Below, in pieces: positions 1 through 64,000 of a stretch of DNA of 64,000 bases. The stretch comes from Patescibacteria group bacterium (lineage in GTDB: Bacteria > Patescibacteriota > Doudnabacteria > UBA920). A program made the position numbers and the translations under genes. How positions within the stretch are numbered: the stretch's first letter is position 1; each line of letters begins with the position of its first letter. The notes under the pieces were generated by a model. That model saw only the letters and a program-made list of their open reading frames with translations, did not search any database and had not been told where the DNA came from. Where the stretch lies: assembly GCA_013387205.1 (NCBI GenBank), contig WARV01000008.1, forward strand, positions 136 through 64,135, in the 5' to 3' direction.

Positions 1-1437
1 GGCGATAATATCGTACTGATAAGCTCTGATATCCAAGGGATCTTTGGTGTTTAAAGCCTCGAGTCCGCCTTGCGGCATGGAAAACGGGTTGTGCATGAAG
101 TCTATCTTCTTTTCCTTATCGTTATATTCATACATCGGGAAATCGGTAATCCAGGCCCAGGCAATAACATTCGGATCTTTTAATCCAAACGTATCACCAA
201 GCTGGTTGCGCAATTTGCCCAAAACTTTATTGACCAAATCTTTGCTGTCAGCGCCAAAGAAAATAATGTCGCCTTTATCAGCTTTGGTTTTGGTGATTAT
301 GGCCTTGGTTTCATCTTCGCTTAAGAATTTTAAGATAGGCGAGCGCATGCCGCCTTCATCCAAAACAATGTAAGCCAGCCCGCCGGCGCCTTCTTTTCTG
401 ACCATTTCGGTCAATTCGTCAATTTGGCTGCGGGTCAACTTGGCGCCGCCCTGGCAGCAAATGGCTTTTATTACACCACCGTTTTTTATCGCGTTTCCAA
501 AAACCGAGAATTGGGTATTCTTTAGATCTTCGGTTAAATTTGCCATTTCCATGCTAAACCTTAAATCCGGCCTGTCAGAACCGTATTTGTCCATGGCTTC
601 CAAGAAAGGCAAGCGGGGGAATGGCTTTTGCAAAACTTTTTTGCCGGCAAATTCTTCGGTCAGTTTAACGAACAAAGGCTCCATGACAGTAAACACGTCT
701 TCGTCTTTTTGGGCGAAGGCGATTTCCAAATCCAATTGGTAAAATTCTCCCGGGCTTCTGTCTGCGCGCGGGTCTTCGTCCCTAAAGCATGGAGCAACTT
801 GATAGTATCTGGGCACGCCACCGACCATAAGCAGCTGTTTGAATTGCTGCGGAGCCTGCGGCAGCGCGTAAAATTTTCCAGGATGCAAACGGGACGGTAC
901 CAAAAAGTCGCGCGCGCCTTCGGGCGAAGACGAAGTCAAAATTGGAGTGGTAATTTCTATAAAACCGTGCTCGTCCATGTATTCTCGAATCATCTTTATC
1001 ATTTCGTGGCGCTTTTTGAGCATGTTTTGCATTTTGTCACGGCGCAAATCCAAAAAGCGGAACTTTAAGCGCAAGTCCTCATTGACGTTTTCGTCAGCGT
1101 AAGCGATTTGGAACGGTAATGGTTTGGAAGAGTTCAGCAGGGTGATATCAGTAGTCAAAATTTCCACTGTTCCGGTCGGTAAGTTTGGATTTACGGTTTC
1201 TTTTGACCTTTCAACAACCTGGCCAGCGGCTTTTATCACGAATTCATCGCGGCACTTGTCAGCCGCAGCAAAAGCTTCCTTGTTTTCCGGGTGGATTGCC
1301 AGCTGGATTAGCCCTGTATGGTCCCTTAAATCAATAAAAATAACTCCTCCGTGGTCACGGCGGGAGTTGACCCATCCTTCTACAGTTATGGTTTGTCCAG
1401 TAAGTTTTGGCGTTTCTAAAGCTAGAGTTCGTTGCAT
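1..1437 (-). CDS. aspS: aspartyl-tRNA synthetase, N-terminal ~480 aa (gene continues past window start)
   Basis: Minus-strand translation from ATG at 1437 reads MQRTLALETPKLTGQTITVEGWVNSRRDHGGVIFIDLRDHTG...FYALPQAPQQFKQLLMVGG...APCFRDEDPRADRSPGEFYQLDLE.... These are class II AspRS OB-fold and motif 1/2 signatures. No in-window stop, so the ORF track lists only its antisense fragments (44-1462 +). Confidence 0.9.
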   Translation of the reverse strand, partial: MQRTLALETPKLTGQTITVEGWVNSRRDHGGVIFIDLRDHTGLIQLAIHPENKEAFAAADKCRDEFVIKAAGQVVERSKETVNPNLPTGTVEILTTDITLLNSSKPLPFQIAYADENVNEDLRLKFRFLDLRRDKMQNMLKKRHEMIKMIREYMDEHGFIEITTPILTSSSPEGARDFLVPSRLHPGKFYALPQAPQQFKQLLMVGGVPRYYQVAPCFRDEDPRADRSPGEFYQLDLEIAFAQKDEDVFTVMEPLFVKLTEEFAGKKVLQKPFPRLPFLEAMDKYGSDRPDLRFSMEMANLTEDLKNTQFSVFGNAIKNGGVIKAICCQGGAKLTRSQIDELTEMVRKEGAGGLAYIVLDEGGMRSPILKFLSEDETKAIITKTKADKGDIIFFGADSKDLVNKVLGKLRNQLGDTFGLKDPNVIAWAWITDFPMYEYNDKEKKIDFMHNPFSMPQGGLEALNTKDPLDIRAYQYDIIA

Positions 1438-1527
1438 ATATTTTTGCCGTATGCCTATCTAAAAAGCTTTGAAGATAGGTTTAACCGATAAACAGTCGGC
1501 ACGGCGAAGAGTTAAGAATTTACATAC

Positions 1528-1556
1528 ATTTTACCAGATTTTTTTGGTTTTGCCAA
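1528..1556 (-). promoter_or_regulatory. candidate sigma70-type promoter for aspS (TTGGCA-17-TAAAAT on minus strand)
   Basis: rc of 1551-1556 is TTGGCA, rc of 1528-1533 is TAAAAT, 17-nt spacer, about 90 nt upstream of the aspS ATG. Confidence 0.4.
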
Positions 1557-1599
1557 ATTTTTATTGCAAGTTTGTTAAGAGTGATATATGCTTTAGGTA

Positions 1600-1975
1600 A
1601 GCGAATTTCGCGAAATATACAAAAGGGAGGAAGTTCTATTAAGAAAACCATTTAAAAAAATACACTGCGTCGGGAAATCGCATCTGAGCGATAAGCCGTT
1701 TGCTTACGGCGTAAGCAGGATGGGGTTGGAGTAACGGTCTCCTGATGGTTGATTTTTTAGGTAGGCGAGCCAAAAGATATTAGCCATTCAGGGTCCTTGT
1801 GTCTGCCCGAAGGCCAGACAGGGAAACCTTTCAATCGTTGCATGACAATATCGCTAAGGCGCAAGCCTTACCCATCCAGTAATGCATTAATGGGCAAAAG
1901 GGAGTAGTGGCGAGCGAAACCTTAAAGCTTTAGGCGCCCCCTGTTTGATACTGGCAGACAGGGGTTTTTCTTTTG
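1600..1975 (+). ncRNA. unclassified structured RNA candidate ending in an intrinsic terminator
   Basis: ORF-free about 375 nt. Candidate promoter TTGCAA(1565)-17-TATGCT(1588). Local hairpins gcttacGGCgtaagc (1702-1716) and taaggcGCAAgcctta (GNRA loop, 1853-1868). Long-range complementarity caggatggg (1717) with cccatccag (1869). Terminator cccctgt...acaggggTTTTTCTTTT at 1936-1975. Confidence 0.35.
1936..1975 (+). terminator. rho-independent terminator (GC stem + T-run)
   Basis: ccctgtttgatactggcagacaggg followed by tttttctttt. Confidence 0.6.
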
Positions 1976-2049
1976 GGTTTTGCGAATGGAATGGCTCAAC
2001 CGTCGGTTGAGGTGTTCAGATGTCTATGTTTATTGGGTATTTTAATATA

Positions 2050-2152
2050 ATCCAAATTTACAGATATTATCCGAATCTACAGATATCTACAGATGTTTAC
2101 TAAGTGAATTTGTAGTTATCTGTATATCTGGATAATATCTGTAAATTTGGAT
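2050..2152. promoter_or_regulatory. large imperfect palindrome / candidate operator upstream of exonuclease gene
   Basis: 23-bp perfect inverted repeat atccaaatttacagatattatcc (2050-2072) and ggataatatctgtaaatttggat (2130-2152), flanking direct repeats of ctacagat, 70 bp upstream of the ATG at 2222. Confidence 0.45.
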
Positions 2153-2221
2153 TTATTTTGTCATTTTACCCAAAAACTTTTATAATTAACCTGAATCATT
2201 AAACAAAAATTTACATAATAC

Positions 2222-2806
2222 ATGGCTAATCTGAAAAAAATAGTTTTGGACTTAGAGACGCAAAAAGAATTCGCGGAGGTCGGGGGGCGGGGAAAAAACC
2301 ATTTGCTCAAAGTTTCCGTGTGCTGCATTTACGATTATTCGACAGGGAAGTATTCATCTTACGAAGAAGCGGAATTGCCAAAGCTGGCGCCGATCTTGCA
2401 AACCGCTGACCAGATAATAGGCTATAATATAAAAGATTTTGACTTCCAGGTTATCCAGCCATATTTGAATTTTGACATAAGCCAGGTGCCTTATTTGGAC
2501 TTGCTGGAAGAAATTGAAAAAACTTTGGGACACAGGATAAAACTAGAAGATGTCGCCCAGGCGACTTTAGGGACAGGCAAGTCAGGTTCTGGAAAAGAAG
2601 CATTGCTCTATTTTAAAAACGGGCGCATGGATTTGCTGAAAAAATATTGTCTGGATGACGTGAGAATAACCAAACAAGTTTACGAATACGGGCTTAAAAA
2701 CCAAAAATTGCTGTTCCGCGACTTCTTTAAAATGAAAGAAGTGACGGTAAAAATATCAGAGCCTGTTCCCAGGACCGGAGTAAAACATCAAGCAGCTTTA
2801 TTTTAG
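2222..2806 (+). CDS. DEDD-family 3'-5' exonuclease-like protein (RNase H-like fold)
   Basis: Motifs VLDLETQ (exo I), GYNIKDFDF (exo II), YCLDDVRITKQVY (exo III, YxxxD), consistent with DnaQ/DEDDy exonucleases. Confidence 0.6.
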   Translation: MANLKKIVLDLETQKEFAEVGGRGKNHLLKVSVCCIYDYSTGKYSSYEEAELPKLAPILQTADQIIGYNIKDFDFQVIQPYLNFDISQVPYLDLLEEIEKTLGHRIKLEDVAQATLGTGKSGSGKEALLYFKNGRMDLLKKYCLDDVRITKQVYEYGLKNQKLLFRDFFKMKEVTVKISEPVPRTGVKHQAALF

Positions 2807-2814
2807 CCTTGGCT

Positions 2815-3035
2815 AAAATAAATTGACCTAATTGCTCTAAATTATTATTAACTCATCCTGTCCTTCTCTTTAGCAAAGAGAAGGAACCAGCTTAGCAAGG
2901 CTATAATCTTTCTTAGCATGTTCTCCCTCTTTATCATGGAGACAGAGGGAGTTAGTATTAGAAATTAGAAATTGGGAATTGTTTAGTCCGCCAGCTGGCG
3001 GAAATTAGGTCAATTAGGTTAATTAGAAATTCGCA
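2815..3035. repeat. composite intergenic palindromic element: family A termini (aattgacctaattgctctaa ... ttaggtcaattaggttaattagaaat) enclosing family B core and a CCGCCAGCTGGCGG palindrome
   Basis: Family A 5' module at 2821-2840 and 3' module at 3005-3030. B core 2851-2952 with hairpins tccttctctttAGCaaagagaagga and ctccctct..agagggag. Same composite found inverted at 30005-30177. Confidence 0.7.
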
Positions 3036-3039
3036 GCCT

Positions 3040-3918
3040 ATGAAAAATAATCAGCAGATAATAATTGTTCTAGTGTTTTCTATTCTTTTGGCATTATTTC
3101 TGTCATCAGTCTTTTCAGGTAGAGTAATCCTTCCTCAATATTTTAGTTTGGGCCCTGTTACAATCAGGTATTATGGGATAACAATAGTGGTCGCTATTTT
3201 AGCGGCTTATTATTTGGCGATGAAACGCAGAATGGTTTACGGAATTGAAAATAAGGATGCGGAAAATATAATTTTTTGGACAATTATCGGGGGATTTCTC
3301 GGCGCGCGGGTGTATCACGTGTTTTCCAGTTTTGGTTTTTATTTACATCATCCTTTGCAAATTCTACAGGTCTGGAAAGGCGGCCTTTCAATTTACGGCG
3401 CTTTAATCGGCGGCGTAACCTCGATAATTATTTGCCATGAAATCTTAAATCTTAAATCTAAAATCTTAAATCTTTTTGACTGGCTCGCGCCATCCCTTCT
3501 ACTCGGCCAGATTATCGGCAGATTCGGTAATATGTTTAATTACGAAGCGTTCGGTTATCCAACGAATTTGCCTTGGAAAATGTTCGTGCCAATAGGCTTC
3601 AGACCGGAAAATTTATCTCAAAGCAACTATTTTCATCCTCTCTTTTTATACGAAGCTCTTGGTAATGCCATAATTTTGTTTTTCTTATTGAGATACGAAA
3701 AAAAGATGGGCCAAAGCGGTTACTTAGGGGCAAGGCCGGGACGGCTTTTCTTTATATATCTTTTATTGTATAATATATTAAGGTTTTGCCTGGAATTTTT
3801 AAGAGTGGACAGCACTTTTATTGGCATGTTCAGGTTGAATTCCATCACAAGCTTTGTTTTAGTATTAATATCTTTAGGCTTTTTACTTTTTAACCGACGC
3901 GATGCAAAAATATCATAA
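3040..3918 (+). CDS. lgt: prolipoprotein diacylglyceryl transferase
   Basis: Polytopic membrane protein with Lgt signature GGFLGARVYH ... GGLSIYGALIGG ... GRFGNMFNYEAFGYPTNLPW. Contains an in-frame atcttaa heptad repeat (3441-3472, LNLKSKILNL). Confidence 0.85.
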   Translation: MKNNQQIIIVLVFSILLALFLSSVFSGRVILPQYFSLGPVTIRYYGITIVVAILAAYYLAMKRRMVYGIENKDAENIIFWTIIGGFLGARVYHVFSSFGFYLHHPLQILQVWKGGLSIYGALIGGVTSIIICHEILNLKSKILNLFDWLAPSLLLGQIIGRFGNMFNYEAFGYPTNLPWKMFVPIGFRPENLSQSNYFHPLFLYEALGNAIILFFLLRYEKKMGQSGYLGARPGRLFFIYLLLYNILRFCLEFLRVDSTFIGMFRLNSITSFVLVLISLGFLLFNRRDAKIS

Positions 3919-4660
3919 TGTAATATCATTGGTAATCGGGATAGCTTTTTTGGTGCTGTTGCGCGAATTTTCCAATCCTGACCCGATTTTCAGAATTTTA
4001 GTTCCGGTCTTTTTGGTTTATCTTATCTTAGTGCTGCTATATAATTATTGGTATTTAAAAACCATACAAAAGTATAATTTTTGGATGCTTATTAAGCTGC
4101 TGATGCTGCTGATTAGCGGGTTCGGGATTTTTTTGGTCATGCCGACGGTGGGCTTAAGAAGCCTTTTTTTAGTAGCCAGTGTTTTCGTCGTTGCCTTGTT
4201 TGAATATGCCATTGGCAATTATTCGGAAAACGTGCAGATAAACGAAACAATACTCACGGCTTTCGGTATGTTTGTCGCTATCTTAGGCGCGGCTCTTTAT
4301 ATTCCGCCGTTTTTCAAGCCCTATGTAAATTTGCTATACTTGTCAGGGATTTTCTTGTCTTCGACAATAATTTCCAGGACATTTTTTGAATTCATCCCCC
4401 AGCCGGGCAAGATAAAAACAGCAGCCTCCGTCACCATGGGCCTTTACACCACCGAAGTTTTTTGGGCTTTAAGTTTCCTGCCTTTCCATTATTCCGCCCT
4501 GGCCCTGCTTTTGTTCGTGGTGTTTTATTTGTGTTTAATGCTTAATTATTATTATTTTTTCCAGACACTAAGCTTTAAAAAATTCCAGTTCCATTTGATT
4601 TTGGCATTGGTTTGCGTAAGCCTGGTAATGGTTTCAACTCCCTGGAAGATTGCAGCTTAA
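3902..4660 (+). CDS. hypothetical polytopic membrane protein
   Basis: 252-aa ORF with about 8 hydrophobic helices, 17-nt overlap with lgt, no recognisable motif. Confidence 0.55.
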   Translation: MQKYHNVISLVIGIAFLVLLREFSNPDPIFRILVPVFLVYLILVLLYNYWYLKTIQKYNFWMLIKLLMLLISGFGIFLVMPTVGLRSLFLVASVFVVALFEYAIGNYSENVQINETILTAFGMFVAILGAALYIPPFFKPYVNLLYLSGIFLSSTIISRTFFEFIPQPGKIKTAASVTMGLYTTEVFWALSFLPFHYSALALLLFVVFYLCLMLNYYYFFQTLSFKKFQFHLILALVCVSLVMVSTPWKIAA

Positions 4661-4682
4661 AATTTAACAATATTTTGATCTT

Positions 4683-5753
4683 ATGACAAAAAGTTCTTTG
4701 GCAAAAATTATTCTGCTTTGTGTAGTTTTATCTCTTTTAATGAACGTGTTTTTTGGCAGGTTCCTGGCGGCAAAAATTTCAACACTGCCGGCATTAAACC
4801 GCTTAAAGCTCATAAGCCCGCAAGCGCCCATAGTCATCAATACCCGGCAGGAGGTTAGGATTAGCGATACCGGCGACGCCATCCAGACAATTGATTCCAC
4901 CAAATCCAAACTGAGTCTGGTAATGGAGCAAAACGGCAACCAGCTAAGCCAGGTTGGAGCGGCGGTTAACTTAACCGGCGACGGATTGTTTTTGACAACA
5001 AAAACCGTTCTCGGCTCCATAAAGCCTGAGAATCTTTTAGTTAAACTGGAAGACGGCACCACAGGTGCTGTTAAAAATATCGCCTTGGATCCGGCAAGTA
5101 ATTTGGCGATTATAAAAACCGATTTGAAAAATGTCCAAGTGGCAAACATCGGGGATTCTAAAAGCCTGGTTACCGGGCAAAAAATAATATTTATAATAAA
5201 TTCTGTTTTGGACCGATCTGTGCAGTTTCAAAACAGTTTCGTCACCACAAGGCAGAATGAGTCAGGTTTTTTGCAGCAGTTGTCAGACTTTCCGGCCAGG
5301 GCTTTTGCCGCGCAGGCCGTGGGACAGTTGTCTAACGGTGAAGCCGTGGCTAATATGGACGGGCAGGTTGTAGGCATTTGGGATGGATCGAAAATAATTT
5401 CCAGCGATGTTGCCAAGGCCTTCGTCAGCAAGTATTTGGGCAATAAAGGCATTGTCCAAAGGCCGGCGTTCGGCTTTAAATATAAGACGCTCTTTCCTAT
5501 TGAAGCGAAAACTTTAAACCTTGCCCAGGGCGCGTATGTTTATGAAGCGGCCGCCGGGTCGGCATCGCAAAAGGCCGGCCTGCTTGCAGGGGATGTGATA
5601 GTTTCTGTTGATAATTCCAAAATTGACGAAAGCAACCAATTGGAAGAAATTTTACAAAATTACAAGCCCGGCGATAAGGCGGTATTCAACGTCGTTAGGG
5701 ATAATAAAAACATTAGCCTGACAATTGCCCCGGGAGTGCTCGCTACAAAATAA
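4683..5753 (+). CDS. HtrA/DegP-like trypsin-fold + PDZ protein, membrane anchored, apparently catalytically degenerate
   Basis: N-terminal TM, trypsin-like region (GDGLFLTTKTVLG, ANIGDSKSLVTGQKIIFI, LSNGEAVANMDGQVVGI) and C-terminal PDZ (GLLAGDVIVSVDNSKIDESNQLEEIL...GDKAVFNVVRDNK). Expected His (TTKTVL in place of TNNHVV-like) and Asp (NLAIIK) positions are substituted. Confidence 0.55.
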   Translation: MTKSSLAKIILLCVVLSLLMNVFFGRFLAAKISTLPALNRLKLISPQAPIVINTRQEVRISDTGDAIQTIDSTKSKLSLVMEQNGNQLSQVGAAVNLTGDGLFLTTKTVLGSIKPENLLVKLEDGTTGAVKNIALDPASNLAIIKTDLKNVQVANIGDSKSLVTGQKIIFIINSVLDRSVQFQNSFVTTRQNESGFLQQLSDFPARAFAAQAVGQLSNGEAVANMDGQVVGIWDGSKIISSDVAKAFVSKYLGNKGIVQRPAFGFKYKTLFPIEAKTLNLAQGAYVYEAAAGSASQKAGLLAGDVIVSVDNSKIDESNQLEEILQNYKPGDKAVFNVVRDNKNISLTIAPGVLATK

Positions 5754-5770
5754 TCATTAAAACCAAAAAT

Positions 5771-6220
5771 ATGATTCAAGGGGTAGAAATTAAGCAGCTG
5801 AAAACTCATTTGACCGAAGACGGGTATTTTAGGGAAATTTTGCGCGACAGCGACGGAATGCTCGAAAAATTCGGGCAGTCGTCAATGTCTTTGGCCCATC
5901 CAGGGTTTATTAAAGCTTTTCACTGGCACAAAAAGCAGGATGATTTATGGTTGATTGTCTCCGGACAGGTCAGGACAGTTTTATATGATACCAGGCAGGA
6001 CAGCAAGACCTTCAAGCAAACGCAGGTAATTATTATGGGCGAAGACGATCCGAAACTCGTGCTAATCCCCAAAGGCGTAGCACATGGCTACCAGGTTTTG
6101 GGCAACAAGCCGGCGGTGTTGTTTTATCACACCACCGAGCATTATGACCCGGAAGACGAATGCAGGATTGGTTTTGACGATAAGGAAATTAATTTCGATT
6201 GGTCAATTAAAAACGGATAA
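5771..6220 (+). CDS. rfbC: dTDP-4-dehydrorhamnose 3,5-epimerase
   Basis: Cupin RmlC signature FHWHKKQDDLWLIVSGQVRTVLYDTRQDSKTF ... GVAHGYQVLG. Confidence 0.85.
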   Translation: MIQGVEIKQLKTHLTEDGYFREILRDSDGMLEKFGQSSMSLAHPGFIKAFHWHKKQDDLWLIVSGQVRTVLYDTRQDSKTFKQTQVIIMGEDDPKLVLIPKGVAHGYQVLGNKPAVLFYHTTEHYDPEDECRIGFDDKEINFDWSIKNG

Positions 6221-6226
6221 AAATTT

Positions 6227-6769
6227 ATGGATAAAGAAGATTGGAAAGTATTATCGAGCACAAAAGCTCATGAGAATCCTTGGTTTGCCGTTATTGATGA
6301 CGAAATTATCCATTACAGCGGATATAAAAAACATTACTTTACTGTAGAAACTAAACCTGGAGTCTTTGCAATTCCTTTTGACGGCGAGAAAATTTTAATG
6401 GTCAGCCAATACCGCCATCCGCTGCGGCAAAGGATTTGGAGTTTTCCGGCAGGCAGTTGCGAAACGGATGATATTTTGGGAAATGCCAAAAAGGAATTGA
6501 AAGAAGAAACGGGTTATTCAGCAGGCAAATGGACGCTGATTGCAAATTTTGCCAGCAATACATCTTTGAATAACGCCGACTTGTCAGTTTATCTGGCGGA
6601 AGATTTGTCGGAAGGCCAGCACCAGCGCGAAGGAGGGGAAGTTGACATGACAATGGAGTTTAAAACTATAGATGAAATAGAAAATATGCTGCACGGAGAC
6701 GGGCTTGTAGGAAGCGATACGGTTGCCGCTTTTTATTATTTGAAAAAACATCTAAAGAATAGAAAATGA
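6227..6769 (+). CDS. NUDIX hydrolase
   Basis: Nudix box GSCETDDILGNAKKELKEETGY (Gx5Ex7REUxEExGU pattern). Confidence 0.85.
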   Translation: MDKEDWKVLSSTKAHENPWFAVIDDEIIHYSGYKKHYFTVETKPGVFAIPFDGEKILMVSQYRHPLRQRIWSFPAGSCETDDILGNAKKELKEETGYSAGKWTLIANFASNTSLNNADLSVYLAEDLSEGQHQREGGEVDMTMEFKTIDEIENMLHGDGLVGSDTVAAFYYLKKHLKNRK

Positions 6770-6863
6770 AAATTTTAGATTTATGCAGGGCGGGGCTTGT
6801 CCCGCCCCTCCTTTGACTAGAAAGTTATCGCAATGTGATTATTAAAATTGCAAGTATCAAATC

Positions 6864-7871
6864 ATGAAAATTCTTATTACCGGAGGGGCGGGGTTTATCG
6901 GATCCAACTTTGTCCACTATTGGCTGGAAAAGCATCCGGAAGATAAAATTACTGTTTTGGATAAGCTGACTTATGCCGGCAATTTGGAAAACCTGGAACC
7001 TGTCAAAGATAAAATATCCTTTATAAAAGTTGATATCTGCGACGAAGAAGCAGTCGAAAAAGCAATAAATGGAATTGATACCATTGTCCATTTTGCTGCA
7101 GAAAGCCATGTTGACCGTTCCATCACCGGGCCGGATGAATTTATCCGTACCAATATTTTGGGCACGCACGTGCTGCTTAAAGCCGCCCTCAAAAATGGGA
7201 TAAAAAAATTCCATCATGTCTCAACCGATGAAGTATTCGGACAGATTCCTTTGGAATCAAACGAGCAGTGGACTGAAACTAGCCCTTATAACCCGCGCAG
7301 TCCTTACGCGGCCAGCAAAGCTGCGAGCGATCATTTGGTCCGAGCTTACTTTACAACATACGGACTTCCAATTACCATCACGAACTGTTCCAATAATTTC
7401 GGGCCTTACCATTTTCCGGAAAAATTCATCCCGCTGGCTATCACTAATATTTTGGAAGGCAAAAAAATTCCTTTATACAAGCCTGGTAACCAGGTGAGGG
7501 ATTGGCTGCATGTTAAAGACCATTGCCGCGCGATAGACTTAGTGTTGCAAGGCGGCAAGGCAGGGGAAACTTATTTGGTCGGCAGCCAGCACAAGGAATA
7601 TACAAACTTAGATGTTGCCAAAATGATCTGCGCGTTTTTGGGAGTGTCGGAAGACATGATGGAATTTGTCGGCGACAGGCCGGGTCATGACGTAAAATAC
7701 GCCATTGACGCATCGAAAATCAAAAACGAGCTTGGCTGGCAGCCAGAATTCGAATTTGAACAATGGCTGAAAGCTACGGTCGACTGGTATAAACAAAACC
7801 AAGTTTGGTGGAAGAGAATCAAGTCCGGAGAATATCAAGAATATTATCAACAGCAATATTCAAAAAAATAA
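6864..7871 (+). CDS. rfbB: dTDP-glucose 4,6-dehydratase
   Basis: MKILITGGAGFIGSNFV ... YAASKAASDHLVRAY, extended SDR with YxxxK, RmlB-length. Confidence 0.9.
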   Translation: MKILITGGAGFIGSNFVHYWLEKHPEDKITVLDKLTYAGNLENLEPVKDKISFIKVDICDEEAVEKAINGIDTIVHFAAESHVDRSITGPDEFIRTNILGTHVLLKAALKNGIKKFHHVSTDEVFGQIPLESNEQWTETSPYNPRSPYAASKAASDHLVRAYFTTYGLPITITNCSNNFGPYHFPEKFIPLAITNILEGKKIPLYKPGNQVRDWLHVKDHCRAIDLVLQGGKAGETYLVGSQHKEYTNLDVAKMICAFLGVSEDMMEFVGDRPGHDVKYAIDASKIKNELGWQPEFEFEQWLKATVDWYKQNQVWWKRIKSGEYQEYYQQQYSKK

Positions 7872-7874
7872 GGG

Positions 7875-7912
7875 TTACTACGAAAAATGACGGCCGTCAT
7901 TTTTCGTAGTAA
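7875..7912. terminator. 38-bp perfect palindrome hairpin after rfbB
   Basis: ttactacgaaaaatgacggccgtcatttttcgtagtaa immediately after the rfbB stop. Confidence 0.5.
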
Positions 7913-7920
7913 TAAAAACT

Positions 7921-8763
7921 ATGGAAAATATTTTAGTGCTGGGGGCCAAGGGAATGCTTGGCGGACAATTCGTGAAAATTCTTAAAAATCCTGTCGGATG
8001 GGACAGGGATGATTGCGATGTTACTAAATATGATGAATTGGCAGCTAAAATCCGGAATTTGAACCCTCTACCCTCAGTCATAATAAATTGCGCCGCTTTT
8101 AACGATGTGGACGGTGCGGAAATAAAACCAGATGCCGCTTTTAAGCTTAATAAGGAAGCTGTTGGGAATTTGGCAAAGATTGCATCGAAATTAGATATTA
8201 CGCTCGTGCATTTTTCAACCAACTACGTATTTGACGGCGGCCAGGAAGAATATGCCGAAAATGACGAACCCCGCCCGATTTCCGTTTACGGCGCTTCCAA
8301 AGCAGAAGGGGAAAAAGAGGTAGAAAAGCATGCAAAGAAATTTTATATCATAAGGACATCGGTATTGTTTGGGCCAAAAGGAGAAAGCGAATTAAGCAAA
8401 AAAAGCTTTATTGATTTAATGCTGGCGCTTAAAGATGCCGAGTATGACATTAAGGCGGTGTCAGACGAAACTAACAGCATTACCTACGCGCCGGATTTGG
8501 CTACGGCCGTGGAGAGGATGATTGAAGACAGGTATCCTTACGGAATTTACCATATTACCAACCAGGGCTCCGCAAGCTGGTATAATTTGGCCCAGGAAAT
8601 ATTTTCCATAAAGAAAATTCCTGTTAATGTGGTGCCTGTTTCCTCAGATGAATTCCCAAGGAAAGCCCAAAGGCCAAAAAAAGCGCTTTTGCTGAATACC
8701 AAGTTTCCGCCATTGCGCCCTTGGCAAGAAGCCCTTAAAGAATATTTATCAACTGTCTCATAA
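7921..8763 (+). CDS. rfbD: dTDP-4-dehydrorhamnose reductase
   Basis: ILVLGAKGMLGGQF ... YGASKAEGEK (YxxxK) and RmlD-like substrate-binding C-terminal half. Confidence 0.85.
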   Translation: MENILVLGAKGMLGGQFVKILKNPVGWDRDDCDVTKYDELAAKIRNLNPLPSVIINCAAFNDVDGAEIKPDAAFKLNKEAVGNLAKIASKLDITLVHFSTNYVFDGGQEEYAENDEPRPISVYGASKAEGEKEVEKHAKKFYIIRTSVLFGPKGESELSKKSFIDLMLALKDAEYDIKAVSDETNSITYAPDLATAVERMIEDRYPYGIYHITNQGSASWYNLAQEIFSIKKIPVNVVPVSSDEFPRKAQRPKKALLLNTKFPPLRPWQEALKEYLSTVS

Positions 8764-8811
8764 GACATATAGGACTTATAGGACAAATATGACTAATAAG
8801 ATTATAAATTT

Positions 8812-9594
8812 ATGAAAGGGATAATTCTTTCCGGAGGGAGCGGCACCAGGCTTAGCCCGCTGACCAAAGTAACCAGCAAGCAGCTTTTGCCGGTTTATAA
8901 CAAACCGATGATTATGTATCCGGTAGAAACTCTGCTTAAGGCAGGTATTAAGGATATTTTAATCATCATTGCGCCGGACCACCCAGGCGATTACATGAAA
9001 CTGCTTGGAAGCGGCAAGGATTTTGGCGCCAGGTTTACGTATGAAATCCAGGACAAGCCGGAAGGGCTGGCGCAGGCTTTTTTAATTGGCGCGGATTTTA
9101 TCGACAACGACAGCGTGTGCATGATTTTAGGGGATAATATTTTTGAAGATGATTTTTCCGAAACCATCAGGAATTTCAAAAGCGGCGCGCACCTGTTCGC
9201 CAAGGAAGTTGAAGATCCGGAGCGTTTTGGAGTGGTAAAGTTTGACGAAAATATGAAGGCTGTGAAGATTGAGGAAAAACCGAAGGAATATTTGTCCAAC
9301 TATGCCATCACTGGCTTGTATTTATATGATAATCGCGTGGTAGAGGTTGCCGAGCAGGCCAAGCCTTCGGCTAGAGGCGAATTAGAAATTACGGAATTGC
9401 ACAATTGGTATTTAAAGCAGGGCGATATTAAAGTAGATATAGTCAATGGAGAATGGGTGGACGCAGGAACGTTTGAGTCTTTGTTTAAGGCAAACGAAAT
9501 CGCGAGAAAAAAACATTCTCTACTAAATACTAAAAGTACTAAATATACTAAAAATATCAAAGAATGCTTTAATGATATCATTGCTGGTGTATAG
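8812..9594 (+). CDS. rfbA: glucose-1-phosphate thymidylyltransferase
   Basis: MKGIILSGGSGTRLSPLT...KQLLPVYNKPMIMYPVETL, RmlA signature. Last ~25 codons are encoded by a family F repeat element. Confidence 0.9.
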   Translation: MKGIILSGGSGTRLSPLTKVTSKQLLPVYNKPMIMYPVETLLKAGIKDILIIIAPDHPGDYMKLLGSGKDFGARFTYEIQDKPEGLAQAFLIGADFIDNDSVCMILGDNIFEDDFSETIRNFKSGAHLFAKEVEDPERFGVVKFDENMKAVKIEEKPKEYLSNYAITGLYLYDNRVVEVAEQAKPSARGELEITELHNWYLKQGDIKVDIVNGEWVDAGTFESLFKANEIARKKHSLLNTKSTKYTKNIKECFNDIIAGV

Positions 9595-9633
9595 CTTTAG
9601 TATATTTAGTATTATTTCGTATTTAGTAGAAAA
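9521..9633. repeat. family F palindromic element (ctactaaatac...gtatttagtag), copy 1, overlapping rfbA 3' end
   Basis: About 75-80% identical by eye, in inverted orientation, to 53931-54045. Self-complementary termini. Confidence 0.6.
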
Positions 9634-9636
9634 TAT

Positions 9637-10581
9637 ATGACACTTAAAACTCAAAAAATTATATCAGCGGTAATGGTTGGCACGGCGGTTTTTGGCGGCT
9701 TTGAATTGCTTGCTGTGATTTTGAATTTAAACCAGGTTTCCATTTATTTGAATACGGCATTTTGGATTTATGGCTTTTTGCTTTTGTTCATGGCAATTTT
9801 ATTCGATCTGCATTTTAAAAATCCCGGCGCTTTGAAAAGGGCGATGCTCAGGCACGAAAACGTGCAGCATCGCCTGGTTAGGATGGCCAAAATAACCATA
9901 AGCGCTGTTTTTGACAGGGTGAGCCACATCCATACCTGGAAATACCTAAAGCGGCTTTTGGTGTCGTTTATAATTCCCGGCTTCGCCTACTGGGCGACCA
10001 TCGCGCTTTTATACGTGAATTTCGGCAACGTTAAACTGCAACAGGCGTTTATTCTGCTGTCATCTTTGGCGTTAATTGCCATCTATTGGTTTTTCAAAGA
10101 AACATTTTCCAGGCAGAAAGAAGTAGTCGATAGCGACATATTCGTAATCTCAACTGTCGTAAAAATTTATACGTCGGCAATTTTGTTCGCCGCGTCAATC
10201 TCTTTGGTAAGAAGATATTGCCTTGGCTCCGAGCTGCTCGTTTTAGGCACGTTCAGTTTTACTTTTTTGCTGATTTACCAGGCGCTTGTCCAGCACAAAA
10301 TGAATAGCTTTAAAAACATTTTAATTACCTTGGCGATATCTTTAATAATGGCCCATATTGGGTATTTTATTTTGGTTTACTGGGGGTTTAATTTTTATAC
10401 GGCAGCCGCATTTTGGACGGTCTGTTACAATTTGTTTTGGGGAATTTTCCACTATTATTTGGATAGGGCTTTGACCAAACTGGCTTTTTTTGAAATTTTG
10501 GCCGTTTCTTTGCTGATAGGATTCATGCTTTTTAATGTGACGAATTTTAAAGCCCAGTTGCTTGACGCTTGCGTATATTAG
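9637..10581 (+). CDS. hypothetical polytopic membrane protein
   Basis: 314-aa ORF, multiple TM helices, no motif recognised. Confidence 0.5.
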   Translation: MTLKTQKIISAVMVGTAVFGGFELLAVILNLNQVSIYLNTAFWIYGFLLLFMAILFDLHFKNPGALKRAMLRHENVQHRLVRMAKITISAVFDRVSHIHTWKYLKRLLVSFIIPGFAYWATIALLYVNFGNVKLQQAFILLSSLALIAIYWFFKETFSRQKEVVDSDIFVISTVVKIYTSAILFAASISLVRRYCLGSELLVLGTFSFTFLLIYQALVQHKMNSFKNILITLAISLIMAHIGYFILVYWGFNFYTAAAFWTVCYNLFWGIFHYYLDRALTKLAFFEILAVSLLIGFMLFNVTNFKAQLLDACVY

Positions 10582-10606
10582 GTTCAAATCAAAATTTGAT
10601 AGATTA

Positions 10607-10644
10607 AAAAAACTACCCGAAGGCTAAGCTCTCGGGTAGTTTTG
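10607..10644. terminator. bidirectional intrinsic terminator between convergent genes
   Basis: aaaaaactacccgaaggctaagctctcgggtagtttt. Confidence 0.6.
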
Positions 10645-10684
10645 TAAATTCTTATATCTTATATCATACATCTTAAATCATAAC

Positions 10685-11782
10685 TCAGGCGAAATACATC
10701 AATGCAATTACAATCAAAGAAATAATAAGTATTGTAATGTTGTTTATTTTGCGGTCGAAGTTCGCAAGTTTTTTTTGCAGGACTACTTTCGCGTCAGCCA
10801 AAAGGAAATAAAGCACGACAATCCCTAATCCCAAAACAAAATAACGGTTAAGGCTGTTTTTTCCCTGGGCTTCATCGATTAAATTTTGCGGTATAACGGC
10901 ATCAGCAGAGGTTTTAAACGTATTATTACTTTGAGTGGTATCGGCCGTTGAAGCTTTGGCGGTTGCAGTTGTAGTTGGGCTTTTGGCCTGTGTGGAATTT
11001 TGCTCCAGGCTGTCTCGCGGTTTTAAACTAGCTGAAGACGTAGAATTTTGGGTAGCTGCAGGCTTTGCATCGGCAATTTGCACAGGAGCGGGGGTGGGTG
11101 TGGAAATTGGCGCGGGTTTTGCCGCTGGAGTTGCTGGCTTTGGCGCAGGCTGTGGAGCTGGTTTTGGGGTCGGAGCAGGCGGCGGGGGAGTGGTTTTTTG
11201 CGCCTTAACAAGCAAAGCGCCAAAAGTATTTACAATAGCTGAATGGTATTGTTCCAAAGACGAATTGCCAAAGTCCAAACCCATTCCTTGGTCTTTAAAA
11301 CCTTCCTGCAAAATGTTGGCGCGGTGGGTCGGGCTGTTCATCCAGGCGGAAACCAAACTTTCTGTGCTTGAAAATTCAATGGCCAAATTTTCGCCGAGCT
11401 GCAAATACGGCGAATACCCCGCAGCTACAATTTTATCCCAAATATAATTTCCTTCAGGATCGATATGGCTAAAGTAGTGCCTGGCAATCATGTCGTCGGC
11501 CTTGCTTTGCGCGGCTGACGACAGTTTAAAATTCGTATTTAAGGCGGCTAAATTCCGCATGGTGCGCTCTTTGTTTATCGCGCTCAGAATATTTTCCGGA
11601 GTCAAATCTGAAGCGAAAGAATTCGGTACAGGCTTAAAAAGCAAAGAAATGGCGATTTTGAAAATCAAAAATAGCAGCAAAATAATTGCCAGGGATTCAA
11701 GCTTGAGTATTTTAGGAAAAGTGGCAGCCGGGGCTGTGACAGAAATGCCGGCTTCGTCGTTTAACGGGTTAATGTTCTCCAT
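10685..11782 (-). CDS. CAP/SCP/PR-1 domain protein with Pro/Ala/Thr-rich linker and C-terminal TM anchor
   Basis: HYFSHIDPEGN ... AWMNSPTHRANIL CAP motifs, (PAPKP)n linker, C-terminal hydrophobic segment. Confidence 0.8.
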   Translation of the reverse strand: MENINPLNDEAGISVTAPAATFPKILKLESLAIILLLFLIFKIAISLLFKPVPNSFASDLTPENILSAINKERTMRNLAALNTNFKLSSAAQSKADDMIARHYFSHIDPEGNYIWDKIVAAGYSPYLQLGENLAIEFSSTESLVSAWMNSPTHRANILQEGFKDQGMGLDFGNSSLEQYHSAIVNTFGALLVKAQKTTPPPPAPTPKPAPQPAPKPATPAAKPAPISTPTPAPVQIADAKPAATQNSTSSASLKPRDSLEQNSTQAKSPTTTATAKASTADTTQSNNTFKTSADAVIPQNLIDEAQGKNSLNRYFVLGLGIVVLYFLLADAKVVLQKKLANFDRKINNITILIISLIVIALMYFA

Positions 11783-11907
11783 TAGGGTATGTCATTATCA
11801 TTAATAGCGCTTTTAAGGTAATGGCGGCTTTCTCGCATTGGCCGACCAATGGCCAAAATGCTTGTTTGGCCTTATTCATAAGGTATTTTAGCATTTATCC
11901 TATGCTC

Positions 11908-11940
11908 TTGACAAATCTATAAAATTATGCTAAGATAAGC
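11908..11940 (+). promoter_or_regulatory. candidate promoter of sortase gene (TTGACA-17-TAAGAT)
   Basis: ttgacaaatctataaaattatgctaagat about 55 nt upstream of the ATG at 11992. Confidence 0.35.
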
Positions 11941-11991
11941 AGTTAAATGATTATTCTTTACCCATAAATCCCCAACAAAACTATCAAAACT

Positions 11992-13434
11992 ATGTCCGAC
12001 CACAGCCTCAAAAAAACTGAAAAAAAGTATCCGATTGCAACCGCGGAAATCGCGCAGATTTTTGGCTTGCCTGAATCTAGCATTGCGGAAGGCGCTTTGC
12101 CGGTTGTCAGCGATAAGGACAGTAGCGGACATGTTCCGGGATTTTCCAATGCTGCCGGCAATTTACCCGTAAAAGATTTGCCTGTTTTAGACAGCCATAC
12201 TCCTGAAAATATTCCACACGTTGCGGGTTTAAGCGAAGCCAGGCCCGTGCAAAAAGATTTAACTAAAAATATTGCTGCTTTAACAGGCTCTGGCAAAATT
12301 CCGCCGACCGGCCATATGAATGATGCAAATTTGTTAAACCAAAACCCCGGCGGTTCTAAGTTTGTAAAATTTTTGAAAAACATCGCTCCTTACGTTGCGG
12401 TTTTTTCCATCGGCATATTTTTGTATTTCTTTTTCTTCACCAAAACCGATTTTTCAAAAATCTTCAACATAAAACCGAAAGCGGAAACTCCGCAGCAAAG
12501 CGCCATTAAGCAGCTTGAAAGCAAGAGTATGGTTGGTTACCAGAACTGGATAAGCGGCTTTTACTTTGATGTTTCAGATCCGGAAGTGCTGAATCCTGAC
12601 GCTGATAATTCCGGCAATGGCTTGTCTAACTTCCAAAAATATCTTTTGAATTTAAACCCTAAATCTTACGATACTTTGGGACTTGGCATGGCTGACAGCG
12701 AAGCGCTGGCCCAGGGGATAAACCCGCTTACCGGCGGAAAGCTTAATGAGAACCAAAAAAATATCATCAGCAAATACTTTGACATGGAAGTCATTATGAA
12801 CAGGCTGGCTTTAAGCCAATTGCAAAAAAACGGCCAGGTTGCAGGGACAAATGTCGGCATCAACAACAGCATGGGCGCATACAGAAGTTTTGGCAGCCAA
12901 CCGGCACAGTCTGGCAATGTCAATGCCAATGTTGCCGCTAACGGAAACGTTGACCCGGTCATGCTAAGCGAATCTGACGTGAACACTTCCATTCCGGGCA
13001 GGTTGGAAATTCCTGACCTTGGAGTAAATGTGCCGATTATCTGGTCAAGCGACCCTAAAAACTTTGAGCAGGATTTAAAGAGCGGCGTGGTGCATTATCC
13101 TGGCACTGCCATGCCGGGGCAAATCGGCACTGCTTACATTTCCGGACACTCCAGCAACTACGCATGGGCAAAAGGAAATTACAATAAAGTATTTTCCAAA
13201 CTTGGCGATTTGGCAGATAACACTTCATTTAAAATCACTGTAGTAAACAAATCCGGCAAAGACGTGATATATCATTACGTGGTTGTCGGCAGGCAGCAGT
13301 ACGATGCCAAAGACCAGGCTCAATTCAGGAACGCGGGCCAGTCAGTCGTGGCTTTATCCACTTGCTGGCCAGTCGGTACTACTGCCAAGAGATTGGTCGT
13401 GTACGGACAAATGACACAGGTAGAAAATAAGTAA
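11992..13434 (+). CDS. sortase-family transpeptidase with long N-terminal region and TM anchor
   Basis: C-terminal domain shows the His (AYISGHSS), Cys (VALSTCWP) and Arg (TTAKRLVVYG) triad arrangement of sortases. TM at about residues 125-147. Confidence 0.7.
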   Translation: MSDHSLKKTEKKYPIATAEIAQIFGLPESSIAEGALPVVSDKDSSGHVPGFSNAAGNLPVKDLPVLDSHTPENIPHVAGLSEARPVQKDLTKNIAALTGSGKIPPTGHMNDANLLNQNPGGSKFVKFLKNIAPYVAVFSIGIFLYFFFFTKTDFSKIFNIKPKAETPQQSAIKQLESKSMVGYQNWISGFYFDVSDPEVLNPDADNSGNGLSNFQKYLLNLNPKSYDTLGLGMADSEALAQGINPLTGGKLNENQKNIISKYFDMEVIMNRLALSQLQKNGQVAGTNVGINNSMGAYRSFGSQPAQSGNVNANVAANGNVDPVMLSESDVNTSIPGRLEIPDLGVNVPIIWSSDPKNFEQDLKSGVVHYPGTAMPGQIGTAYISGHSSNYAWAKGNYNKVFSKLGDLADNTSFKITVVNKSGKDVIYHYVVVGRQQYDAKDQAQFRNAGQSVVALSTCWPVGTTAKRLVVYGQMTQVENK

Positions 13435-13440
13435 AATAGA

Positions 13441-13583
13441 ATTGACCTAATTAACCTAATTATTTCTAATTATTCTAAATAAATCCTAATGACTAAACCC
13501 CAAAATCTGGTCGTAATTGGGTATTGGGACTTAGACATTATTTAGGTCAATTAGAGTAATTAGAATAATTAGGTTAATTCTTT
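13441..13583. repeat. family A palindromic intergenic element
   Basis: aattgacctaattaacctaattatttctaatt ... ttaggtcaattagagtaattagaataattaggttaatt. Confidence 0.7.
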
Positions 13584-13717
13584 GCTGAGTAGATCGTATT
13601 CATTAGCTTATAACGAATACTATTCTACTCGGCTATTCGGCCGGTAGATGCCTCCGAAAGGCGGCAAAAAATACGGTCGAAAAGACGAGTGACGAATTCT
13701 AAGGAGGAATTCAAGTT

Positions 13718-15235
13718 ATGAAGAACGCTATGAACGCGATGTTTTTTGCGGTGATGGCTGCTATTCTCGCCGCAGGTACGGTTTTCGGACAGGAGACGCT
13801 GTTTCAGCTTCCTGTGGAGAAATCTTCAACCCAGCTTCTGCAGGAAATGCAGAAGCCGCGGGAAAAAACCATCACGGTTGCCGGCGTCAGGCTTTTCCAG
13901 CCTTTGCCGACTGAGAAATCGGTCGTCGACGACGAACATATGATCAGCGCCCTGCAAATGATCCTGACCGGCCCGAACGCCGACAGGTTTCGTGCAGATT
14001 ACGGGCAATTGCCAACTAGGCAGGAGCAAGAAGCGTTGGTTTTGTTGTACAAGCCAGACGCGGCAACAGCGACTGTCACCAGAAGGCTGTTTAAACCGGA
14101 CGAAGTTACCATTATCAACGACCCGGCATTAGTCCTTGAGCCAGGTGACTGGCGCGTGTTCCATCGCTGGAATGTTGACCCGATTTTGAATCGGGAAAAG
14201 CAGACCAGCGAGAACCGCATCACGCAGATATCTGACCTCAAGCGGTTTTTGCCGCTCATCAATTCCCGGATTGATCAAACAAGCTATCCGGCGGAAATTA
14301 AAGATGAGTGGAAGACTGTTCTCGAGAACTGCATTGACGGCTTAACTGGAGAATATGCCGGGTACTGCAAAGAAGTTGTGGTGTCCGAGTGGGCCCAGTA
14401 TTGGGAATTGATGCTCGGCGGCAGGTCTCACGCAGCCAAAGTGCATTACGTTCCTGACCCGGAATGGCGCGACGCCAAAGCAGTGGCCATGTTCTTGCCA
14501 AAAGCGGGAATGTGGGTAGCACAAGGCTTTGCATGCTGGGGAAATCCGTTTGTTCCGTACCAGTCGCATCGCTTTGATGTGACGAAGACGGAAGTGCAGC
14601 CAATCCCAGGATTCGGCTGTAAGATCTCCCAAGACAAGTCTGTCCTGTCCAGCAGGACAGATAGCGCAGCTTTCAAGCTTTCGGTATTCAGCGACAGTAC
14701 GCCGATTAAGATGGATTTTACAAGTCCATACTCTTCGGTAGATTGGTACCTGGATGCCAGGCTTATGACTCGAAATGTAATGAATGTTGAAGTGTTCGGG
14801 TCAGATCTCGGCGCTCCCGGCGGACCTTATCGGGTCCTCGCACGCGTGACCATTGGCAAGCAGCAAGTGGAATGTTACGGTGATTTGATGTATAAGGAAC
14901 TTCCACCTGTTGTTCCGCCTAAAGTTGTTATTCCGCCGCCAACTCCAATAGTACCGCCTCCAGTAGTTACGCCGCCGCCAAAGCCGGAATGTCCGGAATG
15001 CAAGCACAAGGTTTGGCCTTGGATTCTGGGAGCAGCGGTCGCTGGCGGAGCTGTATGCGGCATCACGTATGCAGCGCACGTCGCGCCATGCGGTCACGAA
15101 GAAAAAGTAACACCGACCAAAACACCAATAGGCCCCGGACAAATAATGGGATCGAGCGCAACAACAATCACGCCATCAGTATTTATCGATCCTAGGACAC
15201 GTACCAAAGCCTTCGGCTTTAAGGTTCGCTTCTAG
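13718..15235 (+). CDS. secreted/membrane-anchored hypothetical protein, compositionally foreign (high GC, strong SD)
   Basis: Signal peptide MKNAMNAMFFAVMAAILAAGTVFGQE, Pro-rich PPVVPPKVVIPPPTPIVPPPVVTPPPKPECPEC, then TM WPWILGAAVAGGAVCGI. aaggagga SD 8 nt upstream. Visibly GC-richer than its flanks, with many spurious antisense ORFs. Confidence 0.7.
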   Translation: MKNAMNAMFFAVMAAILAAGTVFGQETLFQLPVEKSSTQLLQEMQKPREKTITVAGVRLFQPLPTEKSVVDDEHMISALQMILTGPNADRFRADYGQLPTRQEQEALVLLYKPDAATATVTRRLFKPDEVTIINDPALVLEPGDWRVFHRWNVDPILNREKQTSENRITQISDLKRFLPLINSRIDQTSYPAEIKDEWKTVLENCIDGLTGEYAGYCKEVVVSEWAQYWELMLGGRSHAAKVHYVPDPEWRDAKAVAMFLPKAGMWVAQGFACWGNPFVPYQSHRFDVTKTEVQPIPGFGCKISQDKSVLSSRTDSAAFKLSVFSDSTPIKMDFTSPYSSVDWYLDARLMTRNVMNVEVFGSDLGAPGGPYRVLARVTIGKQQVECYGDLMYKELPPVVPPKVVIPPPTPIVPPPVVTPPPKPECPECKHKVWPWILGAAVAGGAVCGITYAAHVAPCGHEEKVTPTKTPIGPGQIMGSSATTITPSVFIDPRTRTKAFGFKVRF

Positions 15236-15413
15236 CGTTTAATCGGCGAAGGGGTGGGGGATTAGCCAAAAGCTATTCTCCCATCCCTCTCATACCTTTA
15301 AGGAAAAATTAAGATCTCTGGTTAAAATCCGTCAAAATCATCAGAATTAAGCGGAATTTAACGAGGGATGTTATAAATACGATAAAAATATAAAAAATCT
15401 AAATTTTTTTAGT

Positions 15414-15570
15414 GTCATTGCGAGCGATTTAAGGTCCGCCAGCTGGCGGATTGGCTTAAATTGCGTGGCAATCTAAGCAGGGAAAGATTACTTCCCCCTT
15501 CGCTAAAGCTACGTCGGACAAGTCGGATGCCCCAAAGGAGCCTCTTTGAGGCACTCCTCCTCGCAATGAC
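15414..15570. repeat. family C element (GTCATTGCGAG ... CTCGCAATGAC terminal inverted repeats) carrying a CCGCCAGCTGGCGG palindrome
   Basis: gtcattgcgag at 15414, ctcgcaatgac ending 15570, internal tcggatgccccaaaggagcctctttgaggcactcc module shared with 23296-23358. Confidence 0.7.
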
Positions 15571-15682
15571 AGGTAATTAATTGCATTTCACAAATCTCAA
15601 AAATCAGCTATAATAATATATCTTATTAATGCGAGAAATTATTAAATTAGCCTTGTTTTAAGGATTTTTTAGTAAATTAGCC

Positions 15683-15711
15683 TTGACAAAGAGGGGAAAA
15701 AGGCGTATAAT
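15683..15711 (+). promoter_or_regulatory. consensus sigma70 promoter TTGACA-17-TATAAT
   Basis: ttgacaaagaggggaaaaaggcgtataat, 24 nt upstream of the ATG at 15735. Confidence 0.6.
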
Positions 15712-15734
15712 AGTAGGTCATTAAAATATAATAT

Positions 15735-18700
15735 ATGAACCAAATGTTTTCAAAAATCTCTATAAAGACAGCTTTTCTGGCCGCTTTTGCAGTACTTGCT
15801 TTGTTAGCTTTGGCGCCAAGAAAGATTGATATAACCCAGGCCGAAAGCTGCTCAAACCCTCCGACTCATCCGGCATTTAATGTCTATCAAATAGATTTTT
15901 CCGGAAGCGGCTGTACTGATTACCCGACCATGATGGCCAGGGTTTTGCGTAATGGCCAGGAAATCCAAGGCTACCAGAGCGTGTATAATTCAGGCGCCAA
16001 TGCCCAAGCTGGCGATGAATTAGACGTTGTTGTTTACGTGCACAACGGCGCTGCGGAAAACTTAGACCCAGAACAAACTACCGCACGCGGAATTTATTTG
16101 AATACTACAGTCGACGGCACCTTTGAACCGGAACATACCATTAGCGTGACTGTCACTTCGCAGAACGCTGCTACCGTAAACGGCGCTTTTGGCATACATA
16201 CCGCTTCCAATGAAGCTTTGCAGGTTATCCCGAATAGCGGAGCCGTCTACGAACGCGGCAATCCAAACGCAATCCAGAGCGGATTGAACATCGGCGATAA
16301 TTCTTTTTCTTTGGGCGACATGCACGCCTGCTACCAATATTTGCGCTTCGTGCACTTTAGGGTTAAAGTCGTTGCCAAGCAAGTCCAGCCGACCGCAAAC
16401 ATTAGCGCCCAAGTCGGCTCGCAGGTCAACGGACAGTGCTTGCTTAACGGCAGCGTTACCTGGTCTTCGGAAAATGTCACTAACCCGCGCGTTTACGTAA
16501 AAGACGTGAATGATAATTTTGAACAATTGTTGGCTTCTGCTCCAAACGGCACTTCTGACACGCCTTGGCTTAAGCCGAACGATTCTTACATTTTTACTTT
16601 CAGGGGCGATAATATCCAGGACAAAACCGCCAATGTCACGACCGGCAATTTGAGCTGCGCTGTTCCGCCTGCCGGCAAAAACACTATCACTGCCCAAGCC
16701 GGCAACCAGATTGGCGCGCAGTGTTTGAGGGATGGTACTGTGAGCTGGACCAACGCTTCCAATGTCTCTATTGTGGAAGTTACTGTCCAGGATATTACCA
16801 CCAGTTCTCCGGTTAACAGCATAACCGGCCCTGCCGGCTTTCCCAACAGCAGCAGCGACACTCCTTGGCTGACCCCGGGCGATACTTTTCGCTATATTTT
16901 GTACGATACTACCAATGGCCAGCATACGGAACTGGCCAGGTATGATTTAAACGTGCCCACTTTAAACTGTGTCGTCACGCCTCCTGTCAGCTACACCCTG
17001 ACTACCAACAAGACTGATTATTGCGTGGGCGACATCCCGCAGTACACCATCACTTCTTCTCCAGCTTTGGCCGGCAAGAAAATCTTGTGGTCTTCTTTCT
17101 TCAACGGCCAGCCGACTGGCGAAATTAACACGGACTACGGTTTTTACCTGGACGCCAACGGCTTCTGGTCTGCTTATGGCAGCGGCTGGTACAGCAAAGA
17201 CATTGGTTCCTGGGTCAAGGAAGCCAACATTGACGGCGTGAAAAAGTCTGTCAGCTTTACCGTAAGGAACTGCGCGGCTCCGGTACCTACTTTAACCTGT
17301 ACTCCAGAAAACCAGACAACTGACATAGGCACAATCGTGTTCTTTACTGCTAATGGTGGAACTAGTCCTTATACCTTTACCGCTCCGGAAGGCGTAAATT
17401 CTTTCCCGAACGGAAGTAGTGGTTTCCATACCACGTATTTCAGCGCGGGCGACAAAGTTGTGACTGTTAAAAGCACTGATGGCCAGACAGCCATTTGTAA
17501 TGTGCATGTAAAAACCCCCCCGTCCCAGACTTTAGTTTGTTCTCCTTCTAGCCAGACTGTAAATGTAAACCAATCAGCCCTCTTTTCGGCAACCGGCGGC
17601 AAGGGAAGTTATACCTGGATAGCCAACGGCGGCAGCCCGGCGTCCGGAGCCGGCGGTTCTTTCTCTACGCAATACGCGTCCAGTGGCAGTAAGACCGTAA
17701 CTGTAGCCAGCAGCGACGGGCAGACGGCAAATTGTTACGTGCAGGTGAGCCCGCCGATTGAGCAGAATTTGGTTTGTACCACTTTAACTCCTTCTGTTGA
17801 TATTAACCAGACAGCCAATTTTTCCGCTACAGGCGGCAATGGCTCGTATTCCTGGTCTGCGGTTGAAGGATATCCTTCAAGCGGGGTTGGAAACAGCTTT
17901 TCTTCAAAATTCGCTACCAGCGGCAGCAAGACAGCTGTGGTAACAAGTGGCAGCAAAACCGCCACATGTTACGTGCAGGTTAGCCAGCCCGTAGTACAAA
18001 AAGGCGTATTGCAGATTTCCAAAGAAGTCAGGAATGTGACAAGCGGCGGGGATTTCAGCCATACAGCTTTCGCCAACCAGAATGACATAGTGGAATACCG
18101 CATTAAGGTATCGGCTGCGACTAATGTAGTGTTACAAAACGTTAAAGTAACCGATACTAGCAATTCCGGAATCGCTTACGTTGACGGAACTTTAACCCAG
18201 GACGGCGCAGTCCATGCTCCGGGGCTAACCTCTGGCGGCATTATTATCAGCCAGGTTGGGCAGACTCCGGTAGTGTTTACCTATAGGGCAAAAGTTTTAA
18301 TCAATAGCGGATCTGTCATAAACACGGCTTCGGCTTCTGCTGATAACGCCATTAACACTCCTTATGACCAGGCAGTTGTTACTGTTACTTTTATACAGCC
18401 CGGCCAGCCATCTATGACCATTACCAAGCAGGTGATGAATGTTACCAAAAATACCGGCTTTAGCTCTTCTGTTTCCGCAACCAAAGGCGATACTGTAAAA
18501 TACCAGATTGTTGTTTCTAACGTAGGAAACGCGGATGCTACTAATGTTTTCGTTAATGACAGCAACCCGATTGGCAACATAACAGGATTAACAGTATCAA
18601 GAAGCGGTTTTGGCGGAACGTTCGGCGCAAGCGGGATTTCTTTGGGCACTTTGGCCAAAGGAGAAAGCGTGACCATAACTTACAGCGGTACTGTGAATAT

Positions 18701-19853
18701 TGACAACGGGAATATCTTGAATGTTGCCACTGTTTCAGCCAGCAACGCGGCTTCGCAAAACGCCAGTGCGAATGTTTATGTCTCAACCAGCGTAATCCCA
18801 CCGATTATCCCTCCGAGCAATTATTACTACTACAATAACACCAGCAATAATTGCGTCAATAATTCCTGCAATACAACTACAACTACAACCAATACGTACA
18901 ACAATACCTATTATTACTACTCCAATCAAACCACTCCGGTTCCTTCCGCTGAATTTAGGCAATTAGGAATCAGGAAATTGGTCAGGAATATCAATGGCGG
19001 CACTTTCCAGGAAAGCATTACTGCCAATAACGGCGATATTGTGGAATACGAAGTTGTCGTGACCAACATTGGCAACCAGGTTGTGAATAATGTTAAGCTG
19101 ACTGACAGCAGCAACAACGGCGGTTTGTCTTGGACCAATTCCACTTATGTGGATGGCAGCCAGGCAACTTGGAATGGCAACGCTTTGTATTTGGGAAGCT
19201 TGTTCACTGGACAGCAAAAGCGCGTAGTTTATCAGGCCAGGGTGAATGGCGCTTCGGGCGCGAGCATCCAGAATATCGCAGTCGCTTCGGGAGACAATAC
19301 CAACTCTGTGCAGGATAGCGCTTGGGTATTCATTAGCGGCGTGGCCGGCAGTAATGTCAATTTGACTTACAGCAAGCGCGCGTTCAATGACACTAAGAAT
19401 GTCGATGCGACTACAATACCGGCTAATAGGGAAGAATATATCACTTACACTTTGACTGTTTTTAATAACGGTAACGCTCCTGCCAACAACTTTGTCATTT
19501 CCGATGATTTGTCCCAGGTCCTGCCTTACGCGGATTTGGCTGACAACGGCGGCGGTACGATTTCCGGAAACGTTATCAGCTTCCCGGGGATTACGGTTCC
19601 GCAGGGCGGCAGCGTGCAAAGGAGTTTCAAGGTCAGGATTAAATACCATTTGGCCGAGAACTTGAATTACGTGATGACCAACACTTACGGAAATACCGTA
19701 ACTATAAACATCAACACCCCGCAGGTTAAGGGAGCGTTCATTGCCCCAAGGACCGGCGCAGATACTATGGCTTTGGCCTTCGGCGGATTACTCACATCAG
19801 CCTTTGCGTTGATTAAAAAGAGAAAGTATTTAATGACTTTGATCTTTACCTAA
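15735..19853 (+). CDS. giant (1372 aa) secreted surface protein with DUF11-type repeats, N/T/Y-rich low-complexity segment and sorting-signal-like C-terminus
   Basis: Signal peptide. Repeated motifs such as EYRIKVSAATNVVLQNVKVTDTSN, KYQIVVSNVGNADATNVFVNDSN, EYEVVVTNIGNQVVNNVKLTDSSN (DUF11 / conserved repeat domain). C-terminus FIAPRTGADTMALAFGGLLTSAFALIKKRKY (motif + hydrophobic stretch + basic tail). Confidence 0.85.
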   Translation: MNQMFSKISIKTAFLAAFAVLALLALAPRKIDITQAESCSNPPTHPAFNVYQIDFSGSGCTDYPTMMARVLRNGQEIQGYQSVYNSGANAQAGDELDVVVYVHNGAAENLDPEQTTARGIYLNTTVDGTFEPEHTISVTVTSQNAATVNGAFGIHTASNEALQVIPNSGAVYERGNPNAIQSGLNIGDNSFSLGDMHACYQYLRFVHFRVKVVAKQVQPTANISAQVGSQVNGQCLLNGSVTWSSENVTNPRVYVKDVNDNFEQLLASAPNGTSDTPWLKPNDSYIFTFRGDNIQDKTANVTTGNLSCAVPPAGKNTITAQAGNQIGAQCLRDGTVSWTNASNVSIVEVTVQDITTSSPVNSITGPAGFPNSSSDTPWLTPGDTFRYILYDTTNGQHTELARYDLNVPTLNCVVTPPVSYTLTTNKTDYCVGDIPQYTITSSPALAGKKILWSSFFNGQPTGEINTDYGFYLDANGFWSAYGSGWYSKDIGSWVKEANIDGVKKSVSFTVRNCAAPVPTLTCTPENQTTDIGTIVFFTANGGTSPYTFTAPEGVNSFPNGSSGFHTTYFSAGDKVVTVKSTDGQTAICNVHVKTPPSQTLVCSPSSQTVNVNQSALFSATGGKGSYTWIANGGSPASGAGGSFSTQYASSGSKTVTVASSDGQTANCYVQVSPPIEQNLVCTTLTPSVDINQTANFSATGGNGSYSWSAVEGYPSSGVGNSFSSKFATSGSKTAVVTSGSKTATCYVQVSQPVVQKGVLQISKEVRNVTSGGDFSHTAFANQNDIVEYRIKVSAATNVVLQNVKVTDTSNSGIAYVDGTLTQDGAVHAPGLTSGGIIISQVGQTPVVFTYRAKVLINSGSVINTASASADNAINTPYDQAVVTVTFIQPGQPSMTITKQVMNVTKNTGFSSSVSATKGDTVKYQIVVSNVGNADATNVFVNDSNPIGNITGLTVSRSGFGGTFGASGISLGTLAKGESVTITYSGTVNIDNGNILNVATVSASNAASQNASANVYVSTSVIPPIIPPSNYYYYNNTSNNCVNNSCNTTTTTTNTYNNTYYYYSNQTTPVPSAEFRQLGIRKLVRNINGGTFQESITANNGDIVEYEVVVTNIGNQVVNNVKLTDSSNNGGLSWTNSTYVDGSQATWNGNALYLGSLFTGQQKRVVYQARVNGASGASIQNIAVASGDNTNSVQDSAWVFISGVAGSNVNLTYSKRAFNDTKNVDATTIPANREEYITYTLTVFNNGNAPANNFVISDDLSQVLPYADLADNGGGTISGNVISFPGITVPQGGSVQRSFKVRIKYHLAENLNYVMTNTYGNTVTININTPQVKGAFIAPRTGADTMALAFGGLLTSAFALIKKRKYLMTLIFT

Positions 19854-19904
19854 AATAGAATTTTGAATTCTGAATTTGGAATACAGAATTAAGAACAAAA
19901 AACA

Positions 19905-19936
19905 AAGGGCATTCCGATTTATCGGAATGCCCTTTT
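19905..19936 (+). terminator. intrinsic terminator after giant ORF
   Basis: aaagggcattccgatttatcggaatgcccttttat. Confidence 0.6.
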
Positions 19937-20237
19937 ATGGTATTTTAATCTCCCTTAATCCCTCCTTTGAATAGGAGGGAAACTCTGCAGATCTCTCCCG
20001 TGTCTTAGGAGAGGTTAGGTGAGGGTATTATAAGAAATTTAAACGGCTAAATCCTAGGAAATCTACGATTTTGCCGTTTATTTTTATGTGCATCTGGATC
20101 CCGGATAACCCATCGGATGCTCTTCGGGATTCCGGGATGGGACGGTGGTGTAAAAGATGGTCATTGACAATAATTACTATCTGAACTTTGACGTTCTTAA
20201 TGAATTATGAGAAAATTATTTATACCAACAAAATAAA

Positions 20238-20741
20238 ATGTATACAAAAGAAACAAATTTTGCATTCGTAGATAGCCAGAATCTAAACCTGGGGATTAAA
20301 AGCTTGGGGTGGGATTTAGATTTTAAAAAATTCAGAATATATTTACAAGAAAAATATCATGTAAAAGTGGCGTATCTATTTATCGGCTACATGCAGCAAA
20401 ACCAAGACTTGTATGCCCAGCTACAAAAGTATGGTTACGTGTTAATATTCAAACCCACCCTGCCTGACAAGGACGGTAAAATTAAAGGGAATGTAGATGC
20501 TGATTTGGTTTTGCAAGCAATGATAGATTTAAAAAATTACGACCAGGCGTTAATAGTTACTAGTGACGGAGATTTCTATTCGTTAGTTAAATATTTATAT
20601 GAACAGGAAAAATTAAAATTAGTAATAAGCCCTTATGTAAAGACCTGTTCCTCCTTGCTTAAGAAGTCCGCTAAAGAAAAGATTGTATTTATGGATAATC
20701 TGAAGGGAAAACTGGAATATAAAGGAAAAAGCACCGCTTAA
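20238..20741 (+). CDS. NYN (LabA-like, PIN-fold) domain protein
   Basis: FAFVDSQNLN ... GNVDADLVLQAMID ... IVTSDGDFYSLV, the acidic motif pattern of NYN/LabA nucleases. Confidence 0.75.
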   Translation: MYTKETNFAFVDSQNLNLGIKSLGWDLDFKKFRIYLQEKYHVKVAYLFIGYMQQNQDLYAQLQKYGYVLIFKPTLPDKDGKIKGNVDADLVLQAMIDLKNYDQALIVTSDGDFYSLVKYLYEQEKLKLVISPYVKTCSSLLKKSAKEKIVFMDNLKGKLEYKGKSTA

Positions 20742-20993
20742 GGACGAAACCTTAAGAGGTGCTTTTTCGTATGTATTCTACGTATATTATAGACGGTTTA
20801 TAGGTGTTTGTCAATACACAGAAAAAAGCTTGCATTATTTTTAATTGATGTTATTATAAAGTTAGAGAAAATTTTAGGCTTTAGACCTATCAAAAACCAA
20901 AACAAACCACAGCATAATATTCATATTGCTGTGGAATTTTTATAAATATTTAGTTTATTCCTAAATCTTATATCTTAAATCCTAAATTCAAAA

Positions 20994-22172
20994 ATGGACA
21001 ATAATTATCTCAATGATTTAATTAATGAAACGCAAAGCAGGGGAGGTGGGTTGCTTTTGAATTTTAACGAAAAGCCTGCAGTAGTAGTGCTGACAGTTGA
21101 AAAATATAACGAGTTGCTGCAAAAACCGGATGTGGTTTTTAAGCAGCAGATGGTTTTGGGAGACATGGCTGAACAGGTTTCTGAAAAAGGAAAAATTTTG
21201 GTGACCGGCGGGGCAGGGTATATTGGTTCACACCTTGTCAGGCAATTATTAGAGCACGGATACGAAGTAGTGATTTTGGATAACTTAAGCACCGGGAAAA
21301 AAGAGAATATTCCGGCAGGCGCGAGTTTTATTGAAGGAGATTTGAAAGATGTGAATTTGTTGCGCGATATTTTTGCCGCGCATCGCATTAGTGCGGTCGT
21401 CCACATGGCGGCCAGCATCGAGGTTGAAGAGTCTGTCAGGGAGCCGGAAAAATATTTTGAAAACAATGTGGGTAACACGGAAAAGCTGCTGGTCGCCATG
21501 AACGAGGCTGGCGTAAAAAAAATAATTTTTTCTTCCACCGCAGCAGTTTATGGGGAGCAGGAAAAAATGCCGATTACGGAAAATTCCCCGGCCAGGCCGA
21601 ATAATCCATACGGCTATACCAAACTTTTGGCGGAAAAAGCCATAAAGTATTACACGAAATACGCCGGGCTGAAAGCGATAATTTTCAGGTATTTCAATGC
21701 CTGTGGCTGTGATTTTGACGGGTCTATTATTCCAACACACGAATCGCATTTAATCCCAATAGTATTAGAAGTTGCCAAGGGCATAAGACCGCACCTGCAA
21801 GTGTATGGCGGCGATTATAAAACTTTTGACGGCACATGCATTAGGGACTACGTGCATGTCTTGGATATTGCCAAAGCGCACGTTGCTGCTTTGGAAAAAA
21901 TTGACGGAATGGATAATTTTAATATAATCAACATCGGCACAGGCCGCGGCAGCAGCGTTAAAGAAGTCATAAATGCGGCATCAGAAGTTTTAAATAAAAT
22001 TATTCCCATGGAAATCGGCGCGCGAAGGGCCGGTGATTCTGTAATCACGGTTGCGGATAATACAAAGCTAAAACAAATTCTCGGATACGAACTCAAGCAT
22101 AGTGACCTTGAAACCATTATTAAGACTTCCTGGAATCAGATTAGCAATAAAGTTTCAGCTGCCTTATCTTAA
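20994..22172 (+). CDS. galE: UDP-glucose 4-epimerase with ~65-aa N-terminal Phd/YefM-antitoxin-like extension
   Basis: GalE core KILVTGGAGYIGSHLV ... YGYTKLLAEK. N-terminus NFNEKPAVVVLTVEKYNELL resembles the Phd/YefM antitoxin fold motif. An internal Met (MAEQVSEKGKILVTGG) could give a standalone GalE. Confidence 0.8.
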   Translation: MDNNYLNDLINETQSRGGGLLLNFNEKPAVVVLTVEKYNELLQKPDVVFKQQMVLGDMAEQVSEKGKILVTGGAGYIGSHLVRQLLEHGYEVVILDNLSTGKKENIPAGASFIEGDLKDVNLLRDIFAAHRISAVVHMAASIEVEESVREPEKYFENNVGNTEKLLVAMNEAGVKKIIFSSTAAVYGEQEKMPITENSPARPNNPYGYTKLLAEKAIKYYTKYAGLKAIIFRYFNACGCDFDGSIIPTHESHLIPIVLEVAKGIRPHLQVYGGDYKTFDGTCIRDYVHVLDIAKAHVAALEKIDGMDNFNIINIGTGRGSSVKEVINAASEVLNKIIPMEIGARRAGDSVITVADNTKLKQILGYELKHSDLETIIKTSWNQISNKVSAALS

Positions 22173-22200
22173 GAAACCAAAATATAAAAGGAGGATGTTG

Positions 22201-22395
22201 ATGGGTAACACCAAAGAAGAAAGATGTAAGATTTTGTATATGGAAAACGGCAAGCCTCAGGAGTGCGGTGGAAAAATTGAGCCGGCAGATTTCAGGGTGC
22301 CGGCTAATCCCCATAACCCGCTTCATGGTGGCGTTTTGGGGAAGCCTTTTCTATACAGGTTTTGTACCAAATGCCATGTTTTAACGAGCGGCTAA
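22201..22395 (+). CDS. small Cys-rich (zinc-ribbon-like) hypothetical protein
   Basis: MGNTKEERCKILYMENGKPQECGG ... FCTKCHV, aaaggagga SD upstream. Track ORF 22102-22395 probably over-extended. Confidence 0.5.
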   Translation: MGNTKEERCKILYMENGKPQECGGKIEPADFRVPANPHNPLHGGVLGKPFLYRFCTKCHVLTSG

Positions 22396-22414
22396 AGATA
22401 TGCCGTAATAAATA

Positions 22415-22457
22415 CCGCCGCTTTCTCACTGTGAATGTGAGAAAGCGGCGTTTTTTT
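22415..22457. terminator. bidirectional intrinsic terminator
   Basis: ccgccgctttctcactgtgaatgtgagaaagcggcgttttttt between convergent genes. Confidence 0.7.
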
Positions 22458-22467
22458 GGTTCCCGAA

Positions 22468-23070
22468 TCAGTTGCTATATAGCAGTTGATGGCCTCTCGC
22501 AATCGTTTGCAGGTTTTCGGCTTCGCGGCACGCGCCGCCAAAGTTGTGGTGGGTTTTCACCTCCTGGATGACTTTGGTCGCTTTCCGGTAAATACTGGCC
22601 ATCAAGCAGAACCTCGTTGCCATGTCGCAGAAAGTGAGAACGTTCCTTCCAAAGCAGCAGTTGGAATAAATATCATAAATCATCCAACTGTACTTGTCGT
22701 TTCCGCCGTACGTAACCTTGCCGTCGGAAATTTTAATCTCACAAGCACTGTTGGTGATTCCACTGCGCACAGTGATGGTCACTTGCGAAATCATTTCACT
22801 TATAGGCAAGATATCGATCTTGTCATTGACCAAAGGCCTGTTCCAGCTTGTTAGCTGATCGAACGTTCCATAAATCTGGGATGGGCTTATAACCATCTCA
22901 GTTTCCAACTCTCTGGTCGGCAGGAGTTTTTTACCTAGGATTATGCCCTTTTGCTGGTTTGGGACAATGCGGAAGCGCAACTCACGGAACTGATCGAGTG
23001 TTTCCTGGTAAAACCGTTCCTCGAATTTCGGAGGAATTATCGGGTGCGTCAAAAGGCTCAGGTTAACCAT
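22468..23070 (-). CDS. hypothetical Cys-rich protein, compositionally foreign (high GC, SD present)
   Basis: Likely start ATG at 23070 (aagaggaaaggcaatATG on minus). Track ORF extends to 23325. GC visibly higher than surroundings, with both strands open. No family assigned. Confidence 0.55.
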   Translation of the reverse strand: MVNLSLLTHPIIPPKFEERFYQETLDQFRELRFRIVPNQQKGIILGKKLLPTRELETEMVISPSQIYGTFDQLTSWNRPLVNDKIDILPISEMISQVTITVRSGITNSACEIKISDGKVTYGGNDKYSWMIYDIYSNCCFGRNVLTFCDMATRFCLMASIYRKATKVIQEVKTHHNFGGACREAENLQTIARGHQLLYSN

Positions 23071-23295
23071 ATTGCCTTTCCTCTTTCTTGTTTTGCCGCT
23101 GTTAAGCGGAACGACAGAAATTTTTAGGACCTGTCGCACATCCCGTTTGAGTAGCAATATAATACCATTTATGTCTTTGTTAATCAATCCTGTGTTACAA
23201 AACAGCAAATTTGTCGTTATATTATATATAATGCGAAATAGGATCAAGTTGTCATTACGAGGAGCCCGCAGGGCGACGTGGTAATCTTTGTACCA

Positions 23296-23491
23296 TGATA
23301 AGATTGCTTCGGTCGGATGCCCCAAAGGGGCCTCTTTGAGGCACTCCCTCGCAATGACATTGCTTGTTTGCTGTCATTGCGAACCCTGATATTTTATAGC
23401 TTTTAAATATCATGGTGAAGCAATCTGTTTAAGAGATTCTTCGCTACGCTCAGAATGACGCCTGAGGAGTAGTGGATTCGCTCGCAATGAC
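23296..23491. repeat. family C elements: one 3' half-copy (23296-23358) plus one full copy (23374-23491)
   Basis: ctcgcaatgac at 23348-23358 and 23481-23491, gtcattgcga at 23374. Internal gaagcaatctgtt..aagagattcttcg hairpin as in the 51322 copy. Confidence 0.7.
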
Positions 23492-23658
23492 GATAAAAAT
23501 TCGCATTAAAACATCAATTATGATATAATAATGGAAACTAATTTACCCCGCACACCAATTTTCACCAGGTTTTGATATATATCAAGACTAATTATAATCG
23601 GTGAGTATTCAATACGCACGATATTAAATGGTAATTGGTGTGGGGTCAAGACAAAAAT

Positions 23659-24393
23659 ATGAAAAAATTATCCGTGGTTATTCCCGCCTATAACGAAGAG
23701 CAACGCATTGCCAAAACTTTGCTTGCCGTAGGCGAATATTTATCGAAACAAAATTACGATTACGAGATTTTGGTGGTTAATGATGGCTCAAAAGACAACA
23801 CCGCAGGAGTTGTCAGGGCGCAGATGGATAAAATAAAAAACCTGCATTTAATTGACCATCATGAAAATCATGGCAAAGGCTGGGTGACAAAAGACGGCAT
23901 GCTGCATGCAAACGGCGATGTACGCGTATTTTTGGATGCGGATAATTCCACCAAAATTGATGAAATTGGCAAAATGCTGCCATTTTTCGACCAGGGTTTT
24001 GATATTGTGGTCGGCTCCAGGCGCATAGAAGGTTCGCATTTAGATGTTAAGCAGAATTTTCTCAGGGATACTTTGGGCGGAATTTTCAGGCTGATTGTGC
24101 ATACCGTGGTACCAGTCGGCGTCACTGATACCCAATGCGGCTTTAAGGCTTTTTCCGCAAAATCAACCGAAGCCATTTTTCCCAAACAGACAATTTTCCG
24201 CTGGGCTTTTGACGTAGAGATTCTGGCTTTAGCCAGAAAGCAGGGTTTTAAAATAAAAGAAGCACCGGTTACTTGGGTTAACGACGGAGCCAGCCATGTT
24301 AAGCTCTCCGGAATGATTAAAATGCTTTTGGAAATAATACAGATCCGATTTAATTTGTGGTGCGGAAAATACAATAGTAATGACAAAAATTAA
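23659..24393 (+). CDS. GT2-family polyprenyl-phosphate glycosyltransferase (DPM-synthase/GtrB-like)
   Basis: KLSVVIPAYNEEQRIAKTL ... ILVVNDGSKDNT ... FLDADNS. Stop lies within a family D element. Confidence 0.85.
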   Translation: MKKLSVVIPAYNEEQRIAKTLLAVGEYLSKQNYDYEILVVNDGSKDNTAGVVRAQMDKIKNLHLIDHHENHGKGWVTKDGMLHANGDVRVFLDADNSTKIDEIGKMLPFFDQGFDIVVGSRRIEGSHLDVKQNFLRDTLGGIFRLIVHTVVPVGVTDTQCGFKAFSAKSTEAIFPKQTIFRWAFDVEILALARKQGFKIKEAPVTWVNDGASHVKLSGMIKMLLEIIQIRFNLWCGKYNSNDKN

Positions 24394-24470
24394 AAAAATG
24401 ACAAGATTGACATAAATAATCTGCAGTTAATATTTTGTCATTTCCGTCGTTTTTGTCATTTTTGTCAATA
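24380..24470. repeat. family D (TGACA-rich) palindromic element
   Basis: aatgacaaaaattaaaaaaatgacaagattgacataaataat ... ttttgtcatttccgtcgtttttgtcatttttgtcaat, near-identical to 36145-36233. Confidence 0.6.
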
Positions 24471-24478
24471 AAAATATA

Positions 24479-26344
24479 GTGGAAAAAGAAATAAGGAAAA
24501 AATCTAGACACAAATATCAGGCATTGCTGTCGATAGTATCGATTGGTTTTTTTGTCTTGTCTGTTTTTCCTTTAGCTGCATCGGCAAGTTCTCCGTCACC
24601 GAAAGATTATATAATCAAGTTGTCCTCAAATGCCAATCCAAAAGTGTTGGATTACGTGGCAGACAAAACACAGCGGCTTTTTGAGTTTTCGTATGATGAT
24701 AATTTTAAGAATATATACGCGCTAAAATCGCCTTTTGCCAAAAGCGAAATTGAAAAAGAATTAAATGGCCAGTTTGAATATCTGGAAGAAGAAAAGCCGT
24801 TGAACGTTGCGGATGTTTATGTCAACGATCCCGGATTTACATCCCGCGCAGAAGACACGGACAAGCAATGGGGACTTGCCAAAACCGGATTCAACCAGGT
24901 TTGGGAAAAAACAACGGGGTCGTATAACAACATTGTTGCGGTAATTGATACCGGCATAGACGAAACTCACGAAGATTTGCAGGCAATAAATTTTGTTGAA
25001 GGTTTTGATTTTGTCAGCCGCCAGAAAATAACCGGACGGGTCAATTCCGACAATAACGGGCATGGCACGCTGGTTGCCGGAGTTTTGGGCGCCACTGCCA
25101 ATAACGGGCTCGGCATAACCGGGACCAACTGGATGACAAGCTTGATGCCTCTTAAAGCTTTAGATGACCGCGGCAAGGGCGAATCGGCTTTGATTTCCGA
25201 AGCGATTGTCTGGGCAGTAGATAACGGCGCAAAATTCATAAATTTAAGCGTGGGCGGGGTCGGATTCGGGCACGATACGACATTGGCCAACGCAATTTCT
25301 TACGCGTTCGAAAAAGGCGCGGTAATCGTTTCCGCAGCCGGCAATGATACTTCGTCGCAAGGCATTAGCCTCGACGACGAGCCGGTTTACCCGATTTGCG
25401 ACGACAACAACCAGAATATGGTAATTGGCGTGACAGCTACTGACAGCAATGATTTAAAACCGGAATTCGCGAACTACGGGAAAAATTGCATAGACGTTGC
25501 CGCACCAGGAAAAAGGATCCTTTCTACCATCAATTACGACCCTTTAACCAAAAAGCCGGCGCCGAATTCATACGCATACGCTTCCGGAACTTCTTTGGCC
25601 GTGCCTTTCGTGGTCGGCCAGGCTGCTTTGATAAAATCTTTGCATCCGGAATTTACCAACGTGCAAATTCGGGACAAAATCCTCTCCACGGCCGACCCGA
25701 TAGATAATTTGAACATAAGCCAATGCAAGGGGGTGTCCTGTAAAGGAATGCTTGGCGCGGGCCGGATTAACGTCAAAAAAAGTTTGGAAAGCCAGACTGT
25801 GGCAATTGCGTTAAACGAGGGAGATTTAGTTAAAATGGATAGTAATAATGCCGTGTATCAGATTTCCGGCGGGCAAAAAAGGCTGGTATCGACTTTTGTC
25901 CTAAACCAGCAGTTTTCCAATGCCTATATTAAGCCTGTGACGCCAGACGCGCTGGCTAACATGCCGGATGGCCCTTATGTCACGCCAAAAGACGGCACGC
26001 TGGTGAAAATCGAGAATAACCCGACTGTTTTTTATATGTCCAAAGGACAAAAGCTTCCTATTACTTACAACGTATTCAAGCAAAGGCAGTTGAGTTTTTC
26101 GAATATTAACACGGTCAGCTTTTCAGAATTGAATTCATGGGTCACTGGATCTTTTTTGCCGCCTTCAGAAGGCACGCTGGTGAAAACTGCCAGGAATAAA
26201 ACAGTGTATTGGGTAGTGGGGGATGCGCTGCATGCGATTAATTATGCTTTTTACGTGCAAAAAGGTTTAAATATCTTTCCGGTATTGGTCTTGCCGGATA
26301 AAGACATAGCCGGATTTCCAAAAGGAGAAACGTATTTAAGATAA
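24479..26344 (+). CDS. subtilisin-like serine protease (S8) with N-terminal propeptide and C-terminal ~58-aa repeats
   Basis: Catalytic triad contexts VIDTGID, HGTLVAGV, GTSLAVP. C-terminal repeats (GTLVKIENNPTVFYMSKGQKLPI...) shared with the next gene. Confidence 0.9.
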   Translation: MEKEIRKKSRHKYQALLSIVSIGFFVLSVFPLAASASSPSPKDYIIKLSSNANPKVLDYVADKTQRLFEFSYDDNFKNIYALKSPFAKSEIEKELNGQFEYLEEEKPLNVADVYVNDPGFTSRAEDTDKQWGLAKTGFNQVWEKTTGSYNNIVAVIDTGIDETHEDLQAINFVEGFDFVSRQKITGRVNSDNNGHGTLVAGVLGATANNGLGITGTNWMTSLMPLKALDDRGKGESALISEAIVWAVDNGAKFINLSVGGVGFGHDTTLANAISYAFEKGAVIVSAAGNDTSSQGISLDDEPVYPICDDNNQNMVIGVTATDSNDLKPEFANYGKNCIDVAAPGKRILSTINYDPLTKKPAPNSYAYASGTSLAVPFVVGQAALIKSLHPEFTNVQIRDKILSTADPIDNLNISQCKGVSCKGMLGAGRINVKKSLESQTVAIALNEGDLVKMDSNNAVYQISGGQKRLVSTFVLNQQFSNAYIKPVTPDALANMPDGPYVTPKDGTLVKIENNPTVFYMSKGQKLPITYNVFKQRQLSFSNINTVSFSELNSWVTGSFLPPSEGTLVKTARNKTVYWVVGDALHAINYAFYVQKGLNIFPVLVLPDKDIAGFPKGETYLR

Positions 26345-26490
26345 ATTAACCTAATTATTCTAATTGCTCTAATTGACCCCGTGTCAGGCACGGGGCAGGC
26401 TCTAAATAAATCACAATACCCAAATCCAAAATTAAAAATTAGGTATTAGGATTTGATTAGACTAATTAGGTCAATTAGGTTAATTAGAAA
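26345..26490. repeat. family A palindromic element (contains ccccgtgtcaggcacgggg hairpin)
   Basis: aattaacctaattattctaattgctctaattgacc ... ttaggtcaattaggttaattagaaat. 3' module abuts the start codon of the next gene exactly as at 3005-3039. Confidence 0.7.
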
Positions 26491-26500
26491 TTTGCAGTCT

Positions 26501-28354
26501 ATGAAAACACAAAAATTATTTTTAGCGGCATTAATAACTATTTTACTCGCGCAGCCTATACTGTCTTTGGCTCAAGGCATTGAAACTGGGTTTGACCCGA
26601 ATAAGATTATTGACGACAAGATATTTTCCGATACCCAGACTTTCGGCGGGCCGGAAGGCGTACAGAAATTTTTGGAAGTTAAGGGCTCGATTCTTGCCAA
26701 TACCAGTCCGGATTTCATCGCCAAATTAAAAGAGCCGGACATAACCATGCTTAAGCAAGGACTGGAAGATCCAAGGCCTAATTTGGGGCGGATGAGGACG
26801 GCAGCCGAGCTTATTTGGGACGCGTCCATACAAAGCGGCCTTAACCCGCAGGTAATCATTGTGACTTTAAACAAAGAGCAGAGCCTTATTACCGGCCATC
26901 AGGATTCTTCTCCGGACAAAATGCAGAAAGCTTTGGATAGGGCCATGGGTTTTGATTGCCCGGACGCGACCGGGTGCGGTAATTTGTTTCCCGGGTTTTA
27001 TTACCAATTATTCGGCAATTTCGACTCAGACGGCAACCGCTATTTGGGCGCTGCCAAATCTTTAATGAAATCTTTCAATACTGACGGCGGCCGCGGCCCG
27101 CAAATTGACGGGCATATATCCAGAGTCGGGGATGTTGTTACTTTAGATAACACCATGGGCGGGTTTGACGGCGTGTCACCCAGCCAGACAATTACAATAA
27201 TGAACCGGGCTACCGCAGCTTTATACCGTTTTACTCCGCACGTGTTTAACGGCAATTATAATTTTTGGAGATTTTTTAATTCCTGGTTCAGGTACCCGAA
27301 CGGCACGCTTTTGTCTTTGGCAGGGGATATAAAAACTTATATCATCCAAAACGGCACCAAGCAGCTGGTTCCGGATTTTGTGGCCAAGGCGCGCAATTTG
27401 AACTTGGCATCGAAAATCACCATCTCGCCTAACGAATACGACAGCTATCCGACAGATAAAGTGTTCGGGCCGAAAGACGACACTATTGTAAAAACTACAG
27501 ATAACAGTAAGACTTACGTGTTTATTAATAATATAAAGCACCCGGCATCAAGTTTTGTAATTTCGCAGAGGGGACTTAATCCAACCCAGGCTTTGGAAGT
27601 TTCAAGCAGCGAAGCTTCGTTGTTCGATACTGGAAATGTTTTGCCGCCAAAAGACGGGACAATTATCCGAGGAGTAACTAATCCGGCAATATATTTGGTT
27701 GATGGCGGCAGGATAAAACTTTTCAGCGAGTATACTTTCAAGCAGAGAAAGATTGCAGCCAAACAGGTTACGCCAGTGCCCGATGATGAAATTACTACGT
27801 ATGAAAAACAGGGTTTTGTGCCGCCGCTCGACAACACTTTAATCAAGTCAACGGATAAAGGGACTGTATATTTGGTTGATAAAGGCTTAAAGCGGCCGGT
27901 GACCGCGGAGTTATTCAAAAACCGCGGGTTTAAAGTTAAAGATGTAGTCAGCTTGAGTCCGGACGAAGTTACGTCTTTGACGGTCGGTGCTTACGCCACG
28001 CCTAAAGATAAAACATTCTTTAAAGTTGCCGAGACCGGCCAGCTGTATATGTTTAAGGAAGGAAGCAAACATCCGATTTCCAGTTTTGTAGCTAAGCAGC
28101 GCGGTATAACTCCAGATTACACTTTTGGCCAGAGCATGGCTTACGAATGGTATGATGGTATTTCAATTCCGCCGAAAGATAACACTTTGGTTAAAGGCGC
28201 TAAAGACGGTACAGTATATTTAGTCAGTAAAGGACAGTTAAGACCGCTCACAGCCAAAGCGTTCAAGGCGAGGAAGTATAACATAAAAAACATCAAGACT
28301 TTGCCCCAAGACGAAGTTGACGCGTATGCGAAAGGGGATGTGGTAAATAAGTAA
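26501..28354 (+). CDS. secreted protein with six tandem ~58-aa repeats (PPKDGTxVK...TVYLVxxGxKRPI motif)
   Basis: Signal peptide MKTQKLFLAALITILLAQPILSLAQG. Repeats PPKDGTIIRGVTNPAIYLVDGGRIKLF / PPLDNTLIKSTDKGTVYLVDKGLKRPV / PPKDNTLVKGAKDGTVYLVSKGQLRPL etc. Track ORF start 26453 lies inside the repeat element. Confidence 0.75.
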   Translation: MKTQKLFLAALITILLAQPILSLAQGIETGFDPNKIIDDKIFSDTQTFGGPEGVQKFLEVKGSILANTSPDFIAKLKEPDITMLKQGLEDPRPNLGRMRTAAELIWDASIQSGLNPQVIIVTLNKEQSLITGHQDSSPDKMQKALDRAMGFDCPDATGCGNLFPGFYYQLFGNFDSDGNRYLGAAKSLMKSFNTDGGRGPQIDGHISRVGDVVTLDNTMGGFDGVSPSQTITIMNRATAALYRFTPHVFNGNYNFWRFFNSWFRYPNGTLLSLAGDIKTYIIQNGTKQLVPDFVAKARNLNLASKITISPNEYDSYPTDKVFGPKDDTIVKTTDNSKTYVFINNIKHPASSFVISQRGLNPTQALEVSSSEASLFDTGNVLPPKDGTIIRGVTNPAIYLVDGGRIKLFSEYTFKQRKIAAKQVTPVPDDEITTYEKQGFVPPLDNTLIKSTDKGTVYLVDKGLKRPVTAELFKNRGFKVKDVVSLSPDEVTSLTVGAYATPKDKTFFKVAETGQLYMFKEGSKHPISSFVAKQRGITPDYTFGQSMAYEWYDGISIPPKDNTLVKGAKDGTVYLVSKGQLRPLTAKAFKARKYNIKNIKTLPQDEVDAYAKGDVVNK

Positions 28355-28434
28355 CAAGTGGTATATAGTAAGTAGCAAGCAAGAGCGGGCGTTTCATCGC
28401 CCGCTCTTTATCTTATCTGTCTAATTTGTCCTGT

Positions 28435-28478
28435 ACCACCTTGATGGTCACCATCCGGATGGTGACCATCAAGGTGGT
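28435..28478. repeat. 44-bp perfect palindrome
   Basis: accaccttgatggtcaccatccggatggtgaccatcaaggtggt, preceded by hairpin agagcgggcgtttcatcgcccgctct (28382-28407) and followed by ccgccagccggcgg. Confidence 0.6.
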
Positions 28479-28560
28479 ATCTTGCTCCGCCAGCCGGCGG
28501 ATGATGCAAGGTGTCCTCTTGTTTTAAGGTATTGGATAATTCTGATATAATTAAACAGCA

Positions 28561-30015
28561 ATGAGCAAGGCTGTATCAAAAAACATATTTTGGCTGTCGT
28601 TGTCCAGGGTTTTTGCCATGGTGCTGCTGTTTTTGGCGTATCGAAATCTTTTTAGATACTTGGGACCGTATAATTCCGGACAATACCAGTTTATTCTTTC
28701 GTACGTGCTGATGTTTTCCACTGTGGTGGATTTTGGCATCCAGCAGTTCATTATAAAAAAGATGAGCGAAAAGCCGGAAGAGACGGAGAATTATTTCCGG
28801 CAATTTTTAGCCTTTGAGTCCGCAGTTTCATTTTTTCTCTACGCGCTATTAATATCTATTGCATATTTCCGGCATTTCGACCCTCAGGTCTTACAAGGCA
28901 TTGCCTTGGCTGGCCTTGGTATGGTCGCTAATGCTTTAACTTATCCGTTTTTGTCTGTAATGAGCGCGAGACAAGACTTGCGCAAAGTTGCCTTTATAAA
29001 TTTTTTAAACTCCCTGGTAAATGTCAGTGTGATTGCCCTGGCAATTATTTTCCATAAAGGGATTGTATTCTTGGCCAGCATCCAGCTGATTTTTGGTTTA
29101 CTGGATTTGGCTTTATACAGGGTTTTTGTTTTAAAGCATTTGCCTGCGCCTAAAGTATTATCTTCCTTAAAGCATATTCATTTTGAGCTAATTTGGAGCA
29201 TTATCAATAATGCCTGGCCGTTTGTTTTGCTGGTGGGTTTTAGCGCGATTTACAACCGCATAGACGTGGTCATTTTGACTTTTTTAAAAGGCTACCAGGA
29301 AACCGGATATTACACGGCCGCTTATAAGATTTACGATTTGCTTGGTTTTTTCCCGTCCGTAGTTTCGTTTACATTGTTCCCGTTTTTTACTGGCTTGATG
29401 GCGAAAAATGCCATACTCGAAATAAAAGACAGTTTGGAAAAATATACAAGATTAATGTTGATGTTCGCGCTTCCAATGGCCGTAGGCGGCACTATTTTGG
29501 CACAGAAATTAATTATTTTGGTAACCGCGTCGCGGGAATTTTTGCCCGGCGCGCAAGCTTTGGCGATTTTAATTTGGGCGCCAGCTCTGCTGTTTATTTA
29601 TATTCCGGTGAACTCTTTGGTGATATCGCAGTTAACCAGGAAAGCGTTAATTATTACCGGAACTAATGTGGTTGTTAATATTGTGGGAAATTTGCTGTTA
29701 ATTCCGCGTTTTGGCATTCAGGCTGCGGCGGTTATGACTGTTTTAAGCGAAAGCTTGCAGGGAATTTTTTATTTTTATTTTGTCAGGAAAAATATTACAG
29801 ATTTCAAATTTTGGGGCTCGGTTTTTAAACCCGCGTTTGCGGCTTTGGTGATGGGCTTGGTATTGTGGCCGATAAGGGATATGAGTTTGTTGATTACTTT
29901 GGCGGCAGGCGCAGCGGTTTATATGGCAATGCTAACGATCACCAGGTTCATAGGGAAAGATGATATTGTGGTGATAAAAGGGTTATTCAGAAGAGAGAGC
30001 GGGGAATTGACCTAA
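28561..30015 (+). CDS. Wzx-like oligosaccharide flippase / polysaccharide biosynthesis protein (MOP superfamily)
   Basis: 484 aa, about 12-14 TM helices, N-terminal pattern typical of Polysacc_synt family. Confidence 0.75.
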   Translation: MSKAVSKNIFWLSLSRVFAMVLLFLAYRNLFRYLGPYNSGQYQFILSYVLMFSTVVDFGIQQFIIKKMSEKPEETENYFRQFLAFESAVSFFLYALLISIAYFRHFDPQVLQGIALAGLGMVANALTYPFLSVMSARQDLRKVAFINFLNSLVNVSVIALAIIFHKGIVFLASIQLIFGLLDLALYRVFVLKHLPAPKVLSSLKHIHFELIWSIINNAWPFVLLVGFSAIYNRIDVVILTFLKGYQETGYYTAAYKIYDLLGFFPSVVSFTLFPFFTGLMAKNAILEIKDSLEKYTRLMLMFALPMAVGGTILAQKLIILVTASREFLPGAQALAILIWAPALLFIYIPVNSLVISQLTRKALIITGTNVVVNIVGNLLLIPRFGIQAAAVMTVLSESLQGIFYFYFVRKNITDFKFWGSVFKPAFAALVMGLVLWPIRDMSLLITLAAGAAVYMAMLTITRFIGKDDIVVIKGLFRRESGELT

Positions 30016-30177
30016 TTGCTCTAATTACTAACTCCCTCTGTCTCCCTCTTTAGTAAAGAGGGAGAACCTGCCAAGAAAGGTTAGCTGATTGATAACAATC
30101 AGGTCTTCCTTAGTTTGTTCCTTCTCTTTGCTAAAGAGAAGGACAGGATGAGTTCTGGGTAGGTTAATTAGAAATTT
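30005..30177. repeat. composite family A/B element, inverted copy of 2815-3035
   Basis: rc of 30031-30152 aligns with 2851-2952 (actcatcctgtccttctctttagcaaagagaagga ... gagacagagggagt). A termini at 30005-30026 and 30161-30177. Confidence 0.7.
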
Positions 30178-30208
30178 TCCAAAAAGTGTGTTATAATTTA
30201 ATTAATAT

Positions 30209-30415
30209 ATGAAATCTAAGGAAACAAAAAACAATCAAATATTAGACAGCTTTTGGCCTATGATTTTTGTTGCGGTTGCGGCGGTGATATCGGTAGGGAT
30301 AATTATGTGGTCTGCTAATATGTCAAAGCTTCAGGAAGATTTGACATCTTTGAGCGTGGCCAAGCATAGCACCCAGACACAGGCAAAGGTTTTGGGCGAG
30401 GCTGTGAAGCGGTAG
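30209..30415 (+). CDS. small hypothetical membrane protein
   Basis: 68-aa ORF with one TM, no SD, TATAAT-like box directly upstream. Confidence 0.35.
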   Translation: MKSKETKNNQILDSFWPMIFVAVAAVISVGIIMWSANMSKLQEDLTSLSVAKHSTQTQAKVLGEAVKR

Positions 30416-30667
30416 TCTTCTTGCTTATAAAATATCGATTATGTGGTTTTTTAACGCGGCCAAATGGCCGTTTTCTTTACGCTTTTTTTAGGTTATAATT
30501 AAGGAGTATTATCAAAAAGTAAATGACCCTGTAGAGCTTCTTTGCAAACCTCCTGTTGTAAGCGGTAAATAATAGGTCGGCCTATAGGGATATCAACATT
30601 TTTTTAATTGCAATAGCTTTCGTTGTCGGTAAAATACAGCGAACAATTGCAAAGAAATTCTACAGGG

Positions 30668-31768
30668 ATGAAGATTGGAATTGAAGCAGAAAGGGCTAAT
30701 CTTGGCCAGAAGACCGGGGTTGAGCATTATGCCAAGCAGCTCATTCTGCACCTAGCCGAAATAGACCAAAAAAACCAATATATTTTATATTTGCGAACCA
30801 AACCGGAAAGCTGGTTTTTGAATTTGCCAAAAAACTTTTCTATAAAAGTAATGCCGTTTCCGATTTTCTGGACGCAGGTCAGGCTGTCTTTGGAAATGGT
30901 TTTTAATCCGGTTGATGTTTTATTTATTCCAGCTTCCGCGCTGCCTTTGTTACACCCGAAAAACAGCGTTGTGACAATCCATGATTTAGCCTGGCTGTTT
31001 TATCCGGATACTTTTACCTGGTTTAACCGCAGCTTCTTAAAATGGTCGACAAAATTTGCAACCAGGAATGCGAGAAAAATAATTGCGGTTTCTGAGGCGA
31101 CTAAGAATGATTTGGTTAAATATTATCGCGTAGATGATAAAAAGGTTGGTGTAGTGCATCATGGGTATGAGAATAACAATTACGGATTACGGATTACGGA
31201 TTACGGATTAAAATCGCCACTACCGGAAAAATTTATTTTATTTTTATCGACCTTACAACCAAGGAAGAATTTGGAAGGGCTGATTGACGCTTTTAAGGAA
31301 TTAAAACAGGAAAATCCGGAATTGCCGCACAGGCTGGTGGTGGTCGGCAGACTCGGGTGGAAATTTGAAAGTATTTTAAAGAAGATTGATGAAAATAAGG
31401 ATTTGGTTGCTTATTTAAACCATGTATCAGACGAAGACCGTTTGGCGATTATGCGCAAAGCCGATTTATTAGTTTTGCCAAGTTTCTATGAAGGTTTCGG
31501 CATGCAGATTTTGGAAGCGTTTGACGCAAAAGTGCCGGTTGCCGCATCAAAAGTTTCCAGCATGCCGGAAGTGGCGGGGGAAGCTGCTGTTTATTTTGAT
31601 CCTCATGATACAAAAGAGATAAAAAACGCCATTAAGTGTGTTTTGTTGGACAAGTCCATGTCAGACTGCTTAAAAGACTTGGGGCAAAAGAGGCTTGAAA
31701 GTTTCAGCTGGAATAAGTGTGCAAAAGAAACCCTGGAAGTAATGACAAAATTGACGGAAATGACATAA
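30668..31768 (+). CDS. GT4-family glycosyltransferase
   Basis: Start MKIGIEAERANL. C-terminal LPSFYEGFGMQILEAFDAKVPV (GT4 E-x7-E region). In-frame ttacgga x4 heptad repeat at 31189-31216 (LRITDY). 3' end inside a family D element. Confidence 0.85.
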   Translation: MKIGIEAERANLGQKTGVEHYAKQLILHLAEIDQKNQYILYLRTKPESWFLNLPKNFSIKVMPFPIFWTQVRLSLEMVFNPVDVLFIPASALPLLHPKNSVVTIHDLAWLFYPDTFTWFNRSFLKWSTKFATRNARKIIAVSEATKNDLVKYYRVDDKKVGVVHHGYENNNYGLRITDYGLKSPLPEKFILFLSTLQPRKNLEGLIDAFKELKQENPELPHRLVVVGRLGWKFESILKKIDENKDLVAYLNHVSDEDRLAIMRKADLLVLPSFYEGFGMQILEAFDAKVPVAASKVSSMPEVAGEAAVYFDPHDTKEIKNAIKCVLLDKSMSDCLKDLGQKRLESFSWNKCAKETLEVMTKLTEMT

Positions 31769-31895
31769 ATTAACCTTCATACAGGCGTCATTCCGAGTGC
31801 AGCCGAGGAATCTCCTTTTGTAGTTTAAGAGATCCTTCGCTCGGATGCACTCGCTCAGGATGACGCCGGAGCGTCATTTTTGTCATTTATTTAAT
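31741..31895. repeat. family D element with a family C-like element nested inside
   Basis: aatgacaaaattgacggaaatgacataaatt ... [gtcattccgagtgcagccgagg...gctcaggatgacgccggagcgtca] ... tttttgtcatttatttaa. Confidence 0.55.
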
Positions 31896-31906
31896 TTTTT
31901 TAATTT

Positions 31907-33520
31907 TTGCTCATTGTATTTATGTTTTTAACTGACGAAAATAAAATATTTTCCTGGCCAAAAGCCGCCATGTCATTATTATACGTATGGCAGGCGCTTA
32001 CCATATTGCTTGTGATTTTTGGAATACTGCAGCCTTGGGCTGTCTGGATTGTCCTGATTTTAGGGCTTTTATATATCGCAATTTTCCCGGAATTCTATTC
32101 TTTGATGTTCCTGATTGTTTCTATCCCATTTTATCTGGCAATACCGAACCAGCGTTTTGACACGCTTTCAATTTGGAGAATTTGGTTTGCATTTATTTTT
32201 CTTGTTTGGTTTTTCAGGTTTACTATCAGGTTTTACCGAAAAGAGAAAAAGATTAACCTAAGAAAAATATGGTCAGAAATTTACTTTATGCCTTGGGATA
32301 AGGCATTGGGCTTGTTTTTCTTTATTGCGGTTATTTTGGTCCCGTTTTCTAAATTTGCCGTACCAAGCCTTAAGCAGCTAATGTTTATTTTGAATGCTTA
32401 TTTTATATATGTAGTTTTGGTAAATACCATAAAAACAAAAGAGCAGATAATCAGCGCGGTCAGGTTCGCAATAATTTCTTTAGGCACCATTGTGCTTGTA
32501 GGTTACATCCAGCTCATTTCGACATTTTTCACCAGCTTTGATACGTTTTGGGTTTACTGGGCCAGCTTCATTTCAAAGTTATATTACGGCCAAAACCTGG
32601 CAAGCGTTTTGTTATATTCCAACTCCTGGTTTTCTTATAATGGCGCCAGGGAATTGCGCATGTTCAGCATAATGCCGGATTCGCATTCTTTCGCGGTCAT
32701 CTCGGTATTTTTAATTTCATTCCTTTTGTCCTTAACTTATTTTTACGCGAAAAGGGACAGGTATATGCTTTGGACCGTTGTCAGGACAACCGGTCTTGCG
32801 GTAATCCTTTCCGGCACGCGCGGCGTGTGGGCCGGCATGGCCGCTCCTTTTTTGGCGACGATTTTCATGATAACAAAAAATTATTTCAGGCCTATCGCGG
32901 AAAAGATTTTTTGGTCTTTGGCTATGATCCTTTTGTTTTTTGCTATGGCCCCGGCATTTAACAAAGCATTTGATTTTATGCGCGTTAGGAGCTTTAAGGA
33001 AAACTTTTTGGACCGGGCCAAGACAATGTATGACGTCAGCGAGGATTCCAATCAGGCCAGAATAGAAATTTGGAAGCACAGTATCAGATACGCGGTCAGC
33101 CATCCTGTGGGCGTGGGTTTTGGCAATTTCTTAGTCTCAATATCAAGCGATACAAACCAAAAGACATTTTCGGAACTGAGCCAGGTTAATAACAAGCGAT
33201 ACAACCTTCCCCAAAAATACGTTACAGCGCATAATTTATATCTAAACGTTTTAGTCGAATTGGGGGTTTTTGGCTTAGCGGCATTCTTGTGGTTCTGGTG
33301 GAAATATTTTAAAACAGTTTGGGATTTTATGGTGAGATTCCGCGACCAGGATAATTTTTATATGTTTTTCGTAATAGTTTCCGCGCTGACTTTTTTGTGG
33401 CTTTTGGCGTATGGCCTGTTTGACGTAACACTATTTAATGACAAAGTCTTAATGTATAGTTTCATCAGTTTGGGGCTTTCTGGGATTATCATAACTAGGT
33501 ACCGCGATTTGAAAAAATGA
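31907..33520 (+). CDS. O-antigen ligase/polymerase-like (Wzy_C family) membrane protein
   Basis: About 12 TM helices with periplasmic-loop region TGLAVILSGTRGVWAGMAAPFLATIF typical of O-antigen ligase family. Confidence 0.6.
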   Translation: MLIVFMFLTDENKIFSWPKAAMSLLYVWQALTILLVIFGILQPWAVWIVLILGLLYIAIFPEFYSLMFLIVSIPFYLAIPNQRFDTLSIWRIWFAFIFLVWFFRFTIRFYRKEKKINLRKIWSEIYFMPWDKALGLFFFIAVILVPFSKFAVPSLKQLMFILNAYFIYVVLVNTIKTKEQIISAVRFAIISLGTIVLVGYIQLISTFFTSFDTFWVYWASFISKLYYGQNLASVLLYSNSWFSYNGARELRMFSIMPDSHSFAVISVFLISFLLSLTYFYAKRDRYMLWTVVRTTGLAVILSGTRGVWAGMAAPFLATIFMITKNYFRPIAEKIFWSLAMILLFFAMAPAFNKAFDFMRVRSFKENFLDRAKTMYDVSEDSNQARIEIWKHSIRYAVSHPVGVGFGNFLVSISSDTNQKTFSELSQVNNKRYNLPQKYVTAHNLYLNVLVELGVFGLAAFLWFWWKYFKTVWDFMVRFRDQDNFYMFFVIVSALTFLWLLAYGLFDVTLFNDKVLMYSFISLGLSGIIITRYRDLKK

Positions 33521-33530
33521 CATCCTCAAA

Positions 33531-33580
33531 TGTCATTCCGGGAGCTACAAGCGTAGCGAGGGCTACCCGGAATCTACGCT
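33531..33580. repeat. family C-like short element
   Basis: gtcattccgggagctacaagcgtagcgagggctacccggaatctacgc. Confidence 0.4.
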
Positions 33581-33647
33581 TTGATTATTATCCAGATATG
33601 GATCCCGGATTTAATCTGGGGTGGAACAAAAAAACACTAAAATTTTT

Positions 33648-34763
33648 ATGCCAAAAGTAACAGTTGTCCAAGTAATCTATAACAACCGCCGATTCATTGA
33701 ACCGGTTTTTAACGCTGTATTTAACCAGACTTTTAAGGATATTGAAGTAGTGGCAGTTATTGCAGGCAACGAAGATGGTTCAAAAGAATTGCTCGCAGAA
33801 AAATTTCCCCAGGTTAAAATAATCGATCCCGGTTACAATATCGGTTTTGCAAAAGGGCATAACCTGGTTTTTGAAAAGTATGATCCGGAATTCTTCCAGC
33901 TGGTCAATCCCGACTTGGTAATGGAGCCGAATTATATTGAAGAGATGCTAAAAGCGTTTGATGATGAAAAAGTAGGCGCGGTTACAGGGAAGTTGTTGAA
34001 ATGTAATTTTGTAGGGGCGGATCCCATCCGCCCAGATGAAGGGAAGATAATATCTTCCACTACAAAAGTGCAAAAAACCAATATTATCGATTCTACCGGC
34101 GTTGTTATTTATAAATCCGGCGCAGCGCGTGACCGCGGGCAGCACGAGACTGACAACGGCCAATACGACGATTTAGCCGTTGTTCAGGCAGTATCCGCTG
34201 CCGGAGCCATGTATAGAAGAGCGGCTTTGGAATCAACTAAGTTATCAAAAATTTCTACCACCCCGGCTGCTAACGCAGCCACCCCTCCTGTAAAGGAGGA
34301 GTACTCCACATTAGTGGAGGGAGGTGGTATTAAGTATGAATACTTCGACGAGGATTTTCATTCTTACTGGGAAGACGTGGATTTGGCCTGGAGGATGAGC
34401 AATGGCGGGTGGAAATGCATGTTTCAACCAGCTGCGATTGCACATCATGGCAGAGGGTCGGGTTCGCATCCTGGCGGATACAAAAAAGTTTTTTCCTACA
34501 TTAAATTCCACAGGCAAATTCCGCCCCGCATCCGCCAGCTTAACTACCAAAACCACATTTTCATGTATTTGAAAAATTCCTCGTGGTTTTATCCGCAATT
34601 TTTTATCCGCGAATTTTTCATGGCTTGTTATATGCTGTTGTTTGAAATTAGCACCTTCAAAGTCGTTCCCAATATGTTTAAGCTGTTTCCCAAAATGTGG
34701 CAGAAGCGGAAAAATATCCTAGTTTGTAAAAATCGCGGCCGTGATTTTTACAAACAGAAGTAA
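33648..34763 (+). CDS. GT2-family glycosyltransferase
   Basis: MPKVTVVQVIYNNRRFIEPVFNAV ... YFDEDFHSYWEDVDLAWRM (DxD / ED motif region). About 25-aa low-complexity insertion encoded by three consecutive hairpins at 34258-34330. Confidence 0.8.
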   Translation: MPKVTVVQVIYNNRRFIEPVFNAVFNQTFKDIEVVAVIAGNEDGSKELLAEKFPQVKIIDPGYNIGFAKGHNLVFEKYDPEFFQLVNPDLVMEPNYIEEMLKAFDDEKVGAVTGKLLKCNFVGADPIRPDEGKIISSTTKVQKTNIIDSTGVVIYKSGAARDRGQHETDNGQYDDLAVVQAVSAAGAMYRRAALESTKLSKISTTPAANAATPPVKEEYSTLVEGGGIKYEYFDEDFHSYWEDVDLAWRMSNGGWKCMFQPAAIAHHGRGSGSHPGGYKKVFSYIKFHRQIPPRIRQLNYQNHIFMYLKNSSWFYPQFFIREFFMACYMLLFEISTFKVVPNMFKLFPKMWQKRKNILVCKNRGRDFYKQK

Positions 34764-34831
34764 AAATTAAATAGCGCCACCAAGATTTGAAATCAAGGCG
34801 GCGCTAAGGATGGCATCTTTCGGCCGAGTTG

Positions 34832-35176
34832 TTACCAGTTTTTTGCGGGATTGAAAAGTTCTCCGTCGACTTGCAAGAGATCGCCGTTGGTAAGGAGTTC
34901 GGGTGATATCGTTGTTTCCCCATCCGCCTTACCCCTGTCTTCGCAAAAGGTATAAAGGCTACCTTGGAACCAAACTTTGGTTCCATCGGAGATAATTAGG
35001 CATTCTTTCGGGTGCTGCTGGTGGTTGATTGATGAAAAGTGGGAACTTTTCCAATTCACGCCAGAGCTTTCATGAAACATGATTAACTCGCCGGGATCTG
35101 CTGTTCTGACTGGTGCGCCAGAACTGGTGTGGTCTACGATCATATTTCCTCCGTTCACAGGATTTGCGTTCAACAT
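34832..35176 (-). CDS. hypothetical small protein
   Basis: 114-aa ORF between convergent terminator and divergent GT2 gene. No motif, weak translation signals. Confidence 0.35.
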   Translation of the reverse strand: MLNANPVNGGNMIVDHTSSGAPVRTADPGELIMFHESSGVNWKSSHFSSINHQQHPKECLIISDGTKVWFQGSLYTFCEDRGKADGETTISPELLTNGDLLQVDGELFNPAKNW

Positions 35177-35210
35177 AATTTAACACGTAATTAAGCCAGA
35201 AGTCAATAAT

Positions 35211-36143
35211 ATGGATATATCAATAATTATCCTTTCCTACAAATCCAAAGAGCATTTGAAGGTGCTTTTGCCGAGTATTAAGCAGCAAACCGGCATCTGT
35301 TGGGACGGCTCCGGTGATGGATATAGCGGCGAAGTAATTATTGTCGACAACGGTTCGAACGACGGCACGGTTGAATGGGTTGAAGATCAGATTGATAAAT
35401 TACGGATTACGGATTACGAATTGAATGTTAACGAATCCGCAATCCGCAATCCGCAATTGTGTTTAATTAAAAATACTAATTCCGGTTTTGCGGCTGGAAA
35501 TAACATCGGCATAAAAAAAGCCGCGGGCAGGCATATCTTAATTTTAAATCCTGACACGAAATTGGAACCGGATACGCTGGAAACCATGCTTGATTTTATG
35601 GAAAAGCGGCAAGATGTCGGAATTAGCGGATGCAAACTTATCAAAGCTGACGGAAAATTGGATTTAGCATGCAGAAGAAGATTTCCAAACCCTTGGAACA
35701 GTTTTTCGCGGTTGTTTTTGAAAAATAATACCAATTACAATTACAGCGATATAGATGAAAACCAGGAAATGGAAGTTGATAGCGTGGTCGGCGCTTTTAT
35801 GCTTGTCAGAAAATCGGTGATTGATAAAATCGGGCTTTTGGATGAAACATTTTTTATGTATGGCGAAGATTTGGATTGGTGCTGGCGCTGCAAGGAAGCT
35901 GGTTTTAAGGTTTGGTATCATCCGAAAACTTTTATTTACCATTACAAAGGCGAATCATCAAAAAAAATTCCTTTTAAGGCTTTAAAGTGGTTTCATGACG
36001 CCATGTGGACTTTTTACAGTAAGCATTACGCAAAAAAGTATCCGTTTTTCTTTAATTGGATAGTTTGGGCGGGGATTTATTTAAGGATGTTGGTTTTAAT
36101 AGTAATCAATTTACCCAGGAAAGAGGCAAGGGTAAGCAAATAG
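35211..36143 (+). CDS. GT2-family glycosyltransferase
   Basis: MDISIIILSYKSKEHL ... VIIVDNGSNDGT ... YGEDLDWCWR. In-frame palindromic heptad insert 35400-35460 (LRITDY...AIRNPQL). Confidence 0.85.
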   Translation: MDISIIILSYKSKEHLKVLLPSIKQQTGICWDGSGDGYSGEVIIVDNGSNDGTVEWVEDQIDKLRITDYELNVNESAIRNPQLCLIKNTNSGFAAGNNIGIKKAAGRHILILNPDTKLEPDTLETMLDFMEKRQDVGISGCKLIKADGKLDLACRRRFPNPWNSFSRLFLKNNTNYNYSDIDENQEMEVDSVVGAFMLVRKSVIDKIGLLDETFFMYGEDLDWCWRCKEAGFKVWYHPKTFIYHYKGESSKKIPFKALKWFHDAMWTFYSKHYAKKYPFFFNWIVWAGIYLRMLVLIVINLPRKEARVSK

Positions 36144-36144
36144 A

Positions 36145-36233
36145 AATGACAAAAATTAAAAAAATGACAGAATTGACATAAATAATTGGCCCAATAATTT
36201 TGTCATTTACGTCGTTTTTGTCATTTTTGTCAA
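36145..36233. repeat. family D (TGACA-rich) palindromic element
   Basis: aaatgacaaaaattaaaaaaatgacagaattgacataaataat ... tttgtcatttacgtcgtttttgtcatttttgtcaat. Confidence 0.6.
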
Positions 36234-36289
36234 TGTGATTATTTTTGTGGTATTATTAAATTAATTATTATTATCTTCTTACTTTAATT

Positions 36290-37549
36290 ATGGACATTGA
36301 ACAGAATCCAGGCGGTACAAATTCAGCACCGGAAAGAAAGACTTTAAGAAATCCTTTAAAATCAACCACTATAATAGTGTTGGTTGCGATTTTAGTAGGG
36401 TATGTTTTCGGCTTTCAGACCGGTAAAAAAGGCTACACTTTTGTCCCAAAGGAATTTAAGATAGTCAACCAGGCTGACCAGCCAAAAACAGTAGATTACC
36501 AGCTATTGTGGGACGCGATTAACGTGATTAACGAAAAATATATAGACAAGCCGGTCGACCAGCAGAAAATTTTGTATGGCGCAGTTAAGGGTGCAGTGGC
36601 TGCAACAGGAGACCCGTACACTGACTTTTTTGAACCGAAAGATTTAGAAAGCTTTAAGACAGATTTAAAAGGTTCGTTTGACGGAATTGGTGCGGAGATC
36701 GGCAAGAAGGATGGTAATATTGTTGTTATTGCTCCGATTGATGACAGTCCGGCAAAGAAAGCAGGAATCCAGCCGAAAGATATTATCCTTCAGGTTGATG
36801 GAAAGTCTACGGCCGATTGGTCAGTGGAAGAAGCGGTTAGCCACATCCGCGGGCAAAAAGGCACGGATGTTACTTTGACTATTTTCCGTGAAGGAAAAAA
36901 CAAGCCGTTTGACGTCAAGGTTACCAGGGCGCAAATTCAAGTTAAAAGCGTAAAGTGGCAGGTTAAAGATGTGAACGGCAAGAAAATTGCAGTTATTACA
37001 ATTTCCCGTTTTGGTGATGATACCAAGCCTTTGTTCGACCAGGCGGTAAATGACGTACTGACAAAGAATATTAACGGATTGGTTGTGGATTTGCGCAATA
37101 ACCCGGGCGGGTATCTGCAGACTGCGGTTGATTTGGCTTCCAATTGGGTTCCCTTGGGCAAGGTTGTTGTTACAGAAGCCAGGAGCCAGGACGGGTCCCA
37201 ACAGTATACGGCAAACGGACATACAAGGCTTTCGGGAATTAAAACCGTGGTGCTGATTAACGGTGGCAGCGCTTCGGCGTCGGAAATTTTGTCCGGTGCT
37301 TTGCAGGATTATAAAATTGCTGAGTTAATCGGGGAAAAAAGCTTCGGTAAGGGAAGCGTACAGGAATTGGTGGACTTGCGCGGGGGCAGTGCGGTTAAAG
37401 TAACTGTCGCAAAATGGATTACGCCAAACGGAAAGAACTTGAATAAGGACGGTTTGAATCCGGATGTCGAAGTTAAACTGTCTGATGATGATATTACTAA
37501 CAATCGCGACCCGCAAATGGACAAGGCATTGCAGGAAGTTACAAAATAA
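36290..37549 (+). CDS. ctpA: C-terminal processing peptidase (S41, tail-specific protease)
   Basis: PDZ GIQPKDIILQVDGKST, catalytic region LVVDLRNNPGGYL ... INGGSASASEILSGAL ... KSFGKGSVQ. Confidence 0.85.
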   Translation: MDIEQNPGGTNSAPERKTLRNPLKSTTIIVLVAILVGYVFGFQTGKKGYTFVPKEFKIVNQADQPKTVDYQLLWDAINVINEKYIDKPVDQQKILYGAVKGAVAATGDPYTDFFEPKDLESFKTDLKGSFDGIGAEIGKKDGNIVVIAPIDDSPAKKAGIQPKDIILQVDGKSTADWSVEEAVSHIRGQKGTDVTLTIFREGKNKPFDVKVTRAQIQVKSVKWQVKDVNGKKIAVITISRFGDDTKPLFDQAVNDVLTKNINGLVVDLRNNPGGYLQTAVDLASNWVPLGKVVVTEARSQDGSQQYTANGHTRLSGIKTVVLINGGSASASEILSGALQDYKIAELIGEKSFGKGSVQELVDLRGGSAVKVTVAKWITPNGKNLNKDGLNPDVEVKLSDDDITNNRDPQMDKALQEVTK

Positions 37550-37648
37550 ATTAACCTAATTATTCTAAACAAATCCCAATTCCTAATTTCTAAAATTAGA
37601 CATTATTTAGAATAATTAGAGCAATTAGAATAATTAGGAATAATTATA
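37550..37648. repeat. family A palindromic element
   Basis: aattaacctaattattctaaac ... ttagaataattagagcaattagaataattagg. Confidence 0.65.
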
Positions 37649-37650
37649 CC

Positions 37651-39441
37651 ATGTCTAAAATAACAGCACAGCAACTGCGAACTAAATATCTCGAATTCTT
37701 CAAATCCAAAGGCCATACCGTTATCCCTTCGGCGTCTTTGGTGCCGGAAAACGATTCTTCAGTTTTGTTTACCACAGCGGGAATGCATCCTTTGGTTCCT
37801 TATCTTTTAGGGCAGCAGCATCCGGGCGGAAAAAGGGTGACAAACGTGCAAAAGTGCATCAGGACCGGCGATATTGACGAAGTTGGGGATAATACCCATC
37901 TGACCTTTTTTGAGATGCTTGGAAACTGGAGCTTTGGGGATTATTTCAAGAAAGAGGCGATTTCCTGGAGCTTTGAATTTTTGACAAGCAAAGATGGTTT
38001 GAATTTGCCGCTGGAGCGTTTGGCGTTTTCAGTTTTTGCCGGAGACCAGGATGCTCCGCGCGATGAAGAAGCCGCCGGCATTTGGAAGTCGTTAGGCGTT
38101 AAGGAAGAAAGAATCGCGTATTTGCCGAAAGAAGATAACTGGTGGATAGCGGGAAACACCGGGCCATGCGGACCTGACACGGAAATGTTTTATTGGATAG
38201 ACGATGGCACGCCGGCTCCGGCAAATTTCCAGGAGACTAAAGAAGACAAGCGTTGGGTGGAAATTTGGAATGACGTGTTTATGCAGTTTGAAAAACAGCC
38301 GGATGGCAAGCTTGTTCCCTTAAAACAGCAAAACGTGGATACTGGGATGGGTTTGGACAGGACCTTGGCAGTTTTAAACGGACAAAAATCTGTTTATGAC
38401 ACAGAAATCTTTAAGCCATTGTTCGATGTTTTGTCTTTGGGCCAGGAAGTAATGTCTAACGATGAAATCCGCAAAGCCAGGATAATCTTAGACCACATTC
38501 GCGCATCAGTTTTTATTGTTGCCGACGGTGTCGAGCCGTCTAATAAAGACAGGGGTTATGTTTTAAGAAGGCTCCTGCGGCGCAGTATGGTTTACGGCAA
38601 GCTTTTGAATCTGCAAAACCATTGGCTCAAGGCGCTTATTGGCCAAGTTATGGCGATTTATGGCGATGCGTATCCGGGAATTGTCAGAGACAGCAATAGG
38701 ATTTTTGAAGTAATAGAAGCAGAGCAGAAAAAATTCGGCTTAACGCTCGAAAAAGGACTTAAACAATTAGAATCAAGAATCAAGAATCAAGAATCAGGCG
38801 GACTGACAGGCAAGGAAGCTTTTGATTTGTATCAATCATTCGGTTTTCCATGGGAGCTGACCAAGGAGATGGCGGAAGCGATTGGGCAAAAAATCAATAA
38901 GGAAGAATTTGAAACTGAATTCAAAAAGCACCAGGAATTATCCCGCACCGCCAGTGCCGGTCAGTTTAAAGGCGGGCTTGGCGGCAATAGCGAAAAAATC
39001 GTGAAATATCATACTGCTACGCACTTGATGAACGCAGCGTTAAGGCAAGTGCTTGGAGAGCATGTCTGGCAAAAGGGGAGCAACATCACCGAAGAGCGCA
39101 CCAGGTTCGATTTTACACATCCTCAAAAAATGACCGAAGAGGAAAAATTGAGCGTTGAAGCTTTGGTTAACGGATGGATTAGCCAAGATTTGCAGGTTAA
39201 AAAAGACATTATGCCTATTGAAGAGGCTAGAAAATTAAACGCCATTGGGGTGTTCGGCGAGAAATATTCTGACACAGTATCCGTTTATACAATTGCCGAC
39301 ACCAATACGGGCGAAGTGGTATCCCGCGAACTTTGCGGCGGCCCGCACGTCGAACATACCGGGGTGATAGGAAAATTCAAGATACAAAAAGAAGAAGCGT
39401 CCAGTGCAGGTATCCGCCGCATAAAAGCAACTATAGAATAG
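37651..39441 (+). CDS. alaS: alanyl-tRNA synthetase, short form (catalytic + editing domains, no C-Ala domain)
   Basis: N-terminus FFKSKGHTVIPSASLVPENDSSVLFTTAGMHP ... FFEMLGNWSFGDYFK. Editing HxxxH region HTATHLMNAALRQVLGEHVWQKGS and CGGPHV. In-frame aatcaag x3 heptad at 38769-38796. Confidence 0.9.
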   Translation: MSKITAQQLRTKYLEFFKSKGHTVIPSASLVPENDSSVLFTTAGMHPLVPYLLGQQHPGGKRVTNVQKCIRTGDIDEVGDNTHLTFFEMLGNWSFGDYFKKEAISWSFEFLTSKDGLNLPLERLAFSVFAGDQDAPRDEEAAGIWKSLGVKEERIAYLPKEDNWWIAGNTGPCGPDTEMFYWIDDGTPAPANFQETKEDKRWVEIWNDVFMQFEKQPDGKLVPLKQQNVDTGMGLDRTLAVLNGQKSVYDTEIFKPLFDVLSLGQEVMSNDEIRKARIILDHIRASVFIVADGVEPSNKDRGYVLRRLLRRSMVYGKLLNLQNHWLKALIGQVMAIYGDAYPGIVRDSNRIFEVIEAEQKKFGLTLEKGLKQLESRIKNQESGGLTGKEAFDLYQSFGFPWELTKEMAEAIGQKINKEEFETEFKKHQELSRTASAGQFKGGLGGNSEKIVKYHTATHLMNAALRQVLGEHVWQKGSNITEERTRFDFTHPQKMTEEEKLSVEALVNGWISQDLQVKKDIMPIEEARKLNAIGVFGEKYSDTVSVYTIADTNTGEVVSRELCGGPHVEHTGVIGKFKIQKEEASSAGIRRIKATIE

Positions 39442-39489
39442 TTTATAGTTTGTAGTAAGTAGTTTATAGAAAATAAAACAAAATAATCA

Positions 39490-39513
39490 GCCCCAAAGGG
39501 GCCCCTTTGGGGC
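39490..39513. terminator. 24-bp perfect GC-rich palindrome after alaS
   Basis: gccccaaaggggcccctttggggc. Confidence 0.5.
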
Positions 39514-39556
39514 ATTAAAATCCGCGCAGCAGATCCGCGTTAAGATCTGTGGTCAT

Positions 39557-40726
39557 ATGAAATTGGATTTTTTTAATTGTCCAAGTCCAGAAGGTTTGGA
39601 TAAGGCAATATTGCCAAAAGAAAAGCCTTTGTTTTTAACTTACAAGCCGCAGTTTGATTTGTTGGAGCAAATGGCCGGGAAGTATAAAAATTACAAAAAT
39701 ATTTTAGTTATCGGACATGGCGGAAGCATTAACAGCTTTTATGGCGTTTATAATGCCTTGATTGAACTAACGGACAAAAAAGCTTATTTCTTGAACACTA
39801 CAGATCCGGATTACATCAATCGTTTAAAAAAAGAACTGAACCCTAAAGATACCCTAGTTATCCCAATCAGCAAATCCGGGGAAACTGTTACTTTGCTCGA
39901 AGCTTTGGCCCAGTTTGCTGATTTTCCATTGCTGTTTATTGCCGGCAGGGACAGTGCTTTGTGGGAAATTGCGAAAAAAATGAATGCCGATGTCGTGCCG
40001 CATCCTGCAATTGGAGGCAGGTTCAACGGAGTTACGGAAATTACTCTGCTGCCGGCGGCTTTGGTAGGTTTAAATATCAAAAAATTATTTGATGGCGCCG
40101 GTAAGTTTTATCAGATGTACGATGTTGATAATTTGGCGTTTAAGGCTGCTTCAGTTTTTTGGCAATTGGAACAAAAAGGATTTGTGGATGTCTTTATGCC
40201 TTTTTATTCCCATAACCTTTTTTACATGAGCAATATAATTGTGCAGCTTTGCCATGAAAGTTTTGGGAAAAATGGAATGGGGCAAACATATTTTGCGCAC
40301 GAAGCGCCGGAATCGCAACACCATACCAACCAAAGGTTTTTTGGCGGCAAAAAAAATATTGCCGGGTTTTTTGTGGGAACCGATAGTTTCCTATATCCGA
40401 CGCAGAATTCCATGCCAGCCGCAATCCACAGCGTTCAGATAAAAAACCACGCGCTTTTTGACCTGAATAATATTCCTTTGGAAGTTTCAATGGACAGCGA
40501 ATTGCACGGTACCTTGGAGGATGCAAAAATCAACAGCATACCGGCAGCGCATCTTTCCATTTCCGGTTTTTCTGAAAATGAGATAGGCAACCTTATGGCT
40601 TTTTGGCAGTTATACGCGGTTTATTCTTCACTGCTTAGGAAAGTGGACCCTTTTGACCAGCCGCAGGTAGAAAATAGTAAAGTGATATCGTTTAATAAGC
40701 GGTTAAAATATAAAAATTTGATATAA
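39557..40726 (+). CDS. pgi: glucose-6-phosphate isomerase (short SIS-type PGI)
   Basis: ISKSGETVTLLEA and IGGRFNGVTEITLLPAALVGLNI match PGI SIS-domain motifs. Confidence 0.7.
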   Translation: MKLDFFNCPSPEGLDKAILPKEKPLFLTYKPQFDLLEQMAGKYKNYKNILVIGHGGSINSFYGVYNALIELTDKKAYFLNTTDPDYINRLKKELNPKDTLVIPISKSGETVTLLEALAQFADFPLLFIAGRDSALWEIAKKMNADVVPHPAIGGRFNGVTEITLLPAALVGLNIKKLFDGAGKFYQMYDVDNLAFKAASVFWQLEQKGFVDVFMPFYSHNLFYMSNIIVQLCHESFGKNGMGQTYFAHEAPESQHHTNQRFFGGKKNIAGFFVGTDSFLYPTQNSMPAAIHSVQIKNHALFDLNNIPLEVSMDSELHGTLEDAKINSIPAAHLSISGFSENEIGNLMAFWQLYAVYSSLLRKVDPFDQPQVENSKVISFNKRLKYKNLI

Positions 40727-40748
40727 CTTTAAAGCTTAATCGTCTTGA

Positions 40749-40840
40749 TTGACAAAATTGTCATAATTTAAAAAATTGACACAAATATTACTGCAGTTTA
40801 TTTATGTCAATTTTGTCATTTTTTTATTTTTGTCATTTCA
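40749..40840. repeat. family D (TGACA-rich) palindromic element
   Basis: gacaaaattgtcataattt ... ttatgtcaattttgtcatttttttatttttgtcattt. Confidence 0.55.
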
Positions 40841-40880
40841 TTTGCTATTGCTTTATTAACAAAATAAGCATAAAATAAGG

Positions 40881-42686
40881 TTGAAAACAGTTTTTAACCT
40901 CATGTTTGTTATGGTTCCCAGTATTTATATCAACCTAGAAGATGATGTTGCCAAAATAACTGCCCGCATCAAAAAACAGAAAGCGGACAAGCTGGTTTTG
41001 GTATGCCCAAAAAGGTGTTTTTTATTCAATGACAGCATAAATTTAAGGCTTCTGAAAAAACAGGTAGATTTGCTGAAAAAGGAGGTTTATATTTTGACAA
41101 TGGATGAACGGGGCCAGATGTATGCCAAAGAAGCCGGGTTCCAATTAAAGTTTTTACCGAAACAGGTAACTAGCAAGGGCATTTCTGATGTAAAAGTTGC
41201 CGCCAAGCCTGAGAAAATACAACCGCAAAAAGTAGAAGATGCTTCAGTAAAAAAACAGGAAACGCATAAGAAAAAAGAAGAGCGGGTTTTCGTGCCGGAA
41301 GAAGTCGTTGAAGAACAGGAAAAATACGGGTTGGAAGAAGAGCCTGGGGCTATCCCGCAATCATTTAATAAACCAAGCCAGTTTGGGCAAAAATCCGAAC
41401 CTGCAAAAGGCAAGATTAAAATTTCCGTGCCTAAGGTGTCAATGAGCCAGGCATTTTTTCCCAGGGAGATAGAACAGTCTTATAAATCTGATGGAAAAAA
41501 ACCATCAGGAAAAAATTGGATTATATCCATAATGTTAATTTTGGTGCTGCTGGCCGGGACCGCTGTTGTGGTTTTCTTCGTTCTTCCTAAAGCCACGGTT
41601 GTCGTATATCCAAAAACTGAAGCTGTTACAAGGGATATGGAAGTTACAATAAGCACCAATGTAAAAAATCCGGATACATCAAAACTTTTGTTGCCGGCTA
41701 CCAAAGTCACGGACGAATTGGATGTTACCCAAAAATTCCAAAGCCAGGGTAAAAAAGAAGTTGGAAATAAAGCTGTTGGAACGGTATATATTTATAATTT
41801 CACCAGACAGCCGCTGAATTTGAAGGCTAACACTACGACTTTAACTGTCGGAAGCAAAAATTACGTCTTAACGAGCGATGTGAACCAGTTAAAACCGACC
41901 CTTTACAAGAACGCCAAAACAAAAGAAATTGACGAAAATTCTTTGGCGGCTCCCGTCGAAGTTGAGGCGGCAGAAGGCGGTGACAGCTCAAATGTTCCCG
42001 CGGGGACCAGAATGGAAATATCTAACCAGGTATTTGGCAGCAAGCCCCAGTTTTTATATGCCAAAACAGCGACTTCCGTAACCGGCGGGACATCGAGGTA
42101 CTTGTCTTTTGTATCCGATTTGGATATTTCCAATTCCCAAAAAAGCTTGGGCGATGCGTTGATAAGCCAAGAGCAGCAAAAACTTTCGCAGCAAAACTTG
42201 GTTATCCCTGACAAAGCTTATATTATAGAACCTGAGCAGTTTTCTACGGATAAGCCGTCGGGTACTAATAGTCCAAACTTTGAAGCTGTGCTTAAAGCCA
42301 AAATAACCGCGCTGGCAATTAACAAGCAAGATTTATTTAAGCTGGCTGGCGACCGTATTAAGCAAACTTTGGCTACAAACAAAAGTTTGGAAGACATAAG
42401 CGATAACCAGCTTAGCTACAAAATTAAAAGCATTGACTTGAGCAATGAACTTGCGGTTCTTTTTGTCCATTATGAAGGCCAGGCAGTCTTAAACGTCAAT
42501 TTGGACGGGTTAAATGAAGAATTGGCTGGAAAAAGCCAGGACCAGGTTAATGAATTTTTATCTTCAAAAGCGGAAATTAATAAAATAGATATTACACTGG
42601 CGCCTTCCTGGCAGAAAAATTTTCCCAGATTTGCCAATAGAATTGGCGTAACACTGGGGAAATTTAACGTTCAAAATAGTCAGTAA
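40881..42686 (+). CDS. hypothetical single-pass membrane protein (cytoplasmic N-domain, K/E-rich linker, large extracytoplasmic domain)
   Basis: 601-aa ORF. TM WIISIMLILVLLAGTAVVVFFVL at about residue 200. No family recognised. Confidence 0.6.
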   Translation: MKTVFNLMFVMVPSIYINLEDDVAKITARIKKQKADKLVLVCPKRCFLFNDSINLRLLKKQVDLLKKEVYILTMDERGQMYAKEAGFQLKFLPKQVTSKGISDVKVAAKPEKIQPQKVEDASVKKQETHKKKEERVFVPEEVVEEQEKYGLEEEPGAIPQSFNKPSQFGQKSEPAKGKIKISVPKVSMSQAFFPREIEQSYKSDGKKPSGKNWIISIMLILVLLAGTAVVVFFVLPKATVVVYPKTEAVTRDMEVTISTNVKNPDTSKLLLPATKVTDELDVTQKFQSQGKKEVGNKAVGTVYIYNFTRQPLNLKANTTTLTVGSKNYVLTSDVNQLKPTLYKNAKTKEIDENSLAAPVEVEAAEGGDSSNVPAGTRMEISNQVFGSKPQFLYAKTATSVTGGTSRYLSFVSDLDISNSQKSLGDALISQEQQKLSQQNLVIPDKAYIIEPEQFSTDKPSGTNSPNFEAVLKAKITALAINKQDLFKLAGDRIKQTLATNKSLEDISDNQLSYKIKSIDLSNELAVLFVHYEGQAVLNVNLDGLNEELAGKSQDQVNEFLSSKAEINKIDITLAPSWQKNFPRFANRIGVTLGKFNVQNSQ

Positions 42687-42732
42687 TTATTAAAGTGGCT
42701 TATTTAGGCCAAGTTTAATAATATTGTTGTAT

Positions 42733-42761
42733 TTGACTTTTTTTAAATTATTGTGTAGAAT
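42733..42761 (+). promoter_or_regulatory. candidate promoter TTGACT-17-TAGAAT upstream of infA/r-protein cluster
   Basis: ttgactttttttaaattattgtgtagaat. Confidence 0.45.
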
Positions 42762-42787
42762 TACAGCAAATCATTTAAATAGACAAT

Positions 42788-43042
42788 TTGATATACAGTA
42801 ATCAAGACTTAGGAAAGTCCGGTAAAAATAAGAAAGATGTCATCGAACTTGAGGGCAAAGTCATTGAAAATTTGCCTAATGCTATTTTTCGTGTCCAGCT
42901 GGATTCAGGTCAGGTTGTTGTGGGCCATCTATCCGGAAAAATGAGAGTGAATATGATAAAGGTTCTGCCTGGCGACAGGGTTATTATTGAAATGACTCCT
43001 TATGATTTATCAAAAGGCAGAATTACAAGAAGAATGAGATAA
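42788..43042 (+). CDS. infA: translation initiation factor IF-1
   Basis: [38 protein letters not shown]...[24 protein letters not shown]. Start is TTG at 42788 or further in. Confidence 0.85.
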
Positions 43043-43045
43043 GTA

Positions 43046-43133
43046 ATATAATCCGAATTATCCGAATATAATCCAAATGACCCGAAATAGGACTCATTTG
43101 GGCATTCGGATGGTAATTCGGGGAATTAGGATT
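43046..43133. repeat. family E long imperfect inverted-repeat element
   Basis: taatccgaattatccgaatataatccaaatgacccgaa ... catttgggcattcggatggtaattcggggaattaggatta, ends 6 nt before the rpmJ ATG. Confidence 0.65.
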
Positions 43134-43139
43134 ATATCT

Positions 43140-43253
43140 ATGAAAGTCAGGGCAAGTGTTAAACCAATGTGCAAGAAGTGCAAAGTTGTTAAAAGATTCG
43201 GCAGGATTTACATTATTTGCGAAAATCCAAAGCATAAGCAGCGCCAAGGCTAA
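43140..43253 (+). CDS. rpmJ: 50S ribosomal protein L36
   Basis: [37 protein letters not shown]. Below ORF-track size cutoff. Confidence 0.85.
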
Positions 43254-43374
43254 CGCCTTGTCTGCAGGCGAAAAGCCAAAAAGTTTGTAAAGTTACAAAG
43301 AATACAACAACGCAACTTTTAGCAATACGAACTTCAAGGTTTTATAAACATTAAAATTTTATTAACTTAATTTT

Positions 43375-43764
43375 ATGGCACGTATCGCAGGGATAAACAT
43401 TCCTAACGAAAAAAGAATAGAAGCTGCTTTGCCGGTTATATACGGGATAGGCTTTACTCTGTCCAAAAAGATTTTGGCGGCGACCAATGTGGATCCGAAT
43501 AAGAGAACCAAGGACTTGTCGGAAGAAGAACTGAACAGGATCCGCGAATACATTGAAAAAAACTTCAAAGTAGAAGGCGAGTTAAGGCAGCAGATTTTAT
43601 TGAACATCAAGAGGCTTAAAGAAATCAGCGCTTACCGCGGGATAAGGCATATTAGAGGTTTGCCGGTCCGCGGCCAAAGGACAAAAACCAACTCCAGAAC
43701 CAGAAGGGGTAATGTCCGTAAAACTGCCGGAAGCGGCCGTAAAGCAGCTTCAGAAAAAACATAA
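43375..43764 (+). CDS. rpsM: 30S ribosomal protein S13
   Basis: [26 protein letters not shown] ... [20 protein letters not shown]. Confidence 0.95.
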
Positions 43765-43765
43765 C

Positions 43766-43871
43766 ATAATCCGAATTATCCGAATAATCCGCCAGCTGGC
43801 GGACCAAATGACCCGAAAAAGGGAGAAGCCATTTGGGGCATTCGGATGGTAATTCGGGGTATTAGGATTAA
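43766..43871. repeat. family E element carrying an inserted CCGCCAGCTGGCGG palindrome (43789-43802)
   Basis: cataatccgaattatccgaataatc[cgccagctggcgg]accaaatgacccgaaaaagg ... catttggggcattcggatggtaattcggggtattaggatta. Confidence 0.65.
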
Positions 43872-43880
43872 TATTACATT

Positions 43881-44351
43881 ATGGCGGAAGAAACCACACA
43901 ACCAAATATCGCGACTCCAATCGAGGCTGCTCCTGCGCCGGCGGCGGAAGCCACCGAAGCTGCGGCTAAGATCAAGTCAGGTAAGAAGAAGAAATCCAAG
44001 GCCAAGGTCACTAAGGGAAAGATTTACATCAACTCCACTTACAACAACACCATCGTTTCAGTCACTGACATGTCAGGCAATGTCCTGATTTGGAGCAGTG
44101 CTGGAAAAATCGGTTTTAAGGGATCAAAGAAATCCACTCCTTATGCCGGCCAAAAGACCATGGATGACGCTTTGGCAAGAATTAAGGAAAGAGGGTTGTC
44201 TGAAGTTGATGTATTCATTAAAGGCATTGGATCCGGCAGGGAATCGGCAGTAAGGGCTTTGCAGGGTTCTGGCTTGAATGTTATTTCCATTAAAGACCAA
44301 ACCCCGATTCCTCACGGAGGAGTCAGGCCGAAGAAGCCGAGAAGAGTATAA
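43881..44351 (+). CDS. rpsK: 30S ribosomal protein S11 with Ala/Lys-rich N-terminal extension
   Basis: [44 protein letters not shown]. Confidence 0.95.
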
Positions 44352-44425
44352 TTATATAAACATTTAAACATATAAACATTTAAACATTAATGCATGTTCG
44401 CATGCTTAAATGCTTAAATGCTCAA

Positions 44426-45040
44426 ATGATTATGAGATACACAGGTCCAAAAGTAAAAAAAGCCAGAAGGCTCGGAATGGCTTTTACTGCAAAAGACGCA
44501 AAGATTTTGCAGAAGAGAAACTTTCCCCCGGGACAGCACGGCCAAAACAGGGTCAGGCTTTCTGAATACGGGATGCAGCTCAGGGAAAAGCAAAAAGCCA
44601 AAATCACTTACGGCGTATTAGAACGCCAATTCGAAAAATATTTCAACAAGGCCCTAAAACAGGCCGGAGTTACCGGTGATAATTTGCTCAAACTCTTAGA
44701 ACTGAGGCTGGATAGCGTGGTTTTCCGCTTGGGTTTTGCGGAAACCAGGGCTCAGGCCAGGCAGTTAGTTGGCCACGGTTTCTTTGAAGTCAATGGCAAG
44801 AAGGTTAATATCCCTTCTTATTCCGTAAAAGTTGGCGATACGATTGCAATCAGGGAAGTTAAGCAGAAATCCAAGTATATAGAAAAGATCAAGGAAAAAA
44901 TCAAGAACTTCCAAACCCAGGAATGGCTGGAACTTAATTCTTCCAAGCTGTCCGGAAAAGTCCTGACATCCCCAGAACCGGAAATGATTGGCAATACAAT
45001 CAACACCCAGCTGATAGTTGAACACTACAGCAGGACATAA
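44426..45040 (+). CDS. rpsD: 30S ribosomal protein S4
   Basis: MRYTGPKVKKARRLG ... LERQFEKYF ... LELRLDSVVFRLGFAETRAQARQLVGHGFFEVNGKKV (S4 domain). Track ORF start 44390 extends into a heptad-repeat region. Confidence 0.9.
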   Translation: MIMRYTGPKVKKARRLGMAFTAKDAKILQKRNFPPGQHGQNRVRLSEYGMQLREKQKAKITYGVLERQFEKYFNKALKQAGVTGDNLLKLLELRLDSVVFRLGFAETRAQARQLVGHGFFEVNGKKVNIPSYSVKVGDTIAIREVKQKSKYIEKIKEKIKNFQTQEWLELNSSKLSGKVLTSPEPEMIGNTINTQLIVEHYSRT

Positions 45041-45085
45041 AAAAAGCGCTAAGCGCATTAATAATTATTTTTGGAGGCAAATTTT

Positions 45086-46018
45086 ATGGAAGCTATTCCA
45101 CTTCCTAATCACTCAAAAGTACAAGATTTAGGCAATAATAAATACAGCTTAATTCTGGAGCCGTTATATCCCGGCTACGGCGTTACTATTGGTAATGCCA
45201 TGAGGCGCGTGTTGCTTTCTTCCATGCCCGGAGCTGCGGTTACGGCTGTAAAAATTAAATTTGTCGACCACGAATTTTCCACTATTCCGCATGTTAAAGA
45301 AGACGTAATCCAGATTATTTTGAACCTCAAGCAGTTGAGGATCAAAAGCTTTAGCGCTGAACCGGTTAGATTATCCTTAAAGGTTAAGGGTGAAAAAACC
45401 GTTACCGCGGCCGATATAAAAGAAATCGACCAGGTCCAAATTATCAGCAAGGATTTGCACATTGCGACTTTGGACAACAAGAATGCGGAACTGGATATGG
45501 AATTGGTTGTAGAGCAGGGCAGGGGATACTTGCCGGTTGAAGCCAGGGAAAACCAGAAGCTGGAAGTCGGCATGATTGCCTTGGACGCGATATTTACTCC
45601 GTTGAAATCTGTGCACTTTGATGTTTCTAATGTACGTGTCGGCCAATTGACCAACTTTGACAAGCTGGAAATCTTCATGGAAACTGACGGTACAATGGAT
45701 GGACAGGAAGCGGTTGATATTGCAGCCCATATCTTGGTTGACCACTTTACCATGATGTTCTCCAATGATTTTGGTAAAATCGAAACTCCGGTTGAAACTG
45801 AAATTGCCGTTGCTGAAGAAATGGTTCCGGTAATCGCTTCTGCCGAGAATGAAATTGAAAATTCTACTCTTTCGACTAGGGCGAAAAACGCCTTGTCCAA
45901 GAACGGGGTTACTTCAATCGCGGCTTTGCAGAAACTCAGCAACGAAGAAATCGGCAGCCTTTCCGGTTTAGGCGATAAAACCATCAAGGAAATTTACGAT
46001 TTCCTTGGCAGACAATAA
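45086..46018 (+). CDS. rpoA: DNA-directed RNA polymerase subunit alpha
   Basis: EPLYPGYGVTIGNAMRRVLLSSMPGAAVTAVKI ... C-terminal CTD. ggagg SD 9 nt upstream of ATG at 45086. Confidence 0.9.
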   Translation: MEAIPLPNHSKVQDLGNNKYSLILEPLYPGYGVTIGNAMRRVLLSSMPGAAVTAVKIKFVDHEFSTIPHVKEDVIQIILNLKQLRIKSFSAEPVRLSLKVKGEKTVTAADIKEIDQVQIISKDLHIATLDNKNAELDMELVVEQGRGYLPVEARENQKLEVGMIALDAIFTPLKSVHFDVSNVRVGQLTNFDKLEIFMETDGTMDGQEAVDIAAHILVDHFTMMFSNDFGKIETPVETEIAVAEEMVPVIASAENEIENSTLSTRAKNALSKNGVTSIAALQKLSNEEIGSLSGLGDKTIKEIYDFLGRQ

Positions 46019-46086
46019 AACAATGACAAAATTGACATAATTGACAAAAATGACAAAAATATTGCAGCAAAATTATGTTCAATTTT

Positions 46087-46141
46087 ATTAGCTCCTCAGC
46101 TCGGAAATTTAATTAATTAAATTTCCGAGCTGAGGAGCTAA
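46087..46141. terminator. 54-bp perfect palindrome between rpoA and rplQ (terminator/attenuator candidate)
   Basis: ttagctcctcagctcggaaatttaattaattaaatttccgagctgaggagctaa, preceded by a family D fragment (46021-46060). Confidence 0.5.
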
Positions 46142-46181
46142 TACAGGGTATTTAATTATTTAAAGTATGATCAATTAATTT

Positions 46182-46526
46182 ATGCGCCATCAAAAGAAGA
46201 AAAAAATAGGCAAAGGAACTGACCATAGGAGAAAATTACTCAGAACACTTGCATCCTCGGCAATTCTTTACGAGAAGATTGAGACTTCTTATGCTAATGC
46301 CAGGGCCGTAAAGCCGTATCTGGAAAAAGCCATAACCCAAGCTAAAGATAATTCCTTGTATAGCAGGAGATTGTTGCTTTCCAGGCTGAGCACCATGGCC
46401 ACGAAAAAAGCTTTGGAAGTTTTAGGGCCTAAGTATAAGGAAAGAAAAGGCGGTTATACCAGGATGATTAAGCTGAATAATCCGCATGAAGGAAAGTCAA
46501 AAGTAATTTTGGAATTAGTAGAGTAA
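46182..46526 (+). CDS. rplQ: 50S ribosomal protein L17
   Basis: MRHQKKKKIGKGTDHRRKLLRTLASS ... GGYTRMIKL. Confidence 0.9.
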   Translation: MRHQKKKKIGKGTDHRRKLLRTLASSAILYEKIETSYANARAVKPYLEKAITQAKDNSLYSRRLLLSRLSTMATKKALEVLGPKYKERKGGYTRMIKLNNPHEGKSKVILELVE

Positions 46527-46528
46527 CA

Positions 46529-46619
46529 TAATCCGAATTATCCGAATATTATCCAAATGACCCGAATAGGGAAGAACTCATTTGGGGCATTCGGATGCTG
46601 ATTCGGGGGATTAGGATTA
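46529..46619. repeat. family E long imperfect inverted-repeat element
   Basis: cataatccgaattatccgaatattatccaaatgacccgaatagg ... catttggggcattcggatgctgattcgggggattaggatta, ends 6 nt before the rplM ATG. Confidence 0.65.
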
Positions 46620-46625
46620 ATAATT

Positions 46626-47045
46626 ATGCAATCACAGAAAATTACATTACCAAAGACAGTCAAACGCGTCTGGTATCAGATTGATGCATCTTCCCAAACC
46701 ATGGGCAGGGTGGCATCTAAAATCGCCAATTTGCTCAGGGGCAAGCATAAGAGGAATTTTACGCCTCATATGGACATGGGTGATTTTGTCGTAGCCGTAA
46801 ATGTAGACAAGCTCAAATTTACCGGCAAGAAAATGGAACAGAAGATGTACTACAGGCACTCCGGCTACTTGGGCGGCTTAAAAAGCTCTACTTTGAAGAC
46901 CGAGTTTCTTAAGCACCCGGACCAGGTTTTGAGGAAAGCGGTTTATAACATGCTTGACGACATTAAGTTCAGGAAGACACTTGTTTCTAGAATGAAATTA
47001 GTCAAAGGTACAGAACATAATTATAAGATAGACGAAACATTATAA
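46626..47045 (+). CDS. rplM: 50S ribosomal protein L13
   Basis: VKRVWYQIDASSQTMGRVASKIANLLRGKHKRNFTPHMDMGDFVV. Confidence 0.95.
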   Translation: MQSQKITLPKTVKRVWYQIDASSQTMGRVASKIANLLRGKHKRNFTPHMDMGDFVVAVNVDKLKFTGKKMEQKMYYRHSGYLGGLKSSTLKTEFLKHPDQVLRKAVYNMLDDIKFRKTLVSRMKLVKGTEHNYKIDETL

Positions 47046-47069
47046 CATTTAACATTTGACATTTAACCT

Positions 47070-47657
47070 TTGACAGAAAACAGTCAAATGTCACATGTCA
47101 AAGGTCACAGGTTTATTAAGATGCCAACTAAGACTACTACAACTAAAAAGACTACCAAGCCCAGAGCGCCCAGGAAAACTGCGGCTAAGCCTGCTGCGGC
47201 TCATGCCAAAAAGGCGGCAGAGCCCAAAGCGGAAGCTGCCAAAACGGCAGAGGTACAGCATTTGCCAAAAGGCGAATACGTTTTTGCCACAGGCAGGAGA
47301 AAAACTTCCATTGCCAATGTCAGATTGTTTTCCGGAAAAGGCGAAAGCATTGTAAACAAGAAGCCATTCGCTACTTACTTTGGCTATACCATTTACCAAA
47401 ATGAAGTAAACAGGCCTTTTGAGGTAACCGGTTTGGTTAACCACTATCATTTTGTTTGCAGCGTAAACGGCGGCGGCCCGCACTCGCAAGCGCAGGCTTT
47501 GCGCCACGGAATTTCTTTGGCTTTAAGCAGGATCTCTCCCGAAGTCAGGAAAGTTTTAAAGAAGAACGGATATCTTACCCGCGATGACAGGCAAAAAGAA
47601 AGAAAGAAACCAGGCTTAAAAAGAGCCCGCCGCGCACCACAGTGGGCGAAACGTTAA
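47070..47657 (+). CDS. rpsI: 30S ribosomal protein S9 with K/A/T-rich N-terminal extension
   Basis: GRRKTSIANVRLFSGKGESIVN ... VNGGGPHSQAQALRHGISLAL ... RDDRQKERKKPGLKRARRAPQWAKR. Start may be the internal Met at 47121. Confidence 0.9.
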   Translation: MTENSQMSHVKGHRFIKMPTKTTTTKKTTKPRAPRKTAAKPAAAHAKKAAEPKAEAAKTAEVQHLPKGEYVFATGRRKTSIANVRLFSGKGESIVNKKPFATYFGYTIYQNEVNRPFEVTGLVNHYHFVCSVNGGGPHSQAQALRHGISLALSRISPEVRKVLKKNGYLTRDDRQKERKKPGLKRARRAPQWAKR

Positions 47658-47666
47658 TTTTACTAT

Positions 47667-47699
47667 CAGACCACCCGTCATTGGGTGGTCTTTTGTTTT
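47667..47699 (+). terminator. intrinsic terminator after rpsI
   Basis: agaccacccgtcattgggtggtcttttgtttt. Confidence 0.7.
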
Positions 47700-47831
47700 G
47701 CATCAAGATATTTACCGCAATTTTCATAAGTTTAATCTTAAGATATTACAAAATTTAATGTTGATAACCGCGCGTTACCTTTTTCACTAAATATCGTATA
47801 ATTAAGTAAGAATTAAAAATTAAAAAATAAT

Positions 47832-48614
47832 ATGGACTCACAAAACAATACGTTTCCAAGGGCGCTTATTTGGTTACTCGGCATCTTTTTAATATTAGTC
47901 ATGGTAGTTTATATTGGCGATAAAGCTTTCCAAATATCAAAGCAGGCCAAGGAAAGCAAGGAACCGCAAAAAACCATTTCCATTTCCGCAGAGGGAAAGG
48001 TTAAGGCAGTGCCCGATTTGGCTGTGGTCAATTTGGGCGTTATAACCCAAGGCACGACTGCTGCTGAAGTGCAGGACCAAAACAGCAAAAAAATCAATCA
48101 GATAATCGATTTCGTTAAGCAGCAAGGGATTAACAAAGAGGATATTTCAACATCCAATTTTAATATTTATCCTCAATACGATTACCGCAACGGAAAAAAT
48201 AATATTACCGGATATCAGGCAAACCAGACCGTCAGCATAAAAGTCAGGGGAGTTGATAAATCCACTGAAGCTTTGGGCAAAATAATAGATGGCGCGACAA
48301 ATAATGGCGCCAACGAAGTAAACGGCGTGTCTTTGAGTTTTGATGATCCGGATAACTTAAAAGAAAAAGCCAGGGAAAATGCGATTGAAAGAGCCAAGCA
48401 AAAAGCCCAGGAGATGGCCAGGGTAGCAGGGTTGACCTTGGGTAAAGTGGTTAGCGTTTCCGAATCCAACATGGGCGGATACCCGGTACCAATGGCGGAT
48501 GTGGCTTATGGCATGGGCGGAGCCGGAATTGCGCAAAAATCCATTTCTCCAAATATTGAGCCGGGCACGCAGGACATAACAGCCCAAATGACAGTGGTGT
48601 TTGAGATTAAATAG
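47832..48614 (+). CDS. SIMPL/DUF541 domain protein (periplasmic/oxidative-stress associated family)
   Basis: N-terminal TM then ISISAEGKVKAVPDLAVVNLGVITQG ... VSIKVRGVDKSTEALGKIIDGATNNGANEVNGVSLSFDD pattern typical of SIMPL. Confidence 0.8.
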   Translation: MDSQNNTFPRALIWLLGIFLILVMVVYIGDKAFQISKQAKESKEPQKTISISAEGKVKAVPDLAVVNLGVITQGTTAAEVQDQNSKKINQIIDFVKQQGINKEDISTSNFNIYPQYDYRNGKNNITGYQANQTVSIKVRGVDKSTEALGKIIDGATNNGANEVNGVSLSFDDPDNLKEKARENAIERAKQKAQEMARVAGLTLGKVVSVSESNMGGYPVPMADVAYGMGGAGIAQKSISPNIEPGTQDITAQMTVVFEIK

Positions 48615-48647
48615 TTAATAGTGAATAGGCAATAGGAAATAGTTTAT

Positions 48648-48684
48648 CAAGGGGCATCCTGTATCAGATACAGGATGCCCCTTG
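48648..48684. terminator. 37-bp perfect palindrome hairpin
   Basis: caaggggcatcctgtatcagatacaggatgccccttg. A second bidirectional terminator aaaaaactccggaatttccggagtttttt lies at 48757-48786. Confidence 0.6.
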
Positions 48685-48786
48685 ATGCATCTGGCGAATG
48701 GCTTGAGCCTACGGTTGAGCCATTCGTTTTGGCTTACTTAAGGCAAAAATTAAAACTAAAAAACTCCGGAATTTCCGGAGTTTTTT

Positions 48787-49120
48787 AGTGCTTTAAGCAA
48801 ACTCATAAGCCGAATTCTGTTTCTAAATAATCATCTGTCTAGCCCTTAAATTGCTCTAAGGGTCAAGCAGCCTACCTAACTTGGCTTTGCACTCAAGTAA
48901 GAGTTTAGCCGTTTCACCTTGGCATTGCTACCAAGACGATCCAATTGCTTGGATCTCCTAGCCTTTCGGCATCGGACGTTTCTGTTCGCATCTCGCACCT
49001 TGCGGTGGACGGGAATTACCCGCTACCCTTTTTGATAACTCTATAGAGGCTATCAAACAAGTGTTCGGACTTTCCTACCCAATTTTTACATTGGATTGAT
49101 TATTCGATTTGCTTAAAGCT
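48787..49120 (-). ncRNA. rnpB: RNase P RNA (bacterial type)
   Basis: Minus-strand sequence contains CR-I GGUAGGAAAGUCCGAACAC (rc of about 49061-49079), GGUGCGAGAUGCGAACAG region, and CR-IV/V AACAGAAUUCGGCUUAUGAG (rc of about 48800-48820). P1 helix gcuuuaagcaaa (49119-49108) pairs with uuugcuuaaagc near the 3' end. Terminator follows at 48757-48786. Promoter TTGACA-17-TAGAAT on minus at 49154-49126. Confidence 0.75.
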
Positions 49121-49125
49121 TCAAT

Positions 49126-49154
49126 ATTCTATCAGATATTATCAAAATTGTCAA
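49126..49154 (-). promoter_or_regulatory. sigma70-type promoter of rnpB (TTGACA-17-TAGAAT on minus strand)
   Basis: rc of 49149-49154 is TTGACA, rc of 49126-49131 is TAGAAT, 17-nt spacer. Predicted TSS coincides with the P1 5' strand. Confidence 0.5.
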
Positions 49155-49198
49155 GTATAAGCTGGAAAAAAGCAGTTAAAATTGATATAATATTTTAT

Positions 49199-50635
49199 AT
49201 GAAGAAAGCGGAGCTTATTTTTAACTTGGTGACCATACCAATGGACGGCTTAATGATAATAGCCGCCGGTGTGGTATCGTTTTTTATTAGGCAAAGGTCA
49301 ATAAATTTTATCGGACCCATTATCTACCAGCTGAATTTGGGCGATTTTGTCAGTACCGTTTACAAGCTTGCCCCTATTTTGATTCTTATTTTCGCTGTGC
49401 TAGGCTTGTATAACTTAAGAGGGACAAGAAAGTTTTCCGACGAGTTTTCCAAAATTGTCATCGGAATTTCCCTGGGGCTTTTGATTGTCATGCTCTTATT
49501 CTTCTTTAACCAGACAATTTTCCCTTCCAGGTTCATAATTTTAGCCACCTGGGGGTTGGGAATTTTGTTCGTGGTAGCCGGCCGCCTTGCATTAAAATTA
49601 GTCCAGCAGCTTTTGTTCTACCAAAACATCGGCCTGCATAAATTGGTTGTTATAAATAGCGAAAGCGGAAACATTTCGGTAATTGAACAGGTTTATAAAA
49701 ATAAAAAATACGGATACGAAATAACCAGCGAGTTGGAATATTCGGAAAGTATTTTTGAAAAGCTGCAAAATTTATACGACAATAAAAAAATCGACGAAAT
49801 TTTACAGGCTAATCCAGGGCTGGGAGACGAAATAAACTTGAGACTAGTCCAATTTGCCCGGAATAAAGGCTTGCAGTTCAGTTTCGTGCCGAACCTTTTT
49901 GAAGTCCAGAGAAATTCGATAGAAACTTACAACTTAAAAGGCGTTCCGGTAATCAGCCTGAAAAATACTCCGCTGGACGGCTGGGGAAAAGTCGCCAAAA
50001 GGATTTTGGATATTACAGCATCAACAATTTGCCTGGTTATAACCAGTCCGCTGTTTTTAATTATCTATATTGCCATTAAAATCGACAGTGAAGGCAAGGT
50101 GATTTATTCCGCTTTGCGCGGCGGCTGCGGCAGGGATTTTCCGTTTTACAAATTTAGGAGCATGTACAGCCACTTAAGCGTAGGCGCAATGTATGGCGGC
50201 GATGGAGCGGAAAAAGTCAGGCAGGAGCTTTGGAAAGTCAACAGCCGCGGCGGGGCAAGCGGACCGTTCTTGAAAATCAAAGATGACCCAAGAGTTACCA
50301 AGGTTGGAAAGTTTTTGCGTAAAACCAAGCTCGACGAAATTCCGCAATTTTGGAACGTGCTTAAAGGCGATATGAGCATGGTTGGCCCAAGAGCCCACGT
50401 TTTGGATGAAGTTGATCGGTACAGAAACCGCTACCGCAGGATGTTTTCAATAAAGCCCGGAATTTTTGGTATGTCGCAAATAGCGCAAAGTTCCTGGCCG
50501 GATTTGCCGTTTGAGGAAGAAATCAAGCTCAACACGTTTTATATTGAAAACTGGAGCCTATGGCTGGATTTGAAAATTTTGGCAAAAAGCTTTTGGCTTA
50601 TCTTTTTCGGCAGCAAAGCCAGGGAAGATTATTAA
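49199..50635 (+). CDS. polyprenyl-phosphate sugar phosphotransferase (bacterial sugar transferase, WbaP/EpsB-like)
   Basis: C-terminal LDEIPQFWNVLKGDMSMVGPRA conserved motif, N-terminal TM bundle. Start ATG 49199 preceded by tgatataat box (near-leaderless). Track start 49109 would overlap rnpB. Confidence 0.85.
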   Translation: MKKAELIFNLVTIPMDGLMIIAAGVVSFFIRQRSINFIGPIIYQLNLGDFVSTVYKLAPILILIFAVLGLYNLRGTRKFSDEFSKIVIGISLGLLIVMLLFFFNQTIFPSRFIILATWGLGILFVVAGRLALKLVQQLLFYQNIGLHKLVVINSESGNISVIEQVYKNKKYGYEITSELEYSESIFEKLQNLYDNKKIDEILQANPGLGDEINLRLVQFARNKGLQFSFVPNLFEVQRNSIETYNLKGVPVISLKNTPLDGWGKVAKRILDITASTICLVITSPLFLIIYIAIKIDSEGKVIYSALRGGCGRDFPFYKFRSMYSHLSVGAMYGGDGAEKVRQELWKVNSRGGASGPFLKIKDDPRVTKVGKFLRKTKLDEIPQFWNVLKGDMSMVGPRAHVLDEVDRYRNRYRRMFSIKPGIFGMSQIAQSSWPDLPFEEEIKLNTFYIENWSLWLDLKILAKSFWLIFFGSKAREDY

Positions 50636-50642
50636 TATATAA

Positions 50643-50733
50643 TCCGAATTACCCGAAATATTTATCCAAATGCCCCAAATAAAATAAGATGCATTCGGAT
50701 AATTCGGATGTTAATTCGGGGCATTAGGATTAC
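50643..50733. repeat. family E long imperfect inverted-repeat element
   Basis: ataatccgaattacccgaaatatttatccaaatgccccaaat ... gcattcggataattcggatgttaattcggggcattaggatta, ends 4 nt before the GT4 ATG. Confidence 0.65.
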
Positions 50734-50737
50734 ATTA

Positions 50738-51949
50738 ATGAGGGTTGCTTTAGCACATGATTCGTTTACTCAATTAGGCGGAGCGGAAAGGGTAATTGCA
50801 GAATTACACGAGATGTTTCCGGAAGCCCCGATTTTTACTTTGGTTTTAGACCGGAAGTTAAAGGGTGATTTTGCCGGCTGGGATATTAGGACATCATGGC
50901 TTCAGGTGTTATACAATTTCATTCCCAAGTTGCAGTACCTTTTGCCATTTATTCCTCTTGCTGTTTCGTCCTTGGATTTGTCCGGGTACGATGTGGTAAT
51001 TTCTTCCAGCTCAAGCTGGATTAAGAATATCAAGACGCCGAAAAATTGCATCCATATCTGCTATTGCCACACGCCTACCAGGTTTTTATGGGTAGATAAA
51101 GATTATGTGTCGCAAGAAGTGCCGAAATTTTTAAAGCCTTTGGTAAATTGGCTGCTTAAATTAATGAAAAAGTGGGATTTTAAAAAGGCGCAAAAAATCA
51201 ATTTTTTTATTGCCAACTCCAAAGAAGTCCAAAATAGGATTTCCCAATATTACCATCGTGACAGCGTAATAATTTACCCGCCGGTTGATACAAATTTTTG
51301 GCATCCAATCGCCCCGTCATCGTCATTGCGAGTGCAGCCGAAGCAATCTGTTAGATCAAACCAAGAGATTGCTTCGTCCACCTTCGCTGAAGCTACGGCG
51401 GACCTGCGATCGGATGCACTTCTCGCAATGACATCAAAAAAGGATTATTTCCTTATTGCCGGACGCCTGCAAGCGCACAAAAAGAATAATTTAATTGTTG
51501 AGATATTTAACGAGATCGGCTTGCCTTTGCACGTAGCGGGGACAGGACGCCAGGAAGATTATTTGCAATCCATTGCCAAGCCAAATATCAAATTTTTAGG
51601 CAGGATTAGCGACGAACAACTTAGGGATGAATACAGCGGAGCAAAAGGTTTAATTTTCCCGCAGCTCGAAGATTTAGGGCTAATTCCCATAGAAGCGGCC
51701 AGCTGCGGCACGGCAACTATCGCTCTTGCCAAAGGAGGTTCTTTGGAAACTGTAGTTCCCGGAGTAACAGGGGAATTATTTGAAACTTACGATAAGGAAA
51801 AAATCAAACAGATAATTCTTTCATGGAACCCGGATAAATATTCCCAAGAAAATTTAACGGTTCACGCTAAAAAGTTCGGCAAAAATTCATTTAAGGAAAA
51901 ATTATTGGAATTCATAAATAAAAATAATCTCAATGAAAGAAAGGTTTGA
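50738..51949 (+). CDS. GT4-family glycosyltransferase with in-frame 37-codon repeat-element insertion
   Basis: MRVALAHDSFTQLGGAERV (GT4 N-domain) ... FLIAGRLQAHKKNNLIVEIF ... FPQLEDLGLIPIEAASCGTATIA (GT4 C-domain). Inserted segment SLRVQPKQSVRSNQEIASSTFAEATADLRSDALLAMT corresponds to the family C element. Confidence 0.85.
   Translation: MRVALAHDSFTQLGGAERVIAELHEMFPEAPIFTLVLDRKLKGDFAGWDIRTSWLQVLYNFIPKLQYLLPFIPLAVSSLDLSGYDVVISSSSSWIKNIKTPKNCIHICYCHTPTRFLWVDKDYVSQEVPKFLKPLVNWLLKLMKKWDFKKAQKINFFIANSKEVQNRISQYYHRDSVIIYPPVDTNFWHPIAPSSSLRVQPKQSVRSNQEIASSTFAEATADLRSDALLAMTSKKDYFLIAGRLQAHKKNNLIVEIFNEIGLPLHVAGTGRQEDYLQSIAKPNIKFLGRISDEQLRDEYSGAKGLIFPQLEDLGLIPIEAASCGTATIALAKGGSLETVVPGVTGELFETYDKEKIKQIILSWNPDKYSQENLTVHAKKFGKNSFKEKLLEFINKNNLNERKV
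51322..51432. repeat. family C element (GTCATTGCGAG...CTCGCAATGAC), 111 bp, inserted in-frame within GT4 coding sequence
   Basis: gtcattgcgag 51322-51332, ctcgcaatgac 51422-51432, internal gaagcaatctgtt..aagagattgcttc hairpin. 111 = 3 x 37, reading frame preserved. Confidence 0.7.
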
Positions 51950-52826
51950 ATCTTCAGAAAATATCTATAACAAAATAAGCCCTACCGCTTGGTCTGTGGC
52001 TTATGGCAGGACTTTTACCGATATCCCATTTTCCAATGAAATTTATTCAGAACTAAAAAATGATAACCCGGCTTTTTTGCGATTGGAAAAAGACGGTATG
52101 TTAAGCGCCAGGCCGGTAGCCGTCCAATTCGAAGCTAGATACAAGTTAATTAATAAACTTACAAAGTTAAACGGTCAGAGACAAATTTTAGAGTTAGCAT
52201 CCGGTTTATCGCCGCGTGGAATGGAGCTTTCCAGTCAGGATTGTGATGTTTTTGTCGAAACGGATTTGCCGGAAATGATTGACCTTAAAAATGACATAGT
52301 AAGAAAAGTTTTACATCACAAAAATATTGCATTAGACGGGCGTTTATTCATCGAACATGGCAATGCCATAGAACCGGGAGGTTTGGCACAAGCTGCTAGC
52401 CATTTCAAACCGAATGAGCACGTTTGTGTGATTACCGAAGGGTTGTTGCGTTATTTGGACTTTGATGAGAAAACCAAAGTGGCAAAAAATGTAATATCTG
52501 TACTCAATAAATATGGCGGTTATTGGCTTACATCAGACACACAAACTTTGGCCGACGTGCCCGAATCACATAAAACCGATAATGCAAAATTTTCCAAGTT
52601 AGTCGGTAGGGAAATTTCAAAAAATTATTTTGAGACCCCGAAACACGCCGAAGATTTTTTTGAGAATTTGGGCTTTACGGTAAAGCCTTATTCGTTCAGC
52701 GAAATCGAAGATTGTTTGGTTTCTCCCATGCGTCTGGGCCTGGATAAAAAAACAGTTAACGAAGAGCTGTCTAAGCGCAGGGTATTCTTAATGAGATTAA
52801 AAGAATCGAATGAAAATAACCATTGA
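51933..52826 (+). CDS. class I SAM-dependent methyltransferase (LCM/TcmP-like)
   Basis: ILELASGLSPRG motif-I-like glycine-rich segment, size and pattern like leucine-carboxyl/TcmP O-methyltransferases. Overlaps upstream GT4 by 17 nt. Confidence 0.5.
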   Translation: MKERFESSENIYNKISPTAWSVAYGRTFTDIPFSNEIYSELKNDNPAFLRLEKDGMLSARPVAVQFEARYKLINKLTKLNGQRQILELASGLSPRGMELSSQDCDVFVETDLPEMIDLKNDIVRKVLHHKNIALDGRLFIEHGNAIEPGGLAQAASHFKPNEHVCVITEGLLRYLDFDEKTKVAKNVISVLNKYGGYWLTSDTQTLADVPESHKTDNAKFSKLVGREISKNYFETPKHAEDFFENLGFTVKPYSFSEIEDCLVSPMRLGLDKKTVNEELSKRRVFLMRLKESNENNH

Positions 52827-53931
52827 TTTACGAAGCTTGTCGAGCGGGAATGTTTCGGGCGTGGAAAACTACACTTTGAACCTTTTGGAACATTTGCTGA
52901 CAATTGATAAGAAAAATACATATACGCTGTATTATAATTCCTGGAAAAAAGCCAGCTTGCCGGATTTGCATTTTATTAATTCGAAGATTGTAAAGACCAG
53001 TTTTCCGAATAAAGTTTTAAACTTGATGCTGATGGCAAAGCTGGTTGATATGGAAAAATTATCCGGACCGACTGACTGCCTGTTCATGCCGAATTTGAAC
53101 CAGTTTAACATCAATCCTAATGTGAAACTAGTTTTAACTGTCCACGACTTATCGCCGATTGTAACGCCTGAATATTATGATGCAAAAAGGAACCTTTGGC
53201 ACAAGCTTTTAAGGTACAAACAGGCTTTTAATAGGGCTGACTTGATATTCGCCGTATCGGATTTCACTAAATATGATTTAATGAAGCATTTCAATTTGCC
53301 GGAAAATAAAATTCACGTTGTACATTCTGGGATTGACCATAAACATTTTAATACAGAAATACCAGATGAAAAATTAAGGGAAGTGAGGAATATTTACGGC
53401 TTGCCAGGCGATTATATTTTGTTTTTAAACACCATTGAACCAAGGAAAAATTTATCAGGAGTGATAAAAGCGTTTGAATTATTGGACCATCCTGTAAATT
53501 TAGTCATTGCCGGAAAGAAAGGTTGGAAAAACGGGGGTTTGTTTAATCAAATCAGAAAAAGCCGCAAAGCAAAGAAAATTAAATATTTGGGTTACATTAA
53601 AGAAGAAGACAAACCGGCAATTATCAAGCTTTCTCGGGGCTTAGTTTATCCTTCGTTTTACGAAGGTTTTGGTTTTCAGCCTCTTGAGGCAATGGCGTGC
53701 GGAGTGCCTACTGTAGTATCCCAGGTTTCAGCTCTGCCGGAAGTAGTAAAAGATAGTTCTTTGTTGATTAATCCTTATGACCCAAACAGTATGGCTTTGG
53801 CTTTAGAGCAAATTTTATCTGATGAGGAATTGTCGGGTCAACTAGTCCAAAAAGGACTGAATTTGGTTAAGGAATATAATTGGGATAAATTTGCAGGGCA
53901 GATTTTGGAAGGGTTGAATAGTCTCTACTAA
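52810..53931 (+). CDS. GT4-family glycosyltransferase
   Basis: YPSFYEGFGFQPLEAMACGVPTVVSQVSALPEVV. Confidence 0.85.
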   Translation: MKITIDLRSLSSGNVSGVENYTLNLLEHLLTIDKKNTYTLYYNSWKKASLPDLHFINSKIVKTSFPNKVLNLMLMAKLVDMEKLSGPTDCLFMPNLNQFNINPNVKLVLTVHDLSPIVTPEYYDAKRNLWHKLLRYKQAFNRADLIFAVSDFTKYDLMKHFNLPENKIHVVHSGIDHKHFNTEIPDEKLREVRNIYGLPGDYILFLNTIEPRKNLSGVIKAFELLDHPVNLVIAGKKGWKNGGLFNQIRKSRKAKKIKYLGYIKEEDKPAIIKLSRGLVYPSFYEGFGFQPLEAMACGVPTVVSQVSALPEVVKDSSLLINPYDPNSMALALEQILSDEELSGQLVQKGLNLVKEYNWDKFAGQILEGLNSLY

Positions 53932-54045
53932 ATACTAATATGTACTAAATATACTAAAGTAATATACCAGCAGTGATATCAATTAAGTATATTTGGATGA
54001 TATTTAGTACCTTTAGTATTAATTAGTATTTAGTAGAAAGATTAG
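53931..54045. repeat. family F palindromic element, copy 2 (inverted relative to 9521-9633)
   Basis: taaatactaatatgtactaaatatactaaagtaatataccagcagtgatatcaattaag ... ctttagtattaattagtatttagtag. Confidence 0.6.
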
Positions 54046-54059
54046 TAGTAAAAATATTT

Positions 54060-55190
54060 ATGATTATTGGACTAGACCTTAGAATGTTAGGCAATCGGCA
54101 TGGCGGCATAGGGCGCTACTCTTTGGAATTGGCAAAAAATATCCTAAGAACAGACAAAATAAACTATTACAAGTTATTTGTAAACCCTAAAAATTCTGAC
54201 GAAGGCGATATAAAACAATTTGAGCAATTCAGCAACGCAACAATTATTCCAGCCAATATTAGGCATTATTCTTTAATGGAACAGATTAAGTTTTGGAGAG
54301 TGCTTAATAAGGAAAACCTGGATTTGGTCCATTTCATGAATTTTAATGTCCCGATAATGTATGACCGCCCTTTTATAGTGACAATCCATGACGTAGTGCA
54401 TCACAAGATTGGCGGAGCGAAAAAAAGCCGCTTGCCGCATTTCTTGGCGTATAAAAAAGTCATTGGCAACGCGTCTAAGAAAGCAGCCAGGGTAATAACC
54501 GTTTCAGAATATTCAAAAAATGACATATCAAAATATTTGCAAATACCTTTGGAAAAAATTGATGTGGTTTACGAAGGCGCGTCCGTTAAAACCGATATTT
54601 CTGAAAGCAGGATAAGCCAGGTCAAGAAAAAGTATTTGCTAGACAAGCCTTATTTGTTGTTTGTCGGCGTCTTAGAGCGCAAAAAAAATGTCATTAACCT
54701 TGCCAGAGGTTTTGACGTACTTTTGAAAAAATACAAATTTGACATTGATTTAGTTTTTGCCGGCAAGCCCGACCCGCATTATCCGGAAATAAAATACAAA
54801 GCCATGGACATAAAGTTTAAAGACCACTTGGTTTTCACGGATTATTTGGAAGACGAAGATTTGGCGGCATTGTATAAGGGCGCGCACGCGTTCGTATCGG
54901 CATCGATGCATGAAGGGTTTGGCCTGCCGGGGGTTGAAGCCATGAAATTCGGGCTGCCATTGGTTGTTTCCAACATTGACGTGTTTAATGAAATTTATGA
55001 TAAGGCGGCTATATATTTTAATCCCTTGGATCCTGATGATATCGCGGAGAAAATCAGCCTTTTGGTGAGTGATGAAAAATTCCACGCCCAAATGCAAACG
55101 TTTAGTTTTACTCAGGGCCAAAAATTCAATTGGGAAGAAACAGCAAAGCAGACCCTGAATATTTATCAAAAAGCCTTAAATGAAATATAA
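54060..55190 (+). CDS. GT4-family glycosyltransferase
   Basis: VSASMHEGFGLPGVEAMKFGLPLVVSNIDVFNEI. Confidence 0.85.
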   Translation: MIIGLDLRMLGNRHGGIGRYSLELAKNILRTDKINYYKLFVNPKNSDEGDIKQFEQFSNATIIPANIRHYSLMEQIKFWRVLNKENLDLVHFMNFNVPIMYDRPFIVTIHDVVHHKIGGAKKSRLPHFLAYKKVIGNASKKAARVITVSEYSKNDISKYLQIPLEKIDVVYEGASVKTDISESRISQVKKKYLLDKPYLLFVGVLERKKNVINLARGFDVLLKKYKFDIDLVFAGKPDPHYPEIKYKAMDIKFKDHLVFTDYLEDEDLAALYKGAHAFVSASMHEGFGLPGVEAMKFGLPLVVSNIDVFNEIYDKAAIYFNPLDPDDIAEKISLLVSDEKFHAQMQTFSFTQGQKFNWEETAKQTLNIYQKALNEI

Positions 55191-55234
55191 TATATTTAGC
55201 TAGGAAGTGATCTCAAAATCTCATTAGTATCATT

Positions 55235-56332
55235 ATGCGCATAATTCTTGTAGGCGGAGGCACCGGAGGGTCAGTATCACCGCTGCTTGCCGTCGCCGAA
55301 GAAATTAAAATAAACCACCCTAAGGCCAGTTTTTTATTTATCGGAACCAAGACCGGGCCGGAACGGCAGATGGCTGAAGGTTCCTGTATGGAGTTTAAGA
55401 GTATTTCCGCGGGCAAATTTAGAAGGTATTTTAGCCTGGCGAATTTGGCAAGCCCGTTTTTGGTGCTTGGCGGATTTTGGCAATCCGTAAAAATCTTAAA
55501 AGAATTCAAGCCGGATTGCGTTTTTGGCACCGGAAGTTTTGTCCAGGTGCCTCTGATTTGGGCTGCCAAGTTTTTAGGTATTCCTTCGGTAATCCACCAG
55601 CAGGATATTGTGCCGAGCCTTGCCAATACTTTGTGCCAGCATGCTGTTTCAAAAATAACCGTAACTTTTGAGGATTCGTTAACAGATTTTTCGTCCGGTC
55701 TCGGGCTATTCTATAAAAAGAAGAAAAAAGACAAGATATATTGGACAGGTAACCCTTTTCGTCATAGGTTGGCGGAGGCGGTTAAGGAAAAGGCAATAAA
55801 ATCTTTTGGATTAAAGAATGATTTTCCAACCCTTTTCGTAATTGGCGGGGGCACGGGGGCAGCGGGTATCAATAAAATACTGCTTGAGTCCTTGCCTGAA
55901 TTAACCAAAACAGTACAGGTTATACACGCGACAGGAAAGAATAAGCCAAGCGGTTTTAAATCTGAGAATTACCATCCGTTTGAATTTATTTCGAATGTCG
56001 GAGAGGCTTTTGCCGCATCTGATATAGTGCTTTCAAGGGCAGGTTTGTCGACGATTACTGAATTGTCAAATTTGAAAAAAATTAGTATAATAGTTCCCAT
56101 GCCCGATTCGCACCAGGAAATGAACGCGCTATTAATGATGCAGCAGAATGCGGCAATAGTCGTGCCGCAAAACAAGCTTACTCCGAAAAGGCTCGTAATG
56201 ATTGTCAGAAAACTTTTGTTTGAGCCTGATCTGCAAAAAGCGCTAAAGAAAAATATAGGGCAAATAATGCCGAAAGATTCCGGCAAGAAAATAGCATCAA
56301 TCATTACGGAAGAGGTAATTTTAAAAAAATAA
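55235..56332 (+). CDS. murG: undecaprenyldiphospho-muramoylpentapeptide beta-N-acetylglucosaminyltransferase (GT28)
   Basis: MRIILVGGGTGGSVSPLLAVAEEI ... C-domain FVIGGGTGAAGINKIL ... ATGKNKP. Confidence 0.8.
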   Translation: MRIILVGGGTGGSVSPLLAVAEEIKINHPKASFLFIGTKTGPERQMAEGSCMEFKSISAGKFRRYFSLANLASPFLVLGGFWQSVKILKEFKPDCVFGTGSFVQVPLIWAAKFLGIPSVIHQQDIVPSLANTLCQHAVSKITVTFEDSLTDFSSGLGLFYKKKKKDKIYWTGNPFRHRLAEAVKEKAIKSFGLKNDFPTLFVIGGGTGAAGINKILLESLPELTKTVQVIHATGKNKPSGFKSENYHPFEFISNVGEAFAASDIVLSRAGLSTITELSNLKKISIIVPMPDSHQEMNALLMMQQNAAIVVPQNKLTPKRLVMIVRKLLFEPDLQKALKKNIGQIMPKDSGKKIASIITEEVILKK

Positions 56333-56335
56333 GAT

Positions 56336-57280
56336 ATGGACAACAACAAGCCGACAATCGGGGTAGCTTTAAGCGGGTCTGGAAGCAGACTGGTGTTTTA
56401 TATTGGCTTTCTAGAAGCCTTGGATGAGGCTGGTATTAAAGTTGATTATATCGCCGCATGCAGCGGCGGCAGCGTGGTAGCTGCGGCGTATGCCTGCGGC
56501 CAAATGCAGGAGTTAAAAAACACGATTTTTACACTTGATAAAAAAACCTTCTTTTCGTACTTAAAAAGAGGAAAAGGCGGCTTGTACAATTTAGATAAAA
56601 TTGAAGAACAATTCAGGACTTTTACCAATGGTTTAAGGTTTGAGGATGTTAAGCCTTTAATGGGATTTGTGGCGGCAGATTTGGAAAGCGGCAAGCAAGT
56701 TGTCATGTCGATGGGCGATATTGCAAGGGCAGCCAGGATATCATGTTCGTTGCCAGCCTTGTGCGAGCCGGTCAGGTGGGGAGGTATGACGCTGATAGAC
56801 GGAGGTTTACTCAGTATAATCCCGGTAGACGTAGTAAAAGACGCCGGCATGGACATTACCATTGGCATAAATATGAGAGGGACAAAACACCTGTTTACCA
56901 ACAGGCAGATTGCTTTGAAAAAAATATTCAATATATTTAAAAAAGCTTTCCTGATTGATTATCTGGAAAAAGCTTTGGATGCCATATTGCCAGATCCTGA
57001 TGATTACGATTTAGAAGAAAAACCGGGGATGCTGAAAATTTTGAATAAGAGCATGGATATTGCCATCGAAGCCAATAAAAAAGATTACAGCAAAATATTG
57101 GAATGCGATTTAATGATTTCGCCGAACATCACCAAGTTCCGCCTAAAAAATATTGAAAAATTAAACCAACAGCTTCTTGAATTGGGAAGAAAAACCGCGC
57201 AGGATAATATCCCAAAAATTTTAGAATTAACGGAAAAGAAAAAGAAGGCAACGCAGGTTCCCATAAAACAACAAACATGA
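56336..57280 (+). CDS. patatin-like phospholipase
   Basis: GVALSGSGSRLVFYIGFLEAL (oxyanion GGxR/K-like), ACSGGS (GxSxG), LIDGGL (DGG catalytic Asp). Confidence 0.85.
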   Translation: MDNNKPTIGVALSGSGSRLVFYIGFLEALDEAGIKVDYIAACSGGSVVAAAYACGQMQELKNTIFTLDKKTFFSYLKRGKGGLYNLDKIEEQFRTFTNGLRFEDVKPLMGFVAADLESGKQVVMSMGDIARAARISCSLPALCEPVRWGGMTLIDGGLLSIIPVDVVKDAGMDITIGINMRGTKHLFTNRQIALKKIFNIFKKAFLIDYLEKALDAILPDPDDYDLEEKPGMLKILNKSMDIAIEANKKDYSKILECDLMISPNITKFRLKNIEKLNQQLLELGRKTAQDNIPKILELTEKKKKATQVPIKQQT

Positions 57281-58701
57281 TAAATCTAGACCAAGTTAAC
57301 AAAATTTATTTTATCGGCATTGGCGGAATTGGAATGTCTGCCGCGGCAGGCTTGGCAAAATCCATGGGTTTTGAAGTCTCCGGCAGCGATTCCAAAGAGA
57401 TTTATTCGCCCGCAAAAGAAGTGCTGGATGGATATAAGATAAATTACACCGCGGGCTATGGCGAAGAAAATGCAAAAAAATTCCAGGCAGATTTGTATGT
57501 TCTTTCAGCCGGTGAAGGGATGGGGAATCCTGAAATTAAATATGTCGTGGACAACGGTTTGCCGCACGTTTCTTTTGCCGAGCTGCTTTATTATTTAAAT
57601 AAGGATAAAATTAGGATTGTGGTAACCGGAACCCATGGCAAATCAACAACGTCGGGCCTTTTAGGGTACTTGCTTAAAGATTTGGATAACGGCTCGTTTT
57701 TTACCGGCGCGGTTTTAAATAATTTAAATTCCAATTTCCATGAGGGTGACGGCCATTATATTGTCTTTGAAGGCGACGAATATAAATCCGAATTCGACGA
57801 CCCGACACCGAAATTCCATTATTATAAGCCAGACATTTTAGTTTTGACCAACCTGGAATACGACCATCCGGATATTTTTGAAAATTTGGAGGCATTGGAG
57901 CAGGAATTCGAGCAGCTAATCTCCAATTTGCCTGAAGATGGATTGATTGTCTATAACGCGGACGATCCGAACCTTTCCAGGCTTGTCCATAAAAGCGAGG
58001 TTAGTTCTATAAGTTTTGGCATAGAAAACGAAGCGGATTTTAAGGTTGAAAAGATTGAGTACGGAGAATATACGGATTTTGAAATCACAAATAAATTTTC
58101 CAAGGATATTTTGGGCAAGACTTTGGGATTAACGGAGAATTATAAAATCCAGCTTCCGGGTAAAATTAACGTGTATAATTCTTTGGCTGCAATTTCTACG
58201 CTTCGGGCGCTGGGTTTCCAGCCTGACCAATTGGCATTGAGTTTACTGTCTTTTACAGGATTAAAGAGAAGGTTTGAAATTGTTGGCATTAAAAACGGCA
58301 TTACGCTGATAGATGATTATGCCCATCATCCGACTGCTGTAAAGGAAACACTGGATGCCGCCAGGTTAAAGTTTAGCAAGGCGAAAATCTGGGCTGTTTT
58401 TGAGCCGCACACTTTTAGCAGGACAAAAGCGACTTTAAAAGATTTGGCCAAATCTTTTAATTCAGCTGATGAGGTTTTGATTTCCGAAATTTATCCAGCC
58501 AGGGAAAAAGTTCAAGATGCGACAATAACCGGCCAGGAAGTAGTTGAGGCTATACAGTCTAAAAATCCAGTTAGGTTGATTAAAAACAAGGAACAGGCGC
58601 TGGATATCCTGAAAAAAGAGGCAAAAGCCGGAGATGTGTTGGTGGTTATGGCGGTCGGGGCGTTCAATAAGCTTGCTTATGAACTGAAGGAGTTGTTGTA
58701 G
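57277..58701 (+). CDS. murC: UDP-N-acetylmuramate--L-alanine ligase
   Basis: IYFIGIGGIGMSAAAGLAKSMGFEVSGSD ... VVTGTHGKSTTSGLL. ATGA overlap with patatin gene. Confidence 0.8.
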   Translation: MINLDQVNKIYFIGIGGIGMSAAAGLAKSMGFEVSGSDSKEIYSPAKEVLDGYKINYTAGYGEENAKKFQADLYVLSAGEGMGNPEIKYVVDNGLPHVSFAELLYYLNKDKIRIVVTGTHGKSTTSGLLGYLLKDLDNGSFFTGAVLNNLNSNFHEGDGHYIVFEGDEYKSEFDDPTPKFHYYKPDILVLTNLEYDHPDIFENLEALEQEFEQLISNLPEDGLIVYNADDPNLSRLVHKSEVSSISFGIENEADFKVEKIEYGEYTDFEITNKFSKDILGKTLGLTENYKIQLPGKINVYNSLAAISTLRALGFQPDQLALSLLSFTGLKRRFEIVGIKNGITLIDDYAHHPTAVKETLDAARLKFSKAKIWAVFEPHTFSRTKATLKDLAKSFNSADEVLISEIYPAREKVQDATITGQEVVEAIQSKNPVRLIKNKEQALDILKKEAKAGDVLVVMAVGAFNKLAYELKELL

Positions 58702-58702
58702 G

Positions 58703-59785
58703 ATGGAAATACAAAAAGATGTTTTATTAGCCCCGTATACAACTTTTAAGATTGGCGGATTGGCCAAGTATTTTTGTGTTGTTTCAGATTTTAAAGGCCT
58801 AAGAGAAGCGAGAAATTTTGCCTTAGCTAATAATCTTCCAATATTCATTCTTGGCGGGGGAAGCAATGTCTTGATTAGCGATGAAGGATTTAACGGGTTG
58901 GTGGTGCTAATTGAAGTGAAGGGGGTTGAAAAAGTTTTTGAAGACGGAAAAACAGTAAGACTAAAAGTAGCGGCAGGAGAGAATTGGGACAAGCTAGTGG
59001 AATATTGCGTTGATAATAATTGGTGGGGGATAGAAAACCTTTCCCATATCCCTGGCAAAGCCGGAGCTTTTGTAGTGCAAAATGTCGGCGCTTACGGCCA
59101 GGAAGCCAGCCAGGTTGTAGATGCGGTAACCGTGTTTAATCTGGCAAATGAAGAAATTGAAATTATCAGCAATAAAAACTGCGAGTTCTCTTATAGGAGC
59201 AGTATTTTTAATGGCGGATACAAGGGAAAATTTGTTATTCTTGATATAATTATCAGCCTGTCAAAAATTCCACGGCCGAATTTAAGTTACCGCGATTTAG
59301 CCGAAAAATTTGAAGGCAAAAACCCTGGGCTTGGGGAAATAAGGCAGGCGATTATTGAAATCCGCGATAACAAATTTCCATTCCCGGATGGCGGAATAAA
59401 TGGCAATGCCGGATCGTTTTTTAAAAATCCAGTTATCAGCAGACAAGAATTCGACAATTTGTCCATACAGATAGAAAAACAATTCGGAACTCAGGCGCTG
59501 GATAACCTGCAAAAAAAAGCCAGGGAAGAAAGAGGCTTTGTCAAAATCCCTGCCGCGTATTTAATTGATGTATGCAGTTTAAAAGATGCAAAAAACGACC
59601 ATGTAGCAATAAATCACACTCAGCCTTTGGTAGTCTTGAATAAATCAGGAAAGGCAAAAGCTGGGGATATTTTGGATTTGGTGGCCTTAGTGAGAGAAAC
59701 GGTTTTTAGTAAGACGGGAATAATGCTTGATGTTGAGCCGGTTTTGGTTGGATTCGCAAAAGAAGAAGTAAAAATTGAGAATTAA
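58703..59785 (+). CDS. murB: UDP-N-acetylenolpyruvoylglucosamine reductase
   Basis: LAPYTTFKIGGLAKYF ... ILGGGSNVLISDEGFNGLVV (FAD-binding domain), long-form C-terminus. Confidence 0.8.
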   Translation: MEIQKDVLLAPYTTFKIGGLAKYFCVVSDFKGLREARNFALANNLPIFILGGGSNVLISDEGFNGLVVLIEVKGVEKVFEDGKTVRLKVAAGENWDKLVEYCVDNNWWGIENLSHIPGKAGAFVVQNVGAYGQEASQVVDAVTVFNLANEEIEIISNKNCEFSYRSSIFNGGYKGKFVILDIIISLSKIPRPNLSYRDLAEKFEGKNPGLGEIRQAIIEIRDNKFPFPDGGINGNAGSFFKNPVISRQEFDNLSIQIEKQFGTQALDNLQKKAREERGFVKIPAAYLIDVCSLKDAKNDHVAINHTQPLVVLNKSGKAKAGDILDLVALVRETVFSKTGIMLDVEPVLVGFAKEEVKIEN

Positions 59786-59867
59786 TTTTAAACCTAGTAT
59801 AATAAATGAAACAAACTAATTGGATCAGGAATAAATAGAAAAGATGATCCGCCAGGAGACCAGAGGC

Positions 59868-60176
59868 ATGAATTTAAACATCAAAGCGACAAATACTACG
59901 ATAACGGACGCCATTAGGGATTTTATTGATGAAAAAATTGAGGACCATCTTTCCAAATTTTTAAAAAATAACGAAAAAGTTTTTGTTGAACTGCAGGTTG
60001 ATAAAAAGCATAAATCCGGCGATTTGTTCAGGGTCGAAATTTCCATTAACCCACCCAAGTTTTACGCGGAAAGCAGGGGTGCGGATTTCCACGAAGCGAT
60101 GGATTTGGCAATTCCCAAGGTCAAAGAACAGTTAATCAAAGCCAAAGACAAAAAAATCTCCAACAGAAGAAAATAA
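59868..60176 (+). CDS. hpf: ribosome hibernation promoting factor / RaiA family
   Basis: MNLNIKATNTTITDAIRDFIDEKI ... FRVEISINPP ... ESRGADFHEAMDLAIPKVKEQLIKAK. Confidence 0.85.
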   Translation: MNLNIKATNTTITDAIRDFIDEKIEDHLSKFLKNNEKVFVELQVDKKHKSGDLFRVEISINPPKFYAESRGADFHEAMDLAIPKVKEQLIKAKDKKISNRRK

Positions 60177-60187
60177 TTTATTTATAA

Positions 60188-60217
60188 AAATCCCGAGATA
60201 ATACCTCGGGATTTTTT
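60188..60217 (+). terminator. intrinsic terminator after hpf
   Basis: aaatcccgagataatacctcgggatttttt. Confidence 0.7.
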
Positions 60218-60650
60218 ATTTCTTTATTTATTTAAACCGCGCAGAGTGTTAGGAGAAGCTGGTCCAGTGGTTGTGTAAGACTGATTTGTCTGGCTAGATT
60301 GTTGCTTTTTATTTTGCCATTTATAAAACCACGACATAAAAAATGCCAAAAGCGTAATTGTTAAAAAGATAATTACAATTGCCCTGCCCATAAATATAAT
60401 CCCCATGTTTTAATTGACGTAATAGGTGGGTTTATTTGCAATTTTTAATGGCTAAATCCTAGGAATATTAGGATTTAGCCTTTCGGCAAGCCCAAGGCTT
60501 TTAGCCGTTTTTATCATCATTCTGGATTCCGGTCTTGACTCGGGATGGGTCAGTTTAAATACAGAATTTAATCCGGGTTTCATCTATGCGTTTTTTCTGA
60601 TATAATGTATTAGTAAAATTTTGTTGATTAATCGAAAATTACCCATATTT

Positions 60651-63425
60651 ATGTCATTTTTTTCAAAAATATTTTCTGGCGAAAAAAGCCCTCTTGAAAG
60701 ATACGGCAAAGAATTAGCAGCTGTTAACGGTTATAAGGAAGAGGTTGCCAAATTAAGCCAGGAACAGATAAGAGAGGAAATATCAAATTTCAAATTACAA
60801 ATTTCAAAACTTCAGTCAAATGAAGAAATTTTTAAGTTGCTGAAAGAGGTGTCACCAAGGGTTTTCGCGTTAACCCGCGAATCTGCCAAAAGAACTATTG
60901 GGCAATTCCATTACGATGTCCAAATTGCCGGAGGGTTTGTATTAAGCAACGGCAAAATCGCGGAAATGAAAACCGGTGAAGGCAAAACTTTAACTGCAAC
61001 TTTGCCTTTGGTGTTGTTTGCCTTAGCCGGCAAAGGCGCGCATTTAGTCACTGTCAACGATTATTTGGCCAGGTGGCAAGCGTCCTTAATGGGCCCGGTC
61101 TATCATTATTTAGGTTTGACAGTCGCTTCCATCCAACACGAAGCATCTTTCCTGTACGACCCTTCATATAAACCGGAAGCCGACGAATTGGAAAAATTAG
61201 AAAGCGAAACCGAGGGTTTGGTCATGGATGTTAAACATATGAGGCCAGTTAACCGCCGGCAGGCTTACGACGCAGATATTACTTATGGTACCAATAACGA
61301 ATTCGGCTTTGATTATCTGCGCGACAACATGGTCCAGCACGCCAGCCAAATGGTCCAGCGCGACTTGTTCTTTACCATTGTGGACGAAGTCGATAGTATT
61401 TTGATTGATGAAGCCAGGACGCCTTTAATAATCAGCAGTCCGGATACGGACCCAACAGACAAATATTACCAGTTCGCAGCTATTGTCGAACAGTTAAATG
61501 ACGGGCCGCATTATTCCGTTGACGAAAAACATAAAGCGGCCAGCCTGACCGATGACGGCATCACTAAAATCGAAAAGATTTTAAAGGTGCCTAATATATA
61601 CGATACTTCCAAAGGCGTGACTACCATCCATCACATAGAACAAGCCTTGCGCGCCAAAACCTTGTTTAAAAATGACCGCGACTACGTGGTCAGGGAAGGC
61701 GAAATTATCATTGTCGATGAATTCACTGGCAGGTTAATGTTCGGCCGCAGGTATAGCGAAGGCTTGCACCAGGCTATTGAAGCCAAAGAGAATGTCAAAA
61801 TCCAGCAGGAAAGCCGGACTTTGGCCACTATCACTTTCCAAAATTTATTCAGGCTCTACGCCAAACTTTCGGGTATGACTGGAACGGCCAAAACCGAAGA
61901 AGAAGAATTTTTCAAAATTTACAGGTTGACCGTCGAGGCGATTCCGACTAACAAGGAGATGGTAAGGAAAGATGCGGCTGATGTGGTTTATAAAACCGAA
62001 GATGCCAAATTTACCGCCATTGCCAAAGAAATTAAAGAACGCAACAAAAAGGGCCAACCGGTTTTGATTGGTACTGTAAGCATTGCAAAAAACGAATTAT
62101 TGGCTGAATATTTGAAAAAAGAAGGGCTGAAATTCGAGATTTTGAACGCCAAGAACCATGAAAGGGAAGCCCAGATAATTTCCCAGGCCGGCAGGTTTGG
62201 CTCCATTACTTTGGCAACTAATATCGCCGGACGAGGCGTGGATATTCTGCTTGGAGGCAACCCGGTTGACCATGAAGAAGCCAAAGCTGTTAAAGCTGCG
62301 GGCGGTTTGCATATTTTAGGAACCGAACGCCATGAATCGCGCCGCATAGACAACCAGTTAAGGGGGCGCGCCGGACGCCAGGGCGACCCGGGTTCTTCGC
62401 AGTTCTATATCAGCATGGAAGATGATTTGATGCGCCTTTTTGCAGGCGAGCAAAGGATGGAACAGCTTAAAAGAATGATGACATCACTGGGCCTTCCTGA
62501 TGACCAGCCGATTGAAAACGGGATGATTTCCAAATCCATCGAGTCTGCGCAAAAGAAAATCGAGGGCCTGAACTTTGACACCAGAAAACACGTTTTGGAA
62601 TTTGACGACGTGCTTAACCATCAGCGCAACATAATTTACAAGCGCCGCAGGAAATATCTGGAAGGCACGCCGGAAAGCAAAGATTTTGTTTTGAAAGACG
62701 AAATTTTGGATTTGCTTAAAACCGAAATAGGGGAAATAGCCGCCTTACATATGAATATGGTTGATGAGCATGGCAATAAAAAGGATTCTTTTAAAGAACT
62801 GCTGGATGCCGCAAATCAGATTTTGCCGGTAACTCCTGAAGTCGTGGCTAAAGTCAAAGAAGCCAAGGCTAACGCTGCTGATGAAGAATTCGCCATAACC
62901 GATACGCTTTTTAAAGCTGCTGCAGATTTTTTTGAGCAGAAAGAAAAGGAAATGGGCCAGGAAATTTTTACAGGCGCGCAAAGGTTTATCGCGCTTCAGG
63001 CTTTGGATATGCTTTGGATGGAGCATTTGGACACCATGGACCATTTGCGCGACAGCGTCCGCCTTCGCGGCTACGGCCAGCGCGATCCGTTAGTGGAATA
63101 CAAAAAAGAAGGTTATTCCATGTTCCAAAGGTTACTCTCGGAAATAAATAAGCAAATCGTTTATAGCATTTTGCATGTTAATGTCCAGGTCCAACCGCAG
63201 CCGACCCCGCAGGTGGAATTGGTGACTAACCAATCAGGAGTCGCATCAATGACAGCAGGACAAGCATTAGCCGATCCAAAACTTGAAAACATCGGCCGCA
63301 ATGATCCTTGCCCATGCGGCAGCGGAAAAAAGTTTAAAAAGTGCGGGCTTTTAAACACGCCTGAGCATCAGATGAATATGGCCAAAGGGACCGGAGCCAA
63401 GCACCAAGCAAAAGTTGGCGGATAA
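60651..63425 (+). CDS. secA: preprotein translocase ATPase SecA
   Basis: KTGEGKTLTATLPLVLFALAGKGAHLVTVNDYLA (Walker A / DEAD motor), C-terminal zinc motif CPCGSGKKFKKC. TATAAT at 60601. Track start 60621 is TTG. Confidence 0.9.
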   Translation: MSFFSKIFSGEKSPLERYGKELAAVNGYKEEVAKLSQEQIREEISNFKLQISKLQSNEEIFKLLKEVSPRVFALTRESAKRTIGQFHYDVQIAGGFVLSNGKIAEMKTGEGKTLTATLPLVLFALAGKGAHLVTVNDYLARWQASLMGPVYHYLGLTVASIQHEASFLYDPSYKPEADELEKLESETEGLVMDVKHMRPVNRRQAYDADITYGTNNEFGFDYLRDNMVQHASQMVQRDLFFTIVDEVDSILIDEARTPLIISSPDTDPTDKYYQFAAIVEQLNDGPHYSVDEKHKAASLTDDGITKIEKILKVPNIYDTSKGVTTIHHIEQALRAKTLFKNDRDYVVREGEIIIVDEFTGRLMFGRRYSEGLHQAIEAKENVKIQQESRTLATITFQNLFRLYAKLSGMTGTAKTEEEEFFKIYRLTVEAIPTNKEMVRKDAADVVYKTEDAKFTAIAKEIKERNKKGQPVLIGTVSIAKNELLAEYLKKEGLKFEILNAKNHEREAQIISQAGRFGSITLATNIAGRGVDILLGGNPVDHEEAKAVKAAGGLHILGTERHESRRIDNQLRGRAGRQGDPGSSQFYISMEDDLMRLFAGEQRMEQLKRMMTSLGLPDDQPIENGMISKSIESAQKKIEGLNFDTRKHVLEFDDVLNHQRNIIYKRRRKYLEGTPESKDFVLKDEILDLLKTEIGEIAALHMNMVDEHGNKKDSFKELLDAANQILPVTPEVVAKVKEAKANAADEEFAITDTLFKAAADFFEQKEKEMGQEIFTGAQRFIALQALDMLWMEHLDTMDHLRDSVRLRGYGQRDPLVEYKKEGYSMFQRLLSEINKQIVYSILHVNVQVQPQPTPQVELVTNQSGVASMTAGQALADPKLENIGRNDPCPCGSGKKFKKCGLLNTPEHQMNMAKGTGAKHQAKVGG

Positions 63426-63441
63426 AATTTAAGTCATAAAT

Positions 63442-63484
63442 AAAACGGCCGGAAGGGGATAGTACCCTAACCTGGCCGTTTTTC
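63442..63484. terminator. bidirectional intrinsic terminator
   Basis: aaaacggccggaaggggatagtaccctaacctggccgttttt. Confidence 0.7.
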
Positions 63485-63648
63485 GTTGGTGACATAGCGG
63501 TCACTTTCTTACGTATTAACCTTGCGTTTCCATAAGGGTCTCAACAACACCTGGAAAAACGCCACAATGAGAGCGATTCCACACAGCCTCAAGAATGAAG
63601 CCGTGCTATTTGGTAGGTGGTTGCCCTTTAACCCAATGAAGGGTTCGG

Positions 63649-63711
63649 TCAGAAAAAAACAAGGTCTAATAAGACCAATAGAAGCGCCATTTTCAGGACA
63701 TTCTTTAGCAT
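63649..63711 (-). CDS. candidate 20-aa hydrophobic peptide ORF on promoter-driven minus transcript
   Basis: acGGAGGctttgtATG then MLKNVLKMALLLVLLDLVFF-stop. SD spacing good. Could equally be a non-coding sRNA. Confidence 0.25.
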   Translation of the reverse strand: MLKNVLKMALLLVLLDLVFF

Positions 63712-63740
63712 ACAAAGCCTCCGTAAAGATTTGATTAACA

Positions 63741-63769
63741 TTATAGCATATACTGTGATAATTGTCAAT
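63741..63769 (-). promoter_or_regulatory. consensus sigma70 promoter on minus strand (TTGACA-17-TATAAT)
   Basis: rc of 63764-63769 is TTGACA, rc of 63741-63746 is TATAAT, 17-nt spacer. Transcript would run toward the 63442-63484 terminator. Confidence 0.55.
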
Positions 63770-64000
63770 AGTATGTAACGACAAAAGTTATCTTAAATAA
63801 GGATAAATCAAGATTTTTAACACAAAAACAATGCTATTTATGGCATTTTGAAATATTAGTTGAAAAATATTGATGTAGAAAAATTAAAATTTTAGATCAT
63901 CAAACTTTTTTTTGTCAGTCAAAATCAAAATTTTAATCAGTTAGCCACAAGTAAAAACACTTGTGGAATTTTTAAAATGCGTTTAAAATAATTACATAAT

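Follow-up and report, generated by a model that had tools for sequence, protein, structure and literature searches.

The window analysed here is a 64-kb stretch of DNA from Candidatus Doudnabacteria (Patescibacteria; candidate phyla radiation), a peptidoglycan-making bacterium, and the two genes considered, pA and pB, lie adjacent and co-oriented on its forward strand within an envelope-glycan cluster. Both in this window and at locus L003 the neighbouring genes encode an epimerase, a GT2, a flippase, a GT1 and a Wzy_C protein, and MurG, a Mur ligase and MurB are encoded in the same 64 kb. The pair of S8 protease gene and pB, together with its neighbours, is syntenic in another Doudnabacteria genome; a variant of pB with eight repeats (see below) is found without an S8 neighbour. 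No ESX or type VII secretion (T7SS) genes (EccC, EccD, MycP, WXG100) are present among the neighbours of pA and pB in the part of this window scanned with Pfam or at locus L003.

pA (24479-26344) encodes an S8 subtilase of 621 amino acids. Its translation begins with a putative signal peptide (aa 1-36, 24479-24586) composed of a basic N-region, a hydrophobic core and the cleavage motif A-S-A↓S. The catalytic domain (aa 152-409, 24932-25705) carries the Asp, His and Ser motifs (DTG, HGT, SGTS) and matches Pfam Peptidase_S8 (PF00082) at 2.3e-48, scoring 165.4 bits where the cut-off is 21.8. Its nearest solved relatives are AK.1 protease, thermitase and subtilisins, and no mycosin is found among its top 60 PDB matches. 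The best NCBIfam match of pA is T7SS_mycosin (TIGR03921), which looked suggestive beside the EccB-type repeats described below. The score of 178.3 bits is however below the equivalog cut-off of 278.75, and as the nearest solved relatives are subtilases of the thermitase type, identification of pA as a mycosin (MycP) was rejected.

pB (26501-28354) encodes 617 amino acids counted from the ATG. NCBI places the start at a TTG (26453), which gives 633 amino acids, but the ATG at 26501 is preferred because orthologues are about 617 amino acids long and the signal peptide begins directly at the ATG. This signal peptide (aa 1-24, 26501-26572, cleavage S-L-A↓Q) is predicted from the translation and appears as a lone helix (aa 2-22) at the N-terminus of the AlphaFold2 (AF2) model. 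Judged by their translated N-termini, pA and pB are both probably exported through Sec. The N-terminal domain of pB (aa 26-264, 26576-27292) folds confidently in the AF2 model and belongs to a conserved family without annotation; it has no sequence match in Pfam, NCBIfam, PHROG or PDB, and PDB likewise yielded no match to profiles built from 108 orthologues or from 15 diverse members. The domain occurs in long and short diverged forms, all of which then carry the same repeats. It is catalytic-looking, and pA and pB may in the same sense be termed a protease/unknown-enzyme pair. That the domain is lysozyme- or transglycosylase-like, given that Glu126 ends a helix and lies in the invariant motif K125-E126-Q127, is pure speculation.

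Repeat arrays of pA and pB

A seed hidden Markov model (HMM) was made from six obvious repeat copies and regained the three copies that had been left out (A1, i-E 1.5e-8; B1, i-E 4e-8; B5, i-E 5e-11), and the resulting set of nine copies is far beyond chance. Three of them form the C-terminus of pA (aa 444-621), all on the forward strand: A1 (aa 444-501, 25808-25981), which scores 7e-23 with an HMM of all nine copies, and A2 (aa 502-560, 25982-26158) and A3 (aa 561-621, 26159-26344 with the stop codon), both found with the seed and the nine-copy HMM. The other six, of about 59 amino acids each, make up aa 265-617 of pB on the same strand. B1 (aa 265-322, 27293-27466) and B5 (aa 500-556, 27998-28168) are likewise matched by the nine-copy HMM, and the repeat HMMs identify B2 (aa 323-381, 27467-27643), with an AF2 pLDDT above 90, B3 (aa 382-440, 27644-27820) and B4 (aa 441-499, 27821-27997), which are also seen in the AF2 model, and B6 (aa 557-617, 28169-28354 with the stop codon), which is more basic than any other copy (pI 9.9). 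This map agrees with the original prediction of six consecutive repeats of about 58 residues in pB and three copies of the same repeat at the C-terminus of the neighbouring S8 protease. The repeats had also been described as rich in basic and aromatic residues, and of this the basic character stands, the pI being 9.2 and 9.4 in the arrays and 4.8 and 5.4 in the catalytic or N-terminal parts, whereas the aromatic content of the arrays is unremarkable.

Both arrays are contiguous, with a spacing of 57-59 aa and no insertion between repeats, and a six-frame HMM scan of the 64-kb window found no other open reading frame with the repeat (next best E = 0.11). Pairwise identity between copies is 16-47%, and at the DNA level only the PPKDGT-LVK motif recurs, at a spacing of 177 nt. 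As the DNA likeness is limited to this motif the arrays are considered old, and recent duplication or an assembly artefact was ruled out as their origin. Copy number is conserved too, with three repeats in each of the 120 listed pA orthologues, and among the listed pB orthologues 109 have six and 11 have eight. Each repeat position is 60-70% identical across orthologues.

Relationship to the EccB repeat domains

Mycobacterial ESX/type VII secretion depends on EccB, an essential part of its core whose periplasmic portion contains four repeats (R1-R4). In the AF2 model of pB (pLDDT 88.6 overall and above 90 in the repeats) every repeat has the topology β-β-β-α-β-α, and the same topology was obtained when repeat B6 was modelled alone (pLDDT 82; range across the models 82-95). 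The EccB1 repeats have been described in matching terms, as units of 51-57 aa in which two helices accompany a four-stranded sheet (PMC4769845), and in the AF2 models every copy has four β-strands and two α-helices. When the full pB model was compared with PDB using Foldseek, the top 11 matches were all EccB1, EccB3 or EccB5 (E 2e-8 to 3e-5, probability 0.99-1.0). The top 11 matches of the single repeat B6 were also all EccB (TM 0.64-0.70, probability 0.90-1.0, rmsd 2.6-3.7 Å, 13-23% identity), with the next match at a probability of only 0.33. For both models, nothing else in PDB superposes on the repeat as well as the solved EccB repeats do.

Sequence comparison points in the same direction at lower strength. 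A profile of the nine repeats of the window alone gave only spurious Sas10 matches in PDB, and EccB1 became visible once the profile comprised 148 repeats; R1 of EccB1 then ranked first (E = 0.005, aligned over profile positions 7-58 of 59) and EccB3 followed at E 0.18-0.63. Among proteins matched by the repeat profile at E <= 1e-35, three exceed the cut-off of 27 bits of the Pfam EccB model PF05108 (P0316, 61.4 bits; P0241, 39.3; P0327, 30.7), the matched profile positions being those of R1 and R2. In scans of pA, pB and the single repeats, neither PF05108 nor any other Pfam threshold was reached on the repeats, and Pfam and NCBIfam together gave no named domain for the repeat, only noise (YtfJ, EML propeller). 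Judged from the structure models and the profiles, the repeat of about 59 aa belongs, as a divergent member, to the family of EccB-type repeat domains, with a direct sequence link that is weak and partly transitive. The original prediction had left the repeat unassigned, a view overtaken by AF2, Foldseek and the 148-repeat profile, which place it with the EccB repeat domains; the modelling of one repeat that had been proposed as a check supplied the B6 result. The repeat was to count as unremarkable if it matched a well-characterised domain whose function is known; this applies to its fold, which is solved in EccB, and not to the function of that fold there.

The repeats of EccB (PF05108; PDB 3X3M, 4KK7, 5CYU, 6SGY, 7NP7) and those of pA and pB have in common a size of 51-59 aa and the motif …VY-hydrophobic…G-x-K/L-H/R-P-V…L…NP…V…EL…P-G, and in both cases a protein bears several copies, located outside the cytoplasm of a cell with a monoderm-type membrane. 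pA and pB begin with predicted cleavable signal peptides, EccB with a cytoplasmic segment followed by a transmembrane helix; a central six-stranded core domain lies between the EccB repeats, of which there are exactly four in a quasi-two-fold arrangement, whereas the pA/pB family has contiguous arrays of three, six or eight. The gene context also differs, being ESX for EccB and glycosyltransferase genes for pA and pB. Lacking a transmembrane helix and the core β-sheet domain, and not being located in an ESX locus, pA and pB were rejected as EccB proteins. The terms 'EccB-like' and 'DUF7454' are absent from the literature searched. The latter denotes a Pfam family (PF24253) with a profile of 59 positions, equal in length to the repeat, which reaches 27.1 bits (gathering threshold 27) on the pB orthologue P0031 in a match that spans a repeat junction, and 23.6 bits on P0033; it has no match at E <= 10 to pA, pB or the nine single repeats and is annotated on only 4 of 120 listed orthologues.

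The SH3b and CWB2 domains, which had been named as examples of known domains whose match would make the repeat unremarkable, found no support, as their Pfam models, like those of LysM, SLH, choline-binding and PG_binding, have no match at E <= 1 (proteins) or E <= 10 (single repeats). LysM, SH3b, CWB2, choline-binding and SLH modules follow the same logic, with several basic copies ending a secreted hydrolase or protease of monoderms, but they have a different fold and no sequence match to the pA/pB repeat. Related small β/α folds occur in wall-binding domains of phage lysins, namely in the C-terminal domain of LysIME-EF1 (PDB 6IST), where the likeness is weak (Foldseek probability 0.33, TM 0.45), and in PlyCB of streptococcal phage C1 (PDB 4F87), which is outside the top 50 structure matches; both achieve multivalency by oligomers of separate chains, while pA and pB have tandem repeats in one chain. 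A related fold also occurs in small actinophage proteins, and M23, CHAP, amidase and lysozyme proteins of phages are among the weak viral structure matches of the repeat.

Carriers of the repeat and its probable role

Of 1.84 billion cluster representatives searched with the repeat profile, 4,123 carry the repeat, and the named carriers are Patescibacteria and Actinomycetota. Among the best 150 the number of repeats per protein is 2-16, most often four (58 of 150), head-to-tail spacing is 57-66 aa, the array is C-terminal in 112, and a hydrophobic N-terminus is present in 72 of the 97 apparently complete proteins. Partner domains were scanned in 60 carriers, hand-picked from these 150 by length and completeness and thus from a list biased towards relatives of the query: SpoIID in 15, Amidase_2 in 12, Peptidase_S8 in 11, M23 in 4, Glucosaminidase in 2 and CHAP in 1, with larger proteins combining Amidase_2, SpoIID and PA14. 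EccB-type repeat relatives are thus common outside T7SS and mostly fused to peptidoglycan hydrolase domains.

Because the repeat outside T7SS is mostly attached to enzymes that cut the cell wall, its likeliest role, deduced by association, is that of a cell-wall-binding anchor. That the arrays are a free-standing form of the EccB-type fold which anchors Sec-exported pA and pB at the cell wall is given a probability of about 0.6. The basic character and mostly C-terminal position of the arrays and the weak matches to phage lysins support this reading, as do the predominance of peptidoglycan hydrolases among the carriers and the setting of the syntenic gene pair in an envelope-glycan cluster with Mur genes in the same window; the proteases that make up about one fifth of the 60 scanned carriers count against it. 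A cell-surface or cell-wall anchor on exported proteins had been suggested from the start and is the best-supported reading, its support coming by association. We infer that, following export through Sec, the basic arrays would bind the peptidoglycan sacculus or a wall-attached glycopolymer non-covalently, with three, six or eight copies providing avidity, and that the acidic catalytic parts, i.e., the thermitase-like S8 protease and the N-terminal domain of pB, would thereby be held at the cell wall.

Wall anchoring is weakened by the demonstrated role of the EccB repeats, which is protein-protein and consists of dimerisation and scaffolding; in ESX-5, EccB dimerises mainly via its repeats R1 and R4 and is in contact with MycP5, a subtilisin-like protease (PMC8131196). 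In EccB1, R1/R4 and R2/R3 pack through hydrophobic helices, and peptidoglycan binding was suggested in 2016 from a weak structural resemblance to PlyCB, the authors stating that it had no experimental support (PMC4769845). The repeats could likewise be assembly modules whose helix pairing joins pA to pB, or copies of one protein to each other, in a protease complex at the cell surface. The syntenic, co-oriented gene pair, the S8 subtilases among the scanned carriers and a modal repeat count equal to that of EccB agree with such a role, but it is considered unlikely, as the repeat sits on many unrelated wall hydrolases in single-gene contexts, no S8 gene lies next to the eight-repeat form of pB, the repeats of pA are odd in number, its catalytic domain is thermitase-like rather than mycosin-like, and the pTM of the pB model (0.58) implies no confident packing between repeats.

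The low global pTM despite high local confidence is what would be expected of beads on a string, and together with the wide range of copy numbers and the head-to-tail spacing it would suit passive spacers or stalks that project catalytic domains through the wall or S-layer without a specific ligand. Little probability is assigned to this, considering the conservation of each repeat position across orthologues, the consistently basic arrays, their mostly terminal location rather than one between anchor and catalytic domain, and the lack of any other anchoring element in pA or pB. Patescibacteria are often episymbionts, and the wall bound could also be that of another cell, making pA and pB attack or attachment factors against the peptidoglycan of a host bacterium. 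The occurrence of the named carriers in Patescibacteria and Actinomycetota and the related fold in actinophage proteins and, weakly, in phage lysins acting on foreign walls are in line with this, yet the genes lie within the organism's own envelope-glycan and Mur neighbourhood and many carriers are actinomycetotal SpoIID/LytB proteins, presumably with housekeeping functions. The sequence holds nothing that separates a self from a host target, and targeting of a host wall is judged improbable.

Implications for EccB and for Patescibacteria

If the repeats were assembly modules, the finding would reduce to a routine domain assignment. The hydrolase fusions of EccB-type repeats constitute independent, architecture-based support for a wall-binding role, and the soluble arrays offer simple material for testing wall binding with no need for a membrane protein. 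It is possible, although doubtful, that the periplasmic domain of EccB arose by assembly of a wall-binding repeat that was already widespread in monoderms. The ancestral use of the repeat would then be the one seen in Patescibacteria and Actinomycetota, where free-standing arrays are joined to subtilases and peptidoglycan hydrolases, and the 2016 idea that EccB anchors ESX systems to peptidoglycan would become directly testable. The pairing of subtilase and repeat, fused here and separate as MycP and EccB in T7SS, would in that case be an old functional partnership and not a coincidence. For Patescibacteria, the arrays provide a likely mechanism of surface retention for a conserved protease/pB gene pair within an envelope-biogenesis locus.

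The paired genes and their repeat arrays

As the original prediction had it, the window contains two co-oriented ORFs at 24479–28354, encoding an S8 subtilase, here pA (24479–26344, 621 aa; Peptidase_S8 domain at aa 152–409, Pfam E = 2.3e-48), and a neighbouring, predicted secreted protein, here pB (617 aa). The start of pB was placed at the ATG at 26501, against the upstream TTG at 26453 of the public annotation, because orthologues are about 617 aa long and this ATG falls directly at a signal peptide. The six tandem repeats claimed for pB and the three at the C-terminus of pA were both confirmed. The C-terminus of pA aligns in several registers with the C-terminal half of pB (BLASTP, E = 8e-20 to 8e-10), an HMM seeded with six clear copies picked up the other three, which had been withheld from the seed (i-E 4e-8, 5e-11, and 1.5e-8), and a six-frame scan of the window gave no further copies (next best match E = 0.11). 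In the HMM map the copies, each 57–61 aa long, occupy aa 265–617 of pB and aa 444–621 of pA. Their pairwise identity is 16–47%, and repetition in the DNA (period 177 nt) is confined to the motif region; the repeats are therefore old, diverged domains, and recent duplication as the origin of the arrays is ruled out. The arrays are basic (pI 9.2 in pA, 9.4 in pB, and 9.9 for the last pB copy), while the catalytic part of pA (4.8) and the N-terminal part of pB (5.4) are acidic.

Both proteins have hundreds of full-length relatives at 55–72% identity, the named ones coming from Patescibacteria, mostly Candidatus Doudnabacteria. Among the matches listed, all 120 pA orthologues have three repeats; for pB, six repeats were counted in 109 orthologues and eight in 11. 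The N-terminal domain of pB (aa 26–264, 26576–27292) is confidently folded, mostly helical, and belongs to an unannotated family that occurs in a long (~240 aa) and a short (~190 aa) form, without a sequence match in Pfam, NCBIfam, PHROG, or PDB. It carries an invariant K125-E126-Q127, located where a helix ends, and a second motif, A-T-A..LY.YTP(H)..GN.NFW. The repeats follow it in every member examined, all of these being drawn from repeat-profile matches. One may speculate that this domain could be a wall enzyme of the lysozyme type.

Identity of the repeat

No Pfam or NCBIfam model matched the repeat when pA and pB were scanned as whole proteins and as single copies. For Pfam DUF7454, whose model has 59 positions, one pB orthologue just attains the threshold (27.1 bits against 27) with a match that spans the junction of two repeats, pA and pB themselves being below threshold. 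The repeat can nevertheless be assigned to the EccB repeat fold by Foldseek and by profile search of the PDB. AlphaFold2 modelling of pB from 108 orthologues gave a mean pLDDT of 88.6, with the repeats above 90 and each copy folding as β-β-β-α-β-α. All eleven PDB matches of this model at E ≤ 0.001 are EccB1, EccB3, or EccB5 (2e-8 to 3e-5, prob 0.99–1.0); about 400 columns align with a low global TM, as expected if the same beads are strung differently. Structure prediction of one repeat, among the checks originally proposed, led to a known and solved fold: for a model from 148 stacked repeats (pLDDT 82) the top eleven PDB matches are EccB chains only (TM 0.64–0.70, rmsd 2.6–3.7 Å, 13–23% identity, prob 0.90–1.0), followed by the wall-binding domain of endolysin LysIME-EF1 at prob 0.33. 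In EccB1 a core domain is flanked by four repeat domains of 51–57 residues, each a four-stranded sheet with two helices (PMC4769845), and the repeat of the window is the same unit.

Sequence comparison points to EccB independently of structure. EccB1 is the top match of the 148-repeat profile among 177,635 PDB sequences (E = 0.005), and EccB3 scores E = 0.18–0.63. Profile positions 7–58 of 59 align to the very N-terminus of the EccB1 periplasmic construct, so that the match is to repeat R1. The Pfam EccB model exceeds its cut-off of 27 on proteins matched very strongly by the repeat profile, for example the CHAP protein P0316 (61.4 bits), P0327 (30.7), and P0241 (39.3), with matches on carriers at model positions 72–126 and 164–249, i.e., R1 and R2. 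Given the structure matches, the sequence profile, and the EccB model on carriers, the repeat is very probably homologous to the EccB repeats, a well supported assignment although the direct sequence signal is weak.

Neither protein is itself an EccB protein, as both lack a transmembrane helix after a cytoplasmic segment and, in contrast to EccB, a core domain between repeats; no ESX genes were found near them. The best NCBIfam match of pA is the T7SS mycosin model, but at 178 bits against a cut-off of 278.75, and among solved structures pA is closest to AK.1 protease, thermitase, and subtilisins, with mycosin absent from the best 60. pA was therefore rejected as a mycosin, and the resemblance is generic S8 similarity.

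Carriers and gene neighbourhood

When 1.84 billion cluster representatives were searched with the profile, 4,123 carriers scored E ≤ 1e-3; of these, 1,450 reached E ≤ 1e-10 and 119 reached E ≤ 1e-30. The best 150 of the 4,123 (P0241–P0390) have 2–16 copies; in 112/150 at most 25 aa separate the array from the C-terminus, and a hydrophobic N-terminal segment is present in 72 of the 97 apparently complete proteins. The commonest number, four (58/150), is that of EccB, but here the copies are contiguous and without the EccB core domain. Sixty of the 150, picked by length and completeness and not by content, from a sample skewed towards relatives of the query, matched Pfam SpoIID (15/60), Amidase_2 (12/60), Peptidase_S8 (11/60), T7SS_ESX1_EccB (5/60), Peptidase_M23 (4/60), Glucosaminidase (2/60), CHAP (1/60), and CAP (1/60). 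Larger carriers join Amidase_2, SpoIID, and PA14 with seven repeats. Public names include Actinomycetota SpoIID/LytB proteins, a Parcubacteria amidase, and hypothetical proteins of Portnoybacteria and Wirthbacteria. Among predicted viral structures, small uncharacterised actinophage proteins (Rhodococcus phage Weasels2, Streptomyces phage LukeCage) match confidently, and phage proteins of the M23, CHAP, amidase, and lysozyme types are among the weaker matches; a single PHROG, whose function is unknown, was matched as well.

The pair lies within envelope-biogenesis clusters at 20994–34763 (epimerase, GT2, Polysacc_synt/MurJ-like flippase, GT1, Wzy_C, another GT2) and 49109–59785 (Bac_transf, three GT1 genes, MurG, patatin-like lipase, Mur ligase, MurB); SecA is at 60621–63425. 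As MurG, a Mur ligase, and MurB are encoded in the window, the organism makes peptidoglycan. The order epimerase, GT2, S8, pB, flippase, GT1, Wzy_C is kept in another Doudnabacteria genome (L003). There only ~180 nt separate the epimerase gene from GT2; in the window the distance is ~1.4 kb (22173–23634), where the sole long ORF (22468–23325, minus strand, TTG start, 285 aa) has no Pfam match, and this gap may represent inserted sequence or a non-coding element. A probable large surface protein (15735–19853, 1,372 aa, DUF11/DUF7507 repeats) precedes the cluster in the window and has a counterpart upstream of it in L003, and just upstream of the glycan cluster the window has an NYN-domain protein (20238–20741; PF01936, 2.2e-14). 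The sole Rfam match in the window is bacterial RNase P RNA class A (48790–49115, minus strand; RF00010, 108 bits), and an ARAGORN scan of the 64 kb gave no tRNA genes. An eight-repeat pB relative has no S8 neighbour (L001); a NAGPA (phosphodiester glycosidase) gene (L001 7193–8419) overlaps its stop codon and is a different partner enzyme for this protein family.

A putative wall anchor

Multi-copy basic arrays that end exported, peptidoglycan-directed enzymes are the usual signature of non-covalent wall-binding modules in monoderms and phages, as in LysM, SH3b, CWB2, and endolysin architectures. The present arrays are likewise basic, multi-copy, and at the end of predicted exported enzymes with mostly peptidoglycan-acting partners. 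The best explanation, with a probability of about 0.6, is that pA and pB would leave the cell by Sec export and that the arrays would keep pB and the thermitase-like protease attached to the sacculus, or to a glycopolymer of the wall made by the surrounding gene cluster, copy number providing avidity. The surface-anchor role originally suggested thus gains putative support by association, from basic charge, terminal position, and wall-hydrolase partners.

The sole demonstrated role of EccB repeats is protein-protein: EccB5 forms dimers through R1 and R4, and the subtilisin-like MycP5 is bound by the EccB5 assembly (PMC8131196). By the same token, pA and pB could be brought together by their repeats, in keeping with the conserved adjacency of the two, the frequent S8 partners among carriers, and the modal copy number of four; the many unrelated wall-hydrolase partners, the eight-repeat variant without S8, and the odd copy number in pA make this unlikely. 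That the arrays are a passive spacer would fit their variable copy number, but is still less probable given the position-specific conservation of the repeats, their basic charge, and their terminal location with no other anchor present. Equally improbable is that arrays of an episymbiont target the wall of its host cell, a variant of the binding model with the same sequence expectations.

The EccB repeat fold family is already known and solved, and the Pfam EccB model already matches some such non-T7SS proteins; the 8 million searchable papers hold no account of EccB-type repeats being widespread beyond T7SS, in tandem arrays borne by subtilases and wall hydrolases. It is tempting to speculate, if only tentatively, that this wall-binding repeat is the older element from which EccB was assembled and that the subtilase-repeat pairing is ancient. 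The carrier architectures lend putative support to the 2016 idea that EccB touches peptidoglycan, and the arrays are easy soluble constructs for testing such contact.

Follow-up and report, generated by a model that had tools for sequence, protein, structure and literature searches.

A small palindromic repeat, bounded by inverted ends and enclosing nested hairpins, lies in frame inside a GT4 glycosyltransferase gene of the 64,000-nucleotide stretch of DNA analysed here (the window). The best explanation, to which a probability of about 0.8 is assigned, is that a copy of this repeat landed in the hinge between the two halves of the enzyme, is read through by the ORF and is tolerated as a loop. 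The elements are repeated, are absent from most orthologues of the host gene, preserve the reading frame, lack target-site duplications and turn over at the site. The GT4 insertion is not a one-off, such elements being present at the same linker in about a quarter of orthologues; in addition, housekeeping genes of similar genomes commonly carry members of the family in frame.

Exact 11-nt inverted ends, GTCATTGCGAG and CTCGCAATGAC, bound a 111-bp segment at 51322–51432, which an earlier note on this DNA had correctly recognized as an element with inverted ends and an internal hairpin through which the ORF reads. With up to one mismatch allowed, the 11-mer end occurs nine times in the window against 0.75 expected, a number reached in none of 100 shuffles, and these matches pair into five elements, one in the GT4 gene and four intergenic (Table 1). 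The intergenic copies announced by the earlier note are all present, except that its 'half copy' at 23296–23358 is the right part of a complete element, which overlaps only an unlikely TTG-start extension of an ORF on the reverse strand (22468–23325). The GT4 copy folds at −48 kcal/mol (z = −5.4), and all five copies fold better than their shuffled counterparts on both strands, with z of about −4.3 to −6.5.

A single plan is followed by all ten arms of the five copies: GTCATTGCGAG, then 0–50 nt of nested hairpin modules and finally GAAGCAATCT. Each element pairs two inverted units across a spacer and contains smaller nested palindromes; inverted pairs with outward tags were found in 5/5 window copies and in 74 metagenome copies, and single units also exist (L081). 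The window copies are not uniform, in that the nested modules vary from copy to copy while the ends and the inner GAAGCAATCT/AGATTGCTTC hairpin are common to all. The right arm of the 119-bp copy holds a nested CGTCATTCTGAG terminus, and the variant copy, when counted as 31786–31866, has GTCATTCCGAG and CTCAGGATGAC as its ends. The left unit of the GT4 copy has 21 nt in common with this variant (31786–31806), while the 33-nt module in its right unit matches the L006 insert over 27 nt at 96% identity and has a relative in the 157-bp copy; L083 possesses a similar nested module in the opposite arm. The GC content of the window is 42%, and a scan for GC islands marking more intragenic copies was too noisy.

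Table 1. Palindromic elements of the window, the host gene and the parts of its insert (positions are those of the window; a dot marks features without strand)
Feature	Positions	Strand	Details	Basis
Intergenic copy	15414..15570	.	157 bp, exact ends	End search, fold
Intergenic copy	23251..23358	.	108 bp, left end GTCATTACGAG with one mismatch	
Intergenic copy	23373..23491	.	119 bp, adjoins 23251-23358	
Intergenic variant copy	31785..31867	.	Ends CGTCATTCCGAG / CTCAGGATGACG	
GT4 (GT-B fold) glycosyltransferase gene hosting the element	50738..51949	+	403 aa	ORF, Pfam
Inserted segment relative to empty orthologues	51314..51433	+	40 codons, P193-T232	Filled L083 versus empty L208
Tandem 6-nt duplication CGTCAT-CGTCAT	51315..51326	+	Left junction	Read from sequence
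Left repeat unit	51321..51349	+	Tag C, then GTCATTGCGAG-TGCAGCCGA-AGCAATCT	
Central spacer	51350..51365	+	Loop of whole-element hairpin	Fold
Right repeat unit, inverted	51366..51433	+	AGATTGCTTCG...TCGGATGCACTTCTCGCAATGAC + A, nested module inside	
Nested 33-nt hairpin module	51377..51409	+	TCCACCTTCGCTGAAGCTACGGCGGACCTGCGA, encodes TFAEATADLR	

The start of the host ORF is backed by the N-termini of its orthologues (MKIALAHD...), and the ORF runs through the element in frame, with the predicted peptide SLRVQPKQSVRSNQEIASSTFAEATADLRSDALLAMT; only two of the six frames of the element are free of stops, one of which is used by the gene. Pfam places Glyco_transf_4 at residues 14–186 and Glycos_transf_1 at residues 233–379, with the insert filling the gap between them, i.e. 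at the linker between the Rossmann domains, as had been proposed. Both Rossmann-like halves and the conserved C-terminal acidic motif residues of GT4/GT-B enzymes are present. In an alignment of 61 sequences, all 62 invariant columns, including Glu311, Asp312 and Glu319, are kept in the window protein, which is the first row of that alignment and keeps them by construction. The AlphaFold2 model (mean pLDDT of 89.7, pTM of 0.85) has both Rossmann halves above 90 and falls below 50 only at residues 194–220 and 226–228, within the insert. Structure prediction, a check proposed by the earlier note, thus came out in favour of its reading: the halves are confidently modelled and the insert is unstructured. 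A Foldseek search with this model retrieved the GT-B GT4 enzymes MshA, HepE, BshA and PimA.

The gene belongs to a conserved cluster (Bac_transf, GT4, an optional methyltransferase, GT4, GT4, murG, patatin, murC, murB), and gene order before Bac_transf is also shared (rpsD, rpoA, rplQ, rplM, rpsI, ..., SIMPL). The best matches of the GT4 protein are from Patescibacteria and Doudnabacteria metagenome-assembled genomes, at 54–65% identity, and it is through these matches and the conserved synteny that the earlier assignment of the DNA to a CPR-like genome finds support.

Measured against empty orthologues, the insert amounts to about 40 codons (about 51314–51433) rather than the 37 codons first counted, and includes the CGTCAT-CGTCAT tandem at the left end. 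In this tandem, the second CGTCAT corresponds to the tag and the first bases of the inverted end, and an analogous TCTGTA-TCTGTC is found at the left junction of L083. The inserted segment is delimited to within a few bases, and its terminal ACA possibly represents a host threonine codon.

The window protein was aligned with its 120 best orthologues, giving 121 sequences. The alignment to orthologues called for by the earlier note came out in its favour: 88 of the 120 lack an insert at this position and have a linker of fixed length, FW.PTxxK.DYF, while the remaining 32, and the window protein as the 33rd sequence, have at least eight extra residues at one four-codon site. The inserted peptides are of several kinds: VIAS...LLAMT, with GTCATTGCGAG ends in phase 0; SLRV..., with GTCATTGCGAG ends in phase +1, which is the phase of the window copy; and RHSEG...QDD, read in the third phase from ends of the CGTCATTCCGAGG type. 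The linker is also occupied by VIPE...GRDD peptides and by an unrelated SPPFKGG/PLLAKEG family. In the DNA of species-representative genomes, the linker junctions vary by one to four codons. Across the 121 sequences there are 53 internal insertions of eight residues or more, 49 of which fall at two sites: 33 are at the linker and 16 follow TGE[LF]F, a second site that is occupied by a different family with GTAG...CTAC ends. Palindromic elements occupy the GT4 linker in about a quarter of the orthologues.

The surroundings of the gene were surveyed in 40 related genomes with a fold-based scan, which replaced a strict inverted-end search that missed diverged elements. About nine hairpin elements were found in 689 kb, at least three of which sit in the 12-nt linker, and two more that are located there were missed by the scan. 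The density of elements in the linker is far above that of neighbouring intergenic DNA. A separate 111-bp candidate in the upstream gene of L014 (9051–9161) was a chance match to the search expression, as it aligns without gaps to its window homologue and is ordinary coding sequence. As far as the orthologue comparison goes, the GT4 linker is a recurrent landing site for palindromic elements of several families, with fast turnover, and tolerance alone does not explain the excess of elements in these 12 nt. The linker and equivalent sites in other housekeeping enzymes might be actively targeted, by a structure-specific mechanism acting on single-stranded DNA that recognizes resident palindromes and places new elements within them or next to them, or selection might retain the insert, for instance if its RNA hairpin sets the pace of translation at the domain boundary; either is unlikely. 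Under targeting, the loops of orthologous CPR proteins would be reshaped in rapid succession as translated repeats are gained, lost and replaced.

How the linker acquired its inserts can be read from the divergence of elements and hosts. The window GT4 gene is only 64–65% identical in DNA to those of L081, L083 and L085, falling to 37–39% at third codon positions, whereas the element arms are 96–97% identical: the left unit of the window copy matches that of L085 at 27 of 28 bases, and the right unit, minus its nested module, matches those of L081 and L083 at 33 of 34. Orthologues P0016 and P0012, which are 95% identical in protein and 92% in DNA, carry different element types and linker codons, P0008 (filled) is 89% identical to P0028 (empty), and filled sequences are scattered over the neighbour-joining tree. 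Near-identical arms in saturated hosts, together with differing elements in close orthologues, indicate that the linker inserts result from recent, repeated gain, loss and replacement and not from one inherited insert.

An alternative history, in which a single ancient insertion was inherited vertically and precisely lost many times, so that the hotspot would be an illusion of shared ancestry, is consistent with some features of the site. The inserts designated type A have a common right junction and phase (...GCA ATG ACA, read as LAMT, followed by one or two codons and Lys), the pairs L006/L015 and L004/L017 share 42–49 nt at 86–90% identity at the same linker site, and HUH-type transposases of the IS200/IS605 group are able to excise their elements precisely. 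However, the left junctions and phases differ, unrelated element families are found at the site, and the conservation of arms in hosts with saturated third positions, the different elements and linker codons of genes 92% identical in DNA and the scatter of filled sequences across the tree all run counter to such a history, which is accordingly regarded as improbable; on these comparisons, neutral evolution of a single ancient insert cannot yield the observed pattern.

It is comparably doubtful that the insert owes its retention to a useful function, whether as a longer hinge that alters domain opening of the GT-B fold or as an mRNA hairpin that slows ribosomes or provides a processing site. 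The excess of elements in the linker over nearby intergenic DNA and the stability of the hairpin could be taken in its favour, but most orthologues do well without an insert, and the peptides of different families are unrelated and are predicted to be disordered. In addition, the elements are found in many other enzymes, also within domains, no terminator-like site was detected in the GT4 gene and the element has no match in Rfam even at a permissive threshold.

The distribution of the repeat unit beyond the GT4 gene supports its being read through and tolerated. Metagenome contigs were scanned with the pattern GTCATTGCGAG N0-3 TGCAKCCGA N0-3 AGCAATCT, and the unit was found on at least 120 of them, with a median GC content of 44%, among the matches listed. 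Among these matches, 34 of 108 evaluable copies are inside long ORFs, as judged by a stop-free frame with at least 60 codons on each side, a test that is passed at 44% of random positions in element-bearing contigs. All ten hosts tested with Pfam are housekeeping enzymes (acetyl-CoA synthetase, MnmA, PurQ, M16 peptidase, ATP synthase gamma, MurD, PfkB kinase, M24 peptidase, GatB and UvrC), in which the Pfam matches mostly run across the insert or flank it on both sides; LeuRS and RecJ were recognized as further hosts by eye only. Another check proposed by the earlier note, a count of copies, also came out in its favour, with intergenic copies in the window and further copies within other genes elsewhere. 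None of the 47 complete copies outside ORFs is a frame-breaking insertion, deletion of the copy never restoring a gene; the 20 complete copies inside ORFs necessarily keep the frame, given how they were selected. The lack of frame-breaking copies probably reflects purifying selection acting on translated inserts, and argues for translation of intragenic copies rather than their removal at the RNA level.

These observations bear directly on the possibility that the gene has been disabled, or that the element is excised from the transcript ahead of translation, which is very unlikely. RNA-processing enzymes might in principle act on a strong hairpin with defined ends, and intervening sequences are known from CPR rRNA genes. 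Against this, the frame is open although four of the six frames of the element contain stops, residues invariant across orthologues are kept, the cluster is conserved beside murG, murC and murB, and the sampled intragenic copies all keep the frame, which splicing would not require. A repeat-induced mis-join inside the gene is highly unlikely: repeats are able to mislead short-read assemblers, but both flanks continue one gene in one frame, and analogous in-frame inserts are found at the same position in dozens of independent assemblies from different projects.

The ends of the elements provide clues to the class of mechanism behind the proposed insertion and read-through. Among 148 ends of metagenome copies, the base preceding GTCAT is T in 122 (82%) and C in 22 (15%); in the window GT4 copy, the left end bears CGTC and the right end TGTC (GACA). 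Matching flanks of 2–6 nt, as expected of a target-site duplication, were found at 0–2 of 74 elements, at or below chance. No transposase family was detected by Pfam in ten window ORFs, and tblastn with three RAYT queries found no RAYT gene in the whole window. RAYT-like genes are present on the element-bearing contigs L180, L098, L192 and L045, flanked by other repeats, which in L192 are of the GTAG type and resemble those at the second GT4 site; a RAYT gene flanked by TGTC/CGTC units was found neither in the window nor on the element-bearing contigs.

Most probably, the element is made up of two REP-like units, (C/T)GTC + ATTGCGAG...GAAGCAATCT, inverted with respect to each other, with outward tags and nested hairpins, and is a small palindromic repeat of non-coding origin. 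A copy would have landed in the four-codon hinge between the Rossmann halves of a conserved cell-envelope GT4 and, being stop-free and keeping the frame, would have allowed the ORF to read through it. From the sequence and the model we infer that translation of the copy yields a surface loop of some 40 unstructured residues and that the GT4 remains active with it, which would have let the copy escape purifying selection. Its spread may have relied on a cut-or-copy reaction on single-stranded hairpin DNA, of the IS200/IS605–RAYT type, or on another hairpin-specific single-strand enzyme, acting in trans. Resident hairpins may in turn attract further insertions, which would explain both the nesting of modules and the serial replacement of elements at one site.

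Palindromic repeats read in frame are a well-known curiosity of Rickettsia, and repeats of this type are now found in CPR/Patescibacteria-like genomes, apparently at scale, with about a third of the sampled unit copies inside genes, including those of core enzymes such as GatB, MurD and UvrC. The window insert peptide has no words in common with any entry of a collection of 5.8 billion proteins, in which the consensus VIARSASDEAIS...IASDALAMT gave one insignificant match; no match was obtained among PLSDB plasmids, the unit had no exact counterpart in the viral contigs of IMG/VR, and literature searches by topic and by sequence string, of incomplete coverage, returned no description of these elements in CPR. 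For genome annotation, such inserts lengthen proteins, seed spurious 'hypothetical' peptides and break domain calls, while for protein evolution they represent a natural loop-insertion experiment that marks permissive sites. With regard to mobile elements, a CGTC/TGTC family without a known transposase is preserved nearly base for base in deeply diverged hosts, and its orthologous-site hotspots show turnover between genomes with 92% DNA identity, the GT4 hotspot being a concrete system in which target choice may be studied.

Among the systems closest to the element is the REP superfamily with a CGTC terminal tag, often TGTC. As surveyed by Di Nocera, De Gregorio & Rocco (2013; PMC3733652), these repeats have a stem that starts with A-T pairs, comprises 8–9 bp and closes on a loop of 4–5 nt, end in a short CCA-like tail and form head-to-head dimers; no dedicated transposase was found for them, and their intragenic copies encode 20–40 residues. 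The present element has the same terminal tag, an AT stem start (ATTGC...), a head-to-head arrangement with outward tags and intragenic copies, and no dedicated transposase was found adjoining its units. The fit is incomplete, as the unit is longer (28–34 nt and more) and mosaic, with an internal loop or nested hairpins: only 5 bp of the ATTGC...GCAAT stem pair directly, around an interior of 13–19 nt or nested hairpins, and the tail is CT in this subfamily, where it is fixed by the search pattern, and CCA in the VIPE-type relative of L006. The hosts in that survey do not include CPR (PMC3733652).

The REPINs, which are mobilized by RAYT tyrosine (HUH) transposases, have GTAG heads and are almost entirely extragenic (Bertels & Rainey, 2011; PMC3116915). 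The element resembles them in the folding of two inverted REP units into a single long hairpin, in leaving no target duplication and in the presence of RAYT-like genes on some element-bearing contigs, but differs in its TGTC/CGTC heads and in that no RAYT gene flanked by such units was found; the GTAG-type repeats of the second GT4 site fit the REPINs better. Bacterial MITEs are also able to insert in frame, as exemplified by the Coxiella QMITEs (PMC5896051; reviewed in PMC10969869), and are likewise small, non-autonomous, bounded by terminal inverted repeats and sometimes translated in host proteins. Unlike the present elements, those derived from insertion sequences leave target-site duplications.

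The analogy with the Rickettsia palindromic elements (RPEs) drawn by the earlier note is apt. According to PMC3733652 and PMC10969869, the RPEs (Ogata et al., 2000) are palindromic repeats that lie between genes and in frame in ORFs, where they are translated, and RPE-4 and RPE-6 belong to the CGTC-tagged REP superfamily (PMC3733652). The element is similarly a short palindrome located both between genes and in frame within them, probably adding a peptide that the host protein tolerates, and its CGTC/TGTC ends carry the tag reported for RPE-4 and RPE-6, which is the sequence feature known to be shared with RPEs. In contrast to the RPEs, it occurs in a CPR/Patescibacteria-like host and not in an alphaproteobacterium, is a mosaic of nested modules and shares with several families an orthologous site that is hit repeatedly, with turnover. 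It is best filed as a probably translated REP/RPE-like palindromic repeat of a CPR-like lineage, whose hotspot at an orthologous site, with fast turnover among several families, goes beyond the known picture of such elements.

The GT4 glycosyltransferase family has a further hotspot for in-frame insertion besides the linker between its two Rossmann halves, located directly behind the motif TGE[LF]F and occupied in orthologues P0004, P0019, P0039, P0049, P0050, P0053, P0055, P0060, P0063, P0065, P0073, P0074, P0091, P0092, P0110 and P0120. The window GT4 lacks this site, the equivalent position lying at ~51770-51785. The hotspot is filled only by another repeat family, with the ends GTAG...CTAC, which encodes the peptides VVAPFMG...DKSGNY and AATGRH..GGLRY; the linker and the TGE[LF]F site thus serve different element families.

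The distant GT4 orthologue on contig L037 (41% identity) contains two in-frame elements, one in the usual linker and the other, of GTCATTGCGAGG type, at a third site (residue ~99). The zinc alcohol-dehydrogenase-like orthologues of contigs L109 and L189 both hold a VIAR...LAMT element at residues 75-103 and share a second position, which is filled by another VIAR...LAMT element in L189 and by a PLLEKEG / EGGEGV-type repeat in L109. This second position repeats the GT4 pattern of one site accepting different families.

Small hairpin modules are found within the large elements of the window and also alone, a recurrence which suggests that they are independent units. The intergenic regions of the window are, in addition, packed with short-period direct repeats (~9 bp) in several 'dialects', often forming inverted sets, one on either side of a gene; the ATCCGAAT set lies immediately upstream of the GT4 gene.

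Coordinates of the features (direct-repeat dialects in listed order)
Feature	Source	Positions	Strand	Remark
TGE[LF]F-site insert	L002	4213-4272
TGE[LF]F-site insert	L014	10925-10966
TGE[LF]F-site insert	L015	11024-11089
TGE[LF]F-site insert	L017	11036-11083
GT4 in-frame elements	L037	3817-3921, 4195-4320
Module CCCCAAAGGrGCCTCTTTGAGGCAC	window	15522-15557, 23312-23347		within large elements
Same module	window	39483-39518		alone, shortly behind gene 37651-39441
GTCCGCCAGCTGGCGGAC-like, from copy 15414-15570	window	43786-43805		alone
Repeats AATGACAAA	window	24373-24470, 31741-31780, 31873-31914, 36139-36252, 40745-40838, 45998-46064
Repeats TAATTAGG	window	2817-3046, 13439-13579, 26330-26507, 37545-37657
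Repeats ATCCGAAT/ATTCGGGG	window	43013-43137, 43762-43873, 46493-46622, 50628-50735
Repeats ACTAAATA	window	9520-9645, 53909-54037
RNase P RNA	window	48790-49115	-	Rfam RF00010, 108 bits
Bac_transf gene	window	49109-50635	+	listed TTG start
297-aa gene	window	51933-52826		between first two GT4 genes; sole Pfam match LCM (leucine carboxyl methyltransferase)

Among the neighbours of the GT4 gene, the listed start of the Bac_transf gene is abutted or overlapped by the RNase P RNA, and alignment with L014 suggests that the true start is the downstream MKKAELIF. The 297-aa gene overlaps each neighbour by 17 nt; its position is taken by a methyltransferase gene (Methyltransf_11 and related families) on L206 and L207, and no gene is present there on L081, L083, L085 and L208.

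A RAYT-like gene, resembling the HUH-type transposases tied to REP repeats, lies at ~1700-2400 of contig L192; it contains the HUH motif VVMPNHVHVIF, its match being weak (E = 0.002). On either side are GTAG-type repeats (GTGTAGTGTGCCGATTTATCGGC) similar to the inserts at the TGE[LF]F hotspot. Given this arrangement, the L192 locus is a possible REPtron, a RAYT gene flanked by the same REP units, in a CPR-like contig.
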